A stretch of DNA of 64,000 nt. Origin: Callorhinchus milii. Taxonomy: Eukaryota. This document shows, one piece after another, positions 1 to 64,000 of this stretch. The stretch is taken from contig NW_024704742.1 in the NCBI RefSeq assembly GCF_018977255.1, positions 72,046,001 through 72,110,000 on the forward strand. The letters are read 5' to 3'. Below the pieces are notes generated by a model. It did not search any database. It was not told the origin of the DNA and was given only the letters and a program-made list of their open reading frames with translations. Made by a program: the position numbers and the translations under genes. The number at the start of each line of letters is the position of its first letter. Position 1 is the first letter of the stretch.

Positions 1-1897
1 GTGTAGATGACATATGTAGGTGTGTGTGCTGTGTGTAGGTGTGTGCTATGTGTAGATGTGTGTAGGTGCGCGCGACGTGTGTAGGTGCGAGCGACGTGTG
101 TAGGTGCGTGCGACGTGTGTAGGAGTAGGTGACGATGCCTGAGCTGCGGCACTGTGACACAGATTGTGTATTGTGGTGTGGTTGACAGTATCTATGTATA
201 GTTCAGTTCAGACTAACCTGCTATAGGACAGGTATGTTGGTATAGTTCACAGTGTCTCTGTATAGGTGACGGTTCCTTGGTACAGCTGTGTAATAGACAT
301 TACCTTGTCACTCTCTAGGTAATGTGACAGAATCTTGGCACACTTGATGGTATCTTGGTGCAGTTAGTGATGTTTTGTGTGGTTGGTAGTTGGTATAGCT
401 GATGGTTGGTGTAGTTGGTGATGTCTTGGTGCATTCAACAGTTTCTGCATATCATTGCTGCCGTATTTATTGACAATGCTTTGTTAAGTTGACGATGTCT
501 ATAATAATCTTTGCATTTAATAAAGTGTCTTTGAGTTGTTCTCCCAATGTGAAAAGCGCTATACAAATGTAATGTTGTTGTTGTCTCAAAGAACTTTACA
601 AGATTTACTGTAAAATGCAACTTTACAGTTAATGGTAATTACAGGTGGTTAATGGTGCCCTGGTTAATGGTATCCTGGTGGAGTTAGCGATTTCTTAGTA
701 TAGTTGATGCCATCTAGCTGGACAACAACAACAATATATAACAACAAATTGCATTTATATAGCGCCTTTTACACTGGGAGGAATGCTAAGATGCTGGACA
801 ATCAAGGATCAAGGGTTTGCATCCGAGCTGTGGGCTGGAGTCAAGAGGGGTGGAGGGCAAGTGGGTGTAGCATGGGAAGATGACAGAAGGCACAGTTAAA
901 CTTGAAGGTCTTGAGACGGGCCTTCAAGGAGGCAAGAGAGGGCGCAAGAGGGAGGAAATCTGTAATGGATTTCCACAGGGTGGGACCAGCGAGGCTGAAG
1001 CTGCAATAATGGATATCACTATCTGACAGTAGGTAACTGATCTCCAGGGCACTGCTTACAAAAGGCCAGCCAGCCTGGCTTATCAGTAGGACTTGCACAC
1101 CAGTTACTGCGGCAGAGACTCTTCTCACTTCGCTCCTGTTAACCCTGCAAGCACAAGCCCTAAAGTGCAGAGTGGTCCTAGCTGGATAAGAGTGGGAAAA
1201 GCTTGCCAGACAGTGATATCAATGGCAAGCTATGTGGTTTTAGCTGGTTAGACTCCACCAGTTACCACAAGGCACATTCTGGTGTCCCAAAGCCTTGGCT
1301 CTTGCCAACCTGTACTTTCTGGAATTAGATAAGCAGGATGCATCCCTCCAGGGAGAGAGTACACATTTCATTCCTATAATCTATCTCTGGAATTTCCATG
1401 TGTATGGATGCATGGAAATGTTAGTTTGGTTTGAATACTCTTAAACACGATGATGGGTTTCCGTGTGTGCCAGACACCCAGCTGATCAAAAGCAGAGACT
1501 GATCTCAGCCAGAGTGGAGACAGTTCTTTGTAAGACATTGATGCGCACAAATAATGTGTCAGCTCAGCTCAGCTGGTAGCACTCTCGTTTCTAAGTCAGA
1601 GGCCGTAGGATCAAGCCTCACGTTGGGACTTGTACTCACATAATCTCGGGGAATGGGGGTTTGTACTGCAGAGGTGCCATCCTTCAGATGAAATGTTAAA
1701 CTCAGATTCTGTCTGCCTGTTGAGGACATTGCCAGCACTATTGGTCATCCTCCCAATGTGAAAGGTACTCCATGAATGTAATTTGTTGTTGTTGACATTA
1801 AAGATCCCGCAGTGCTGTTGAAAAAGAAAAGGGAAATTCTCTCTCCGAGTGTTCTGGCCGACAATCCCCCAGTTAAAATCGGTCAGCCTCTCGCCCA

Positions 1898-2032
1898 TCT
1901 CTAGGAACTGGCTTGCTCTGGTTCATCCTGCATCTCCGTCCGTGTGTAAGTCTCGAAGGCAGTGCGCACACCGTAGCCAACCGAGAGTTCATGGAGGTTG
2001 CCAATCAGTGGCCTGACAAAGCAGTGAGCTGC
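1898..2032 (-). pseudogene. Inverted, diverged copy of the VAX2 C-terminal coding sequence (4277-4420) in the preceding intron
   Basis: Aligns to the reverse complement of 4277-4420 with ~20 mismatches plus 6-bp and 3-bp gaps by manual alignment; minus strand reads AAHCFVRPLIGNLHELSVGYGVRTAFETYTRTEMQDEPEQASS*. Confidence 0.93.
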
Positions 2033-2280
2033 TGTCTGTGCCTGTTCATGCGCACATTAAAGATCCTGAGGCACGATTCAAAAAGAGAAGGTAGTTTCTC
2101 TCTCCCGGTGTCCTGGCCAACAATCCCCCAAATAAAATTAGTAACTCACTCCATGGCTGTTTGTGGGACACTGCTGTCTCATTTTGTCCACAAAATATAC
2201 AGTCACTACACTTTACAGCCAATACTTGAAATGCTTTGAAACACCTCAATGACGTTATATGGTGCTCTATACCTGCTGGC

Positions 2281-3908
2281 CCACCACCTGCTGCCTTGAC
2301 GCCCTCCCCACCAACTTGCTAGTCACCCAGCTCCCCCTCCTCTGCCCACTACTGGCTGTCGTCATCAACTAGTCCCTCTGCTCCGGATCAGTCCCTGCCC
2401 CCCTCAAAACTGCTGTCATCAACACCCTCCTCAAGAAACCTTCCCTCAAACACCAGCCATTACTGCCCTATCTCTAATCTGTCTTTCCTCGCAAAAGTTC
2501 TAGAACGCGTTGTTGCCAATCAACTCCGCGCTCACCTCTCCTCCCACTCCCTCTTCAAACCCCTCCAGTCCGGTTTCCGCCCACAGTACAGAGACTGCGC
2601 TTGTGAAAGTCACAAACGACATCCTCTCTATTTGTGACCAGGGCTCCCTCTGCCTCCTTGCCCTCCTGGACCTCTCCGGGGCGTTCAACACAGTTGATCA
2701 CACCATCCTCCTCCACCGCCTTTCTTCCGTCATCCACCTCAGTGGGACCGCACTTGCCTGATTCGAGTCCTACCTCACAAACCGCCAGCAGTATATCTGT
2801 ACAAACGGCTTCTCCTCCCGCTCTCACCCGGTTACCTGCGGGGTACCCCAAGGATCCATTCTTGGCCCCCTCCTCTTTCTGATCTACATGCTCCCTCTTG
2901 GGGATGTCATCTGCAGACATGGGGTACATTTCCACATGTATGCGGACGACACCCAACTCTATTTTTCTGCCTCTCTTTGTGACCCCCAGTCCCTTGATGT
3001 TCTGTCAGCCTGCCTCTCAGACCTCAGGAGCTGGATGAGCACAAACTTCCTTCAGCTGAACGTTGATAATAATAATCCTTGCATTTGATAAGATGGAAGC
3101 CATACTCTTTGGCTCTCGTCAACGTCTAAAATCTCATGGCTCTCACCTACTCCACCTACCCGACCTCTCCCTAAAACTCTCTGAACTCGTATGCAACCTA
3201 GGCGTCAGGTTCGACCCCCAATTATCCTTCCTCCCCTATATCCAGTCCCTCACCAGCATCGCCTTCTTCCACCTCCGATGCATCGCCCGCCTCCGCCAAT
3301 ACGTCACTCCAAAAGCCACTGAAACCCTAGTCCATGCCTTTGTCACCTCTTGGCTGGACTATTCTAACGTCCTCCTCGCCGGTCTCCCCTCCACTACCAT
3401 CCATAAAATCCAGATCATTCAAAACTCTGCCGCTCACATTCTCACCCGCACCAATCTCCGCTCTCCGATTACCCCAGTCCTTGCCAGACTGCACTGGCTG
3501 CCTGTCCCAGAGAGGATCGACTTCAAGATCCTCACCCTTGTACTCAAATCCCTCCACTCCTCTGCACCCCCCTACCTCTCTGACCTCTCTCCTCAAAACA
3601 GTACCCATTGTTTTCGTTCCTCCGGGTCTGGCCTCCTCCTCGACCCCCGAGTCCTCCGCTCCGCCCTCGGCGGCCGTGCTTTCAGCCACTGTGCCCCGAG
3701 GCTTTGGAATTCCCATCCTCACTCCCTTCAACTCGCCCCCTCTCTTCCTATTTTCAGATCTCTGCTGAAGACCTTTCTTTTCGACCGCGCCTTTGGTCAC
3801 CTTCCTCCCCCTCCCCCTGGCTCGGCCCCGGGATCCGTTGCAGTGAAGCGCTCTGAGACGCCGTCAGGGGTGGAGGGCGCCATATAAATCCAAGTTGTTG
3901 TTGTTGTT
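2281..3908 (+). mobile_element. 5'-truncated L2 (subfamily A) ending ~45 bp upstream of the VAX2 acceptor
   Basis: HMYADDTQLY, LHWLPVPERIDFK, (TTG)n tail; closely similar to 53080-54655. Confidence 0.92.
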
Positions 3909-3952
3909 TAATGCAAGAATTATTATCACAGTTTTATTAATTTCTTCCCCAG

Positions 3953-4417
3953 GTTAAAGTTTGGTTCCAGAACAGACGGACGAAGCAGAAGAAGGACCAG
4001 AGTAAAGACTGTGAGCAGGGCTCGCCCGGCTCCTCCGAGTCTGTGGCCACGTGTAACATCCTGCGTTTGCTGGAGCAGGGCCGTCTGCTGGCCCCCCCAG
4101 CCCCCAGCCTCCTGCCCCTGGCTCCTAACGCCCTGGGCTCCGCACAGGGCAACGGATCGAGCCTGGTCAGCTCCACCACCCCCTCACCCAGGCTGAGCAG
4201 CACCCCACCTGGACAGCACCCGTTCAGCCTGCCTGCACCCACTCTGGGCTGTCCATCCCCCGGCCCCCACCTGCCGGCAGCTCTCTGCTTTGCTGGGCCA
4301 GTGATGGGCAACCCCCATGAACTCTCGGCCGGCTACAGTGTGGGAATGTCTGCCTTCGAGCCTTACACACGGACGGAGAGGCAGGACGAGGCAGTGGTGG
4401 AGCGAGCCAGTTCCTAG
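3953..4417 (+). CDS. VAX2: Terminal coding exon of a ventral anterior homeobox gene (most likely VAX2); upstream exons lie outside the window
   Basis: Acceptor tttcttccccAG (3951-3952), then homeodomain helix 3 VKVWFQNRRTKQKKDQSKD, VAX motif ATCNILRLLEQGRLL and C-terminal SAFEPY, stop TAG at 4415-4417. VAX2 preferred over VAX1 from QSKD/ATCNIL similarity and linkage to ANKRD53. Confidence 0.9.
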   Translation, partial: VKVWFQNRRTKQKKDQSKDCEQGSPGSSESVATCNILRLLEQGRLLAPPAPSLLPLAPNALGSAQGNGSSLVSSTTPSPRLSSTPPGQHPFSLPAPTLGCPSPGPHLPAALCFAGPVMGNPHELSAGYSVGMSAFEPYTRTERQDEAVVERASS

Positions 4418-5654
4418 AGACAGGAGTGATGCTGAACTGATGTCAAGGACAAAGCTTCCCACGGAGACATTTTTGCTCACTCCCCTCCCCCACCGCAGTC
4501 GGGGAGCTCAGGGAGTGGAGGGGGACAGCGTTGACCTCCTCCCATTAGATGGAGGGAACCAGATTTCATGTTGCACACCCTCCACTGACACTGTCTCACC
4601 ACAGGGGGCGGCGTGGCTCTCTCACACCCACCACAGGGGTTTGTGCCGACAGCTGTAGCAGCCATGTTGGGAATGGCGTGGGTTTGCCTGATGGGTGGCA
4701 TCTCTGTTATTTTTCTGGTGACGCTTTCCTCTCCCAACACCACTCCCCTGCACTCTTACCCACCACCCCGCCCTCCCGCCCCGCTCCACCCCCTGGTTTC
4801 TGGTGCTAATACACTCACAATATTGTAAATGACTCAGTCACCCATCCACCAATCCCCCTGTGTCTGTCTCACACCATCTCTTGCCTCCTCATATCAAATG
4901 CCACCAGCGTGTTCTCTCTCCCCATCCCCTGCCCCTCCCCTGCTTCCTGTTGCAGCTGTACATTTCCTGCAAACTTTCAATGTCTTAAAAGCGCATTAAC
5001 CTCACAAGAAAGTGTTTGGGACGTTTTCTGTTGGGGTGGTGGGGCGCGGTTACGTTCACTGCCAGGCAACTCAGTGACACGAGGTGGGGTAGAGGGGGGG
5101 GGTCTGCAGCCCCTTTAATTGACTGGCTGGCTCCTGTGATGAGCTTTGACAGTGCCCACCACCCCTATCGACCTATATGCCCTGACACTTGTGCTGGCTA
5201 CTCACTGGGATGTAAAGGGTTAAAAACGACATGAAGTATTTTCAGTGACAAACTATAGAGAAGCAAATGTATCAGCTTCAGCCCAGCGCCAGTCACTTTC
5301 CTCCCCCCGCCCCCCACCCCAGGTCTACCCCCAGCCTTCCCCCAGCCACACACACATACACCGCACACACGCACAAACACACACAGAATGGTGGCAGATT
5401 CATCTACAGTTTATTAAATTATAAATTATTCAAAGAGATTTGATGTATTATTTTTGGTCCAGCAAATAGTTCTCCATCTGAGGGAGAGGGGAACAGAAGG
5501 GTGTAGCAGAGGGAATAGAGGGGTGTAGAAGAGAGTTAAATAGAGAGGTATAAGAGACAGGAATAGAAGGGTTTAGGAGAGTGGAATTTTTTTTGGTCAC
5601 CCGGGTGTCTAACACATGTGGAAACCCATCCAAATCAAACAGAATTCCAAGGAT

Positions 5655-6400
5655 TATGGCACAGTAGTAGCACTCTTGCCTCTGAGTCAGCAATTTGTGG
5701 GTTCAAACCCCATGACTTGGAATCATGTAGTCTAAGCTGACACTCCACTGTATTTCTGGGGGTTGTTGCATTGTATCGTGGAGTCCTGTAGCTCAGTGGT
5801 TAGAGCATTCGCTTTGCAAGCGAGAGACCTGAGTTCAATTCCAGGCAGAGGGCGAAACCTTGGGCAAGTTTCCTTACTCCACACGCCTCATAATAATCCC
5901 TACAAAAACAATAATAAATTGGTCATTTTCAATCTACGACTGTTTGTGGGACATTGCTGCGCGCAATTGGCTGCTGCGTTCGCCCACAAATATACAGTCT
6001 ATTCACTTTACAGTGTGTTCTGTGAAGCGCTTTGGGACGTCCTTCCGACATGAAAAGCGCTATATCAAATGCAAGGATTATTATTATTATTGGCGGAGGT
6101 GCCGTCCTTTGGATGAGATGTTAAACCGAGGTCCCGTCTGCCTGTTCAGGTGGACGTTAAAGATCCCATGGCACTATTCAAAAAAAGAATGGTGTTTCTA
6201 TCTCCCAGTGAACTGCCCAACAATCCCCCAAATACAATTGGTCACTCATTCCATGATTATTGTGGGACACTGCTGTGCACAACTGGCTGCCGCATTTTGT
6301 CCACAGAATAGAGTCACGATACTTTACAGTCTATTCTGTGAAGCGCTTTTAGACGTCGAGAAGACGTGAAGTGCTATATCAAATGCAAGGATTATTATTA
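5655..6400 (+). mobile_element. Deu-domain SINE (DeuSINE superfamily), interrupted; other copies near 1560-2270+, 12185-, 13445-, 18170+, 25100-, 28920+, 33530-, 44295+, 45110+, 47220+, 50540+
   Basis: Core GGAGGTGCCGTCCTTTGGATGAGATGTTAAACCGAGGTCCCGTCTG...TTAAAGATCCCATGGCAC resembles the Deu domain. Confidence 0.8.
5780..6090 (+). mobile_element. tRNA(Ala)-derived SINE, short young variant, nested in a Deu-domain SINE
   Basis: Box A TAGCTCAGTGG, TGC anticodon-like loop, box B GAGTTCAATTCC, L2-type tail, (TTA)n. Confidence 0.88.
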
Positions 6401-8011
6401 TAGGAGAGGGGAATAGAGCGTTGTGGGAGAGGGGAATAGGAGGGGTGTAAGAAAGGGCAATAGAGGGGTCCAAGAAAGGGCAATAGAAGAGCGCAGGTGA
6501 GGGAAATAGAGGGGTGTAGGAGAGGGGAATCGAGCGGCTTAGTAGAGGGGAATAGAGAAGTATAAGAGAGGAATAGATCTTATCACATGATTGAAGTGCA
6601 CCAATATGACGTGTGGTGTCTGCTACCTGGCTATTTCTACACTAACCACGTGCATTCCAATAAGATAGTGCCTCAGAGGGCTTTGCAGTGACTGAGCAGG
6701 GGAGGGGGTGGTAACCATAGGAGCAGTGAGGTTTTGAATTGGATTTAAAGAGGGGAAGATGGAGGGGTGGAGGGAGTTCCAGAGGTTAGAGTTGTAGTGT
6801 CTGAAGACTTGGCCAGTGATGGTGGTGGAGAGAGCACACACCGCAGAGTGAATGGAAAGGGTGAGCATAGGAGTGGGGTAGGAAATGAGGGACATGGGGA
6901 TAGGTTGAGGAGTGAATGAAGGGATTTCTAGATTGATTCCTTCATATCTCACCCGAAGGATGGTGTCTCCAACAGTGGAGCGCTCCCCCAACTGGAGCAT
7001 CAGCCTGGACTGTGAGCTCAATGTCCCTGATGTGGGGGCTCAAACCAAGGACCTCAAGCCGAGTGGCTGAGATGGTAATGGTTCCCATTGTGTTTCTGCT
7101 CTGCCATCAACTTCCACCATTGGCTCACTCAAGCCAGGGATTGACCGGCTGAGACCTTATGCCTCTGACTGGCTCAGAGTGAGTCTGATGGACTGCATCC
7201 AATCACAGATCGGAGAAACAAGGTTTGTCAGGGTCAGGTCCCAGTAGTGACCTTGTTACTCTCTGACCCAATTTTGTGCACGACTTTGGCAGAGGTTGAG
7301 GGAGAGGAGTGAGGAGGAATTGGGGGTGGGGGAGGCGGATTAAGTGAGGGGAGGGGAGGAGGAGGGGCGTGAGGGGGAGGCAAGGAGGAGGCGTGCAAGG
7401 AGAAAGGGCGAGTGGGAGAGGGGAATGAGGAAGAGAGGGGGCACGGAGGAGTGGGAGTGAGGCGGAGGTGGGGCAAGGTGGGGTGAGGAGGAGGGGAGCG
7501 AGGGCGGCGAGGAGGAGGGGGGGACAGGGTGTGCAAGGGGAGCGAGGAAGATGATTTTAGGGCCTGAAAATTAAACTTGATTATCCTTTCTGTAGAGAAA
7601 TGCCAGAAGTAATGAGAAGCTGCCCCTCGCTGCAGGGTTGATACCTACCTGGCTGTGTGGGGTGTGAGCCTGGAGGTGGCTGGTATATAGCCACCCTCTG
7701 TCCCCCGCATCTTCACCATCTCAGCTACAATCCCAGCTGGTTAGTCAAACATAACCTTGTGAATCTGTGCTTCATTGCCTGTTCCCGCCCCACCCATCTG
7801 CCACCCGCTCCTCACCACACTGAGAGCTTCCAGCACAAACTCCCCCAGCTCCTTCCACATGAGCACAGTTTCCTGCAGGAGAATCCCTGACTGACATCCC
7901 CATTCTGTTTTTATTTTAGATTTCCAGCATCTGCAGTATTTTGCCTTTCACTTTACAATATGTTTTCTGAACCACTTTGAGATATCTCAATGACGTGATA
8001 AGGCACTAATT

Positions 8012-10830
8012 CAACAACAACAACAACAAGATTCCATTTATAGAGCGCCTTTCACGTCGGGAGGACATCCCAAGGCGCTGGACAGTTGGGTCAGGACCCG
8101 AGAAGGGGGGAAATGGTCAGGGTGAGGGGAGGGAAGGGAGGGAGCGAGGAGGCGGCAAATGGTCAGAGTGAGGGGTGGGAAGGGAGGGGGCGAGGAGGGG
8201 GTAGAGAGTCGAGAGGGGAGCTGAAGGCACGGTCAAAGAGAAAGGTCTTGAGACCGGCCTTGAAGGAGGAAAGGGAGTAGGCGGCGAAGGCACTGGGGGA
8301 TGGAGTTCCAGACCCCAGGGGCTGAGAGGCTGAAGGCCCGCCCACCGATGGTAGGGCGGTTGGGGCGGGGGATGTGGAGCAGACCGGAGCCAGAGGAACG
8401 GAGAATACGGGCAGGTAGGTAGGGGGATAGTAGGTCGGAGAGGTAGGAGGGAGCGAGGCCGTGAATGGCCTTGTAGGTGAGGATGAGGATCTTGAATTCG
8501 ATCCTCTGGGGGATGGGGAGCCAGTGGAGGCGAGCGAGGGTGGGAGTGATGTGGTCGCGAAGCCTGGTGCGGGACAGTACACGAGCTGCAGAGTTCTGAA
8601 TGACCTGCAGCTTGTGGAGGGAGGTGCCGGGAAGGCCGGCGAGGAGAGAGTTCCCATAGTCCAGCCTTGAGGTGATAAAGGCGTGGACCAGGGTTTCAGC
8701 AGCGTGAGGGGTGAGGTAGTGCCTTAGTCTGGCGATGTTTCGGAGGTGATGGAAGGCGGTGCCAGTTGTGGCGCGGATATGAGGAAGAAAGGACAACTCA
8801 GGGTCCAACAGAACCCCAAGGTTCCTGATGGCTTTGAGAGGTGGAGAGTGCAGCCTTGGATGCTGATGCTGTCAGCGCCTGAGGTGCGGAGGAGCTGACG
8901 TGAGCCAATCAGGAGGGCCTCAGTTTTGCGCACGTTGAGCTGAAGAAAGTTGTCTTTCGTCCAGGACTCGATGTCGGACAGGCAGCTGTCAGGACATCGG
9001 TGGTCGTGGAGTTGAGGGTAGAGGAGGAAAGGTAGAGTTGGGTGTCATCCGCATACATGTGGAAGTTAACCCCATGTCTGCGGATGATGTCACCAGGGGG
9101 AGCATATAGAGGGTGAAGAGGAGGGGACCGAGGACAGAGCCCTGAGGGACACCGCACGAGACAGTGCGGGGGTGGAGGAAAAGCCGTTTGTGGAAACAAA
9201 GTGAAGACGGTGGGAGAGGTACGACCTAAACCACTCAAGGACAGGGCCTTGAAGGTTGAGGTGGGAGGACAAGCGGTGGAGGAGGATAGAGTGGTCGACC
9301 GTATCGAATGCTGCCGATAGGTCGAGGAGGACGAGGAGGCAGAGGGAGCCCTGGTCACAGATGGTCAGGATGTCATTGGTGACCTTGACCAGGGCAGTTT
9401 CTGTGCTATGGGCAGCACGGAAACCCGACTGAAGGGGTTCGAATAATGAATGGGTGGAGAGGAAAGAGCGCAGCTGGGAGGCGACAACTCATTCCAGGAC
9501 CTTGGACAGGAAGGGGAGGTTGGAGATGGGCCGGTAGCTTGATAGCTGCGACGCATCAAGGGAGGGTTTTTTCAAAGTGGGAATGATGATGGCAGTTTTT
9601 AGGGGAATGGGAACAGAGCCAGAGGAGAGGGACAGGTTGATGATGTCTGTGATATGTGGGGCAAGGAGGTGGAGCTGAGAGATAAGGAGTGGAGTGGGGA
9701 TGGGGTCAAGGGAGCAGGTGGTGGGTTTCAGGGATAGGATGAGTTTGGTGACAGAGGGTGGGGAAACGGGTACGAAGGTGTGTAGGGAAGGATGGGTAGG
9801 ACTCGGAGTGTGGGAGGGGGTGGGGGATGGGTGGAAGTTGGAGGGGGAGTGACCGCGGAGCGGATTCCCTTGATTTTGGATTCAAGGAAATCCAGCATCA
9901 CCTCACAGTGAAGGTTGGAGGAGATGACCTGCTCGGGGTGGCGGGGGAGACGGAGGAGTTGGGATGTGGTAGAAAACAGAAGCATGGGGTTGTTCTTCGC
10001 CTCCAGGATTATCCTGGAGTAGAAGGATGACTTGGCCGAGGCTAAAGTGGAGGGGTAGATTTTGAGAAGGTCCAGCCAGATTTGTTGGTGGACCTTTAGG
10101 CCAGATTTGAGACAGGTGCGTTCAGCGGCCCGCACCTGGCTCTTCAGTGAGCGGAGGTGGGTGGTGAACCAGCAGGAGGAGCGAGAGAAAGAGACAGTCC
10201 GGGAGGTGATGGGGGCAAGAGTGTCGAGTGTGGAGGAGAGGGTGTTGTGGAGAAGGGTGAGAGGAGAAGAGGGGTCAGTGAGGGTTGAAGGCCAGAGGGA
10301 GAGGAGTTCAGAGGACTCCAAGGCAGCGGTTAGGGATTGTGGGGGTAACTTCTTCCAGGGGCGGTAGAAGATGGTGGTGGGTCTGGTGGAGGTGGGGAGG
10401 GGGGTGGAGGTGGTGAAGGAGATGAAGTGGTGATCGGAGACGGCCTTGTCGGTTATGGTGACATCCGAAACACTGAGGCCCCGGGTGATCACCAAGTCGA
10501 GTGGGTGGCCGTGACTGTGAGTGGGGGAGTTGATGTGGAGGGTGAGGTTGAGCGAGGAGAGCAGGGAAGAGAAGTCCGAGGAGTGGAGCAGGAGGGGGTG
10601 AAGTGCAGGTTGAAGTCGCCCAGGATGATGAGGCGATCAGAGCAGAGGCAGAGAGATGTAAGTAGTGCAGAAATATCGGAGATGAAGGTGGGAGAGGTTT
10701 TAGGGGCCGGTAGAGGAGGAGGATTTTGAGTGAGAGGAAGGAGGGGTGGGAGAGGGTGAGGTGCTCGAAAGAGAGGAAAGAGCCAGAGGAGTGGGGGGAT
10801 AGGGCAAGTGGTGTCCTTGAGATAAGGGCT
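8012..10830 (-). mobile_element. Long L2 (subfamily B), partial EN and RT, frameshifted
   Basis: [31 protein letters not shown] on minus strand; tail seen as (CAA)n at ~8012. Confidence 0.92.
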
Positions 10831-12477
10831 ATTTCAAATGCAAGGATTATTATTGTTCAATCTGACAGGGAGTTTAGGCGAACTTCTTCACACTGAGGGT
10901 GGTGAGAGTGTGGAACTCACTGTCAAAAGTTGTGGTTGAAACAGAAAATATCAACATATTTGAGAGGAAACTAGATGCAGACCCGAGGGAGAGGGAAAGG
11001 GAGCGGTGTAGGAGAGGGGAATAGAGGGGTGGAGAGGGGAATAGTGAGATATAGGAGAGGGGAAAAGGGGGGTGGAGAGGGGAATAGTGAGATATAGGAG
11101 AGGGAAATCGTGAGATGTAGGAGAGGGAAATAGTGGGGTTGGGGCTTGTATGTATAAACATCAGCACAGACCTGTTGGGCTAAATGCCTGTTTCCATGCT
11201 GTACGACTGTATAAATGCCACCAGGTCTGTGTCTGTCTCTCTATTAAACATCCCCATTGATTCCATCTCAACAGCTCTCTGGGGCTAAGCGTCCACACTC
11301 TCACAAGCCTCTGTGTGAGGAAACGCTTCAGTGAGGGTCAGCCTGACCATTAGCGAGTGTCAGGGCCGGCAGTGGCCTGGTTTCCCCTCCCCCCCGGGCC
11401 AGCGTGGTGCTGACACTCCTGACCTCAGGGCCTCCCAGGCGTGGGTCTTGCTGATCCTCGCACCCGCACTTCCCAATAATCCGCCCTTTCCCACACCTGC
11501 CATTGCTCCCCGCTGGGCCCTACAATGGGAGCCCTCCCCCTCCTGTCACTTCCATTGCTGTCAGGATTACCTCTGCCTCAGTTGAACTTGACCCTCCCAT
11601 TCCCTAATAACACGCTCTCCTGCGGCTCAGCACAAGCAGGAAACCACGTTACTCTCGCTCCAGGAAACCCAACTAATTCCCCTCCCAGATGGTGAACCCA
11701 CGAGCTTTGTTGTTCCTCCTGTCCATCATGGAGTTCTGTAGTGTATTGGTTAGAGTGTTGCCTTGCAAGCAAGAGGAACCGCTTTTGATTCCCGGGCAGG
11801 GCAAAACCTTAGGCAAGTTTCCTTACTCCACACGCCTGTTTACCTAGCAGTAAGTAGGAACCCAACTGTTAGTCAATTGGCGGATCGCTTTCCTGGAGTA
11901 ATAATCCCTCAAAAAAAAGTTTGACCGTTCATTCCACAACAGTTTGTGGGGTACTTCTGTGTGCAATTGGCTGCTGGGTTTCACCCCTAAAATATATAGT
12001 CACTACACTTTACAATATATTCTGTGAAGCACTTTGAGATGTCTCCACGACATGATAAGGCACTATATCAAATACAGGGATTATATATCCCCACAGCTAC
12101 ATTTCCTGTTACGCTAATCAAGGCCTAGGCTGACAACCGGCGACTTGGCCCAAATAATCCTCACACAATAAAGGGTCACATCTTATTTCATTTGGGGGAT
12201 TGTTGGCCAGGACACCAAGAGAGAAAAACTCCTTTCTCTCCAATCGTGCCACGGGGTCTTTTCCTCTCCACCTGGAGAGGCAGATGGGACCTCGGTTTAA
12301 CACCTCATCCGAAGAACGGCATCTCCGACAATGCAACACTCACCCAGCACTGCACTGGAGGGTCATCTTAGACTGTGCATATGACTATTCCAAGTCCCGA
12401 TGTGTGGCTTGAACCGACAATCTTCTGAGTCAGAGGAGAGAGCACTGCCATGCTGACTGCCATTGCTAACATAATCA

Positions 12478-12790
12478 TAAATAATAATCCTTGCATTTGA
12501 TATAGTGCTTTTCATGCCTTCTGGACATCTCAAAATGCTTCACAGAATATACTGTAAAGTGCATTGACCATATATTTGTGGGCGAAACTCGCAGCGAATT
12601 GCGCACAGCAGTGTCCCACAAACAGTCGTGGATTGAAGTGACCAATTTATTATTGGGTTTTTTTCTTGAAGAATTATTATCAGGCAGGTGGAGTAAGGAA
12701 ACTTGCCCAAGGTTTTTGCCCTGCCGGGAATCGAACCCAAGTCTCTCGTTTGTGAGGCGAGTGCTCTAACCACTGAGCTGCAGGACTCCA
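12478..12790 (-). mobile_element. tRNA(Ala)-derived SINE; other copies near 11730+, 18915-, 19580-, 19900+, 24302+, 24620+, 25545+, 28038+, 33245-, 36080-, 38150+, 44498+
   Basis: Shared head, core GGCAAGTTTCCTTACTCCAC and tail ATCAAATGCAAGGATTATT. Confidence 0.85.
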
Positions 12791-12799
12791 TAACAAACG

Positions 12800-13180
12800 T
12801 AATCACACATACTCAGATACATACAGAAACACACACTCACATACACACAAACACACGCACACAGGCACACACACACACAATCACGCATACTCAGACACAT
12901 ACTAACATACACACTCACCCATCCACACACACACTCAGCCACACACACTCACACACACTCACAGACACACATACACACTCTCACACACAGACACACAGTC
13001 ATATACTCACATAGACACACACTCACATACACACTTTCAGATAGACACTCTCACACTCGTACTCGCATACACATATACGTATACACAGACAAAACCTGTA
13101 CACATGCCCTCATACACACACTACCTGCACACACGCAGACATGCATGCACACACGCAGACATGCATGCACACACACAAAC
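12800..13180. repeat. Degenerate (CA)n; similar tracts near 1-130, 14730-14930, 15540-15950, 29800-30055, 42040-42560
   Basis: Direct inspection. Confidence 0.9.
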
Positions 13181-13596
13181 ACCTGCTTACTGAGCAGCAA
13201 TGAGGTGCTGTGACAAACCCATCAGCAATTCACAACTCACACTTACACAGCACTTTTTACACAAGGCAGACATCTCAGATCTTCACAATGATGAATGAAA
13301 TGCTGGGGTGGGAGTTATCAACCAAAAGCACAATGAGGGAGAGGTTTTAAAGAGGTTTGTTGTTGTTCTTTATGGGAGAGGGCAAAGTCAAGAGAAGGAA
13401 CGATAATAAATCATATCAATAATATTATAATGGTTATTATTATAATAATCCCTGCATTTGATAGTATCTAAACACCAAAACATCTCAGAACACTTCACAG
13501 AAATCTCTACCAAGTGTAGTGATTGTATTTATAGCCAAGCTATGCTCAGCAATGTTTTACACACAGTCATGAAGTGATGGAGTAATTTATCTTGAG

Positions 13597-13789
13597 CAGG
13601 ATGGTCCAAGCATTTGGCTATGGAGGGCCAGATTCCCTATTTGAGAAATGTCCGCGGGCTGCATAAGCAATATTTTTTATGTTTCCCTTCCAGAAACGTA
13701 ACATAACATTTATAGGATATGGAGGGAGGGGTGGATGAAATCAGCCCGTGGGCCTAATGCAGCCCGGGGCCACCAGTTGGACCACCCTG
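13597..13789. mobile_element. hAT/Charlie-type MITE inserted in a DeuSINE
   Basis: TIRs CAGGATGGTCCAA / TTGGACCACCCTG (1 mismatch in 13); left flank ATCTTGAG resembles the NTCTAGAN target; TSD degenerate. Confidence 0.65.
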
Positions 13790-14889
13790 ACTAGTGGACT
13801 GTCGGCCAGGACACCGGGAAAGAGAGAAATTCCCGGCTCACTATCGTGTCAAGCAGTGTCATAAGATCTCTGAGCAGAATGGACCTGGGTTTAACATCTC
13901 AGCTGAAGGATGGCACCTCTGACAATGCAGTGCTCCACAGTATTGTCTCACAGTGTTGGGCTGCACTATGAGCTCAAAGGTCCAACTTGTGATTCGAACC
14001 CATAACTTTCTGTGCGAGAAGCTAATAGTTCCCTTGAAGGATGTGACATATAAGACTTTTTTGTGTTCAATTGATATTGCTCTTTTCACAGTTGGAATGA
14101 TGGTAAGGAGACGGTGAGGGCTCAAACCTGCACTTGTCAGATGTCAAATAACCAATGAGTGACTGTAATCTTTGTGAGGAAGTAAGCGGGGTCTCCTCAG
14201 TGCTGAACTTGCTTCAAGGTGACATGTTTGGCAAAGGAATATTGGAATTGAGCCACGCCTCTATAATATTCCAGGGCACAGCCCAGCCTGGTTCATCTGC
14301 AGGACTTGCAAGGACAGACCAGTCACTGGGGGCAGGGAATCCGACCAGTCGCTGGGGGCAGGGAATCCTCCCACTCAACTCCTGTTAACCCTGCAAGCCA
14401 AAGCTCCAATGGGTAGGGTGGTCCTAGCTGAACAAGCAGTGGAAACGTTTACCAAGCAGTGATCTCAATGGCAAGTAATGCGGTTTAGTTGGTTTGACTC
14501 CAGCAGTTACCTCAACGCACACTCTGGGGTCCCTAAACCTTGGCTCTTGCCAACCTGTGCCTGATACTCTCCAGAATTAGGTAAGCAGGATGCTTCCCTC
14601 CAGGGAGAGAGTGCATTCCATTCCAACAATCTGTCTCTGGGATACATGGAATTATCAGCTTGGTTTGGAGACTCTTAAGCATGGTGATGAGTTTCCACAT
14701 GTGTCGGACACCCGGCTGACCAAAAAACATTCTCTCACACATTCTTTCTCTCTCACGCACATCCTCTTTCATACTCTCTTTCTTTCACACACATTCTCTC
14801 ATACACACACTCTCTCCCATCTCTCCCTCTCTTTCACACTCTCACTCTCTCTCCCCCTTCACTCTCTCACGTACACTCTCACCCTTTCT

Positions 14890-14921
<32 letters not shown>

Positions 14922-16199
14922 CTCTCTCTGAGCTTGTGGGTTGGGGCTGCCGATTCATGCCTCACTGACCATCCATGTTCTGCCTCACATGACGGTGCAG
15001 GTGTGTGTGGGAACCCCACGTTGTACTCTAATTAGTGGCATAGTGTGAGCTCCCCCGCAGGGCTATTCAGCCCAGCCACTCACTCACATACAGTGCTCAC
15101 TGCCAACACTGACACACTGACACATCCCACAAAAGAGAAGGGCATTCAGGAAGGAGCGAGAGAGAGAGCGAGAGAGACAGACAGCGATAAGTACCTTGAA
15201 CTAGAAAAATACCTAAAAAGCAGTCAGCTACAGGGATAACTGCATCCTTCTTGCTTAAAGGGAACGGAAATGGGACTGAAAGGATTGTTCTTAAGGGAGC
15301 AGCACAGTCGCGATGTACCAAATGGGCTTCTTTCGTGCTGTAACTATCTATGGTTCTATGAGAGAGCGAGATAGAATGAGAGAGAGAGAGAGAGAGAAAG
15401 AAAGAGAGGACATAGAGCGAGAGGAAATCCTAGACTCCTACACTTTTACAGTAGAGGAGACAATTTGGCTCTTGTGCAGATCCCGCTATGACAGAGCCTC
15501 CGCTCACTCTTCATTGCACTACCCTACCTCCTGAGTGTGACTGTGTGTGAGAGAGCGTGTATATGTGAGGGTGTACATGTGTACTTGTGTGACAGAGTGT
15601 GCATCTGTTTGTAGTGCGTGTGTCTGTGTATGTAAGAGTGTATATGTGTGTGTCAATGTGTGTCAGTGTCACTACCAGTGAATGAGTGTATCAGTGTGTG
15701 TGTCAGAGAGTCAGTGAGTGTGTCAGTGTGTGAGTGTCGGTGAGAGTCAGTGAGTGTATCAGTGTGTGTGTCAGTGAGAGTGAGTGTGTGTGTCAGTGAG
15801 AGTGAGTGAGTGTGTCAGTGTGTGAGTCAGTGAGAGTGAGTGAGTGTGTCAGTGTGTGAGTGTCGGTGAGAGTCAGTGAGTGTATCAGTGTGTGTCAGTG
15901 AGAGTGAGTGAGTGTGTCAGTGTGTGTGAGTGTCAGTGAGAGTAAGTGTGTAAAATCCTCTCTAATTTCTCTGTTATTTTGGTGATGGTCTGAAATCAAT
16001 GGTGTGAACTCACACCCAGCAGAGAGAGTTTCTCTTTATTCACATTGTCAAACCTCAAACTAGGACCCCTCTGCCATGGCTCCCCTTCACCTGTGAAGAG
16101 ACAGTGGAGAGAGAGAGAGAAAGCTGTTACTTCTCTCCCACTCTAACCAAAGTCCACCCTGCCGGTGGCAGTCAGAAACACCTCCCATTGATACCCCTT

Positions 16200-16780
16200 T
16201 TGTTTGATCAGCCAGGTATCTGACACATGAGAAACCCATCATCATGTTTAAGAATCTCCAAATCAAACTGAGATTTTCATGTATCCCACCTACACATGGA
16301 AATCCCGGAGATAGATTGTTGGAATGGAATGTGCACTCACTTCTTGGAGGCTTGCATCCTTCTTACTTAATTCAGGAGAGTATTAGGCGCAGGTTGGTAA
16401 GAGCCAAGATTTGGGGGACCATTAGCGTGTGCATTGGGGTAACTGCTGTAGTTTAACCAGCTAAATTTGCGTAGCTTGCCATTGAGTCCACTTCGCAAGC
16501 TTTCCTGCTTGTCCAGCTGGGACCACCCTACCCGTTTGGGCTTTGGCTTGAAGGGTTAAAAGGAGCTGAGTGGGAGGATTCCCTGTCCCCCGTGATTGAT
16601 CTGACCTTCCTGCTGATGAGCCAGGCTGGGTTGTGCTGTCATCAGCAATGCCCTGGAATACTGCGGACCTGCCTGGCTCAAGAACCGGATGACCGAGACC
16701 ACCAAAGTGGGCTGGCTTGATTCTGACGTTTGGTGCCAGGTATGTCACCTTGGAGCCAGTTCAGCCCCGAGGAGACCCCA
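16200..16780 (-). repeat. Unclassified ~600-bp dispersed family; copies near 1040-1490, 14190-14728, 17420-17890, 40220-41095, 43850-44100, 48170-48600, 54850-55020, 60260-60520
   Basis: Shared blocks GTTAACCCTGCAAGCC, CTTGGCTCTTGCCAACCTG and a fixed end GACACCCGGCTGACCAAAA. Confidence 0.85.
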
Positions 16781-19700
16781 CTTACGATGCTTAAGAGTCT
16801 CCAATCCAAGCTGAAAATTCCTTACATTCCACCTACCCATGGAAATTCCACTGCTCCCTCGTATACTCACATGGTTACTGCTGTCTGTTAATATCAGCCT
16901 ATATAAAGGTATCACTGTTAATATCAGCCAACATAGAGGTTAATATCAGACTGTGTGGAGGTATCAGGAACATCAGGGCAGTGTTAACCTGGGAAACTGG
17001 AGCCTGTGTGTGGGGGGGTCAGTGATGTGTCGGCCTGCAGGGAACAGGATAGAAAACCAATGCTCACAGTGGGGAAAACGCTCAATGTGACAGCTCACAG
17101 CCTAATTGGGCTTTGGCCTCTTTGGGATCTTTTGAGAGAATAACTGTTGTTGGTAGTGTTTGTCTGTCAGTGAGGGCTACAGAGAAACCTCAGCCCCGGA
17201 CAGTCTGTACCACACAGCCCAATAAAGGGCTTTCACAACTTGTGTGTCATATTAACTAAACATCTTTTTAGGGAGTGGGCCAGGAGGTGAGAGAGAGAGA
17301 GAGAGAGAGAGAGTGTGAGAAAGAGACAAAGACACATTAATCAGAGCGGCAACCTCAGGAGCTTTGAGAAAGGCAGTGGGGAGGGAGGGAGTGGGGGGGG
17401 AGGGTGAAGGAGAGAGTTTTTGTGGTCAGCCGGGTGTCAGACACAAGCGGAAACCCATGCTTAAGAGTATGCTTAAGAGTATCCAAACCAAGCCGAGATT
17501 TCCATGAATCCCACCTACATATGGAAATCCCAGAGATAAATTGTTGGAATGGAATGCACACTCTCTCCCTGGAGGGACACATCCTGTTTACCTAATTCTG
17601 GAGAGTATTAGGCACAGTTTGGCAAGAGCCAAGGCTTGGAGACCCCAGAGTGTGTGTTGGGGAAACTGCTGGAGTCTAACCAGTTAAAACTACATAGCTT
17701 GCCATTGATATGGCTGTCTGGCAAGCTTTCCTGCTGCTTATCCAGCTGGGACCACCCTACCCATTAGGGCTTTGGGTTGTAGGGTTAACAGGAGCTGAGT
17801 GGGAGGATTCGCTGCCCCCAGTGACTGGTCTGTCCTTCCAAGTCCTGCCTATGAGCCAGGTTGGGCTGGCTTTCCTCAGTAATGCCCTGCATCCTCCCCC
17901 AAAGGAGGATAGTCAGGGAATAGAGAGGGTGAGATGGAAAGAGAGGGAAAGAGTGCAAGAGAAAGAGAGAGAGCAGCTGTTAATTAGTGCCTTCGGTCAG
18001 TGACCTCTCTGGAAAGCTGTGTTCTCTGCCTTTCATTTACACTTTCTCACTGAATAGAAGCAACACATCAGCAAAAGGACAGGTGTCGGTGGAGAAGGGA
18101 GTGACTTTAACACTCCATTATTGTCGATTTGAGAGATTTCCCTTCCTTCCTTACACCATATCAGCCTGGCTCAGCCATTCACACTCACCCCACTGAGGCA
18201 GGAGGTTCTGGGTTTAAGCCCCACGTCGGGGACTCTGAGTTCATAGTCTAGGCTGATGCTCCAGTGCAGTGCTGGCATGGTGTTGCATTGTCAGAGACGA
18301 TGTCCTTCGGATGAAACATTAAACTGAGTTCCATCTGATATTAAACTGAGCTCTCTTTCTTACTCTCTCTCTCTCTCCGCCATTAAACGTTTGTTCAGAT
18401 GGAGGTTAAAGATTCCATGGCGCGTTGAATAAGAGAAGGAAGTGTCCTGGCCAACAATCCTCGGGATAAAATTGAACATACACTTCATGGAATGAAGTTT
18501 GCTGTTTGAGGTGACATTGCTTCGTCCAAATCAGTTGCTATGCTCATCTACAAAATACTCAATCACTGCACTTTACAGCACATCCTGTGGAGCAGGACAT
18601 CCTATCAGATATCCTGCTGACATGAAAGGCACTTGATCAGATGTAAGGATTATTGTTATTAATAACACCCTCCCCCCGTGCCCCCAATCTCACACCTGCT
18701 CCCTAATGTTTTGGTCAGCCCGTGTTTGACACACACGGAAACCCGTCCTTAACAGTCTCCAAACCAGACTGAGAATTCCACATATGTATATCATCTACAG
18801 CAGTACGGATAAATTGGGGGAAGAGCAGGGAATGGGATTGGAATAGAGAGCTCCAGTGGGGGAGCGAGCACCAGCATAGATACAATGGGGAGAGAGCAGG
18901 AGATGGGATTATAATAATAAATAATAATAATAATCTTTGCATTTTATATAGTGCCTTATCACATCTTTGAGATGTCTCAAAGTACTTCACATACAATTAC
19001 AATATACTGTACAATGAATTGACTGTATACTTTTTGTGGGTAAAACGCGGCAGTCAATTGCACACACCAATGTCCCACAAACAGTCGTGGATTGAGTAAC
19101 AAAATTATTATTTTTTAAGGGATTATTGCACCAGGAAAAGTGATTCACCAATCAACTAACAACTGGGTTCCAACTTACTAGTGGGTAAACAGAGGCATGT
19201 GGAGTAAAGAAACTTATCCAATGTTTCGCCCTGCCTGGGAATCAAACCTAGTTTCCTCTTGCTTGCAACGTGAAGACTCTAACCACTAAACTACAGGACA
19301 CCACATGATTAGAGTAGAGAGCTCCAGTGGGAGTGAGCAGAGCCATCACATTCACAGAGCTTTGCTGCACTATCAAGGACAGGTTTTCACTGAGAATAGT
19401 GACAGGAATTTAGAGAGGGTCCCTAACATCACATCTCAACCCACCATCGCCTGCCGCTGCTTAATTAAATCAATTTCCTGAGATTGGTCCAGTCTGATCA
19501 ATTAGGAGATAGCGCTGACAAAGAGAATGAATCAGGTTTTCCTCAATTCACTCAGCACTTCCCTCCACTCTTCTCTCAATAATCCTTCCTTGCATTTCAT
19601 ATAGCGTTTTTCACGTCTTCTAGATGTCTCAAAGTGCTTCACAGAATATACTGTTAAGTGAATTGACTGTATATTTGTGGGCAAAATGCAGCAACCAATT

Positions 19701-20182
19701 ACACACAGCAGTGTCCCACAAACAGTCGTGGATTGAGTAACCATATTATTATTGTTTTTCTTCTTGAGGGATTATTAGCAAGTGTGTACTCTCGCTTGTG
19801 AAGCGAGTGCTCTAATCACTGAACTACAGGACTTCCATCCCTCCATTCCTCCACTCCTCCACTCCTCCATTCCTCCACTCCCTCCATCCCAAAATGTACT
19901 GGTTAGAGAACCTGGGTTCGATTTCCAGGAAACTTTAGGCAAGTTTCCGTACTCCACCCAGTTCTGTTTACTTAGCATTAAGTAGGAACACGTTTTTAGT
20001 CGATTGGCAGATCGCTTTCTAGGGTTAATAATGCTTAAAAAAAAATGCGGGCACTCAATCCACGACTGTTTGTGTGACACTGCTGTACACAATTGGCATT
20101 GCCCCCCCACCCAGCACACACATAGACAACCTGACACTAACAACACGTTGCACTTACACAGCACAGGACAAATTACACTTTC

Positions 20183-22480
20183 ATCAGGAGAATGTCCCAA
20201 GGTGCTGGACAATGAAGGGTTTGCACCCGAGCTGGGGGTTGGAATCAGGAGGGGTGGAGGGCAATAGGGTGTGGGGCAGAGAATAACTGAAGGCATAGTC
20301 AAAGAGGAAGGTCTTGAGGTAAACCTTGCAGCAGGTAAGGGGGAGGGCGAGGCAAAGTGATTGTGGGTAGAGTTCCAGAGATTGGGGGCATAGAGGCTGA
20401 CGGCCCACCCGCCGATGGTGGGATGAGCAGGGCGGGGGGAGGGGGAATGGTGCAGGTTGGAGCCTGCTGACCGGATGGAGCAGACAGGTTGATAAGGTTT
20501 TAGAAGGTCAACAACAACAACAACTACTACTTGCATTTATATTGCATTTATATAGCTCCCTTCAAGCAGGGTAGTGTCCTGAAGCGCTTGACAGTGACGC
20601 AGTCTGACACTGAGCTAAGGGGAGAGGGAGGGGGGAAGTGACTGTAAGTACGATCAAAAAGAAAGGTCTTTAGGCAGGATTTGAAAGCGGGGAGTGAGAG
20701 GGCAAGGTTGAGGGAGAGAGCTCCAGAGTTTCGGGGTATAGCGGCTGAAGGCATGGCCACTGATGGTGAAGCGGAGGGGACGAGGGACAAACAGGACAAA
20801 CGGGTGGTAGAATGGGGAGGTAAGCAGATCGGATAGGTAGGGAGTTGCGAGGGAATGAAGGGATTTAAAAACAAATGAGATGATCTTGAAATCGGCCCAT
20901 TCGGTAATTGGGAGCCAGTGGAACCTGGCAAGGACTGGTGTGATGGGGCTGTGGAGTTTTGTGCAGCTGAGTATCCGGGCGGCGGAGTTTTGGATTAATT
21001 GAATTTTGTGTATGGTGGAACTAGAGAGACCAGGGAAGAGGGCATTGGAATAGTCCAAGTGATGGAGGCTAGTTTCAGCTGCGGTAGCGTGAGGTACAGA
21101 TGGAGGTGGGCAATGTGACAGAGGTGGAAAAAAAATGGTCCTGATCAGGGAACGGATATGGGGTAGAAAGGAAAGCTGGAGATTGAACCTAAGTTGCGCA
21201 TGAGTTCTGTGAGTCTAAGGGAGAGCCCAGGGAGGTTAAGGAGTTCAGACCCACAGCAGAAAAGACTTTGATGGGAGCCAAAAAGTATGGCTTCCATCTT
21301 GCTGACATTCAGCTGCAGAAAATTTGCGCTCATCCAGGTCTTGATGCCATCAAACAAGCTGACAGACATCAGTAGACTGGGAGTCGCAGCTAGAGGAGCA
21401 GAAGTAGATTTGGTCGTTAACGCTCTTCCAAAGTAGCTCTTCCAAAGAACTGGCACAGGCACGATAGGCCAAATGGCCTCCTTTCCTTCTGTGCTGTAAT
21501 ATTCTATGATCCTATGACCCCATATCTGCAGATGATATCGCCAAGAGAGGGCATGTAGATAAGGAAAAGATGTGTGCCAAGGATGGAGCCTTGGGGTACC
21601 CTACGGTGGGGGCAGGAGGAAAAAACATTTGCTGAAATGTATTGTTGACAGTTTGTTAAGAAGAACTCGAACCATGCGACTGCATGATGTTGAAGGATGT
21701 GAGAGTTTACCTGATGGAGTGGGGAGGCGAGCCTTGCAGCGTATGTGCAGATGGGGCAGTTGGGGAGGCTGCTCTGGGACAACCATTGCCGAGTGCTGCT
21801 GTGAGCCTGGTGGAGGATGCCTAGGCTGGACCAGAGGGAGGCTGTGGGAGGGTCCAGGAGAGAGAGAAGACGGGGAGGGCAGTAAGAGGAAGGATTGAGT
21901 GGGAGTGATGAACCACAACAACAAAATTACATTTGTATAGTGCCTTTCACGTCAGGAGGACATGCCAAGGCGCTGGACAGTCAGTGTTTTGGACCCAAGC
22001 TGGGGGTCGGGATTGGGAGGGTGGAGGCCAGGGAGGAATCAGGGTAATCGAAAGCACGATTGAAGAGGAGGGTCTTCGAAGGGTGAGGAGTAGGAGTGGA
22101 GCATTTTGGGAGGGGTTGGCTGGGTCAGGGGTGGCAGCCAAACGCGCACACGAGACTGGGAGCCGAGCGATCAGTGGGGCATCATCAGCCCTCAGGCAGG
22201 GGTGGGGGTTAGGGGAGACAGCACAGAGAGGTAAGAGAGGGGATGGTGGAAATAAGGATTAATAAGGCTGTGGAGGGCTATAAAAGCGAGGATGAGGATC
22301 TTGAGCTTTATCCTCTGAGAGATTTGGAGCCAGTGGAGCCGGGCGAGGATGGGAGCGTTCGGCTCACGGAGCCTCGTGCGGGAGAGGACATGAGCTGCAG
22401 AGTTCTGAATGGTCTGTGGCTTGTGAAGGCTGAGGAGACCTACAAGCAGAAAGTTAGTGTAGTCGAACCTAGATTTGATA
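20183..22480 (-). mobile_element. Cluster of degraded L2 fragments with a CR1 3' fragment (~21410-21510)
   Basis: Several L2 C-terminal translations and tails. Confidence 0.75.
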
Positions 22481-23510
22481 CAAGCATAGATAACAGTGAC
22501 CCCTTACACAGTCTGGTACTAACAGTCACACCTTTGTAGCAGAGACAATCTTGTTTGACTCCAACTGAGTCCCAATTCTGATCCATTCAACCTTCTCCCA
22601 CCTCTACAACATTGCCTGCCTCCGCCACTGCCTCTCCCCTACCAAAACATGCTTTTATCATGTCCAGGCTTTATTACGCAAACTCTGTATTCTCCGGACT
22701 TCCCAACTCTTCCCTCCATAAGCAGCAGACCATCCAGAATTCTGCAGCTTGTGACCTATCCTGCACCAAGCATCTCAACATGCTTCACAGAATATATTAT
22801 TAAGTGGATTGACTGCGTATTTTGTGGGCAAAACGCAGAAGCCAATTGCACACAGCAGTGTCCCATAAACAGTCATGGATTGAGGGAGCAATTTATTTAT
22901 TTATTAATTTATTAATTAAGGGATTATTACCTTGTGAAAGGGCTTCACCAATCGAATAACAACATGTGGAGTAAGGAAACTTACCTAAGGTTTCGCCGTG
23001 CCCAGGAATGGGAACCTTGCTAACCATGTTGCTACGGGAATCCACCAGACCCTAATCTATGTGAGGGAGTTGGTGAGAGAGTGGGTGTTACAGTGTATTG
23101 GAGGGGGAATGGGTGAGAGAGTGTGTGTTACAGTTTGTGGGAGGGTTTGTGTTACAGTCTGTGGGGAGGGAGGAAGGCTGAGAGAGTGGGTGAGAGTGTC
23201 TGTGGCGAATGAGTGCAGCAATGGGTGAGAGTGTATGCGTTGTGGAGGGAATGAGGCTGAATGGGGTCGTCTGGGAATGCTGTCAGTATTCACTCTTGGG
23301 ACCAGAATGACCTGGCCTCAGTGAAAGAGGCTCCGGCCAGAGCTGTCTGACATTGCCCCAGAGAGAGGTCACCGCATGGCCCACACCACACATTGCAGGT
23401 GTGCACACAGCAGGCAGCTTTAGAGAGATCAAAGGCTTCAGCACAGCCTGGGTGCTGCCAACTTTAATTAGTCTCTTAAATATCCTTCGTCGATCCCCCT
23501 GCCATGGCCC

Positions 23511-24132
23511 TGTAAGCAATCCCAGAATTATGAGCTGTCTTAAATTGACCAAAGAAAATTGCAAAGACTCAAGGACCTGTTTATTTGGTAAAAACTGACT
23601 ATATACACAAATGCATGCAGACCAAGGACAATAGAAAACAGTGAAAGGATATTTAAGGAACAAAGTTTTCTTCAACTTCATTGTGGGCAGACAAAGACCT
23701 GTTTGAAAAAACCTGTTGGAATTTTGATAAAGTTTGTCCTTGGTTTGTAGCTGGTATTTCTAATAACACATTGGCATATGTAACCGAAAAGGTATAAAGA
23801 AACTGAGATTTTTGGGTTATATCGGAGAAGAAAGAGATTTGGGAATGGACTAGCTATCCGCAACCAATCTCGAGGAAAGAGTGATTTGCTACAATCAACA
23901 TGGATTGACGCACATTAACAAGCCGATTTCTCATCAAAGCCACTGTATCAGTCTGATCAACTCATTGCAGTGAACTTTACTTATCTGTTGTAAGCATTAA
24001 TTCGATTTGATGAAACCTATAACTTTGATATGCTTTTTCTTTACTAATTCTTTATCAAATATTACTACTTAAAAGGAAATATGTGTCAGTTCATACTTGA
24101 CCGCATGCTCACAAATTTATATGAACCTTACA
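23511..24132 (+). mobile_element. Candidate solo LTR
   Basis: TGTAAG...CTTACA termini, AT-rich, TATAAA 23793-23798, interrupts an L2 3' remnant; no clear TSD. Confidence 0.55.
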
Positions 24133-26384
24133 CTGCTTCCTTCTCCATTTTCAGGCAGTGCCTGAAGACTGTACCTATGGTCCCCTACCCCCTTTCCCCG
24201 GCTCGGCATCGTGTTCCGCCACTGTAAAGTGCTATGGGATACTACTGGGGTGAAGGGTGCTATATAAATGCAAGCTGTTGTTGTAATAGCAGCTTAATGT
24301 TGGAGTCCTATAGCTCAGTGGTTAGAACACTCACCTCTCAAGCGAGAAACCTGGGTTTGATTCCCAGCAGGGCAAAACCTTGGGCAAGTTTCCTTACTCC
24401 ACACACCTGATAATAATCCCTCAAGAAAAAAAAACAATAATAAATTGGTCACTTCAATCCACGTCTGTTTGTGGGACATAGCTGTGCGTAATTGGCTGCC
24501 GCATTTCACCCATAAATATACAGTCAATTCACTTTACAGTTTATTCTGTGAAGTGCTTTGAGACGTCTAGAAGATGTGAAAAGCGCTATATCACATGCAA
24601 TGATTATCATTATTATTAATGGTTACAGCACCCGCCTCACAAGCGAGAGGACCCGGAATCGATTCCCAGGCAGGGCGAAACCTTAGGCAAGTTTCCTTAT
24701 TCCACACGACTCTGTTTACTTAGCAGTAAGTAGGAACCTGGCTCTTTGATGATTGGCTGATTGCATTCCTTGGATAATAATTTCTCAAAAAAAATACAGT
24801 CACACAATCCACATTGGTGGGACACTACTGTGCACATTTGGCTACCAGGTTTTGCACATAAGATATACAGTCAATTCACTTTATAGTATATTCTGTGAAG
24901 TACTTTGAGACACCTCAACATGGTAAGGCACTATATCAAATGCAAGGATTATTATTAAGGATTATTTTAGTCCATTTTTATTTTATTCTATTTAGCCCTC
25001 CTTTTTATTTTAGTCCATTTAGCCCTCCTCAGTACCCTAGAGTCTGTCACTTTCATCTCTGAGACAGAAAGGTATCTTTCACATTGATCAGATGTCTCCT
25101 GATGCCTTTCACATCAGGAGGATAGCTCAAAGTGCTTCATAGGATTCACTGTAAAGTGTAGTGACTATGTGTTTTGTAGGCAACACAGCAGCCAATTTGC
25201 GCACAGCAATATCCAACACACAGCTGTGAAGTGAGTGAGTGATCTCATTTGGGGGATTGTCGTCCAAGACACCGGGAGAGAGAAACTCCCTTTTCTTTTC
25301 AAGTAGTGCCACAGGATCTTTAACGTCCATTTGAATAGGCACAGGCAGGGGCTCAGTTTAAAGTTTTGTCTGAAGGACGGCGTCTCTGACAATGCAGCAC
25401 TCCCCCCAGCACTGCACTGGAGCATCAGCCTGAACTGTGAGCTCAGAGTACCCAACATGGGACTGAACTAACAATCTAAAAAAACGAATCAAGGAAAGTT
25501 TGTTAATGGGTAGATCACGTACAGGACTGGGGAGAGTTGTTTTGTGGAGTCCTGTGGTTTAGTGGAAAGAGCACTCACCTCTCAAGCGAGAGGACCAGGA
25601 TTCGACTCCTGGGCGGGAACGAAACGTTAGGCAAGTTTCCTTAATTCACACATCCCTGTTTACCTAACAGTAAGTAGGAACCTGATTGTTTGATGATTGC
25701 CAGATCTCTTTTCTGCAGGATTAAGGTAATAATCCCTTAAAACAAAAAATCCATTTTAAAAATGATAATTTAGTCATTCAATCCATGTATGTTACATACA
25801 TTAGAATACATTAGAACACCTACGCTATTTGCCTCAACAACTCCTTGTGTTTCCACAAGTAGAAACACAAGGAGTTTATCTATCCTATATAGTTTAAAGT
25901 TATTATTATAACTTTAAACTATATAGTTGTCTATCCTATCAAAACCTTCTGTGGGACTGTTTGGCTGCCGCATTTCGCCCAGAAAATATATGGTCAATCT
26001 ACTTTACAGTATATCCTGTGAAGCTTTTTGAGACGTCTCGAAGACATGATAAGGCACTTTATCAAATGAAAGGGTTAGTATTATTTTTATCTTGCAACTC
26101 GGAGGCAGAATGACTGACCTGGCTCAGAAGTCAGCACTCTCAGTGCTGAATACACACTGTGCGAGGACCGAGGGTAAAGCAAGGCTGTACATGAGTGGAG
26201 AGGGTTAGTGCTGGCGCTGGGTGTGTGTCAGTCAGTGAATCACTTGCAGTACCACTTCCCGCTGATAGATGTCAGCATCTGTCTTACTCTGGGCGTTTCA
26301 CCCACAAATTACAGTCAGTTCACTTTACAGCATATCCTGTGAAGCGCTTTGAGACGTCTTGAAGCCATGATAAGGCACTATAGC

Positions 26385-27228
26385 AGCATTGTTGGCAGCA
26401 TCACGTGGATGGTGATGCTGTCAGCACCTGAGTCTCTACACCTGACAGCATCACCAACCAATGATGCAGACTAAGCCAGGTGGAACCTTGACGTCTCGTT
26501 TGACCTTCAACTATCCTTTCTACCCCCCCATCCGTGCCATGACCTGCTCTGCCTTTTCCCACCTCCGCAACATCGCCCGGCTCCGCCACTGTCTCACATC
26601 GCAGGCCGCTGAGACCCTTATACACACTTCCATTACATTGAGGCTTGACTATGCAAACTCCTTGCTTGTCGGCCTCCCCAGCTCGTCTCTTCATAGGCTG
26701 CAGGTCATCCAGAACTCTGCAACCCGTGTCCTCTTCCGCACCAAACTCCGTGACCCTATCACCCCCATCCTCGCCCGACTCCACTGGCTTCCCATCACAC
26801 AGAGGATACAATTCAAGATCCCGGTCCTGACCTTCAAAGCTCTCCACGGTCTTGCTCCCCCCAACCTCTCCGACCTCCTCACCCCCTACCGTCCTGCTCG
26901 CTCCCTCTACTCAGCGGGCTCCGGCCTGCTTCATGTCCCCCGCCTTGCTTGCCCCACTATAGGCGGGCGGGTCTTCTGCAACTCTGCCCCACCCTCTGGA
27001 ACTCCATCCTGCAGTCCCTCCATCTCGACCTCTCTCTCCCCATCTTCAAGACCCACCTCAAGACCCTCCTTTTCGACTGTGCTTTTGATCTCCCTGCTTT
27101 CCTCCCAGCCCTCACCCCTCCCCCACCCCGACCCTCAGCTTGGATCCGAAACACTGTCTGTCCAGCGCCTTGGGACGTCCTCCCGACGTGAAAGGCGCTA
27201 TACAAATGTAATTTTGTTGTTGTTGTTC
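26385..27228 (+). mobile_element. 5'-truncated L2
   Basis: HLRNIARLRH, LHWLPITQRIQFK, (TTG)n tail. Confidence 0.88.
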
Positions 27229-27344
27229 TATGACAAATGTAAAGATTATTAATATTATCACTGGCTGGACAGTGCGCTGCTTCCACCAAGTGGTGAGAAG
27301 GCAGAATTGCCGCAAAGGTACCAAACTATTCTTAAAGGGAAGTG

Positions 27345-27555
27345 GCTGGGAACACTCAGCAGGTTAGGCAGCATCTATGGAGAAAGGAAAGTGAATCAAC
27401 GTTTCGGGTCCATGACGTGTCAGCGACCCATGGACCCGAAACATTGACTCACTTTCCTTTCTCCATAAATGCTGTCTGACCTGCTGAGTGTTCCCAGCAG
27501 CTTCTGTTTTTGTTTTCAGATTTCCAGCATCTGCAGTGTTTTATGTTTTATTCTA
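27345..27555. mobile_element. Penelope-type palindromic terminal fragment
   Basis: ~70-bp inverted arms 27345-27414 and 27429-27498, then TTTTCAGATTTCCAGCATCTGCAG tail (also near 7905-7945). Confidence 0.7.
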
Positions 27556-30500
27556 AAATGGACTTTGCTTCAGGCTTTGGTCTTGGCAACTGGCAAGAAG
27601 ATGAGTGGCTTCACTGGGATAGAATTCCTGTCTCCCCAGGTCACAGGCCATCTGTGTGGAGCGTATCTCTTTGCCTCCCCCTTGTCCAGGCCTAAGTGCA
27701 GGAAACACTTTGAAGCGCTTTGAAATGTCCTCGCAAAATGAACAGCACTGTATGAAATGCACGGTAATTATTATTAATAATATTAATAAACAGCCATTGG
27801 ATGGCCATCTTCCCTGTCAGACAGTCAGACTGTCCTGACTGCTCTCAATTACCAGCCTAGGGCTGGAGTTATTATTAGTAAAGAGTATGTTTGCAGAGTG
27901 GAGAGAAGGGAATTAAGAATTAATCCTGAAAAATAGACATTCTAAGAGCAAACAAAGTTAGATATTGTCCCACCTGAGAATGTAGACTATCTGTCGCTGT
28001 GTAGACTATATTTCTCTCCGTGGACCTTATCTGGAGTGGAGTCCTGTAGCTTAGTGTTAGCACGCTCACCTTGCAAGCAAGAGAACCTGGGTTCAATTCC
28101 TGGGCAGGGCAAAACCTTAGGCAAATTTCCTTACTCCACACGCCTCCATTTACCGAGCAGTAAGTAGGAACCCGGTTATTAGTTGATTGGTGGAACGCTT
28201 TCTGATAATCCCATCAAAAAAATAATAATTTGGTCACTCAATCCACTACTGTTTGTGGGACATTGCTGTGCGCAATTGCCACGTTTCACCCACAAGATAT
28301 ACAGTCCTTTACAGTATATTTTGTGAAGTGCTTTGAGACATCTCAATGCCGTGATAAGGAGCTCTATCAGATGCAAGGATTGTTATTATTATCATTATTT
28401 TCTCTGTGTAGAATGTATGTCCCTGTGTAAACGGGAGGTGAAGTGCTCTGAGACACAACCTGCATGAAGGGCATAACATAAATGCAAGTTATTGTTGACT
28501 GTATCTCTTTTTCTGCTCTTTTTCCCCACAAACCCCTCCCCCGAGCTCCTCTGTACAGTCTTGGACTCATTTTCAGAATCAGAAGCGAGAACTCTGCATG
28601 AGGAACCTTGAGGTTAAGGCTGGGGCCGAGCCTGTATCTGGGGAGAACGGGGAGAGTTGAGCAGGAAGAATAAGATCAGAGTCAGACCCAGCCTAAACCT
28701 CAAGATCTCCTCACAGAGAAGTCTCAGTTCCACTTCTGAGAATCAGAGGCAAAGACTGTGGCTGGAAAGAACCAGGCAATCTTGGATCTAAGGTTCCCAA
28801 AGCTTCCAACCTTCTGTAGACTAATCCATACAGAATTCCCCCCATCCACCCACAACCTCTCCCGCCACGACCTCTCCCTCCCCCTGCACTGCCACCAACC
28901 ACTGCACTGACTCCGGCTTTCATCTGATCGGTTCAGAAGTAGAGGACCCATCAGCTCTGATCTGTGACATTCCAGTGTAGTATTGGGAGAGTGCTGCATT
29001 GTCAGAGGTGCCGAGCTCCCATCTGCCTGTTCAGGTGGATGTTAATGTTCCTGCAGCGCTTATGGAAAAGAGAAGGGAGTTTCTTTCTCCCAGGGTCATG
29101 GCTGACAATCCCCCAAATAAAATTTGTCACCTGCACCATGGCTGTTTGTGGGACACTGGTATCTGCAACTGGCTGCCGTATTCACACGCAAAATACACAG
29201 TCACTGCACTTTACAATATATTCTGTGAAGTACTTTGGGACGTCTCAATGACATGATAAGGCGCTATATCAACAACAAGAGCAACAACAACTTACATTTA
29301 TATTGCGCCATTTCACATGGGGTAGCATCCTGGAGCGCTTGACAGTGGAGGGGTCTGACAACAAGCCAGGGGGTGAGGGAAGAGGGAGGAAACCGTAAGC
29401 ACGATCAAAAAGGAAGGTCTTTAGGTGCGATTTCAAGGTGGGGAGGGAGGGAGCAAGGCAGAGAGATTGAGGGAGAGAGTTCCAGAGTTTCTGGCGTAGT
29501 GGCTGATGGCATGGCTACCGATGGTGGAGGACTGGTGTGATGGGGATATGGAGTTTTGTGCGGATGAGTGTCTGGGCAGCAAATCAGATGCAAGGATTAT
29601 TATTATCATTCTGGAGCCCCCCCCTTATCCCCATCTACTTTTCTGTCTTCAACATTGGGCTGTTTTTGCTTTAGATTTCTCTGTAGTTCCCTCCCAAAAT
29701 AGTGAGAAACTCTCTCCACCGGGTGAGATGTGGTGGTCAGTCAGTGATCAGAGTCCAGCCATTTCTCACCATCAGCAAAATAACAGAGTTAGATTTCATA
29801 CACTCACAAACACTCTCACTAATACTCACACACACTGACACTCACTCACTGACATAGTCACTCACACATCTCACATCAACTCACACACATTCCCTGACAC
29901 ACCTACACTGATATTCACTCACACAAACACACTCACACCTATACGCACACTGATATACACACTGTCACTCACTCACACATTCACATACACTCACGTACAC
30001 CCTGTCTCACACACTGTCTCACACACACACTTGCACACTGTCACACACAAACACAAAGGATTATGAGGATGTGAAAGCCCAAACAAAGCTGCTGGTAGAA
30101 ATAGATGCTGGGCTATATTTCAGAGAAAATTGGAGAAAAAATAGAAAAGCAGAAATGCGGCAGTGTGTGGGTGGGGAGGGAGGGGAACCCTTGCACTGTG
30201 GGGGGAGAAGTGCGCTCTGTGTGTGAGAGGTTGGGGGGGGGGCGCCAATGTGGCAGCCAAGTGCATACAGCAGTGTCCCACAAACAGTGGTTGAGTGACC
30301 ATTTTGTTTATGGGATTATCAGCAACTAACATGGGCATTTAATGGGCTTCATTCTGCCTCTAATCCATCTGTCACTGACCTGGGAGTGTGGATGTTGAGG
30401 AAGGGGATGTGTCCCAGGCTGTTCCCGTGATAGTACTGACTTCCCCTTCACAGCCAGATTCAGTTTCTCTCAGTGTAGAAAAGAGGAAATGGCCCCGAAT

Positions 30501-30659
30501 CCAAACCAAAACAAAAGATCGCAGTATGTGTCCTCCATCTACACACAAACAACCCATTCCCATCCTCCCCTACCCCATCTCACTACTTTCAGTTCCTGCC
30601 CAGTCCAGCGAACAGGCCTGGCCTCCTCACTGGCAGACGCCCGGGACAGAACCTGCTTG

Positions 30660-30750
30660 ATGGACAGCCCCCCAAACCTGTCTCCCCCTACAATGCCGGG
30701 ACCCGGAGACCAGCACAGCCTGGACAGAGAGAAATCCCATCTCCTCACAG
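30660..30750 (+). CDS. SHTN1-like: Shootin-like coding exon 1 (MDSPPNLS...DREKSHLLT)
   Basis: ATG 30660, donor G|gtactg at 30751, phase 1 matches the next exon. Weak homology; the true start could be ATG 30693 or an upstream exon. Confidence 0.55.
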
Positions 30751-33700
30751 GTACTGTGTCTGTTTTTTGTCCGTCTGTGTCTGACACACACGGAAACCCA
30801 TCACCGTGCTTAAGAGTCTCCAAACCAAACTGAGAGTTATGTGGAGAGACTAGACAGGATGAAATTTTTCTCCTTAGAGCAAAGAAGGATGAGGGGAGAT
30901 TTGATAGAGTAGAAAAGGAGAAACTGTTTCTTCTGGTGGGTACGTTGGTAACCAGAAGATACAGTTTCCTTACTCTGCACTTCTAATAATAATCCCTCAA
31001 AAAAAGCAATAATAAATTGGTCATTTTCAATCCACGACTGTTTGTGGGACACTGCTGTGTGCAATTGGCTGCCGTATTTCACCCACAAATATACGGTCAA
31101 TTCACTTTAAAGCATATTCTGTGAAGCTCTTTGAAACGTCTAGAAGACGTGAAAAGCGCTATATCAATACACTTGAAAAGGATAAATTTGTAGGGCTATG
31201 GGTTAGGAGCGGGAGAGTGGGACTAATAATAATCCTTGCATTTCGCCTTATCACGTCTCCAAGTGGTCTTCTTCTGCGCTTTAAGATTCTATGATTCTAT
31301 CCCACCTACACATGGAAATCCCAGAGATAGATGCTGGAATGAAATGTGCACTCTCTCCCTGGAGGGATGCATCCTGCTTACATAATTCCTGAAAGTATTA
31401 GGCACAGACTGGCAAGGGCCAAGGCTTGGGGACCCGAGAATGGGCATTGTGGAGTCCTGTAGCCCCTACCTACCTGCCTGTACTCTCCGTTCCTCTGGCT
31501 CCGGTCTGCTCCACATCCCCCGCCCCAACCGCCCTACCATCGGTGGCCGGGCCTTCAGCCTCTCAGCCCTGAGGCTCTGGAACTCCATCCCCCAGTGCCT
31601 TCGCCGCCTCCTCCCTTTCCTCCTTCAAGGCCGGTCTCAAGACCTTTCTCTTTGACCGTGCCTTCAGCTCCCCTCTCGACTCTCTACCCCCTCCTCGCTC
31701 CCTCCCTTCCCTCCCCTCACCCTGACCACTTCCCCCCTGTTCGGTCCTGACCCAACTGTACAGCGCCTTGGGACGTCCTCCCGACGTGGAATCTTGTTGT
31801 TGTTGCTGTTGTTGGTTAGAGCACTCACCTTGCAAACGAGAGGACCTGGGTTTGATTCTTGGCAGGGCAAAATGTTGGGCAAGTTTCCTTACTCCACACG
31901 CCTCTGTTTACCTAGCAGTAAATAGGAACCCAGTTGTTAGTCAATTGGTGGATCGTTTTTCCGTGGGTAATAATTCCTTCAAGATAAATAAAAATAATTT
32001 GATCCCTCAATCCACGACTGTTTGTGGAACACTGATGTGCACATTGGCTGCCACGTTTCGCACACAAAAGATAATCATTTCACTTTACAGAATATTCTGT
32101 AAATGGAGTCCTGTAGCTCAGTGGTTAGAGCACTCGCTTTGCAAGCGAGAGACCTGAGTTCACTTCCAGGCATGTCAGGGCGAAACCTTGGGCAAGTTTC
32201 CTTACTCCACACACAGCCTAATAATAATCCCTCCAAAACCAAAAACAATAATAAATTGGTCATTTTCAATCTACGACTGTTTGTGGGACATTGCTGTGCG
32301 CAATTGGCTGCCGCGTTCGCCCACAAATATACAGTCAATTCACTTTACAGTGTGTTCTGTGAAGCGCTTTGGGACGTCCTCCCGACGTGAAAAGCGCTAT
32401 ATCAAATGCAAGGATTATTATTATTATTATTATTCTGTGAAACGTTTTGAGAGGTCTTGAAGACATGATATGGCGGCATATCAAATGCAGGGATTATTAT
32501 TATATAACTACTGGAGTCTAACCAACTGAAACCGCAAAGGTTGCCATTGAGAACACTGTCTCGTAAGCTTTCCCACTGCTTGTCCGTTAGGGCTTTGGCT
32601 TCCAGGGTTAACAGGAGTTGAGTCTAATTCACTGTATTATCTGTTTCCCTGCAGTGATTACAGAGAGCAGCGATGACTCAGCGGATCCCGATGAAAATGG
32701 GAAGGTACTGACACACCCCGAGGGAGAGGGCTTCTCACGAGGGACTTTTTTTTATTGTCAGGTGTTTGACAGAAACAGGAACCCATCACTGTGATCAGCC
32801 TTGTGTCTGACACACACAAAAACCCATTACCCTGGGGGCGGGGGAGGCCTTGGGAGGAGGGGTAAGGACTGGGAAGGTGGAGGGGAGGGATGGAATGGCT
32901 CGGGAATGGGAGGTGGGTTGATGTTCAATACACATTTACACGTGTATAGCACCTTCGATGTCGGGAGATCACCACAAGGTACTGGAATCCTGGCTGGTGC
33001 TGATGGAGGTGTGGCTTGATGTTACAGGATGAGAGGGAGAAGGACGAGGTACAGAAACAGCTGGAGGACATGGAAAAAGGTGAGAGGTCACTTTGTGATC
33101 GCCAGCTATAACTACTCCTTCACTGCCCACTTGTTTGCTGGGTTTAACAGGTAGTGGGGTTTGCCTACAAACACACAGCAACTGCACTTAACATTGGTTC
33201 AGCATCATAATATTCTGTACATTAAGAATATTAAATAATAATATTAATCCTTGCATTTGATGTAACGTCTTATCACTTGATTATTGAGGTGACTCAAAGC
33301 GCGTCACAGAATATATTGTAAAGTGAATTGACTGTACATTTTGTGGGCTAAATGCAGCAGCCAATTGTGCACAGCAGTGTTCCACAAATAGTCATGGATT
33401 GAGTGACCAATTTTTATTTTGAGGGATTATTACTCCCAGAAAGCAATCTGCTAATCGACTAACAGTCAGGTTCCTACTTACTGCTAGCTAAACAGAGGAA
33501 AGCGTGCTAACCACAACCCTACGGAACTTGATAAAGTACCTTTCACGTCGGGAGGACATCTGAAAGAGCTTCACATGATTTTACTATGACTGTGACTGTG
33601 TCTTTTGTGGGCAAAGACAGTAACATGCCACGAACAGCTATAAAGTGAATGGCTAACTTTATCTAGGGGATTGTTGACCAGGACCGGGAGAGAGAAACTC

Positions 33701-36700
33701 CTTTCTCTTTTCAAACAGCGCCATGGGGTTTTAAACATCCACTTGAGCATGCATAGACAGAACCTTGTTTAACGTCTCATTCAAAGGATGGCACCTCTAA
33801 CAACAATAACAACAACAAAATTACATTTATAGAGCGCCTTTCACATCAGGAAGATGTTCCAAGGCACTGGACAGTCAGGGGTCAGGACCCAAGCATGGGG
33901 GAGGGGTGGGGTAAGGGAGAGGGAAGGCAGAGAAGTAGGAGGGAGACCGAAGGCACGATCGAAGAGGATGCTCTTGAGACCGGCCTTGAAGGAGGCGAGG
34001 GAGGAAGTGAGGTGAAGGGACTGTGGGATGGAGTTCCAGAGTGTAGGGGCAGAGAGGCTGAAAGCTCGGCCACCGATGATAGGGTGGGTCGGGCAGGAGA
34101 CATGGAGCAGGCCAGAGCCTGCTGAACGGAGGGAGTGGGCAGATTGGTAGGGAGTCAGCAGGTCAGAGAGGTAGGAGGGGGCAAGGCCATGGATGGCCTT
34201 GAAAGTGAGGATGAGGATTTTGAATTCGATCCTCTGAGGGATGAGGAGCCGGTGGAGTCGGGCGAGGGTGGGAGTGATGGGGTCACGGAGCCTGGTCCGC
34301 AAGAGTACACGAGCTGCAGAGTTTTGGATGATATGCAGCTTGTGAAGGGAAGAGTTGGGAAGGCTGATGAGGAGGGAATTTCCATAATCGAGCCTTGATG
34401 TGACAAATGAATGGGTGAGGGTTTCGGCAGCCTGAGGGGTAAGGCAGTGATGGGCCAGAAGCTAGATAGCTGTGTTGGTCAAGGGAAGGTTTCTTCAAGG
34501 AGTGGGGTGACAGTGGTGGTTTTGAAGGGTGTAGGAACAGTGCCAAATGACAGGGAGAGGTTGATGATGTCGGAGAGTAGTGGAGCAAGGGGGTGGAGCT
34601 GGGATTTAAGCAGTGGGGTGGGGATAGGGTCCAGGGAGCAGGTGGTGGGTTTCATGGAGGATATAGAGGTGATGATAGAGGAGGGGGTTACAGGTTCAAA
34701 GGTGTGGAAGGAGGGATGGGTAATAGTCGGAGTGTGGGGTGGGGAGTAGGAAGGGGGTAGAAGTTGGGAGGGCAGTGGCAGCTGAGCGTATTCCCTCGAT
34801 TTTGGACTCAAGGAAGTCCAGCATTTCCTTGCAGTGGGAGTTGGAGGAAAGAATCTGCGAGGCGTGGTGGGGAGGGCGGAGGAGCTGGTTGGTGGTGGAG
34901 AACAGGAGCCTGGGGTTGCCCTTCGTCTCCAGGATTAACCTGATATAGAAGGACGATTTGGCTGAGGCGAGAGTGGAGCGATAGGTTTTGATGTGGTCCA
35001 GTCAGATGCACTGCACTGCAAGCACTGCACTAGAGCATCAGCCTGGACTGTGAGCTTAAGTTCCCCAATGTAAGGCTTGAAGCCATAACATCCTGACTGA
35101 GATTAGATTGTGAGTGATTGAACCGGGCTGATACCAGCTTATTCTGATAGGCATGATGGCTGGATGAACAATTTATTAGTAGTCAGCTGGGAGTCTGGTC
35201 TGGTCATCACTGGTCTGCACCTCCAAGTCCTGCCGATGAGCCAGGCTGTGCAGCATCCTGGAATACTGCAGACCCAACTGGCTCAGGAACCAGACTGGAG
35301 ATTGTCAGAGAGGGTGGGATAGATTCTGATATTCCATTGTTAGAAACCTCACCTTAGAGCTAGATCCTTTCTGATGTCCTGCCTATGACAATCCACTGGC
35401 TCCCTGTCACCAAATGGGTTGATTTCAAGATCCTCACACTCGTCTTCAAATCCCTTCATACTCTGACATCTCCCTACCTCTCTGACCTGCTTTCTCCCCA
35501 ATCCAGTACTTCCTGCAGCCTCCTGCTTGTCCTGCGTCTCATCCATTCCACCATCAGTGGACAGGCTCTCAGCTACTATGTCTTAACACTTTAGAACACT
35601 CTTCTTCTATCCCTCTGCCTTGCCCCTTCCTTCATCATCTTCCGGTAGCGCCTAAAGACCTTACTCTTTGGTCTTTAGCTTATGTAAGGTTTGGTGAGAG
35701 ATGAACAGATACCTGTATCTGGGTCTCTATCACAGCATCACTGCATTTAGCCGGCCTCCACGCAAATTGTAAAACAAGCCCAGCTTCCAAATCAAGATTG
35801 AATTTTGGCTCTTTGGCTTATGGTCACCTCCCACCGGTTCGGCATCAGGCTGCCAAGCGCTCTGGGATGCTACTCTGCTTGAGGTATGCTATATAAATGA
35901 AAGTTGTTGTGATTCTCGGTCAGTCTCCAGGCAGATTATCCAAGAGATGAGCGAGCTGGAGATGCAGTTGGAGATCGAGAAGACTTGTCGTGTGAACGCC
36001 GAGGTGTTTGCTGTGAAGGTCAGTCATCTCTCACTGAGGTCGGGATTCCCTCTAGGACATATCCAGCTGTGAGGGAGTTATAATAATAATTCTTGCATTT
36101 GATATGGCAACTTATTACATTATTACATCTTTGAGACATCTCAAAACGCTTCACAGAATATACTGTAAAATGAATGGACTGTATATTGTGTTGGCAAAAC
36201 TTGGCAGCCAATTGCTCACAGCAGTGTTCCACAAACAGTCATGGATTGAGTGACCCAATTACTATTATGATTATTATTATTTTTTGAAGGGATTATCATC
36301 CCCGGAAGCGATCCACCAATCAACTAAAAAACAGATTCCCACTTACTGCTAGATAAACAGAAGTGTGTGGAGTAAGGAAACTTGCCCAATGTTTTGCTCT
36401 GCCCGTAAATTGAACCCAGGTCTGCTCGCCTGCGAGGCAAGTGCTCTAACCAGTAAGCTACAGGACTTCATGAGTTGGTGCTCAGCCAGGCCTTGACACA
36501 ACATCAGGGGACCTGGGATCCCAGGTGGAGGAGAAGTAGATTTGGGTGTCCACATACAGTGTGGAAGTCATTTTCAAAGCCCTCCACAGCCTTACTTGTC
36601 CCTACCTCTGTGATCTGCTAACTCCATACCAACCTGTCCACTCCCTCTGCTCAGCAACCTCAGGCCTGTTCCACATCACGCCCTGCCTGCTCCACCATTA

Positions 36701-39700
36701 GCAGTTGAGCCTTCAGCCTCTCTGTCCCCACCCTCTGGAACTCCATCCCACAGTCCCTTCGCCTCGCTCGCTCCCTTGCCTCCATCAAGGCACACCTCAT
36801 TAGCTCCTGTCAGCGTCTCCACACCTCAGACTCTGACAGCATCACCATCCAAGGATGCACAACAACAACAACAAGATTACATTTGTATAGCGCCTTTCAC
36901 GTCAGGAGGAAGGCACACTCCACTTCACTGAGCCAGTTTGTAACCTTGATGTCTTGTTTGACCCTCAACTATCCTTTCTACCCCACATCCATGCCATGAC
37001 CCGCTCTGCCTTCCCCCACCTCTGCAATAGTGCTCGGCTCCACCTCTGCCTCACCCCTCAGCCTGCCAAAACCCTTGTACGTACATCTAGGCTTGACTAT
37101 GCCAACTCCCGGCCTTCCCAACTCTTCCCTCCACAAGCTGAGGTTCATTCAGAACTCTGCAGCTCATGTCCTCTCCCACACCAGGCTCCATGACTCTATC
37201 ATGCCCACCCTCGCCCGGCTCCACTGGCTCCCCATCCACCAGAGGAAAGCATTAAAATCTCTCGTCTTCATCTTCAAAGCCCTCCACGGCTGTGTTCCTT
37301 CCTTCCTCTGTGATCTGCTAACGCCAAATCAACCTGTCTGTTCCCACCGCTCAGCAGGCTTTCTCCACATCCCCCGCCCGGTCCACCCCAGCATCAGCTG
37401 TCGGGCCTTCAGCCTCTCTGCCCCCACCCTTTGGAACTCCATCCCACAATCCCTTTGCCTTGCTCCCTCCCTTGCTTCCTTCAAGGCCCATTTCAAGATC
37501 CTCCTCTTTGACCATACCTTCGGTCACCCTCCTACCCCTACCCTCCCTGCCCTCTACCCCTCCTGATCCCAAACCCCTGCTCAGGTCCAAATCTCTGTCT
37601 GTCCAGCTCCTTGGGACGTAAAGGGTGCTATACACATGTAATTTGTTGTTGTTTTTATTGTGTTATAGCCATTACACACGGTGTGTTATTATATAATATA
37701 CAATGTTATAGCCAGTAACACACAGCGACAATGAGGATTAATCTGTCACCATTTCCCAGGTGAACAAGGAGAATAAGAAGCTGGTACGGCTGAGTCGAGC
37801 GTTACAGCCTATGTGGGACTCTCTCCCAGATGACATTACCAAGCTCGGGGCTGAGGACAAGGAGACCCCCAACCCCACCTGCAACCCAGAGTACCAATAC
37901 CAGCTCCAGGTCAAAGGTGAGAGCAGCCCCATGCTGGTGATCTCTGTGTGAGTTACGGTTGTGTGCAGGAGGGTGGGTGGGTGGATGTGTGCACGCACGA
38001 GCGAGCGAGTGAGTGTGGCAGAAGACAGACCCTTCAGACTACCGGACAAGGATGGGCTAAGGTCCCAGATTTCTCCTAGTCTTAGCTCGTGGAGCATTTT
38101 GTTTGCAGGTTTACAGGGGAAGTTGCAGAAACTTCCACAATTCAGTTCTTAGCATAGTGGTTAGAGCACTCACCTTGCAAGCGAGAGGACAGGTGTGCGA
38201 TTCCCGGGCAGGGTGAAACATTAGGCAAATTTCCTTACTCCACACGCCACTGTTTACCTAACAGTAAGTAGGAACCTGCTTGTTAATCGATGGGTGGGCT
38301 GCTTTCTGGGGGTAATACTCCCTCCAAAAAATAAATAAACAAAATAATAATAATAATTTATTCACTCAATCCAAGACTGTTTGTGGGACACTGCTGTGCT
38401 GAAATTGATGCCACATTTCGCCCACAAAATACACGTTCACTACAGTTTACTGTATATTCTGTGAAATGTTTTGAGACGTCTCAACGATGTTATAAGGCGC
38501 TATATCAAATGCAAGGATTATTATACTATTGTACGTTTAATTTTTAAGAACTGTGGAAAAATAGCTCCCAAATTTAGCCTTGAATTAGGAATTCCCACAA
38601 TCCTGGGTCATAGCAAATGTTATGGCAAATAGGTCCCGTAGCTGAGACTAGGCGGAATTTCCGACCTGCTGTTCATCATATTCAATGTGCTAGTGACACC
38701 TGCTGGTGGAATGTCAGTGGTCCGTGCATCTTTCATTGTATTGTTTATTTGCTATGAACAGAGAGACAGAGACAGAGGACCCTTACGTTGTGTTTACTGA
38801 GATCTAAACACAACGAGAATAATGCTTAGACAAGAGTGAGTTACAAGGTGGAATCTAATCCTGGGTTCCAGGGGGATTATATATAGAATAACACATCCCA
38901 GGAGTGAGGTACAGGCTAGAATCTAAGGGAGTGGGGTTTATATATAGAATAACACATCTCGAGAGTGAGGTATATTGATGGTGCCACTACAATGTAAACC
39001 TGCCCCGGATTGTCAGTATATACCAACCCTCAACAACAACTTGCATTTATATAGCAGCCTTCACACGGGGCAGCGTCTCGGAGCGCTTGTCCCCCAAGAC
39101 AGGTCCTGTTGCTGCTTAGACTAATGGAGATATCTCTCTCTGGTCAGACCTTCAGGAGAGGATTACACTGCTGCTGGAGGAGAGGAGGGAGCTGAGCAGC
39201 TCGCTGGAGACCCTGCAAGCTCGATTCACCCAACTGACAGAAGAGGTGAGTCACCCCCAGGCTGTTTCGTCCAGCGGAGTCCTGTCACAGTGGTCACTGA
39301 AACCAACTGACTCCTTCCCCTCACTCCCACTGTATACACTCCCAATGGCCCAAACCCCTTCCTGTCCTCTAATATAATCCAGTTGCGCTGGGGATTTATC
39401 AGCCAGGACACCGTGAGAAACTCCCTTTTATTTTTGAAATACTATTGTGATACCAATAAAAACAATTTATACTTGCATTGTGCCGTTTACTTAGGGCAAT
39501 GTCTCAGAGCACTTCACAGCGGCGGGGTGGATGCTGAGTGTGGGGGAGGGCATCATCGGCACAGCCGAAAAGGTGCGTCCTAAGACAACTTGAAAAGGGG
39601 CGAGGTGGAGTGTGAGGCAATAAGGGGGAGGCCTAATTGTGAGATCAGGAAATGGGCAGCAAACCCAGGTTAGCTGAGCAGAGCAGGTAAGTGGAGAGGA

Positions 39701-42700
39701 GTGGGTAGGACATCAGAGAGGTGTGAGGGTGTGCAATGATTTATAGGTAAAGGCAAACAGTCGAGAGCTTGGCTTTATCACCTCTTTCCAAAGGATGTCA
39801 CCTCTGATAGTTCAGCGCTCCACTACCATAGCCCTGGAGAGGTAGCCTGGACTGTGAGCTCCAAGTCCTCAATGTGGGGCTTGAACCCACAAGGTTCTGA
39901 CCCAAAGAGGAGAGTGCAAGCGGCTGATCCAGGTAATGTCTGCAGTTTAGCAGAGAGGTGGGTGTGATTTGAGAGGTAAACACTGGGGGTAAACGTTGGG
40001 GGTAAACACTGGGGGTAAATATTGAGGCTAAATACCGAGAGTAACCCACTTGCCTTGTGATGCTGGTTGTAGGTGGCGAGAGAGCGGACAGAGAAGATTG
40101 CGCTGCAGAAAGTGCAGGAGAGGCAGAGCAAGGCTCTCAAACGCATCAATACAGGTGAGTACTGGTTTCCTGAGGGGCAAGGAGAGGGGTCTAGCCTGGC
40201 CTCTCTTCTCTACGTATTTATTTGATCAGCCAGGTGTCTGCCACATGTGGAAACCTATCTCCAGGCTTAAGAATATCCAAACCAATCTAAGAATTCCACG
40301 CATCCCACCTACACATGGAAATCCCAGAGATAGATTGTTGGAATGGAATGTGCGCTCTCTCCCTGGATTCCAGAGAGTTTAAGGCGCAGGTTGGCAAGAG
40401 CCTAGGCGTGGGGAGCCCAGTGTGTGCGTTGGGGTAACTGTTGCAGTCTAACCAGCTAAAACTGTATTGTTTGCCATTGAGATCACTGTCTGGTCAGCTT
40501 TCCCACTGCTTGTCCAGATCGGACCACCCTACCTGTTAAGGCTTTGGCTTGCAGGGTTAACAGGAACTGATAGCAAATCCAGGTTAGCTGAGCAGCCAAT
40601 ACTGCAGGTTTCTGAGCTACCAAGTTGTTTTTTGCATACTTGGTTGCGAACTTCAACGTTGCCTCCAGATCTGAGCTGGTTCCTGAGCCCCGCGCCACGA
40701 CACTGGATCCCCTTGCATTTCCGTCCATCTATGCACAGACAGCAACGGCCCAGTCAGTTGCGCACAAGGTGCTCATCAGACTCTTTGGCAGTTGACATGC
40801 ACAAAAAACCTTCCCAGAATCCTGCTGGCTCAGAAGCATCATGGACATTTGAGGCAATTTCTCACAGATCTGGTTCAACATCTTCATCAGGATCGAGAGG
40901 GAATCAATGGGAAAATCAACAAGAGTCCCTGTCCCCAGTGACTGTCTTGCCGATGAGCCAGGCTGGCTGTGCTGTCATCAGCAGTGCCCTGTAATACTGA
41001 GGACCCGCCTGGGTCAGGCACTGGACACAGATACTGTCGCAGAAGGCTGGCCAGATTCCAACATTCTGTTGCCAAACATGTCACCTTGGAGCCAGTCTCT
41101 TAGGAGCTCTCCAAAGAGACCCTGCTAAACTCCACCCCCACGCACGTTATTAGGTTACTAGCTGTACCCATTGCGGCTTTGCTTGCAACCAAATGATCCA
41201 ATGCGGAATGTAGATTGACACACAAACAGACAGACAGACATTTCATCTTTATCTATATTCTTCGAGGAGGACTGCTGTCAGAGGATTCCTGTGGGAGAAC
41301 TCAGTGGGGGGACTCGTCGCTTTAAAAATGTGATTTTGTTGTTGGCATAGCTTCGTCTGTATTCTTTATTTTGCTCCCGCCGCTTGGCTACGTACATGCT
41401 CTGTGACGCAGGAAGCCACAGCGCCATATTGTCGTTTTATTAGTATAGATAAATAAAGATGGCAGATCTTTGAATCCCACACCCCTGCCATTTCCCCCAT
41501 ACCCAGTGAGTTGGTAACTAAAGCACATCAATTTAAGATCATCACCAATCCTGACTGGAGAGTTTTGAACTGGAGCGGTCTAGACGGGGGTGGGGGGAAG
41601 AGTAATGGTCCTGGTGTGGCTGATGCTGACAGTCATTCTCCACCCTTTCTGGCTGTAGTGTCGGTGCTGGTCACTCAGGATTACCAGGAGCTGCAGCAGC
41701 AGCTCGACCTAGAACAGGAGCTCAGGCAGCAGGCAGAAACCTACGCCCACCAGGTATATCCCCTCTGCTCTGCCCCGGCCCATAGAGCCCTGCCCCAAAG
41801 CCCAGCCCCATCCCCACTCCCCCACCCCCACAGCCCATCCCCACCCACACTACCCCAACCCCACAGCTCAGCCCCACCCCCACTCCCCCACCCCACAGCC
41901 CACCCCCACTCCCCCAACCCCACAGCACAGCCCACACAGTCCCACTCCAACCAGCCCAACTCCACGTTGCACTGCCTCGCCCACACAGCTGCCACCCCCC
42001 CACCCACCCAAACTGCTGAACTGTTCCGCCCTGTGTCTGTCTGTAGGTCTGTCTATCTGACTGGTGTGACCAACAGTTTGTCTGTGTGACTGACTGTGTG
42101 GCTGACTGTCTATGTATGCGTTTGACTGTGTGTGACTTTGTGTCTGTCTGTCTGTCTGTCTGCGTGACAGCCTAACTGTCTGCCTGGCTGTCTGGCTGTG
42201 TGACTGCCTGACTTTCTTCCTGACTGTCTGGGTGACCGCCTGACTGATTCGCTGGGTGTGTGTGTGAGTGCCTGACTGACTGTCTGTCTGTCTGTCTGTC
42301 TGTCTGTGTGACTGCTTGACTGTCTGCATGACTGGCTATCTGTGTGATTGTGTGCCTGTCTGTCTGCACGATGTGAATGTGTGACTCTCTGTCTGTGTGT
42401 GTGCCTGTATGACTGTGTGCCTCACTGTCTGCGGATGTGACTGAATGTGTGACTGTGCTTGTCCTGTGCTGGTATGACTATGCCTAACTGTGTGCTGGTG
42501 TGCCTGATTGTGTACCTGTGTGACTGTGTGCCTGACGGTGTGACTGACTGTGTGCTGGTGCGGGAGCCCAGATGCTGGTAAGGCAGCGGGAGGCGAGCCG
42601 GCAGAGTGTAATTCTGTTACAGAATGTACTGCCAAGCGAGCAACTGCTCACAGCCCTGGAGGAGGTGGCCTCCCTCAACCGCTGCCTGGAGCAGGAGAGA

Positions 42701-45700
42701 CACCAGCACCAGCAGCTGGTAAGACACTACCCAACCCCCCTAACCCCAAGAGCTTGGGGCGAGGCAGAGCGGACTTGGGGCAGAGACAGGCAGGGGCAGA
42801 GGGCAGGCAGGGGCAGAGGGGAGGCAGGGGCAGAGGGCAGGCAGGGGCAGAGGGCAGGCAGGGGCAGAGGGCAGGCAGGGGCAGAGGTGGAACATAGGCA
42901 GGATTTGAAGTTTGGGACGGCGACAGAGTTCGGATTGGGGTGGGGATGGAGGCAGAGGACACAGCCTGAGATTGAAGGGGGGTAAATTCAGAATGAATCT
43001 GTGCAAACAGTATTTCCGTGAGCGAGTAGTAAACCTGTGGAACAGGTTGGTGGGGTTGGGTAGGGGCCATGGTGGGGTTGAGGCGGGGATCATGATTGGG
43101 TTGGGGTTGGGGTGGGGGTCATGATGGGGTTGGGATAGGTGTCATGATGGGGTTGGGGCGGGGGTCATGATTGGGTTGGGGCAAGGGTCATGGTGAGGTT
43201 GGGGTGGGAGTCATGGTGGTGTTGGGGGAGTCATGGTGGGGTTGGGGTGGGAGTCATGGTGGTGTTGGGGGTGGGTCATGATGGTGTTGGGGTGGGGCTA
43301 ATGGTGGTGTTGGGGTGGGGGTCATGGTGGTGTTGGGGTGGGGCTCATGGTAGGGTTGGGGTGGGGCTCATGGTGGGGTTGGGGTGGGAGTCATGGTGGG
43401 AGTCATGGTGGTGTTGGGGGGGGAGTCATGGTGGGGTTGGGGTGGGGCTCATGGTGGGGGTGGGGCTCATGGTGGGGTTGGGGTATGGCTCATGGCGGTG
43501 TTGGGGTGGGGCTCATGGTGGGGTTGGGGTGGGGCTCATGGCGGTGTTGGGGCGGGGGTCATGGTGGGGTTGGGGTATGGCTCATGGCGGTGTTGGGGCG
43601 GGGGTCATGGTGGGGTTGGGGCAGGACCATGGTGGGGCAGGAGGATAATGATATCCTCATTATGCAGGTACAGGAGCTGAAGCACAGGCTGGAGGGGAGC
43701 CAGGCGGAGAGCGAGGTGGCCAGGCTGACATTGGCCCTGAGTATAGCTGACGAGCAGAAGGAGGATGTGGAGAGCAGGCTGGCTGTCGCAGAGACCAAGA
43801 GCCTTGAGCTGGAGACAGAAGGTCAGTGTCTTGTCACCGGGGGGGCAGTTGGTCTCCTCGGAGCTGAACTGGCTCCAAGGTGACATGGCAATGGAATGTC
43901 GGAATTGAGCTCTAGTCCGGTCACAGAGGCAGGTAAGCAGGTCCGCAGTATTCCAGGGTGCTGCTGATGACAGCTCAGCACAGCCTGGATCATCGGCAGT
44001 CACTGGGGCAGGGAATCCTCCCACTTAGCTCCTGTTAACCCTACAAGCCATGCCTTAACAGGTGGGATGGTCGTAGCTGGACAAGCAGCGGGAAAGCTCC
44101 TGAAAGCAAGAATTGAGAAAAATCCTTCAATCACAGTGGTAATCTGGAAGCCAGTTTTCCACTTTTCTTGAAAAGAAACTGGCTGTTAAGCGCTCCGAGA
44201 AGCAACCCTGTGTGAACTGCATAAGGTGTTGTGGTTTAAATAAACACCCGATTTAACAATTCTTCAAAAATCTGTGCCCTACAACCCTCCCTGGTCGCAG
44301 TCCAGGTTGATGCTCCAGCATGGTGCTGAGCGGTGGTTTCCGTTGTCGGAGGTGCCATCCTTTGGATGAGATATTAAACCGAGATCCTGTCTGTGCTTGT
44401 TCAGGTGGGCGTTAAAGATCTCGCTATAGGCAAAGAGAAAGGAATTTCTCTCCCTCGATGTCTTGGCCAACAATCCCCCAGATAAAATTGGTCATTATGG
44501 AGTCCCGTAGTGTAGTGGTTAGCATGCTCACCTCACAAGCAAGAGGACCCGGGTTTGATTCCCTGGCAGGGCGAAACCTTAGGCAAGTTTCCCTACTCCA
44601 CATACCTCTGTTTACCTAGGAACCCGGTTGTTAGTCGATTTGCGGATCGCTTTCAGGCGATAATAATTCCTAAAAAAAAAATTGGTCATTCAATCACGAC
44701 TGATTGTGGGACACTGCCATATTTCACCCACAAAATTCACAGTCACTACACTTTACAGTATATTTTGTGAAGCGCTTTGAGATGTCTCAACAATGTGATA
44801 AGGATCTATATCAAATGCAAGGATTATTAATTATTATTATTAATAATCACTCTGATCGAATCTCTTTAGTTCAGACACTTCGGATGAAGCTGGAGGCTGC
44901 TGACAACACAACCCATGAGGAGCAACAGGAAGGGGCTCCCCCACCCCCTCCCCCCCCTCCACCCCCTCCCCCACCCCCGCCTGCACACCCACCAGCATCC
45001 AGAGTGCCGATCGAGTAAGTGAAACTTCAGCACTCAGCAACGGATGTGTTTAACCCCTGAGTGAACAACACCCAATTTGATTGAACCTGCTCAAACTCAA
45101 GCAACCACATCAGGGACTCTGAGCTCTCAATCCAGGCTGATGCTCCAGGCAGGTGCTGGAGGGAGATAGCGGCAAATTTTCAGAGACGCCACCCTTCAGA
45201 TGAGATATTAAACTTAGGTCCCATCTCTGCGTGTTCAGGTGGATGTTAAACATCCTGCGCGATATTGGAATAGAGAAGGGAGTTCCTCTCTCCCGGTATC
45301 CTGGCCAACAATTCCCCAGGTTAATTGTTCATTCACGACAAAGCTGTTTGTGGGACATCGGTCTGCAATTTGCCTGCCAAGTTCTCCTATAGACACACAG
45401 TCACTACACTTTACAGTAAATCCTGTGAAGTGCTTTGGTGTCAGAGACGCAAGACTATAACCTTCCTGAAGATTCGGTGTTTTTCGTGTGTTAGAGCAGG
45501 GAGTTTCTCCAGGATTCTGGGCCAATATTCCCATTGTCCAGACACAGCCCAGGAACAGAGGTGATAGTGTGTTAATGTGAGTGTGATCCAATCCATCGCA
45601 ACATTGATCCTGCCTCCCCCCCACCCCCCCCCCCCCCCCACACACACACGCAACCAATTTCAGCCTGTGGAGCCAGTATCTATATGATTTTGTGTAAATC

Positions 45701-48700
45701 CTTGACTGTCCAACATCCAACACCTTGGGACGTCCTCCAAACGTGAAAGGTGCTTTACAAATGTAATTTGATGTTGTTATTGTATGTGGTGGGAGCGGGG
45801 TCGGAGCGCAGCCACTCTCAGAGTCCCCAAATTCCACTTGATCCCAGCCGTGAGACCACCTTGTCTTAAACGTTAGGTTTACGGCAGAATGCAATCATTC
45901 ACTCTGGCACTGAATCAGTTCGGAAACCAACTGCGTTTCTAACAGTGGAAAAAACAGGCTTTCCAACCAGAAAACAAGGATTCGGAAATTTTCCAAAGTG
46001 GAGCCTTAAATAGGGGTGCTACACTCACACACACAGGCTCCACAGCCTGAGACTGGCTAGAATTTCTGACCACGACCCAGAGGCTGTGTGTGTGTGAATG
46101 TGTGGATGGGAAGAGGGATGTGTGAGAATTAGTGTTGCGATGGATTGGATCACACTCATACTCACACTCAATGTCTGGCTCACACTCACTGTGTGTTTGA
46201 AGCTCCAGAAGAGTGGGAAAACCTGGCTCAGAACACAGGCTTGGAGGATGTGTTAGTATGAGGCTCTTATCAGGGTTTGTGCTCGGACTCCAGGCCCCTG
46301 GCAGAGCTGTTACGCCGAAGGAAGCAGGAACGCAAGGAAGCTGGGCCAGAGAACAGTGAGTAACACACTCACCCTGCTCACAGCCACACTGCTCACGCCC
46401 ACACTGCTCACACTCACACTGTCACTGCTCACACTCACGATGGTCAATACTCATACTCAGGGGAAATGGGATAAGAGTAGAGAGCTCCAATGGGGGAGCG
46501 AGCACCAGCACAGACACGTTGGGGAGAGATCAGGCAATGGGATTATAGTAATAATAGAGCTCCAGTGGGGCATCTAGATTCAGCACCAACACAATGGAGG
46601 GAGCAGGGAATGGGATTAGAGTAGAGAGCTCCATTGAGGGAGTGAGCACCAGTACAGCCACAATGGGGAGAAAGCAGGGAATGGGATTAGAGGTAGGTGA
46701 GGAGGGGCTGATCAACTCACAGGAAAAAATAAAAGTTTGCCGGCCAGATTGAGGTCTCGGCGGTGCCTGTGATGGAGTTGAGTGAGAGCATTGTCTCTGT
46801 CCACAGAGACCACCACCCTGGACAGCCTAAAGACAATGGCCGTGGATGAAATGATGGAGCGAATCAAAAACGGGGTCTCGCTGAAACCCACCAAATGCCA
46901 CACAGAGGTAACCAGCCACAGTAGTACGTGGGACCCTCCTCATATTCCCCCCCACCCGGCCAATTGGGTTCTGCTGGTTTCAGCCTGGGTCAGTCCCTCC
47001 CACTCCAGCCTCTGCTTCAGGAGTTGTGAAGACCTTTCAGGAGGTTGCTGAAGACCTTTGTTTTCGACCACGCCTTTGGTCACCTTCCTCCCCCTCCCCC
47101 TGGCTCGGCCCCAGGATCTGTTACTGTGAAGCGCTCCAAGACGCCGCCCGGCGTGGAGGGCGCTATATAAATCAAGTTATTGTTATTGTTATTGTTATTG
47201 TTGTTGTTATTGTGGTTTCCGGCAGATGCTCCAGTGCAGTGCTGTGGGGAGAGAGCACTGCATTGTCAGAGAGACCCAGTGCTTCGGATGAACCGTTAAA
47301 ACTCAGTCTGTGCCTATTCAGGTGGATGTTAAGGATCCCGCAACACTCTCTACTGGTGTCCTGGCCAACAATTTCCCAGATAAAATCGTGGATGTCTGTG
47401 GGATATTGATGTGCGCAAATTGACTGCCTCATGCACCTACTAAAGACACAGTCACTGCACTTTACAGTGAATCCTGTGAAGCGCTTTGAGACATGTTTTA
47501 AATTGCGTTTTTAGGCTATTTTTCTTTCTCTTTTATGTTTATCACTTTCCTTCTCATTCTTCCTTGCTTTAGTTATTTTCCTCTCTGTGTGGGTGTGTGA
47601 CACAGTGAACTCTGTGTATGTCTGTGTGTGTTTGTGACACAGTGACGTCTGTGTGTGTGTGTGTGTGTGACGCAATGACCGCTCTGTGCTCTGCTCTTGC
47701 CTGCAGCTCCCGAGCCCGAGAGCAGAGAGTCCAGTGACAGAGCTTAAAGGGATCTTGGTTAGTATCTGACATTGTTCTTGGTCTGGCGCTTCTCACACTG
47801 TTACTGTGGGTGCTTTGGGGCAAGATGTGGAGAGCAGGGAATGGGATTATGAGCAGAGAGCTCCATTGGGGGAGTGAGCACCAGCAGAGGCACGATGGGG
47901 AGAGAGCAGGGAATGGGGTATGTGTGAGGCCTGGTTGCGTGTGTGAAGCCTGGGCTGTAGGTAACAGTTGTGTCTCCGGTGACAGGAGGGGATGAGGACC
48001 AAGCGGAGGAGCTGGAAGAGTCGGCTGGGGAGTGGACACAAACACAATGAGTTGCAGAACATCCTGCTCCGCAGACGCAGAGTGATGGACGTTCCCTCGC
48101 AGCAACCCCCAGACGACCTTCCGGAAAACAATCCAGGTATCGGGAGTTAAATCAACGGGGCAAGCATGGAGCTGGACTGGCCCTAAGGTGACGTGCCTGG
48201 CAACAGAATGTCAGAATCAAGCCCATCCTCTATGATGGTCTCTAGTCGGGATCCTGAGCCAGGCGGGTCCGCAGTATTCCAGGGCACTGCTGATGGCAGC
48301 ACAGCCCAGCCTGGCTCATCACCAGGACCTGGAAGGGCAGACCAGTCACTGGGGGCAGGGAATCCTCCCACTCAGCTCCTGTTAACCCTGCAAACCAAAG
48401 CCCTAATGTGTAGGGTGGTCCCAGCTGGACAAGCAGCAGGAAAGCTTGCCAGTCTCCAGTAGTTACCCGAAAGCATACTCTGGGGTCCTCAATCCTTGGC
48501 TCTTGCCAACCTGAGCCTCAAACTATTCAGCATTAGGTAAGAAGGATGTTTCCCTCCAGGGAAAGAGCGAGTGCGCATTCCAATCTGGATATGGGGAGAT
48601 TTCCATGCTTAGGAAGCATGCGTGCATCTCTCAGTCTAGTTTTGATACTATTACAACAACAACAACAACAAGATTCCATTTATAGAGCGCCTTTCACGTC

Positions 48701-49175
48701 AGGAGGACGTCCCAAGGCGCTGCACAGTTGGGTCATGACCCGAGCAGGGGGGAAATGGTCAGGGTGAGGGGAGGGAAGGGAGGGAGAGAGGAGGGGGAAA
48801 TGGTCAGGGTGAGGGGAGGGAAGGGAGGGAGCGAGTAGGATGAAGAGAGTCGAGAGGGGAGCTGAAGGCACGGTCAAAGAGAACTGTTACTGTACTGTAC
48901 TGTACTGTTACTGTTAAGTACAATGATGGGTCTCCTTGCGTGTCAGACACCAGCTGACCATGGTGATGGGTTTCTGTGTAGTGTTTGCTGTGACGCTATG
49001 TTCTGTGCTCTCGTCTTTCCCAGCCTCGCGGTGCGACCCTAGTCCTGTAGGCAGCACACCCTTGGGGGGAGCGGAGGTCAAAACGAACCCCTGGAAGATG
49101 CTTCAACGAACAGGGGCCATCTTGCAGAGCAAGAGGATAGAGCAGTGTTTCGAGGGCAGCACTGACACAGCCTGA
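30660..49175 (+). CDS. SHTN1-like: Shootin-family protein (SHTN1 paralog), 16 coding exons, 1683 nt, ~560 aa: coiled coils, polyproline tract, C-terminal WH2-like region
   Basis: Manual join 30660-30750, 32655-32704, 33028-33079, 35924-36018, 37760-37916, 39148-39245, 40073-40154, 41659-41753, 42572-42718, 43668-43821, 44870-45014, 46294-46355, 46807-46907, 47707-47757, 47986-48136, 49024-49175. All introns GT-AG, phase-compatible, no stops. Shootin-1-like motifs: [33 protein letters not shown], poly-Pro, [35 protein letters not shown]. Confidence 0.9.
31461..31813 (+). mobile_element. L2 subfamily B 3' fragment inserted in a SINE head
   Basis: Splits GGAGTCCTGTAG|...|TGGTTAGAGCAC of the tRNA-like head. 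Confidence 0.8.
32105..32432 (+). mobile_element. tRNA(Ala)-derived SINE, short young variant
   Basis: Closely matches 5780-6090; inserted in the tail of another SINE with duplicated ATTCTGT. Confidence 0.88.
32655..32704 (+). CDS. SHTN1-like: Shootin-like exon 2 ([17 protein letters not shown])
   Basis: ttccctgcAG acceptor, aag|gtactg donor, phase 1 to 0. Confidence 0.65.
33028..33079 (+). CDS. SHTN1-like: Shootin-like exon 3 ([17 protein letters not shown])
   Basis: ttacAG / g|gtgaga; resembles shootin-1 ERDEAVKKLEEFQK. Confidence 0.8.
33800..35005 (-). mobile_element. L2 with internal deletion of the RT core
   Basis: 3' end joined at ~34450 directly to the pre-RT region ([12 protein letters not shown]). 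Confidence 0.82.
35924..36018 (+). CDS. SHTN1-like: Shootin-like exon 4 ([32 protein letters not shown])
   Basis: LEIEKTCR motif; cAG acceptor, gtcagt donor. Confidence 0.92.
36580..37660 (+). mobile_element. Tandem L2 3' fragments
   Basis: L2 C-terminal motifs and tail. Confidence 0.8.
37760..37916 (+). CDS. SHTN1-like: Shootin-like exon 5 ([12 protein letters not shown]...QYQLQVK)
   Basis: tttcccAG / gtgaga; NKENK motif. Confidence 0.92.
38815..38975. repeat. ~60-bp satellite-like repeat, ~2.5 units
   Basis: GAGTGAG(T/G)TACA...GAATCTAA...TATATATAGAATAACA; resembles a repeat recalled from shark genomes. Confidence 0.65.
39148..39245 (+). CDS. SHTN1-like: Shootin-like exon 6 ([33 protein letters not shown])
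   Basis: tcAG / gtgagt; coiled-coil, in phase. Confidence 0.9.
40073..40154 (+). CDS. SHTN1-like: Shootin-like exon 7 ([27 protein letters not shown])
   Basis: ttgtAG / gtgagt; in phase. Confidence 0.88.
40571..40924 (-). pseudogene. AARS2: Processed fragment of mitochondrial alanyl-tRNA synthetase C-terminus plus short 3' UTR
   Basis: Minus strand [100 protein letters not shown] resembles the recalled human AARS2 end (GKVLCACQV...[40 protein letters not shown]); premature TAG at 40729-40731. Confidence 0.85.
41158..41449 (-). mobile_element. Non-autonomous Helitron-like element
   Basis: Minus strand A|TCTATACTAATAAA ... GGGTACAGCTAG|T: 5'-TC, 3'-CTAG, AT target, no TSD, internal (ACAG)n. 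Confidence 0.6.
41659..41753 (+). CDS. SHTN1-like: Shootin-like exon 8 ([32 protein letters not shown])
   Basis: Resembles shootin-1 VSMLAVEEYEEMQVNLELEKDLRKKAESFAQE. Confidence 0.92.
42572..42718 (+). CDS. SHTN1-like: Shootin-like exon 9 ([18 protein letters not shown]...HQHQQL)
   Basis: Resembles shootin-1 RQSHLLLQSSIPDQQLLKALDE; donor gtaaga. Confidence 0.92.
42778..42887. repeat. ~18-bp G-rich tandem repeat
   Basis: GGGGCAGAGGGCAGGCAG units. Confidence 0.85.
43060..43640. repeat. G-rich ~21-bp minisatellite
   Basis: CATGGTGGGGTTGGGGTGGGGCT variants. Confidence 0.9.
43668..43821 (+). CDS. SHTN1-like: Shootin-like exon 10 ([12 protein letters not shown]...LELETE)
   Basis: tgcAG / gtcagt; coiled-coil, in phase. 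Confidence 0.9.
44870..45014 (+). CDS. SHTN1-like: Shootin-like exon 11, polyproline tract
   Basis: ctttAG / gtaagt; [11 protein letters not shown] then long Pro run then RVPI. Confidence 0.9.
46294..46355 (+). CDS. SHTN1-like: Shootin-like exon 12 ([21 protein letters not shown])
   Basis: ctccAG / gtgagt; phase 2 to 1 bridges the neighbouring exons. Confidence 0.82.
46460..46695. repeat. ~70-bp tandem repeat resembling a CR1 3' UTR; also near 18815-18910 and 47825-47920
   Basis: GGGAATGGGATT...AGAGAGCTCCA...GAGCACCAG. Confidence 0.7.
46807..46907 (+). CDS. SHTN1-like: Shootin-like exon 13 ([34 protein letters not shown])
   Basis: Resembles shootin-1 LKRQAVEEMMDRIKKGVHLRP. Confidence 0.93.
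47707..47757 (+). CDS. SHTN1-like: Shootin-like exon 14 ([17 protein letters not shown])
   Basis: Resembles shootin-1 ESAVDELKGIL; donor gttagt. Confidence 0.88.
47986..48136 (+). CDS. SHTN1-like: Shootin-like exon 15 (EGMRTK...[15 protein letters not shown]...ENNP)
   Basis: Resembles shootin-1b ELERILRRRKV; donor gtatcg. Confidence 0.88.
48652..48882 (-). mobile_element. L2 subfamily B 3' end with internal tandem duplication
   Basis: Matches 8012-8240. Confidence 0.82.
49024..49175 (+). CDS. SHTN1-like: Shootin-like terminal exon 16 (ASRCDPSP...GSTDTA*)
   Basis: Strong pyrimidine tract ctctcgtctttcccAG, phase 1, TGA at 49173-49175; no recognisable homology. Confidence 0.7.
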
Positions 49176-49499
49176 CACAGGATCACCGAGCACTGACACG
49201 GCACCTCCACAGGCTCACACAGCACTGACACAGCACCGACATAGGCTCACACAGCACTGACACAGCACCGACACAGGCTTACACAGCACTGACACAGCAC
49301 TGAAACAGACACAGCAGCAACTGCAGAAACAGAAGCACAGGACGTGGGAGACAACAACAACTACAAAATTACAGTCCATCATACCATCCCAGAGTTCACT
49401 CCCCACAAGCCGACCATCCCTATGCTGCCCGCCCTCCCCCATCTGCCCCCCACCATCCTCTGCTCGAACCTTCTTCCCCTCCCGGGTTTATCCATCTCC

Positions 49500-50510
49500 T
49501 TTCTAAATGCTGATCTATTCCCCATCGTGCGAGCTGCTCCGCCATTTAATAAGAACATGGCTGATCTTCTAACCTAATTCCATTTACCCGCCCCATCCCC
49601 ATATCCCTTAATCCCTCTATTCATTAGAAATCTAACAACCTCAGCCTTCTGGGGTAGAGAATTCCACAAATTCACTATCTTCAATTCAGTTTGAAAAGGC
49701 TGACCCTTAATCTTGAGACTATTGTTTGGTTCCTTTTACCATAATTGGATCCTTGCCATTAACCAATAAAGGGCTGAACACAGAGTTGTACAATCAAGAC
49801 AATTTATTCAACAATGCAACAATGATACATGTAACAGAAATATACTACCAGATAAGCAGTCGTGCCTGATGACCAGCACTCGGCTCAGCGACCTGTAGTT
49901 CTTATTCTGTCGAGCTCAACTTTCCTTTGTGAGTCTGTTGTATTTATACACAGAGTTGGTGTACTCGTGATCTGCTCGTGATGGTACTTTTCCACTAGCC
50001 TAAGTTTCTTCTGCTTGCTGAAACCATCCTAAACTAGTTTTCCTCCTTATCTTGTCCCTTTTCTCACCCTCCCTGTTCTTCCTTAATCAGATGTTCTCAT
50101 AACCTTGGTCGCTGGTCAGGCGTTCTACCCACAGACAGCTGCATATAAGTCATATTCCTGTTAACTTTTTTCTATACCAACACCATGATCCCTAGTTTTA
50201 GATTCTCCAACCAGGGGAAACAGTCTCACGGAATCTACCCTGTCAAGACCCTTAAGAATCTCATAGTTTCTGTAAGATCACCTCTATTTCTTCTATATTC
50301 TAGAGAATATAGGCCTAGTTTACTCAACCTATCCTCACAGGTCAAAACCCTCATCCCAGGAACCAACCAGTGAACCTACGCTGCACCCCCTCTAAGACAA
50401 GTATGTCCTTTCTTAAATAAGGAGTCCAAAACTGCACACAATATTCTAGGTGCGGTCTCACCAAGGCCTTATACAACTGCAGTAAAACTTCCCTACTCTT
50501 GTACTCTAAT
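49500..50510 (-). mobile_element. CR1-type LINE 3' fragment, split by the LTR
   Basis: CR1-like 3' sequence (GGGGTAGAGAATTCCACA, TGCACACAATATTCTAGG). Confidence 0.65.
49723..50182 (-). mobile_element. Solo LTR (Gypsy-like, 4-bp TSD) inserted in a CR1 fragment
   Basis: TGTTTGGT...ACCAACA termini, TSD CTAT/CCAT, minus-strand TATAAATA (49941-49948) upstream of AATAAA (49803-49808); CR1-like sequence is continuous once it is removed. Confidence 0.75.
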
Positions 50511-51039
50511 GTACTCTAATTAATGTAAGTTGTTGTTGTGGGTTCCAACCAACGTCAAAGACTCACAGTCCAGGCTGACGCTCCAGTGCAGTGCTGCATT
50601 ATCGAAGACACCGTTCTTAGGATGAAAAGTTAAACGATCTCCTGTCTGTGCCTGTTCAGGTGGACGTTAAAATTCCCGTGGTGTTATTGGAAACAAGAAG
50701 AGAGTTTCTCTCATCTGTGTCCCGCCTGACAATCCCCCCAGACAAATTGGCTCGCTCACTTCGTGGCTGTTTGTGGGACATCACTGTGTGCAAATTGGCT
50801 GATGAGTTTCTTTACAATGTACACTGTCACTACACTTTACAGTGAATCCTGTGAAGTGCTTTGATGTAATACGGCACTGTATCAAATGCACGGATTATTA
50901 TTATATTTTGCCCACAAAATACACAGTCAATCCACTTGAGACGTCTCAATGAGGTGCTAAGATGCTACATCAAATGGACGGATGATTATTATTATTGTTA
51001 TGTGGGTGTGAGATTCATTCTCTCGCTCACTCTCTAGTT

Positions 51040-54000
51040 ACAAGTCGGAAGCAGAGGTAGGAGAGCGGGGGGCAGAGCTGAGGCCTAGCTGCGTATAAAA
51101 GCACAGCCAGGTGAGGAGCCACTCAGTCGGGAGTGGAGGTGGGAGAGCGCGGGGCGGGAGGTAGTGACGGGGTGGCGCGATTCACAAAGTGACGTCGGTG
51201 TGACGTCACAGTTAAAATTTTTTTTTTTAAATAAACAGTAACAACAACAATGTCCTGGCCCCTGGCACAGCCATCCCGGCCATGACCTGGGAGGCTGAGC
51301 CTACGGGCTGATGTCGTCCCACTTGATCACTCGCTCCCGGTCTCTGCATGCGCATTTTGGCTGCCACCCCGACCCGAGCCTCCCCCTCCACTCCAAATGT
51401 CTCTCCTCCCGCCCCCTTCTATGTCTCTCCTCCCACCTGCCCCTATGCCTCTCCTCCCACTCCCCTCTATCCGCTACTCCCCCTCTGTCCTTCTCTCCCA
51501 CCGCCCTCCCCGCCTTCTCTCTCTCCTCGACCCCATCACCACTTCCCTCTGCTCCAGCCTGGGCATCCTACGCCGGGCCCATCATGGCTCCAGGCACTTG
51601 CTGTCCCGGAGCAGCAACCCCAAGTGTCCAATCATTCACTCCCTCCACACAAACCACCTTAAGGCAAACCCAACTTCCCCCTCCCTCATAAGTACCCTTC
51701 CCAACTCTCCACTCACACCACTCTCCACAACCATCTCTCCTGTACACCCCAAAATCCTCTCCGCATCACTCTCTCCTCCCTCCCCTCCCTCCAGCAAACC
51801 CACCCGCATTTCCCTCCAAAACGTCCGTTCCCTCTCAAATAAAGCCCTCACCATCCACGACCTCATTCTGGACGAGCACCTTGACATTCTTTGGCTCATC
51901 GAAACCTGGCTCTCCCTCAATGACCCCATCCCCTCCTCTCCAGGCTACACCTTCCACCACACCACCACACCCCCCGTCCAAACCAAAGTGGCGGTGGGGT
52001 GGCCTTCATTTCCAAAGCCTCCCTTGGTCTTACCCTCTACTCCTCTGGCTGCTTCCCCTCCTTCGAGCACCTCACCCTCTTCCACCCCTCTCTCCCATTG
52101 AAAATCCTCCTTGTCTACCGCCCCCCCAAGCCCCTCGGCTCCTTCCACACAAATGTCTCTACTCTCCTCTCTTTCCTGTCCCTCTGCTCCGAGCACCTAA
52201 ACTCCCCTTGCACTACTTCTGCTGACTTCACTGCTCTCCTCCCCTCCCTAAACCTCACCCTTCATATAAATTCACCCACCCACAACCGTGGTCATGCCCT
52301 TGACCTCGTTATCACCCATGGCCTTGACATTTCCGACCTCAGCATAGTGGACAAGGCCATCTCGGACCACTTCCTCATCTTCTTCTCCTCCCACATCCCT
52401 CTCTCCTCCACCAAGCTCTCAACCATCCTCTACCACCCTTGGAAAAGGCTAGCCCCTGAGACCCTCACAAAGGCCCTCGCATCATCAAACATCCTATCCC
52501 TTTGGCCTTCCACCCGCAGAGATCCTGAAGCAGCCGTCCAACTGCTCCATGATCACCTCTCCTCCACCTTCAAATCCCTCGTCCCCCTGAAATCCAGGAC
52601 CATCTCCAAACTCACTCAATCCCCCTGGTACAACAACCATCTCCGCCGCCTAAAATCCCATACCCGGCTGCTCGAGTGCAGATGGCAGAAAACTGGCCTG
52701 ATAGTTATGGCTCGAGCATCACAGTTACCGCCGTTCCTTGACACGCGCAAAAACGGCCTTCTACTCCAACATCATCATGGAGCCTAAACACAACCCTAAA
52801 ATCCTTTTTTCCACCACCCACTACCTCCTCCGTTCCCCCCCTCAGGCCTCCTCAATCTTCGTATCAAATGCCAAGTGCGAGGAGGTCGTGGACTTTTCAT
52901 CTAAAATTCACAACATCTGCCAGGCAGCCTCATCCACCTGCCCCTTGTCACCAACCATCAACCCCTCTCTGTCCCCCTCACCCTCCCCATCATTTGCTCC
53001 TACCACCACCCCCATCCTCATTCCTTCCTCCCCATTTCTCCCTCCTCCCTCTCACCCACCATCACCTCCATGAAACCCAGCACCTGCTGCCTCGACTCCC
53101 TCCCCACCAACTTGCTGGTCACCCAGCTCCCCCTCCTCTGCCCACTACTGGCTGACGTCATCAACCAGTCCCTCTCCTCTGGATCAGTCCCTGCCCTCCT
53201 CAAAACTGCTGTCATCACCCCCCTCCTCAAGAAACCTTTCCTCAAATCCCAGCCATTACCAATGCCCCATTTCTAATCTGCCCTTCCTCGCAAAAGTTCT
53301 AGAACGTGTTGTTGTCAATCAACTCCGCGCTCACCTCTCCTCCCACTCCCTCTTCGAGGCCCTCCAGTCCGGTTTCCGCCCACAGTACAGAGACTGGACT
53401 TGTGAAAGTCACAAACAACATCCTCTCTATCTGTGACCAGGGCTCCCTCTGCCTCCTCCTCCTGGATCTCTCTGCGGCGTTCGAACGCCTTTCCTCTGTC
53501 ATCCACCTCAGTGGGACCACACTCGCCTAGTTCAAGTACTACCTCACAAATCGCCAGCAGTACATCTGCACAAACAGCTTCTCCTCCCGCTCTCTCCCGG
53601 TTACCTGCGGGGTACCCCAAGGATCCATCCTTGGCCCCTCCTCTTTCTGATCTACATGCTCCCTCTTGGGGATGTCATCCGCAGACATGGGGTACACTTC
53701 CACATGTACGGGGACAACACCCATCTCTATTTTTCCACCTCTCTTTGCGACCCCCAATCCCCCGATGTTCTGTCAGCCTGCCTCTCAGACCTCAGGCGCT
53801 GGATGAGCGCAATTTTCCTTCAGCTGAACGTTGACAAGATGGAAGCCACACTCTTTGGCTCTCGTCAACGTCTAAAATCTCATGGCTCTCATCTCCTCCA
53901 CCTACCCGACCTCCCCCTAAAACTCTCCGAACCCGTACGTAACCTAGGGTCAGGTTCGACCCCTAATTATCCTTCCTCCCCCACATCCGCTCCCTCTCCA

Positions 54001-54655
54001 ACACCGCTTTCTTCCACCTCCGACGCATGGCCCATCTCCACCAATACCTCACTCCAAAAGCCGCTGAAACCCTGGTCCATGCCTTTGTCACTTCTCGGCT
54101 GGCCTATTCTAACGTCCTCCTCCCTGGCCTCCCATCCACTACCATCCATAAAATCCAGATCATTCAAAACTCTGCCGCCCGTATTCTCACCCGCACCAAA
54201 CTCCGCTCCCCGATTACCCCAGTCCTTGCCAGACTGCACTGGCTGCCTGTCCCAGAGAGGAACGACTTCAAGATCCTCACCCTTGTATTCAGATCCCTCC
54301 ATTCCTCTGCACCCCCCTACCTCTCTGATCTCCTCTCTCCACAAAACAGTATCCGCTGCCTTCGTTCCTCCGGGTCTGGCCTCCTCCTCGCCCTCCGAGT
54401 CCTCCGCTCTGCCCTCGGCGGCCGTGCCTTCAGCCACTATGCCCCGAGGCTCTGGAATTCCTTCCTCACTCTCTTTGTCTCGTTCCCTCCCTTCCCATTT
54501 TCAGGTCTCGGCTGAAGACCTTTCTTTTCGACTGCGCCTTTGGTCACCTTCCTCCCCCTCCCCCTGGCTCTGCCCCGGGATCCGTTACTGTAAAGTGCTC
54601 CGAGACGCCGTCAGGAGTGGAGGGCGCTATAAAAATCCAAGCTGTTGTTGTTGTT
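51040..54655 (+). mobile_element. Apparently full-length L2-clade LINE (subfamily A), single degenerate EN+RT ORF
   Basis: GC-rich 5' region, ATG 51250, AP-endonuclease motifs (LQNVRSL, ETWL, SDH), RT motifs (LDLSAAF, HMYGD from YADD), L2 C-terminus (LHWLPV), (TTG)n tail; frameshifted. Confidence 0.9.
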
Positions 54656-55017
54656 ACAAACCTACAATCTTTTCCCTTCAACTCCTCAATGAGCAAGTTC
54701 TCAAATTGATACAATAACGTTGAATTGATATAATAAACTTTTTTTTGGTCAAACGCTGATTAGTGTGAGGTTACTGGTGGATTTAGCTTGACGGGAAGTG
54801 AATGGGTGTCCCACAATCAGACACTTTTGACTTTCCTGTCATGGTCATCTTGTCCTGAGCCTGGCAGGTCGATAATACTCCAGGGCACCTCTGATGACAG
54901 CCCAGCCCATCGACAGGACCTGGAAGGGCAGACCAGTCACTGAGGGCAGGGAGTCATACCACGCAGCTTCTGTTAACCCTGCAAACCAAAGTCTTAATGG
55001 GTAGGGTGGTCCTAGCT

Positions 55018-55936
55018 GGGCTGTGCTCACACTCAGTGTGTGTGTGGGAGGGCTGTGCTCACACTCAGTGTGTGTGTGGGAGGGCTGTGCTCACACTCAG
55101 TGTGTGTGTGGGAGGGCTGTGCTCACACTCAGTGTGTGTGTGGGAGGGCTGTGCTCACACTCAGTGTGTGTGTGGGAGGGCTGTGCTCACACTCAGTGTG
55201 TGTGTGGGAGGGCTGTGCTCACACTCAGTGTGTGTGTGGGAGGGCTGTGCTCACACTCAGTGTGTGTGTGGGAGGGCTGTGCTCACACTCAGTGTGTGTG
55301 TGGGAGGATAGTGTCCACACTCAGTGAGTGTGGGAGGGCAGTGCTCACACTCAGTGTGTGTGGGAGGGCTGTGCTCACACTGTGTGTGGGAGGGCTGTGC
55401 TCACACTCTGTGTGTGGAAGGGCAGTGCTCACACTCAGTGTGTGTGTGGGAGGGCTGTGCTCACACTCAGTGTGAGTGTGGGAGGGCAGTGCTCACACTC
55501 AGTGTGTGTGGGAGGGCAGTGCTCACACTCAGTGTGTGTGGGAGGGCTGTGCTCACACTCAGTGTGTGTGTGGGAGGGCTGTGCTCACACTCAGTGTGTG
55601 TGGGAGGGCAGTGCTCACACTCAGTGTGTGTGGGAGGGCAGTGCTCACACTCAGTGTGAGTGTGGGAGGGCAGTGCTCACACTCAGTGTGTGTGGGAGGG
55701 CAGTGCTCACACTCAGTGTGTGTGGGAGGGCAGTGCTCACACTCAGTGTGTGTGTGGGAGGGCTGTGCTCACACTCAGTGTGTGTGTGGGAGGATAGTGT
55801 CCACACTCAGTGAGTGTGGGAGGGCAGTGCTCACACTCAGTGTGTGTGGGAGGGCTGTGCTCACACTCAGTGTGTGTGTGGGAGGGCTGTGCTCACACTC
55901 AGTGTGTGTGGGAGGGCAGTGCTCACACTCAGTGGG
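55018..55936. repeat. 30-32-bp minisatellite, roughly 29 units
   Basis: GGGAGGGC(T/A)GTGCTCACACTCAGTGTGTGT(GT). Confidence 0.95.
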
Positions 55937-56012
55937 AAGTTTTTGTCTGTTTCTTGTCTCTATAGTCCGTCTTTATCTCTGTTTCTGTGTGTGTGTGTGT
56001 GTGTGTTTACCT

Positions 56013-56026
56013 GTAGCCATGGAGAC
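56013..56026. promoter_or_regulatory. X-box-like (RFX) motif in the probable ANKRD53 promoter
   Basis: GTAGCC-AT-GGAGAC imperfect palindrome in the only unique island between minisatellites upstream of ANKRD53. Confidence 0.45.
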
Positions 56027-56189
56027 GGCAGGGATTGGGCACAGAGAGAGCTGATGGTCCGGGTTTGTTCCCGGAGTTAATGTGGACAAAGTCAGTGGCT
56101 TATTGGACAGTGAGAGAGATACAGACACCCCATCCTCCCCTCCCTCCCTCCCTCCCTCCCTCCCTCCCTCTGCCTGTCTGTCTGTCTGT

Positions 56190-56650
56190 CTGCCTCTCCT
56201 CACTCAATCTATCCCTCTCCCTCACTCTCTCTTCATTCAATCTGTCCCTCCCTCCCTCCCTCTCTCCCTCCCTCCCTCTCTCCCTCCCTTCACTCACTCT
56301 GTCTCTCCTCACTCAATCTATCCCTCTCCCTCACTCTCTCTTCATTCAATCTGTCCCTCCCTCCCTCCCTCTCTCCCTCCCTCCCTCTCTCCCTCCCTTC
56401 ACTCACTCTGTCTCTCCTCACTCAATCTATCCCTCTCCCTCACTCTCTCTTCATTCAATCTGTCCCTCCCTCCCTCCCTCTCTCCCTCCCTCCCTCTCTC
56501 CCTCCCTTCACTCACTCTGTCTCTCCTCACTCAATCTCAGTCTCTCTCCCTCACTCTCTCTTCATTCAATCTATCCCTCCCTCCCTCTCTCCCTCCCTCC
56601 CTCTCTCCCTCCCTTCACTCACTCTGTCTCTCCTCACTCAATCTCAGTCT
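56190..56650. repeat. ~108-bp pyrimidine-rich tandem repeat, ~4 units
   Basis: Recurring CTCTCCTCACTCAATCT and CTCTCTTCATTCAATCT. Confidence 0.9.
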
Positions 56651-56914
56651 GTGTGTATGTCACAAACCCTAACCCTCACCCTTACTCTCGCCCTCATTTT
56701 ATCTCTTCCTCAATCTGTCTGTCACTCTCTCTCTCTCACTCTCAGTCCCTCGCCCTCACTCACTTTGTCGCTCTCACTCAATTACACTCTTTCTCTCCCT
56801 CCCTCACTCAATCTTTCTCTCTCCTCACTCTCTCATTCTCTCCTCCCTCTCCCTCTCGCCTCACCCGCGAGTGTGGAGCTGGGGGCTGCTCTCTCTCACT
56901 CCCTCTCTCTCACT

Positions 56915-57410
56915 CCCTCCTCCAGACTATGGGTTGGGGTCTGCTCTCTCACTCCCTCTCTCTCTCTCCTTCAGACTATGGGTTGGGGTCTGCTCTCTCA
57001 TTCCCTCTCTCTCTCTCCTCCAGACTATGGGTTGGGGTCTGCTCTCTCACTCCCTCTCTCTCTCTCTCTCCTTCAGACTATGGGTTGGGGTCTGCTCTCT
57101 CATTCCCTCTCTCTCTCTCCTCCTGACTATGGGTTGGGGTCTGCTCTCTCACTCCCTCTCTCTCTCTCTCTCCTTCAGACTATGGGTTGGGGTCTGCTCT
57201 CTCATTCCCTCTCTCTCTCTCCTCCAGACTATGGGTTGGGGTCTGCTCTCTCACTCCCCCTCTCTCCTCCAGACTATGGGTTGGGGTCTGCTCTCTCACT
57301 CCCTCTCTCTCTCTCCTCCAGACTATGGGTTGGGGTCTGCTCTCTCACTCCCTCTCTCCCTCTCCCCCAGGCTATGGGATGGGGGCTATTCTCTCTCACT
57401 CCCTCAGAAT
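56915..57410. repeat. ~45-50-bp tandem repeat, ~10 units
   Basis: CAGACTATGGGTTGGGGTCTGCTCTCTCA + (CT)n. Confidence 0.9.
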
Positions 57411-57468
57411 GGGGGCTGGGGGCTGCTTTCCCTTACTCACTCATTCTCTCTCCCCCACAGGCTGTAGG

Positions 57469-57612
57469 ATGGGGATGGCAACCAGGATGATGAAGCCATG
57501 GATGGGACTGAAGGTTCACCAGGATGAGCTGATGGCGGCCAGTATCGGGGACCTGACTTGGCTCCGGCTCAGCTTAAACAAGAACAAGGGCAACCTGGCC
57601 ACGGACCAGGCT
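57469..57612 (+). CDS. ANKRD53: ANKRD53 first coding exon (exon begins 57461)
   Basis: ctcccccacAG acceptor; ELMAASIGDLTWLRLSLN resembles human ELFAAAVGNVEWLRFCLN; donor gtgagt. Confidence 0.85.
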
Positions 57613-60600
57613 GTGAGTGTGATAACAAAAATAAATTACATTTGTATAGTACCCTTCACATCGGAAAGACGTCTCAGGGCATTGGACAATCAGAGGTTTT
57701 GGTTCCAAGCTGGGAGTTGGGGTTAGAGGAGAGGAGAGCAGGGTGTGTGGGGTTGGGAGGGTGACCGAAGGCATGGTCGATGAGGAAAGGCTCAGATGGG
57801 CCTTGAAGGAGACAAGGTAGAGGGTGAGGCGGAGGGATTGAGGGATAGAGTTCCAGAGTGTGGGGGCAAAGATGCTGAAAGCCCAACCACCAATGGTGGG
57901 ATGGGAAGTGCGGGGGACCTGAATCAGGCCAAGCGGAGGGAGTGGACAGGCTGATATGGGGTTATGAGGTAGGAGAGTTAGGGGGAGCAAGACCATGGAG
58001 GGCCTTGAAGGTAAGAACAAGGGTTTTGTACTTGATTCTCTGAGGAATAGAGAGCCAGTGAAGCCGGGCAAGAATTAGGGTGATAGGTTCCCGGAGCCTG
58101 GTGCGGGAGAGGACACGAGCTGCAGAGTTCTGAATAATCTGCAGTTTGTGGAGGGAAGAATTGGGAAGTCCAGTGAGCAGACAGTTGGTGTAATCAAGCA
58201 TGGATCAGGGTCTCGACAGCCTGTGGTGAGATGCGATGGCGGAGGTAGACAATGTTGCAGAGATGAGGAAAGTTGGAACGGGTCATGGCACAAATGTGGG
58301 GTTTGACAGTGCGTATGTGTGTGTGACTGTGTGTGTGACAGTGTCTGTATGTGTCTGTGTGTGTGTGACAGGCCACAGACCAGCATGTGAATCCAGAACT
58401 GTGGAGGAGTAAAGGGATTTGGATGTCCACGTACACAAATCACTAAAAACAAGCTCACAGGTACAAAACTTAAGGCTAATAGGATGTTGGCCTTTATTTC
58501 ACAGGGGCCTGAATATAAATGAGAACAAATTGTGCTTCAACTATATAGAGCCTTAGTCAGACCCTATCTGGAGTACTGAGTTCAGTTTTGGGCAGTTTTC
58601 CTCTGGTGGAGGAGTCTAGTACAAGGGACATCATCTTAAAATTAGAGTTAAGCTTCAGGAGTGAAATCAATAGGCAGTTTTTCACCCAAAGTGTAGTGAA
58701 AATCTGGAACTCTCTTCCCCAAAAGGTTGTGGATGCTGGATCAATTCATATTTTCAAGACTGAGGTGGATAGATTTTTGTTAGATCAGGATGTCAAACAA
58801 TATGGGGCAAAGGCGTGTAAATGGAGTTGAGGTACAGGTCAGCCATGATGTAGTAAAATGGTGCAACAGGCTGAAGGAGCTGAATGTCCTACTCCTGCTC
58901 CTATGTTTCCACGTGTGTGTGTGTGAGACACAGCCAGACAGAGTGATCAGTACGTGAGTCATTGACAGGGAAGGAATGTGTGTGTGTCTGTGTGCGAGTG
59001 ACACTCTGTGTGTGTCTCTCTGTGTCAGGCTCACACAGTGAGTGACGGACACTCTCTGTGTCTTTGTATGTCAGGGCCACACAGGGACTAACACCAACTC
59101 TCTCTGTGTCAGGGCCACACGGCGCTCCACATGGCGGCCCTGCACAGCCGGCTGGACTCGCTGCGGGTACTGGTGGAGGAGTTTAACATGGACGTGAACC
59201 AGGCCAGTGTTGAGGGCTGGCGGCCGATACACATGGTCATCAGCAAAGGCCATCAGATCCGGGGTCTCCAGTGCCTCAAGTACCTGCTCAGCCACGGCGC
59301 CCAAACCGATGTGTAGGTCACAGGTTACCGTGAGGTGGGGGGGTGCACAGGGACAGCCCAATCTCTAGTCACCCCTGTCTGACATTGAATCCTGGACGAG
59401 AGACAACTTTCTTCAGCTCAATGTGCACAAAACTGAGGCCCTCCTGATTGGCTCACGTCAGCGCCTCCGCACCTCAGGTGCTGACAGCATCAGCATCCAA
59501 GGCTGCACTCTCCACCTCTCAAAGCCATCAGGAACCTCGGGGTTCTGTTCGACCCTGAGCTGTCCTTCCTTCCTCATATCTGCGCCACAACTGGCACCGC
59601 CTTCCATCACCTCCGAAACATTGCCAGACTACGGCACTACCTCACCCCTCACGCTGCTGAAACTCTGGTCCATGCCTTTATCACCTCAAGGCTGGACTAT
59701 GGGAACTCTCTCCTCGCCTGCCTTCCCGGCACCTCCCTCCACACTGCAGGTCATTCAGAACTCTGCAGCTCGTGTACTCTCCCGCACCAGGCTTCGCGAC
59801 CACATCACTCCCACCCTCGCTCGCCTCCACTGGCTCCCCATCCCCCAGAGGATCGAATTCAAGATCCTCACCCTCACCTACAAGGCCATTCACGGCCTCG
59901 CTCCCTCCTACCTCTCCGACCTACTAACCCCCTACTTACCTGCCGGTACCCTCCGTTCCTCAAGCTCCGGTCTGCTCCACATCCCCCGCCCTAACCGCCC
60001 TACCATCGGTGGCCGGGCCTTCAGCCTCTCAGCCCTGAGGCTCTGGAACTCCATCCCCCAGTGCCTTCGCCGCCTCCTCCCTTTCCTCCTTCAAGGCTGG
60101 TTTCAAGACCTTTCTCTTTGACCGTGCCTTCAGCTCCCCTCTCAACTCTCTACCCCCTCCTCGCTCCCTCCCCTAGTTAGTGGAGGCTCAAACCAACACT
60201 TGTCAAATGACCAGCTAGTGTCTATCTTCCTGTGTCTATCTTCCTCCGTTCCATGTTCCATGGCTCCAAGGTGACATGGAACATGGAACGGATTTTTAAA
60301 TCGAGCCCACCCTCTGTGACGGTCTCTAGTCCAGTTCCTGAGCCAGGCGGGTCCGCAGTATTCCGGGGCACTGCTGATGACAGCACAGCCCAGCCTGGCT
60401 CATTGGCAGGACCTGGAAGGGCAGACCAGTCACTGGGGGCAAGGAATCCTCCCACTCAGCTCCTGTTAATCCTGCAAGCCAAAGCCCTAATGGGTAGGGT
60501 GGTCCTAGCAGGACAAGTGCGGTTTTGGATCCTCACCAGGTGAATGGTAGGTAATGGTTGGAAGCATTGACTGGGGGCAGGGTCTTTGACGCTGACGACT

Positions 60601-61347
60601 GACGTCTCCCCCCCATCCCCGAGACAGGCAGACGACCAGTGGGATGACCGCGCTCCACATGGCAGCTAACGAGGGGCTGCTGCACTATCTAATGACCCTG
60701 ATCGAGGCCGGAGCCAATGTCAACATCGAGGACAACAGCGACCACAAGCCCATCGACAAAGCCAAGATCTGGGGTCGCCGTAGGTGTGCCAAGTGAGTCA
60801 TCCCAGCAGAGCCCAGCTCAGCTCAGCCCAGCTCACCTTAGCTCACCCCAGCACAGCTCAGCTCACCCCACCCTCAGCACACCCCAGCACAGATCACCAG
60901 CCCATTCCAGCCCCAGACCAGTACAGCCCAGCCCAGTCCCCAGCACAGCAAAGCCTCAGCTCCCAGCGCAACCCAACCTAGCTGTGCGTCTCAAGCGGTT
61001 TCTGTGTGGTGTTGTGTCTCAGTCGGTGCTGTGTTGGCAGGTATCTCGCCAGCGTGATGTGGGAGAGTAACGCCAATGACATTGTGAAAGAAATGAACAA
61101 ACTGGAGAAGATGAAGCCTTTGATGCTGGTGGAAGAAAAGTACATGAATGACATGGAAGAGGTGAGGTCTGGTAGGGAGCCGGGGAGAAGGAGGAGGGGG
61201 CTAGAACACTGGGCATTATTCCCTTCTCCATTCCCAATAGCTAGTTTCCGAGATCAGCCCAGCCTAGCCTAGGGTAGCCCCCAGCCAAGCACAGCCTAGC
61301 CCAGCACAGCACAGCCTGGCCAGGCAAGGCTGGAGCTCAGGGCTGGA

Positions 61348-61378
<31 letters not shown>

Positions 61379-63456
61379 CCTTCCCAGCTGGTATGAACGG
61401 AAGTTCAGGCCTGGACCTACGTGACTGAACAGCCTTAGAAATGGCCGGATAAAGCTGTTTAGTTGTTAAGCAGAGCGGTGTGAAGAAAAAACCTCACTCT
61501 CTCGCGACAATCAGTAACCAGCGACCAGTGACAGTCCCTAGATTCATCTCTGGGCGGGATGTTTTGAGTTACGATGAGAGAGGTTGGGTAGACCGGGGCT
61601 ATAACAATGACAACAACTTGCACTTCATGTAGGACAGTGTCCTATAAGCGCTTAACAGTGACGGAGACTGACGACAAGCCGGGGGGAGGGGGAAGGTGAC
61701 CGTAAGCATGGTAGAAGAGGAAGGTCTTTAGTTGTGTTCTAAAAGTGGGGAAGGAGAGGCAGGGTGGAAGGATTGGGGGAGTTACAAAGCTTCGAGGCTT
61801 ATTGAATGAAAGTGCGGCAGCTGATGGTGAAGCGCAGGGCACATGGGACATGCAGAAGGCCGGAGCCGGCGGAGTAGAGGCGGTGGATAGTGGAGTGGGA
61901 GTAAGCAGGTTGGAAAAGTAGGGAGGAGCCAGGTGTGAAGGGAATTGTAGACGATAGTACTTAAGTTACGAGGAGATGTGATTGAGGTATAAAATAATGA
62001 CAGGAAATTGACAGGTTAGAGAGTAGACGATTCTTCCCTCTGAGGATCATTACAAGGGGCTGAGCCTTAACCTCAGAGCCAGGAGGGTTAGAGCTGAGGT
62101 TGAGCCTGAAGCTCAGGATGAGCCGGAGAGGGGGAAGGTGACTGTGAGCACTATGGAAGAGGAAGGTCTTTAGTTGTGCATATCCTCACGCAGCACTGTA
62201 AGAGTGGGGAACATTAGGCCCCAGAGAGATCTGGAGACAACCAATAATGTATGATAAGAGACAGACAGGGTGGTGAAGGCAGAGCATGGGCATGAAAACA
62301 ACTACCAGTAAACTGGCGGAAAAGGCTTGGTGGGCTGAATGAGACCTCCTAATGTGCCTGTTTTACTACGTTCCAACACAGGGATTTAACTCTGGCCCTG
62401 TGAGGCCTAAGACACAGTCAAGTTAAGGGCTGCAAAATGGGAGGGCTGACAAGGGGATTGGGTTGGGTGCCTGGTTTACAACAATCACAACTTGCATTTG
62501 AAAGAGGGGCAAGGTGGAGTGATTGGGGTAGAGAATTTCAAAGCTTCAGAGCAAAGTAACTGAAAGTGTGGTTACTGAGGTGATCTCTGCAGGAGGAGAA
62601 GGAGTACTTTAATAACGAGGCCTTCAAGTGGTGGTTGGAGAAGAAACACATGCGTAATATCCTGGACAAACCTACTGCCTTCTACAAGAAACGCAGCAAT
62701 GCGCCCACGGAATGGCTGAAACAACGCCGTGATTCGCTCATCCTCAACCAGAGCTCCGACCAGCTCAAAGCCGCCCAGGAATTTGGCATCAAGAAGAGCC
62801 GGGGGTCGTGCCGGAAGGCGACCCCTCCTCGGGACTGGATCAGGGAGCTGCGGAGACGAGCGCACCCCAAGGAGCTCGACGACCAGACCACCATGGCAGT
62901 AGTGGGCACGGCCCGCAAACCACGCTGGAACCCCAGCACCAACCCCAGCACCCACCCCGTCACCAAAATCAACCGTCCGGTAATGCTGAGAACAACCGTG
63001 GACCCCAAGAGGGTGCTGAAGGATTATAACTTTGAGCCGTTTTTCCGGCTTGGGGTGAGCAAGATGGGACGTCCCGAGCTGCGCACATACATTGGCTGGC
63101 AGGTAGGCCGAATGCCCAGCCTTCCTGACCACGTCATCAGGAAAAACCTCTTCCCCTTCACAGTCTTCTCCCGCCTGCACTACCCCGAGAACTTCCGCTC
63201 TCCCAACATCCTTACCGTCCTGAGGAAGCGCCGGCCCCCAAGCGACCGTCTCCCCGTCTCTGAGATAGGACTGCACCTGCGGGAGGTCCTGGAGCCCGAG
63301 GCCTTCACTGCCTACACACAGACCCCCACCGACAAGCCCCCCACCCCCAAACCTCCCACTACCAAGCCCCCTAAACACGACCTGTCTGCCTGCCTCGTCC
63401 CTCAGCCCCCCACACACACGCAGCCCGCCGTCAGCACTTACTGCTCGCAGCCCTGA
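57469..63456 (+). CDS. ANKRD53: Ankyrin repeat domain-containing protein 53, 5 coding exons, 1494 nt, ~497 aa
   Basis: Join 57469-57612, 59113-59312, 60628-60792, 61041-61161, 62593-63456; GT-AG, in phase. Ankyrin repeats (GHTALHMAA, GMTALHMAANEG, KPIDKAKIWG) and a C-terminus (WNPSTNPSTHPVTKI, DYNF, LPDHVIRKNLFP) resembling human ANKRD53. Confidence 0.9.
57624..58310 (-). mobile_element. L2 3' fragment starting ~12 bp after an ANKRD53 donor site
   Basis: [16 protein letters not shown]2 tail. Confidence 0.82.
58380..58908 (+). mobile_element. CR1-type LINE 3' fragment; smaller pieces near 10860-11210, 30836-31300, 42950-43050, 61980-62380
   Basis: FFTQSVVKIWNSLPQKVVDAGS...FKTEVDRFL, typical CR1 ORF2 C-terminus. 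Confidence 0.75.
59113..59312 (+). CDS. ANKRD53: ANKRD53 coding exon 2 (ankyrin repeats)
   Basis: GHTALHMAALHSRLDSLRVLVEEF...YLLSHGA. Confidence 0.92.
59392..60172 (+). mobile_element. L2 subfamily B fragment
   Basis: Near-identical by eye to the reverse complement of ~8190-8965. Confidence 0.9.
60628..60792 (+). CDS. ANKRD53: ANKRD53 coding exon 3
   Basis: QTTSGMTALHMAANEGLL...KPIDKAKIWGRRRCA. Confidence 0.92.
61041..61161 (+). CDS. ANKRD53: ANKRD53 coding exon 4
   Basis: YLASVMWESNANDIVKEMNKL...MEE; donor gtgagg. Confidence 0.9.
62593..63456 (+). CDS. ANKRD53: ANKRD53 terminal coding exon
   Basis: ctctgcAG acceptor; open frame to TGA 63454-63456. Confidence 0.9.
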   Translation, partial: EEKEYFNNEAFKWWLEKKHMRNILDKPTAFYKKRSNAPTEWLKQRRDSLILNQSSDQLKAAQEFGIKKSRGSCRKATPPRDWIRELRRRAHPKELDDQTTMAVVGTARKPRWNPSTNPSTHPVTKINRPVMLRTTVDPKRVLKDYNFEPFFRLGVSKMGRPELRTYIGWQVGRMPSLPDHVIRKNLFPFTVFSRLHYPENFRSPNILTVLRKRRPPSDRLPVSEIGLHLREVLEPEAFTAYTQTPTDKPPTPKPPTTKPPKHDLSACLVPQPPTHTQPAVSTYCSQP

Positions 63457-63465
63457 CACAGCCAG

Positions 63466-63600
63466 ACACTGGATGGTGAGCGGTGGGGACTGGACAGTGA
63501 GGGGCAGAGACTGGATGGTGAGCGGTGGGGACTGGACAGTGAGGGGCAGAGACTGGATGGTGAGCGGTGGAGACTGGACAGTGAGGAGCAGAGACTGGAT
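63466..63600. repeat. 42-bp tandem repeat (~3 units) in ANKRD53 3' UTR
   Basis: ACTGGATGGTGAGCGGTGGGGACTGGACAGTGAGGGGCAGAG. Confidence 0.9.
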
Positions 63601-63902
63601 GTCTGAAGTGTCTTGCTTACATTGGGAATGTGAATGATCCCTGCACCTGCTCGCCAGGGCCCAAAGGTCACTGTGGTATCTGCTGTGGTCACTGCCCCAC
63701 CTAGTCGCACATCAGACATTTCCCTCCCATCTCCCTCCCAAAAGACATTTCCCTCCTTTCTATAGTCTCCTGTTCCTTCTCACTGTGTCAGACTATCTCT
63801 CCTGGCCAGCGTCGTGTCACTGACTGTGTCTGTCTCTGTATTGATGTCCACCAGCTCCTCGCTCTGTCCATTACAGAGGATTCTGAACTCTTCATCCAAT
63901 AG

Positions 63903-63908
63903 AATAAA
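63903..63908 (+). terminator. Polyadenylation signal, ANKRD53
   Basis: AATAAA ~450 bp after the stop, followed by GT-rich sequence. Confidence 0.65.
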
Positions 63909-64000
63909 TCAATCAGACACAGAATGCCTGTAAAATGGGACCATTTACATTTAATACACTATGTGTGTGTGTATGTGTGTGTGTGTATGGGGGAGGGGAG

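Follow-up and report, generated by a model that had tools for sequence, protein, structure and literature searches.

Intron 2 of the VAX2 gene of Callorhinchus milii holds an inverted copy of the end of the gene's own coding sequence, which we regard as the probable product (probability about 0.7) of a one-off templated insertion at the DNA level, either by template switching or as filler sequence. This reading builds on sequence comparisons within a window of 64,000 nucleotides (positions 72,046,001 to 72,110,000 of contig NW_024704742.1, assembly GCF_018977255.1) and across the assembly. Positions given below are those of the window, and the features are collected in Table 1.

The copied sequence belongs to exon 3 of VAX2. 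This exon matched 551 proteins at E<=0.001, the best-scoring of which were named VAX2 and showed about 60% identity; no VAX2 protein closer than about 63% to this exon was found in the protein search. Exon 2, which carries a GT donor, is located at L035:5450-5637, and the intron between the two exons measures 8,315 nt and holds the inverted copy on the transcribed strand. An earlier, sequence-only reading of this DNA had presumed that the copy is part of the VAX2 primary transcript, and its location in intron 2 of that transcription unit, on the gene's own strand, bears this out. Words of exon 3 and its 3'UTR (3953-4953) were next to absent from same-species runs guessed as RNA.

In a gapped local alignment, positions 1883-2032 correspond to the reverse complement of 4277-4435, with 127 of the 150 aligned columns identical (84.7%) and the copy shorter than its source by two gaps of 3 and 6 nt. 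A repeat search recovered the same relationship as three collinear inverted segments (1967-2032/4277-4342, 1918-1962/4350-4394 and 1883-1918/4400-4435), and copy and source are now spaced by 2,244 nt. Read on the minus strand, the copy runs AAHCF...EQASS* and continues into 15-18 nt derived from the 3'UTR. When the whole 991-Mb assembly was searched with the 150-nt query, only the copy itself and the exon were returned (both of the two candidates scored; E 2.7e-32), so the inverted copy represents neither chance similarity nor a repeat family, and descent from an interspersed repeat family was rejected on the grounds of these two places. The sequence-only reading had described an inverted copy of the VAX2 C-terminus, roughly 85% identical, about 2.2 kb upstream, open to the same TAG and lying between two overlapping SINE pieces, all of which is upheld here; as to its limits (1898-2032 and 4277-4420), the inner ends stand, whereas the outer ends are displaced by 15 nt, to 1883 and 4435. 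That the arrangement could reflect an assembly artefact or a fortuitous resemblance carries practically no weight with us: besides the E value obtained against the whole genome, the copy was covered at single-copy depth in four of four DNA-like runs from one study, one of these runs possibly being the source of the assembly itself. In two other samples, contigs that differ by one letter each extend across the left junction (run X1, 1775-2002) and across both junctions (run X3, 1775-2105).

Table 1. Features of the VAX2 intron 2-exon 3 region, in window coordinates.
Feature	Position	Strand	Basis
Left SINE piece: head-like part and body (313 nt in full) as far as about position 156	1552..1885	+	family alignment
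Inverted copy of the VAX2 coding end	1883..2032	-	alignment, repeat search; unique in genome
Intron strand of the 22-bp helix, the longest without mismatches, predicted to pair with 4399-4420 including the stop codon	1898..1919	+	predicted fold
Right SINE piece: starts at about body position 44 and stops just short of the tail	2033..2264	+	family alignment
LINE fragment, 5'-truncated, with reverse-transcriptase-like reading and (TTG)n tail, nested in the right SINE tail	2265..3899	+	genome matches
Remainder of the right SINE tail, AATGCAAGAATTATTAT, some 30 nt upstream of the exon 3 acceptor	3900..3922	+	read against family tails
VAX2 exon 3 coding part (VKVWFQNRR...ERASS*), acceptor AG 3951-3952	3953..4417	+	protein matches, splice site
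Source segment: last 46 codons of VAX2 exon 3, TAG (4415-4417) and first 18 nt of the 3'UTR	4277..4435	+	alignment, protein matches

The copy is embedded in SINE sequence on both sides. The first ~110 nt of the right SINE piece repeat the segment with which the left piece ends (an overlap of 110-115 aligned columns), and, taken together, the two flanks amount to a single SINE 5' part plus a single SINE 3' part. The left piece additionally carries a nested retroposon tail fragment of ~63 nt (about 1731-1793), flanked by GACATT repeats at 1725-1730 and 1794-1799. ARAGORN detected no tRNA-like gene in 1400-2300; by eye only, 1552-1640 looks tRNA-like. The LINE fragment in the right SINE tail has at least 41 matches besides its own place, with identities of 82-90% (the best 40 of 13,649 candidates were scored). 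Since its relatives longer than 300 nt, of which there are 39 among the matches listed, are 86-90% identical and the best full-length relatives of the SINEs 77-82%, the LINE appears younger than the SINEs, and without it the gap from copy to exon would amount to ~0.6 kb.

The overlap of the SINE pieces, the left one ending at about body position 156 and the right one restarting at about 44, together with the lack of poly(A) or poly(T) at either junction of the copy, points to a templated insertion at the DNA level. The copy is also the reverse complement of nearby sequence from the same locus, as a template-switch insertion would be. We infer that the event began in intron 2 with the repair of a break or with a template switch during replication, that a polymerase then used the opposite strand of exon 3, in those days only about 0.6 kb off, as template for about 159 nt, and that it rejoined the intron inside SINE sequence. 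This would have left an inverted exon fragment flanked by two overlapping SINE pieces, which subsequently would have decayed neutrally and been pushed to 2.2 kb from its source by the later LINE insertion. Possible junction microhomology amounts to 3 nt (TCA) and 1 nt (C), which is short and uncertain after ~15% decay. In one study, template switches during replication are described as copying a neighbouring stretch in reverse complement, with RNA hairpins as a possible product; the known short-range events described there are, however, far shorter than 150 nt, which counts against this origin (PMC8794818). A processed VAX2 retrocopy was rejected as a candidate, because the copied sequence comes from within exon 3, stops 18 nt beyond the stop codon and has no A or T tract at its ends.

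The history of the two SINE pieces bears on a further explanation. The distance between left and right pieces (24/110) fits both one duplicated SINE and two SINEs, and no private substitutions common to the two pieces were found. They differ in a concordant direction at five sites linked to an unselected subfamily marker (three with p about 0.001 or below, two with p 0.02-0.03), which favours two separate SINEs over one duplicated SINE, at least two of these five sites being CpG sites and the comparison sets having been picked for resembling the left or the right piece. Different states at these sites would be expected from two SINE RNAs, as in a chimeric retroposition. There, a LINE reverse transcriptase working on one SINE RNA would move onto an antisense VAX2 template and from there onto another SINE RNA, so that the 5' part of a SINE, the antisense exon piece and the 3' part of a SINE would be inserted together. 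Such a scheme would also agree with the left piece keeping the SINE 5' part and the right piece the SINE 3' end, and with the similar age of all three pieces. Nevertheless, it requires antisense VAX2 RNA (or DNA) as template, since a switch to the sense pre-mRNA would yield the opposite orientation, and the CpG sites speak against reading the marker-linked differences in its favour. A search for a target-site duplication around the SINE-copy-SINE unit gave nothing convincing: its best candidate, 1520-1533 against 3927-3940, is a weak match within another SINE-like fragment. We consider chimeric retroposition improbable and retain the DNA-level templated insertion as the preferred reading.

After its insertion the copy appears to have decayed like neutral DNA, as far as one genome can serve as the basis. 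The 23 substitutions that separate copy and exon are distributed 6/6/6 over codon positions 1/2/3, with the other five among 18 UTR bases. The coding difference of 18/132 aligned bases, mostly on the copy's side, is similar to the distance between either SINE flank and the majority of its family (16/110 and 13/110) and about half of the left-right SINE distance; its agreement with the neighbouring SINEs is what fits neutral decay. The 14 aligned residue differences were judged against seven other VAX2 proteins, a state being taken as shared when at least one of them had it: the exon state is shared at nine, the copy state at three and neither at two, and accordingly nine of the residue changes appear to lie in the copy and three in the exon. 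Changes particular to the exon are not matched in the copy, and an identical run of 22 nt or more would be expected in 31% of random placements (P = 0.31 for the 22-nt run observed). As for the indels, both represent sequence lost from the copy, in one case within a GTGGTG repeat. The frame-preserving indels of 6 and 3 bp reported by the sequence-only reading do have these sizes, but coding constraint as their cause was rejected, given that the deletions are on the copy's side, that one falls in the repeat and that substitutions are even over codon positions. The alternative named in that same reading, a neutral templated insertion, sits well with the even codon positions and with changes and deletions being on the side of the copy. 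Nothing indicates that the copy is under selection.

Because both arms reside in one pre-mRNA, an imperfect duplex of ~130 bp is likely to form as a by-product. Co-folding predicts 131 pairs between the two arms, over nearly their full length, and -235.8 kcal/mol, about 30 SD lower than shuffled arms (-110 +/- 4 kcal/mol), close to the imperfect duplex of ~135 bp that the sequence-only reading had envisaged; the pairing between the arms persists in the predicted MFE fold of 1600-4700 (3.1 kb). The predicted duplex covers conserved codons and the stop codon, and as it is predicted to be very stable, a functional consequence is possible. ADAR prefers a UAG context and A:C mismatches. The A of the stop codon (4416) stands in a U-A-G context, opposite U and inside the longest predicted helix, while A4337 lies opposite C and, as G, would encode Gly instead of Ser, the residue of six of seven other VAX2 proteins. 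The genome contains loci with the A_deamin domain of ADAR-type deaminases (PF02137; 20 exon-level matches over the cut-off on five contigs, which may be ADAR, ADAT or ADAD). Like other lineage-specific inverted repeats, the duplex may be edited incidentally by ADAR.

These properties could also be taken to mean that the copy is a selected editing-site complementary sequence (ECS) or a regulatory long-range pre-mRNA duplex, in which pairing would direct ADAR recoding (for example Ser to Gly at 4337 or stop to Trp at 4416) or modulate splicing or 3'-end processing. The copy is indeed an exon-complementary segment within one primary transcript, the predicted fold is extensive, the two adenosines are suitably placed, A_deamin loci exist in the genome, and intronic ECSs constitute an established class (PMC4053846). 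Against selection, the differences are even over codon positions and of neutral-like magnitude, the copy has suffered two deletions, the exon's own changes have no counterpart in it, and its identical runs are no longer than chance gives. The proposed outcomes offer little either: UAG read as UGG would add the extension W-R-Q-E only, four residues before a TGA, and the predicted duplex begins 325 nt downstream of the 3' splice site and so covers no splice signal. Altogether, we judge a selected duplex to be improbable. A somewhat different proposition, which we put forward as doubtful, is that of a newborn ECS: one template switch at the DNA level would have made an ADAR substrate, edited in VAX2-expressing cells, out of the stop codon and the conserved C-terminal codons of a developmental homeobox gene. 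This would include recoding at A4337, by which Ser would return to the ancestral Gly, and partial UAG-to-UGG readthrough.

Several known systems resemble the VAX2 arrangement in part. Templated insertions of the FoSTeS/MMBIR type and short-range template switches similarly copy nearby sequence in reverse complement, with little or no junction homology, and produce an inverted repeat able to fold as RNA (PMC8794818; see also PMC2621351, PMC7954356, PMC8421209). Evolutionary template-switch studies deal with events of a few to tens of nucleotides, whereas 150-159 nt were copied here from ~0.6 kb, which is longer and more distant; conversely, MMBIR copy-number events are far larger than the VAX2 insertion, and the VAX2 event is a reconstruction. 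Like the copy, the intronic ECSs or editing inducer elements of ADAR targets are complementary to a coding exon of their own pre-mRNA (PMC4053846; see also PMC3479170, PMC5654063), and the arms form a long imperfect duplex, which in VAX2 is predicted. In contrast, known functional ECSs are defined by observed editing and by both arms being strongly conserved, which for 45 sites means more than 70 of 81 bases (PMC4053846), while the VAX2 copy is known from DNA and looks decaying. Lineage-specific inverted repeats of Alu, B1 or LINE elements, which give rise to dsRNA in pre-mRNAs, resemble the VAX2 pair in being young, imperfect, roughly 85% complementary, a few kb apart and within one transcript; most editing sites come from such repeats and are probably neutral, and a coding editing site in SLC9A6 has arisen from an inverted repeat pair (PMC4053846). 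Unlike in these pairs, the VAX2 arms are the end of a unique conserved coding exon and its private copy, neither of them a repeat. Plant MIRNA genes that arose by inverted duplication of their targets likewise owe a gene-complementary hairpin to an inverted partial copy (PMC3237417; bioRxiv 10.1101/682591), but they are separate loci that give rise to small RNAs, whereas VAX2 gained one new arm that would pair in cis with its parent exon; no small-RNA pathway is implied for it.

In a thin literature search, no printed precedent was found for an exon-derived ECS created by local inverted duplication. Should the copy be only a repair scar, it would provide a clean and datable vertebrate case in which coding sequence was captured by an inverted templated insertion as long as 150 nt. 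Should the duplex be edited in vivo, it would show that an ECS can arise in one mutational step and would open the question of how site-selective editing substrates originate to testing, in a gene whose developmental read-out is clear; a true newborn ECS would be a natural example of how site-selective editing of coding exons originates. The copy also keeps older residues of the exon: it has Gly and Thr at places now occupied by Ser and Met in the exon.

The end of the VAX2 coding sequence is present a second time, inverted, upstream of the exon that carries it. A repeat search joined window positions 1883-2032 to 4277-4435 by three collinear inverted segments, and when 1883-2032 was reverse-complemented and aligned locally with 4277-4435, allowing gaps, 127 of the 150 columns were identical (84.7%); two gaps were opened, one of 3 nt and one of 6 nt. 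The sequence-only reading had recognized this inverted pairing; the copy is real and slightly larger than it had noted, and the limits of both arms are corrected accordingly. The source takes in the final 46 codons of exon 3, its stop codon TAG (4415-4417) and 18 nt of 3'UTR, and the minus-strand frame of the copy is, as had been claimed, open as far as the same TAG. In the whole 991-Mb assembly the 150-nt query matched only the copy itself and the exon (E 2.7e-32 for the latter), which excludes chance similarity as well as origin from a repeat family. An assembly error can also be rejected, because the copy is found at single-copy depth in 4/4 DNA-like public sequencing runs (four samples of one study, one of which could be the source of the assembly itself) and because contigs cross its junctions: the listed contigs of one run (X1) bridge the left junction and those of another (X3) bridge both, with one other letter each.

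At E<=0.001 the translation of the exon had 551 protein matches, the best-scoring of which are named VAX2 (~60% identity), and three of these VAX2 proteins were used to place the exons by tblastn (see table). The copy lies within intron 2, which is 8,315 nt long, on the transcribed strand; provided that transcription is canonical, both arms would therefore be part of one primary transcript, as the sequence-only reading presumed. At the exon 2/intron 2 boundary (L035:5610-5680, ~8.3 kb upstream of exon 3), the exon end with its GT donor (..GAGACACAG/GTACACACAG) recurs ~31 nt downstream (..CAGACACAGGTACACACACAG). This small tandem duplication gives a second donor-like site, the use of which would shift the frame.

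Features of the VAX2 region surrounding the inverted copy (window positions, except for the upstream genomic loci L033 and L035; exons placed by tblastn; SINE body positions are those of the 313-nt body defined on the full copy at window 6089-6401)
Feature	Position	Remarks
VAX2 exon 1	L033:4940-5203	
VAX2 exon 2	L035:5450-5637	GT donor at 5638
VAX2 exon 3	starts at 3953	AG just before
Left SINE piece	~1552-1885	carries SINE 5' part; ends at ~body position 156
Retroposon tail fragment, ~63 nt	nested in left piece	GACATT repeats on both flanks
Right SINE piece	from 2033	begins at ~body position 44, on towards tail
5'-truncated LINE fragment	2265-3899	interrupts tail of right SINE piece
Remaining tail of right SINE piece	3900-3922	~30 nt before exon 3 acceptor

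Pairing between the arms is predicted to run near end to end (131 pairs, -235.8 kcal/mol), as compared with predicted energies of -110 +/- 4 kcal/mol for 100 shuffles of one arm; the single arms folded alone reach -41 and -54 kcal/mol. The predicted duplex includes perfect helices of 22, 18, 14 and 11 bp, and 131/131 pairs are retained in the minimum-energy fold of 1600-4700, so that in prediction the suspected potential for a strong duplex is borne out. Since the predicted duplex starts 325 nt inside exon 3, it covers no splice signal.

The exon arm contains 33 adenosines. ADAR prefers UAG and A:C mismatches; stop-codon A4416 lies in a U-A-G context and is predicted to pair with U within the 22-bp helix, and A4337 has a C opposite in the predicted duplex. 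Loci encoding adenosine-deaminase domains occur on five contigs of the genome. Incidental editing of the predicted duplex is plausible by analogy, because inverted repeat pairs account for most known editing, which is mostly regarded as neutral (PMC4053846). Effects on the protein would be modest: a stop read as Trp would add W-R-Q-E ahead of a TGA, and 4337 read as G would restore the ancestral Gly.

Two pieces of an abundant SINE enclose the copy; an initial search gave 3,752 candidates for the right one and 763 for the left, of which 40 each were scored. Given where the left piece stops and the right one begins, ~110 nt of the SINE is present on both sides. Those relatives of the LINE fragment that exceed 300 nt show 86-90% identity with it, as against 77-82% for full-length relatives of the right SINE (40 of 3,752 candidates scored), so the LINE probably inserted after the SINE, and the distance between copy and source was probably ~0.6 kb at first instead of today's 2.2 kb. 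Further members of these families occur nearby. A partial and a full copy of the SINE stand head to tail at window 5929-6401, with a 316-nt period, and a second LINE copy at 53076-54646 (G000:C1:72099076-72100646, on the window's own contig) is 88% identical to the fragment at 2280-3899, which itself carries a short reverse complement of the SINE tail motif (ATAATAATCCTTGCATTTGATA) at 3060-3091. Numerous left-type matches to the SINE are clustered at 70.4-71.9 Mb of the same contig. Identical aligned SINE rows at L042/L043 (G000:C1:70800902 and 70779308, 21.6 kb apart) and at L020/L021 (20732 and 14044 of contig C259, 6.7 kb apart) suggest recent segmental or tandem duplications.

Because it derives from the interior of exon 3, stops 18 nt past the stop codon and bears an A or T tract at neither end, the copy is not a processed retrocopy. 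Its plus strand reads antisense VAX2, so the polymerase must have used as template either exon 3 close by, on its opposite DNA strand, or an antisense RNA. Insert and SINE share at most TCA at the left junction and C at the right. The insert was probably made by template switching during replication or by synthesis of filler DNA at a break, as its anatomy matches the products of these processes (PMC8794818; PMC2621351, PMC7954356, PMC8421209). There may have been a single SINE, in which the return switch landed upstream of the departure point and left a ~110-nt duplication; this accounts for the 5' part in the left piece and the 3' end in the right, and is consistent with a left-right distance of 24/110, roughly double the divergence of the copy itself. 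Alternatively, two distinct SINE copies may have been brought together over a deletion, the exon copy serving as filler. Left and right pieces differ concordantly at five sites linked to a subfamily marker further downstream, which played no part in choosing the comparison copies (p ~0.001 or below at three, 0.02-0.03 at two), although at least two of the five are CpG. Moreover, the set majorities differ at 8/110 columns, with the left-type state in the left piece at 7/8 and the right-type state in the right piece at 6/8, but resemblance to one of the two pieces was the basis on which each set was selected. A chimera formed by template jumping of a reverse transcriptase is less likely than either, as it requires a template in antisense and the search for a target-site duplication gave no credible candidate. 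Another interspersed repeat, also present at several other loci, flanks the exon 3 region in inverted orientation (window 1406-1491 and 5591-5630); its symmetry axis differs from that of the exon copy, which marks it as a separate event.

At the sequence level the copy shows no sign of constraint. Of its 23 substitutions (12 transitions; 6 in CpG context), each of the three codon positions has 6, and the other 5 are in the 18 UTR bases. The 3- and 6-nt indels do preserve frame, as had been pointed out, but both are deletions in the copy, one inside a GTGGTG repeat, and they carry no evidential weight. The longest stretch of unbroken identity spans the stop codon and measures 22 nt; when an equal number of differences is placed at random, a stretch at least this long is expected in 31% of cases. 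Copy and exon differ at 18/132 aligned coding bases, mostly by changes on the copy's side; this is of the same order as the distance of the SINE pieces from their family majorities (16/110 and 13/110). When the 14 residue differences were polarized by alignment with seven other VAX2 proteins, the exon state was found in at least one of the seven at 9, the copy state at 3 (Gly in GYG, 6/7; Thr in GT, 6/7; Leu, 1/7) and neither at 2. Judged by this alignment, the copy serves as a small fossil: the exon's Gly to Ser change at 4337 came after the event, and the Thr to Met change probably also postdates it. The functional reading of the duplex is unsupported, and the sequence pattern favours a neutral templated insertion, the alternative that the sequence-only reading had itself named. 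The copy belongs to known kinds, templated inverted insertions and lineage-specific inverted repeats in pre-mRNA, but one of its arms, the conserved end of a coding exon, is unusual among them.

Downstream of the VAX2 stop, the SINE pair is bracketed by arrays of a purine-rich unit of ~23 nt (..GAGAGGGGAATAGAG..), at window 5481-5589 and 6401-6578, and beyond them follows a GA/GGA-rich low-complexity tract at 7304-7538.

Follow-up and report, generated by a model that had tools for sequence, protein, structure and literature searches.

The gene that follows VAX2 in the window, the 64-kb stretch of elephant shark (Callorhinchus milii) DNA analysed here, is on the evidence of its sequence the orthologue of shootin2, a name assigned from the species range of its clade, the length of its product and the Ser249 mark. 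The RefSeq label 'shootin-1' of its product thus stands for shootin2. Overall, the data are best explained, and very probably correctly, by an intact shootin2 gene that originated as an early whole-genome duplication copy in the VAX2 block and encodes a likely SHTN1-like protein. A preliminary description of this DNA had announced a shootin paralogue clearly diverged from shootin-1. The divergence was borne out, with 32% identity (global) to the animal's own SHTN1; the paralogue is not a new one, since the gene falls into the clade of the already named shootin2 (support 100/99).

Splice sites read off the sequence gave a model of 16 exons on the forward strand (30660-49175; Table 1), in which 15 of 15 introns have GT-AG ends and a single open frame of 560 aa runs to a TGA stop (49173-49175), in agreement with the clean 16-exon gene of about 560 aa described beforehand. 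An alternative exon-4 acceptor at 35931 was rejected because it breaks the frame, the acceptor at 35924 being the right one. The first AATAAA after the stop lies at 49765. Scored against a profile of 19 relatives from which its own record had been left out, the model reached 523 bits, compared to 478 bits for the RefSeq model XP_007906774 and 0.7 bits for the best of the shuffled controls (n=50 shuffles). Exon 9 showed 100% identity to one protein, namely C. milii XP_007906774, which is named 'shootin-1' ('shootin-1-like' in an older version) and is the same as the present model except at aa 363-389, where the proline run is swapped for a piece of intron 11. This piece is probably a modelling artefact, and the RefSeq record lacks the proline-rich segment. 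The UniProt model has the same exon 11-12-13 joins as ours, but a frame shift in the C-run. The repaired proline-rich segment of the gene model is thus a further gain of this analysis.

Table 1. Features of the 64-kb C. milii window (positions counted from its first letter).
Feature	Position	Strand	Basis or remark
VAX2 last coding exon, end of homeodomain to stop	3953..4417	+	protein matches
26-kb interval, place of ATP6V1B1 in other vertebrates, ~61% multi-copy within the window	4418..30488		no ATP6V1B exon found
in-frame upstream ATG, possible longer start	30489..30491	+	57 codons before 30660; longest listed contig begins at 30521
shootin2 exon 1, ATG, aa 1-30, poorly conserved	30660..30750	+	splice-site reading, contigs
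shootin2 exon 2, acidic stretch	32655..32704	+	splice-site reading; contig spacing
shootin2 exon 3, coiled coil 1	33028..33079	+	splice-site reading; contig spacing
shootin2 exon 4, coiled coil 1	35924..36018	+	splice-site reading, contigs
shootin2 exon 5, S108 (equivalent of PAK1 site Ser101), linker	37760..37916	+	splice-site reading, contigs, alignment
shootin2 exon 6, coiled coil 2	39148..39245	+	splice-site reading, contigs
shootin2 exon 7, coiled coil 2	40073..40154	+	splice-site reading; contig spacing
shootin2 exon 8, coiled coil 2	41659..41753	+	splice-site reading; contig spacing
shootin2 exon 9, S252 (equivalent of PAK1 site Ser249)	42572..42718	+	splice-site reading, contigs, protein match, alignment
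shootin2 exon 10, coiled coil 3	43668..43821	+	splice-site reading, contigs
shootin2 exon 11, proline-rich region, 17 Pro in 20 aa	44870..45014	+	splice-site reading, alignment; second half absent from RefSeq model
intron-11 piece used by RefSeq XP_007906774 in place of the proline-rich segment, probable artefact	45500..45579	+	model comparison
shootin2 exon 12, basic cluster at the place of the SHTN1 nuclear localisation signal	46294..46355	+	splice-site reading, contig spacing, alignment
shootin2 exon 13, most conserved block, WH2-like	46807..46907	+	splice-site reading, contigs, alignment
shootin2 exon 14, conserved ELKGIL block	47707..47757	+	splice-site reading, contigs, alignment
shootin2 exon 15, conserved EL..IL.RRR block	47986..48136	+	splice-site reading, contigs, alignment
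shootin2 exon 16, coding part to stop	49024..49175	+	splice-site reading, contigs
5-exon ankyrin-repeat gene, 498 aa, at the ANKRD53 position	57469..63456	+	open frame; name by position

Splicing of the model was also examined in contigs of four runs presumed to be RNA (two studies), which were placed on positions 30300-49900 and whose depth was swamped by repeats. Skips from exon 14 to 15 and from exon 15 to 16 with GT..AG ends each occurred in three of the four runs. Mapped on the spliced model, the 7 listed contigs together cover nt -138 to 1072 as well as nt 1167 to 1748, and 6 of these 7, each with several pieces, lie at one constant offset and hence at exact spacing, from which exons 2, 3, 7, 8, 12 and 14, without pieces of their own among those listed, were deduced. 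Spliced contigs from two studies therefore fit the model, with the exception of the exon 11-12 join: among the contigs listed, none covers the second half of exon 11 and this join (model nt 1073-1166), and one starts exactly at exon 12. The missing cover among the listed contigs is no evidence against the segment.

The encoded protein carries heptad segments at residues 46-112, 140-259 and 262-363 (simple scan), with a heptad coverage of 278 of 352 aa compared to a mean of 62 and a maximum of 155 in shuffled sequences (n=100). In the proline-rich region, the 20 residues from 364 onwards include 17 Pro; the corresponding stretch has 9-18 Pro per 20 aa in 12 of the 13 other shootin2 rows that were compared. 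Next come a basic cluster, the WH2-like block and then two more conserved blocks, which align with SHTN1 rows and stand in the order of parts described for SHTN1 in the available text of PMC12768439. The WH2 label was given by alignment; Pfam, which contains no shootin model, returned no match for the protein or for the WH2-like exon. Furthermore, S108 is aligned with a serine that is invariant among the SHTN1 rows and S252 with one that is nearly so; by their motifs we take these to be the rat PAK1 sites Ser101 and Ser249. Of 14 shootin2 rows examined, 12 have the Ser249-equivalent, which is absent from the cyprinid and loach rows of the clade, suggesting that its loss in zebrafish is a matter of that lineage. 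Having kept a PAK1 site that zebrafish lost, C. milii shootin2 is thus the better stand-in for the ancestral shootin2.

Given these features, C. milii shootin2 probably acts as an actin-flow clutch like SHTN1; we infer its partners, phosphorylation and tissue. The protein would form coiled-coil oligomers that are carried along with retrograde actin flow at growth cones or leading edges and link this flow to adhesion molecules, so that traction arises, and PAK1 would tune it at the two serines. Known partners of SHTN1 are cortactin and L1CAM. In zebrafish, shootin2 is expressed in the anterior embryo, and others have shown that its speckles move with actin retrograde flow. We consider it unlikely that the orthology is right while the function has diverged, so that the protein does not work as a clutch tuned by PAK1 or the proline-rich segment is left out of the main transcript. 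Such a divergence could be read from zebrafish shootin2, in which the Ser249 site is missing and which, in contrast to shootin1 and shootin3, was not seen in the lateral line, from the faster evolution of shootin2 rows in the careful tree described below, and from the uncovered exon 11-12 stretch next to a contig that begins exactly at exon 12. However, C. milii shootin2 keeps all motif blocks and both serines, the proline-rich model outscores the RefSeq model by 45 bits, the proline run recurs in nearly all other shootin2 rows examined, and the UniProt model joins exons 11 to 13 in the same way.

The assignment to shootin2 rests on two phylogenies. For a fast tree the best 150 of 735 representatives from a profile search were taken; its 146 rows, of which 20 were named, formed three jawed-vertebrate shootin clades and invertebrate outgroups. 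A careful tree was built from 29 of about 210 shootin proteins, picked for length and spread, and the fused, partial and frame-shifted models P0050, P0170, P0173 and P0199 were dropped. A tree without tetrapod shootin2 or an outgroup left the C. milii clade unplaced. In the careful tree, C. milii shootin2 grouped with proteins of basking shark, zebra shark and electric ray (support 99/98) within a shootin2 clade of 13 rows (100/99; 96/99 without cyclostomes in the tree) that also holds bichir, paddlefish, teleosts, caecilian, frog, lizard, duck and wallaby, and whose branching follows the species history. Overall, the clade comprises bichir, paddlefish, the teleost si:ch211-1o7.3 proteins, caecilian, frogs, lizard, snake, duck, sparrow, wallaby and Tasmanian devil. 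These members agree with the available text of Urasaki 2019 (PMC6704158), which reports shootin2 from fish, frog and Tasmanian devil and not from eutherians, gives the zebrafish protein as 561 aa encoded on chr 7 and devoid of the Ser249 site, and describes shootin3 (655 aa, chr 14) from fish and coelacanth. The teleost rows of our shootin2 clade measure 537-560 aa.

The preliminary description had called for this phylogeny with SHTN1, shootin2 and shootin3, and the other two placements were both rejected. Forcing the C. milii gene into SHTN1 costs 96 log units (p-AU 4e-70), and there is next to no chance that it is SHTN1 or a recent duplicate thereof with VAX1 as the neighbouring homeobox exon, a reading suggested by the RefSeq name: the genome has a separate SHTN1 (P0043) and a separate VAX1 on another contig. 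Neither the grouping with SHTN1 nor the VAX1 identity of the homeobox exon, which together would speak against an ohnolog in the VAX2 block, was thus found. It is likewise very improbable that the gene is shootin3, or a fourth shootin kept in cartilaginous fishes alone. After sharks and rays, its best-scoring matches are indeed of the shootin3 type, with raw identities of 39-43% to shootin3 rows compared to 32-37% to teleost shootin2 rows (and 43% to the zebra-shark orthologue), and the C. milii row sits on a long end branch (0.63). However, according to the tree the higher raw identity to shootin3 arises because teleost shootin2 changed faster, forcing the gene into shootin3 costs 53 log units (p-AU 2e-6), the shootin3 clade already holds a skate protein, and the chondrichthyan group is sister to bony-vertebrate shootin2 (100/99), both residing on the VAX2 chromosome.

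The placement as shootin2 is mirrored by the neighbourhood, since the gene adjoins VAX2 within the window. The homeobox exon gave 551 matches; in the best 120 of these the first 106 were named VAX2 or unnamed, shark VAX2 proteins showed 60-62% identity, and the only match named VAX1 was C. milii's own VAX1 (52%), which lies on a 28.3-Mb contig, while the shootin record XP_007906774 lies on one of 139.2 Mb. The exon is accordingly VAX2, as first proposed. Of the proposed location between VAX2 and ANKRD53, the upstream half was established, whereas the downstream ankyrin-repeat gene is ANKRD53 by position only. Across species, synteny was approximated by a chromosome tag, namely the length of the longest contig behind each record, which shows one chromosome and not adjacency. 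Shootin2 and VAX2 shared this tag in 6 of 8 species having both rows (white shark, zebra shark, a loach, bichir, a frog and a snake), and the linkage expected from the vax2 loci was thus recovered in these six; the two mismatches are a cyprinid with a scaffold-level assembly and paddlefish, whose rows come from different assemblies. The SHTN1 tag differs from the VAX2 tag in caecilian and axolotl.

All three shootin clades of the careful tree contain cartilaginous and bony fishes, so that the duplication is older than the shark - bony fish split. That the gene is a whole-genome-duplication paralogue mirroring the VAX1-SHTN1 pair, as had been suggested, is in accordance with our trees and with published segments. 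A genome-duplication origin of the shootin copies beside vax and atp6v1B has in fact already been published: Mueller 2013 (PMC3827601), in its available text, counts Shootin among the genes copied on the 2R segments 10q26, 2p13, 8p22 and 5q31-33, and reports that vax and atp6v1B1 lie 2.5-5.5 kb apart in human, mouse, Xenopus and gar (Chr4), with a vax-atp6v1Ba pair on gar Chr5. In paralogon 14 of Lamb 2021 (PMC8040251, available text), gar LG4/human 2p13 represents quad A and LG5/10q quad D, A and B having split from C and D at 1R. The pairing of shootin2 with shootin3 that this scheme predicts was recovered in both trees and is supported weakly (85/73 and 81/69), the alternative pairing of SHTN1 with shootin2 being rejected with cyclostomes in the tree (p 0.0014) and not rejected without them (p 0.115). 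An ancestral vax - atp6v1B - shootin block would accordingly have been duplicated in the early whole-genome duplications, giving rise to VAX1 - atp6v1Ba - SHTN1 and VAX2 - ATP6V1B1 - shootin2, and the split of these two blocks would most likely fall in the first round. Placental mammals would then have lost shootin2 from the VAX2 block, ATP6V1B1 being the member missing in the elephant-shark sequence. From the two vertebrate blocks we infer that the VAX-shootin linkage is older than the duplication.

Queries for ATP6V1B comprised an 88-aa stretch of sturgeon B1, a complete bacterial B subunit and a set of five conserved motifs, and none of them revealed an ATP6V1B exon between VAX2 and the end of the 64-kb window (best 23 bits); the full-length bacterial B subunit scores weakly, 20-39 bits, against short vertebrate pieces. 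The window contains no N. An intact ATP6V1B1 in the window is excluded; in C. milii the gene may have moved elsewhere or may persist as an old decayed remnant. A fused sturgeon gene model carries ATP6V1B exons followed by shootin2, and its ATP6V1B residues match the B1 rows of the alignment in Mueller 2013 (PMC3827601). The absence of ATP6V1B1 here is a loss reciprocal to the human one, where shootin2 is gone and ATP6V1B1 is kept. We found no report of it in the open-access literature, and it constitutes a third loss pattern in a block whose reciprocal losses of V-ATPase B subunits have been studied before.

These different losses allow a further, speculative reading to which we give only a modest chance, i.e. 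that VAX - ATP6V1B - shootin might be an old regulatory unit in which shootin uses the ventral-eye and optic-stalk enhancers of VAX, and which then lost shootin2 in placentals, ATP6V1B1 in the elephant shark and atp6v1Ba in tetrapods. In line with this, the zebrafish optic stalk expresses vax1 together with shtn1 (bioRxiv 10.64898/2026.01.31.703039, available text). If this were true, shootin2 would be the matching partner of VAX2, and the chimaera would be without the kidney-type proton-pump subunit B1 altogether and would offer a natural experiment on which neighbour the block is there for.

With respect to the range of shootin2, the idea that the gene was lost in mammals has to be narrowed, as wallaby and Tasmanian devil proteins belong to the shootin2 clade, the latter already included in Urasaki 2019 (PMC6704158). 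No placental shootin2 occurred among the 14 named clade members from the best 150 of 735 representatives, nor among the named rows of the 66 shootin matches. Shootin2 is thus missing in placental mammals, in line with the available text of the same study, and emerges as a jawed-vertebrate gene that placentals lost late. Our analysis adds chimaera, sharks, rays, birds and squamates to the animals with shootin2; the available text of Urasaki 2019 (PMC6704158) does not list the gene for cartilaginous fishes, birds or squamates, and for cartilaginous fishes no earlier report was found in the open-access literature.

Compared to the known shootin2 proteins of zebrafish, Xenopus and Tasmanian devil (PMC6704158), the C. 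milii protein belongs to the same clade, has nearly the same length (560 vs 561 aa) and has the three coiled coils, the proline-rich region and the Ser101-equivalent in common with them. As in C. milii, teleost shootin2 resides on the vax2 chromosome. In contrast, C. milii shootin2 keeps the Ser249-equivalent that zebrafish shootin2 lacks, and ATP6V1B1 is missing upstream of it. SHTN1, located in the VAX1 block (human 10q25-26), shares the order of parts and both PAK1-site serines with C. milii shootin2, but differs in its N-terminus, its tail and its separate clade, and is neighboured by ENO4 instead of an ANKRD53-like gene. In the human VAX1-SHTN1 pair, the shootin gene presumably lies downstream of VAX in the same orientation, similar to the arrangement in C. 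milii. Shootin3 (si:dkey-280e21.3-type; zebrafish chr 14), although it has the top raw similarity to C. milii shootin2 outside cartilaginous fishes and is the probable 2R sister of shootin2 (85/73), forms a separate clade (100/99) with a longer tail and with no tetrapod among its named rows.

The open frame of shootin2 continues for 57 codons 5' of the annotated ATG (30489-30659), up to a second ATG at 30489 whose context is stronger than that of the annotated one, and a contig of RNA type spans the sequence from 30521 onward into the gene. At 30667, the contig of one run carries G>A, which corresponds to the residue-3 difference between two RefSeq versions and is probably an allele. In contigs from three runs intron 8 is continuous with exon 9 (42320-42571), and one of these contigs extends further, through exon 9 into intron 9; a retained intron, unspliced RNA and DNA are alternative sources of these contigs. 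Public models of C. milii shootin2 go wrong at the proline-coding C-run, where an intron piece is used in the RefSeq model and the UniProt model is frame-shifted, with a stop at 416 aa.

Features in and upstream of the shootin2 gene
Feature	Position	Strand	Basis
C-run region where public models fail	44936-45579		RefSeq and UniProt model comparison
Inverted partial copy of the VAX2 last exon	1925-2032	-	tblastn match

Among the shootin2 models of other species, that of the Tasmanian devil (Sarcophilus harrisii XP_031805066.1, row P0170 of our protein set), recorded as 'collagen alpha-1(XVII) chain', has a middle part that looks frame-shifted. In both the basking and the white shark model (P0004 and P0005), a segment of about 54 aa that spans the first coiled coil is repeated in tandem, which suggests an exon duplication in lamniform sharks.

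No ATP6V1B1 exon was found at 4418-30488 or 49176-57468, the place of this gene in bony vertebrates. Coupled with the loss of shootin2 in human, the absence of ATP6V1B1 here makes the gene losses of the VAX2 block reciprocal. The partial copy of the last VAX2 exon lies within the intron upstream of that exon.

Like shootin2, shootin3 is older than the split between sharks and bony fishes, because its clade includes a skate member and a sister row (P0010, P0087). Outside vertebrates, shootin-like proteins are widespread, with 44 outgroup rows in the fast tree, among which sea urchin and acorn worm are two identified sources.

What the first reader, a model, noticed from the sequence alone, without database searches (positions are those of the whole stretch)
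40220..41095. AARS2 mRNA fragment captured in the middle of a dispersed repeat
Seen: 354 bp (40571-40924) encoding ~100 aa resembling the AARS2 C-terminal (C-Ala) region plus a short UTR, uninterrupted by introns, with one nonsense change, no poly(A) and no TSD. It replaces ~9 bp of the host repeat and lies in the repeat's inferred sense orientation. Inference: double template switching during reverse transcription, or RNA-templated break repair. If other copies carry it, the family is a gene-capturing vehicle.
Basis: partly seen in the sequence, partly recalled or inferred. Interest (0 to 1): 0.7.

Follow-up and report, generated by a model that had tools for sequence, protein, structure and literature searches.

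The report
Spliced AARS2 fragment patching a repeat
A 320-base intron-free piece of this fish's own mitochondrial alanyl-tRNA synthetase message sits, once, inside an old repeat next to a 24-base patch copied from nearby DNA; it looks like a scar of the already known repair of a chromosome break with reverse-transcribed RNA, not a gene-carrying mobile element.

Summary
The insert is real: 350 bp (40571-40920) in a dispersed repeat, with 5 host bases lost and no poly(A) or TSD. It is processed AARS2 mRNA. An RNA-like contig matches 40592-40915 in one gapless piece (91%), while DNA contigs of the source gene break off at about 40783 and 40894, so two introns are missing. One CAG-to-TAG change is confirmed. 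Three corrections. (1) There is no UTR: the fragment ends about five codons before the stop. (2) The supposed UTR (40572-40595) matches, 23 of 24, a site 914 bp upstream in the same intron. (3) No second filled copy was seen: in one DNA run depth over the insert equals locus plus source gene, against 242 empty-site contigs. All three joins show imperfect microhomology. Best reading (0.70): repair of a break in a resident repeat, copying local DNA plus AARS2 mRNA or cDNA (class 2 templated insertion). Template switching during the repeat's own retrotransposition remains possible (0.17), because the age test was inconclusive and the repeat is unclassified. The species is probably the elephant shark. 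The scan noted a similar case (POLR2A in a MIR) in another genome.

The parts
40217..40570 (-). Left arm of the host dispersed repeat (unclassified, unit about 560-600 bp); the T-run end at 40217 suggests the element's 3' end on the minus strand
   Evidence: blastn and alignment to other window copies, 83-88% identity; end contexts
40561..40569 (+). Host tip CAGGAACTG, 8 of 9 alike to 39646-39654 just before the local template, one base out of register (possible priming microhomology)
   Evidence: such a match occurs at 186 of 128,010 positions in the window; noticed after the fact
40571..40571 (.). One base not explained by host, local template or mRNA
40572..40595 (+).
   Evidence: longest match in 300 shuffles: 18; at least 8 differences from the AARS2 codons over 40595-40576; only these two copies within 5 mismatches in the window
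39658..39681 (+). Likely template of the patch, 914 bp upstream, in the body of another old repeat (39460-39940) in the preceding intron of the same host gene
40596..40782 (-). AARS2 last coding exon, cut about five codons before the stop
   Evidence: DNA contig X1 record 3 and X5 record 23 end at 40784 with about 100-150 unlike (intron) letters; P0002 tail
40729..40731 (-). Nonsense codon TAG (source CAG, Gln)
   Evidence: (table 3, place 40731)
40783..40893 (-). AARS2 penultimate exon, 111 nt, complete
   Evidence: X5 record 24 spans 40783-40894 with unlike letters on both sides; X1 record 4 stops at 40783 with 237 unlike letters
40894..40915 (-). 22 nt of the preceding AARS2 exon
   Evidence: RNA-like contigs X14 record 16 and X9 record 29 run on to 40915; human donor at c.2682
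40916..40920 (-). 5 nt probably still AARS2 (Val-Asp codons, then one codon missing); inferred from the protein only
40921..41096 (-). Right arm of the host repeat; its first 9 nt read Gly-Thr-Leu on the minus strand, the same tripeptide that lies one codon upstream in AARS2 (possible imperfect microhomology)
   Evidence: GTL occurs once in the 871 aa of P0002

Best explanation
A germline double-strand break in an already resident copy of the repeat, inside an intron, was repaired by templated synthesis. Five host bases were lost. The gap was filled by a tract copied from two templates: 24 nt from chromosomal DNA 0.9 kb to the left, and about 320 nt from spliced AARS2 mRNA. Each change of template used a short imperfect microhomology. 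Two directions fit equally well. Either the left end primed on local DNA, then on the mRNA itself (reverse transcription at the break), then annealed to the right end; or the right end primed on a ready-made AARS2 cDNA, switched to the resected left arm and realigned at its tip. The copy has decayed neutrally since. SHOWN: RNA origin, truncation at both ends, 5-bp loss, no TSD or poly(A), the local 24-nt match, one filled copy in the data seen, neutral pattern of change. INFERRED: the break, the cis origin of the patch, the microhomology use at the two mRNA joins (source letters at the joins were not displayed), and the enzyme (LINE reverse transcriptase or a repair polymerase).
For: Spliced origin. 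X14 record 16 matches 40592-40915 in one piece (28 differences, 0 gaps) and X9 record 28 bridges 40783, while DNA contigs stop at 40783/4 (X1, X5) and 40894 (X5) with unlike letters beyond. No TPRT marks. No 3' end of the message. Local patch 23 of 24, against a maximum of 18 in 300 shuffles, with only two copies within 5 mismatches in 64 kb. Imperfect microhomology at all three joins. Return to the host only 5 bp further on, which is automatic for a break but needs a precise jump back for a reverse transcriptase on element RNA (inference). Single copy: each listed difference is carried by one contig, and depth 13.8 = 7.0 (locus) + 6.8 (source exon) in X1. Neutral decay: insert-only changes are 8 non-synonymous to 3 synonymous (p 0.71 against neutral), the gene's own 2 to 7 (p 0.0005). 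The host looks older on two measures: 54 of 506 sites differ from the family majority against 12 of 270 insert-only sites (p 0.003; p 0.046 without CpG sites), and terminal branches are 0.106 and 0.124 in star-like trees. The anatomy matches class 2 TSIPs (PMC5110952) and RT-product-mediated break repair (PMC4516963).
Against: The age argument is not secure. Counting only changes private to this host copy gives 21 of 506 (4.2%), the same as the insert (p 0.85). The private fraction (39%) is below star-tree simulations (45-81%), so subfamilies or alignment bias may inflate the host's age. The source gene's synonymous change since the split (7 changes, 9-12% of synonymous sites) exceeds the insert's 4% (p 0.03-0.14), so the insert may be older than 4% suggests. 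In this repeat-rich DNA 56 of 172 stretches of 350 nt have some 23-of-24 match within 2 kb. Most isolated cases are multi-copy motifs (10 of the 14 recounted have 8-22 copies), but without a genome I could not test whether the patch belongs to a family with closer copies elsewhere. The patch, the mRNA and the host all lie in the orientation expected if all three templates were sense RNAs (1 in 4 by chance; the sense of both repeats is itself inferred). Microhomology is predicted by the rival too.
Confidence: 0.7

Rival explanations
1. Template switching during the host element's own reverse transcription: the enzyme left the element RNA, copied a short piece of another repeat RNA (or local DNA at the target), then AARS2 mRNA, then returned, and the chimera inserted once.
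For: All pieces are co-oriented with the host's inferred sense. Joins show microsimilarity, as in LTR-mediated retrocopies, which also lack poly(A) and TSD and can be 3'-truncated (PMC5131818 passages). Private change in the host copy (4.2%) equals the insert's.
Against: It needs three jumps and a return 5 nt further on. The patch's only close copy in the window flanks this very locus. The host shows no LTR or retroelement protein marks: Pfam 0 hits in 12 frames of two copies; no AATAAA in the two empty full-length copies and no terminal inverted word over 4 nt. Majority-based and tree-based ages make the host about 2.5 times older.
Confidence: 0.17
2. An ordinary LINE-made retrocopy (internally primed, or once tailed) landed in the repeat, and a later small deletion with a templated patch removed its 3' end, tail and one TSD.
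For: Retrocopies are common in cartilaginous fishes (14,081 counted in bioRxiv 10.64898/2026.06.26.734816, passage). A locally templated patch is a known scar of alternative end joining on its own (PMC7407515 passages).
Against: The host is intact up to 5 bp from the other join, so a later deletion would have had to end almost exactly at the old insertion point. No TSD half remains.
Confidence: 0.08
3. DNA-level copying from an older processed AARS2 pseudogene elsewhere in the genome.
For: It would also give an intron-free piece without tail or TSD.
Against: No third AARS2-like contig at 80% likeness or more shows over the insert in X1. Insert-only change is low (4%), leaving little time for an intermediate.
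Confidence: 0.03
4. The repeat family is a gene-capturing vehicle and has spread this fragment.
For: None found beyond the single filled copy.
Against: 7 of 7 aligned window copies are empty. In X1, 242 contigs have the empty-site loose end at 40570, against one locus contig across the insert. Contigs drop rare forms, and other genes' fragments in other copies were not searched.
Confidence: 0.02

Closest known systems
Class 2 templated sequence insertions / TSIPs (Onozawa and Aplan, PMC5110952; parts 1-3 of 4 read)
   Same: Patch from a distant transcribed locus, spliced cDNAs among the donors; no TSD, poly(A) or signal; microdeletion, microhomology and an untemplated base; size in the 73-414 bp range reported for experimental cases; germline.
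   Different: Old (about 4% decayed) and apparently fixed rather than polymorphic; in a cartilaginous fish; joined to a second patch from nearby DNA, whereas that review describes the experimental inserts as not derived from nearby sequence.
[quoted passage not shown]
   Same: Partial intron-skipping mRNA pieces without poly(A), short and sometimes mismatched microhomologies, several templates in series at one break; both ready-made cDNA and direct reverse transcription are left open there too.
   Different: Natural break; the second template here is local DNA; the enzyme source is unknown.
Synthesis-dependent MMEJ / polymerase theta templated insertions and MM-BIR (PMC7407515; passages read)
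   Same: [quoted passage not shown]
   Different: The template is 0.9 kb away, and most of the tract comes from an mRNA in trans.
LTR-mediated retroposition (Tan et al., PMC5131818; passages read)
   Same: mRNA piece between two halves of one repeat, microsimilarity at the joins, no tail or TSD.
   Different: The host is not shown to be an LTR element; only 5 bp replaced; a patch matches the flank of the insertion site; no further copies.
RNA-templated DSB repair giving whole-intron deletions (Jalan et al., PMC12065846; abstract and outline only)
   Same: Spliced mRNA used as a repair template.
   Different: That pathway repairs the transcript's own gene; here the RNA comes from another locus.
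Canonical L1 processed pseudogenes and L1/mRNA chimeras (PMC11702581; bioRxiv 10.1101/2025.02.02.635956; passages read)
   Same: Intron-free gene copy next to repeat sequence.
   Different: No poly(A), TSD or 3' end of the message, and the mRNA piece is internal to the repeat, not at its 5' end.

Membership tests
Processed (RNA-derived) gene copy | Crosses exon junctions without introns | tested here: met
   junction near 40783 shown in own-species DNA (X1) and organism B (X5); junction near 40894 shown in organism B DNA only, crossed by 22 nt in RNA-like contigs X9 and X14
Class 2 TSI / RMDR | No TSD, no poly(A) tail or signal | tested here: met
Class 2 TSI / RMDR | Microdeletion at the acceptor site | tested here: met
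   5 bp lost against empty-site copies (tables 5c and 7)
Class 2 TSI / RMDR | Microhomology or untemplated bases at the joins | tested here: inconclusive
   8 of 9 at host/patch plus one unexplained base; the two mRNA joins are inferred from C. milii protein codons, as the source letters were not displayed
Class 2 TSI / RMDR | Donor locus intact | tested here: met
   intron-bearing source contigs and spliced contigs present
Class 2 TSI / RMDR | Acceptor (host copy) existed before the insertion | tested here: inconclusive
   10.7% against 4.4% by majority, 0.11-0.12 by tree, but 4.2% by private changes; no orthologous empty site available
TSIP (polymorphism) | Segregating present/absent | tested here: inconclusive
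   4 samples of one study hold 0.73-0.95 of the words; locus depth 7.0 against 5.4-6.8 for the single-copy gene in X1 suggests homozygosity; X1 may be the assembly's source
Canonical LINE (TPRT) processed pseudogene | 3' end of the mRNA with poly(A) and flanking TSD | tested here: not met
LTR-mediated retrocopy | Flanking halves belong to an LTR retrotransposon | tested here: inconclusive
   no Pfam hit in 12 frames of 2 copies, no Rfam match, no AATAAA in the two empty full-length copies; no repeat library available
Gene-capturing transposon (Pack-type, Helitron-type) | Captured piece amplified in several element copies | tested here: not met
   0 of 7 aligned window copies; one locus contig against 242 empty-site contigs in X1
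Gene-capturing transposon (Pack-type, Helitron-type) | Terminal inverted repeats or TSD of a DNA transposon | tested here: not met
   best terminal inverted word 4 nt and best flank direct word 4-5 nt in 3 of 3 full-length copies; Helitron-type ends were not tested

The most novel reading that the evidence does not exclude
One continuous repair tract, primed at the broken chromosome end, copied chromosomal DNA 0.9 kb away and then switched directly onto an unrelated spliced mRNA in trans (reverse transcription at the break by a repair polymerase or a LINE enzyme) before rejoining. It would be a fixed germline fossil of DNA-to-RNA template switching in a cartilaginous fish, and such composite scars could be a countable class among fish retrocopies.
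Probability: 0.2. Interest if true: 0.55.

Novelty: new member of a known kind. Interest (0 to 1): 0.3.

Why it matters
It is a clean natural example, outside mammals, of a tail-less retrocopy made at a chromosome break, with a local patch that ties the synthesis to the break site. One decayed, single-copy intronic fragment has no evident function. Its value is as a lead: the share of fish retrocopies made by break repair rather than by target-primed insertion could be counted with this signature. It does not show a new gene-capturing element.

Tried and rejected
No whole genome is held for this window, so the genome-wide junction search was replaced by contigs of public runs. One search listed no RNA holder; this is no evidence either way, and two RNA-like runs did carry the source message at 91% likeness when laid. 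Organism B (X5) showed the source gene and the empty repeat family but no contig of the filled locus; at depth about 4 this does not show absence. The idea that the pyrimidine-rich 40894-40915 is an intron acceptor was rejected: RNA-like contigs run through it to 40915 and it encodes FPIDSLS like the C. milii protein. 'Short UTR' was rejected. Classifying the host repeat failed: Pfam 0 of 12 frames; Rfam nothing on it at gathering score and only chance-level hits at E up to 5 over 14100-18000; no hammerhead core in the host arms, TIR or TSD. The element 39460-39940 gave no Pfam hit in 6 frames. Naming the surrounding gene failed: one weak Pfam hit in 4 exon-like frames and generic coiled-coil look-alikes in the Atlas. 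Dating by relative divergence gave mixed results. A paper search for human AARS2 exon boundaries gave only c.2682+5; the other boundary rests on contigs. A look-up of earlier scan notes by sequence found nothing.

Full report
OBSERVATION. The minus-strand frame 40926-40615 gives 104 residues with one TAG. It matches three human mitochondrial AlaRS C-terminal chains in the PDB at E 6e-27 to 3e-26 and cytoplasmic AlaRS only at 2e-08. The best of 14 database hits is Callorhinchus milii AARS2, 86% identical. The flanks 40217-40570 and 40921-41096 belong to a dispersed repeat with at least 14 further copies or fragments in the window. I gave 7 copies that span the site to the aligner and all 7 lack the insert. 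No genome is held. Four samples of one study hold 0.73-0.95 of the sampled words of 40530-40970.

SPLICED ORIGIN. I laid 4 of the 24 listed runs on 40530-40970 at 80% likeness (32 of 3,028 pieces were displayed). In X1 one contig is the locus itself (40541-40970, no difference; it may be the assembly's source). Two others are the source gene: 40592-40784 with 99 unlike letters on the intron side, and 40783-40877 with 237 unlike letters beyond 40783. In X14 (RNA by guess) one 710-nt contig matches 40592-40915 in a single piece with 28 differences and no gap, and X9 has a contig bridging 40783. In organism B (X5) an exon-sized piece 40783-40894 has unlike letters on both sides. So two introns are missing. 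The second junction is shown at DNA level in organism B only. It agrees with a human donor at c.2682 (PMC10015028, passage); mapping that onto the alignment uses the recalled 985-aa length of human AARS2. With the listed differences applied, the own-species gene equals C. milii protein P0002 at all but two of residues 5-104, both near contig ends where differences are not listed. The species is therefore probably the elephant shark (inference).

CORRECTED ANATOMY. Empty-site contigs read GTGGG and then AAGAATCCC/AAGAGTCCC, which resumes at 40921, so the insert is 40571-40920 (350 bp) and 5 host bases are lost. There is no TSD, poly(A) or signal. The C. milii frame continues 14 residues past the human end, to ...LDAQETP, so the fragment holds no stop and no UTR. 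Source contigs in three runs stop matching at 40592. Over 40595-40576 the insert needs at least 8 changes to fit the AARS2 codons, but 40572-40595 differs at 1 of 24 from 39658-39681, 914 bp upstream in the same orientation. The four unlisted differences in X1 record 3 equal the four forced by the protein (codons 103, 106, 108, 111), which places one of them at 40595, where the local copy matches. The AARS2 part is thus about 40596-40915, perhaps to 40920 with one codon missing.

HOW STRONG IS THE PATCH? Shuffled inserts reached at most 18 nt in 300 trials. Real DNA is a harsher control: 56 of 172 stretches of 350 nt have a 23-of-24 match within 2 kb. Of 335 such pairs 15 were isolated. Of the 14 I recounted (I dropped one near-duplicate), 10 are motifs with 8-22 copies, two are tandem neighbours under 100 bp apart, one is a two-copy pair 559 bp apart, and one is this case. 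The 24-mer has only these two copies within 5 mismatches in the window. It sits exactly between the host and the mRNA, and the host tip matches 8 of 9 bases just before the local copy (186 of 128,010 positions do so; noticed after the fact). I could not test for closer copies elsewhere in the genome. At the patch/mRNA join the protein implies a short match (sense TGC.CA). At the right join the host's first 9 nt encode Gly-Thr-Leu, which lies one codon upstream in AARS2 and occurs once in 871 residues. Both are inferred from codons, not from source letters.

COPY NUMBER. In X1, 1,964 contigs were laid, almost all on the flanks (summed depth up to 122,000 on the left, up to 670 on the right). 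Over the insert the depth is 13.8 = 7.0 + 6.8, then 12.4 = 7.0 + 5.4, then 7, and every listed difference is carried by one contig. 242 contigs show the empty-site loose end at 40570. No second filled copy is seen. Contigs drop rare forms, and capture of other genes by other copies was not examined.

DECAY AND AGE. Over the 270 bases covered by both source genes, 11 changes are insert-only (8 non-synonymous, 3 synonymous; neutral, p 0.71), 9 are own-gene-only (2 and 7; p 0.0005), 10 listed are B-only, and one site differs in all three. The host copy differs from the majority of its window relatives at 54 of 506 sites, against 12 of 270 for the insert (p 0.003; p 0.046 without CpG sites). Its terminal branches are 0.106 and 0.124 in poorly resolved, star-like trees. 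Against this, only 21 of the 54 changes are private (4.2%, p 0.85), fewer than star simulations give, and the gene's synonymous change is 9-12% against the insert's 4% (p 0.03-0.14). The host leans older, but this is not settled.

MECHANISM. The best reading (0.70) is break repair in a resident repeat copy by templated synthesis from local DNA and from AARS2 mRNA or cDNA. It explains at once the 5-bp loss, the missing tail and TSD, the truncation at both ends, the patch from the flank and the single copy. Whether reverse transcription happened at the break or earlier cannot be told from sequence. Template switching during the host's own reverse transcription (0.17) predicts the co-orientation and the microhomology, but needs three jumps and does not explain why the patch matches the flank. 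A trimmed ordinary retrocopy (0.08), copying from an older pseudogene (0.03) and an amplifying vehicle (0.02) fit worse. The host repeat is unclassified.

KNOWN KINDS. It works like, and meets the testable features of, class 2 templated sequence insertions (PMC5110952, parts 1-3 of 4 read) and RMDR in mouse zygotes, where intron-skipping, tail-less pieces and serial templates were seen (PMC4516963, passages). Flank-templated patches are a known mark of synthesis-dependent end joining (PMC7407515, passages), and templated insertions at L1-related sites are mentioned in PMC11702581 (passages). LTR-mediated retroposition (PMC5131818, passages) and L1/mRNA chimeras (bioRxiv 10.1101/2025.02.02.635956, passages) are the models for the rival. 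Cis RNA-templated repair (PMC12065846, abstract and outline) differs in donor. That polymerase theta can reverse-transcribe is recalled, not read here. Retrocopies are not rare in cartilaginous fishes (bioRxiv 10.64898/2026.06.26.734816, passages); its supplements are closed and could list this locus. I found no paper on this locus in the listings (top 15-25 rows of each; none of the 15 listed mentions AARS2); subscription journals are not searched. An earlier scan note describes a similar tail-less POLR2A piece in a MIR in another genome; I did not check it and it is not counted as support.

VERDICT. Real, RNA-derived and single-copy: a new member of a known kind, with one unreported detail, the local patch. 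Interest 0.3.

Noticed in passing
window 39120-42720, + strand (exon-like frames 39120-39227, 40073-40156, 41655-41753, 42572-42718; more near 43750 and 48050): The insert lies in an intron of a coiled-coil protein gene, antisense to it. The exons resemble shootin-1 from memory; Pfam and the Atlas did not confirm a name.
   Followed up: partly
window 16199-16850: One copy of the host repeat restarts after its end: 16787-16850 repeats the unit from about 45 bp inside its left end, a head-to-tail arrangement that may bear on the family's class or be a local duplication.
   Followed up: partly
window 40228-40250 and the same place in other copies: The repeat's left end holds short palindromes (GTGTC-N-GACAC in several copies, and CACATGTG) next to a T-run of variable length, with no TSD.
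   Followed up: no
window 39460-39940: Old repeat with a tRNA-like head at the right and a LINE-like tail at the left (both recalled resemblances). Its middle, which holds the patch template, has no other copy in the window.
   Followed up: partly
AARS2 source gene (proteins P0002-P0004): The C. milii AARS2 models run 14 residues past the C-terminus of human and basking-shark AARS2, and the gene's synonymous sites have changed 2-3 times faster than the pseudogene fragment; unexplained.
   Followed up: partly
window 5786-5848, 12716-12787, 24304-24375, 32107-32178, 44501-44574: Five Rfam tRNA matches, probably heads of an abundant tRNA-derived SINE family (families D7, D8, D11 and D14-D16).
   Followed up: no
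window 8182-8982 and 59374-60172: Two inverted copies about 800 bp long and 95% alike, a much younger repeat family than the host.
   Followed up: no
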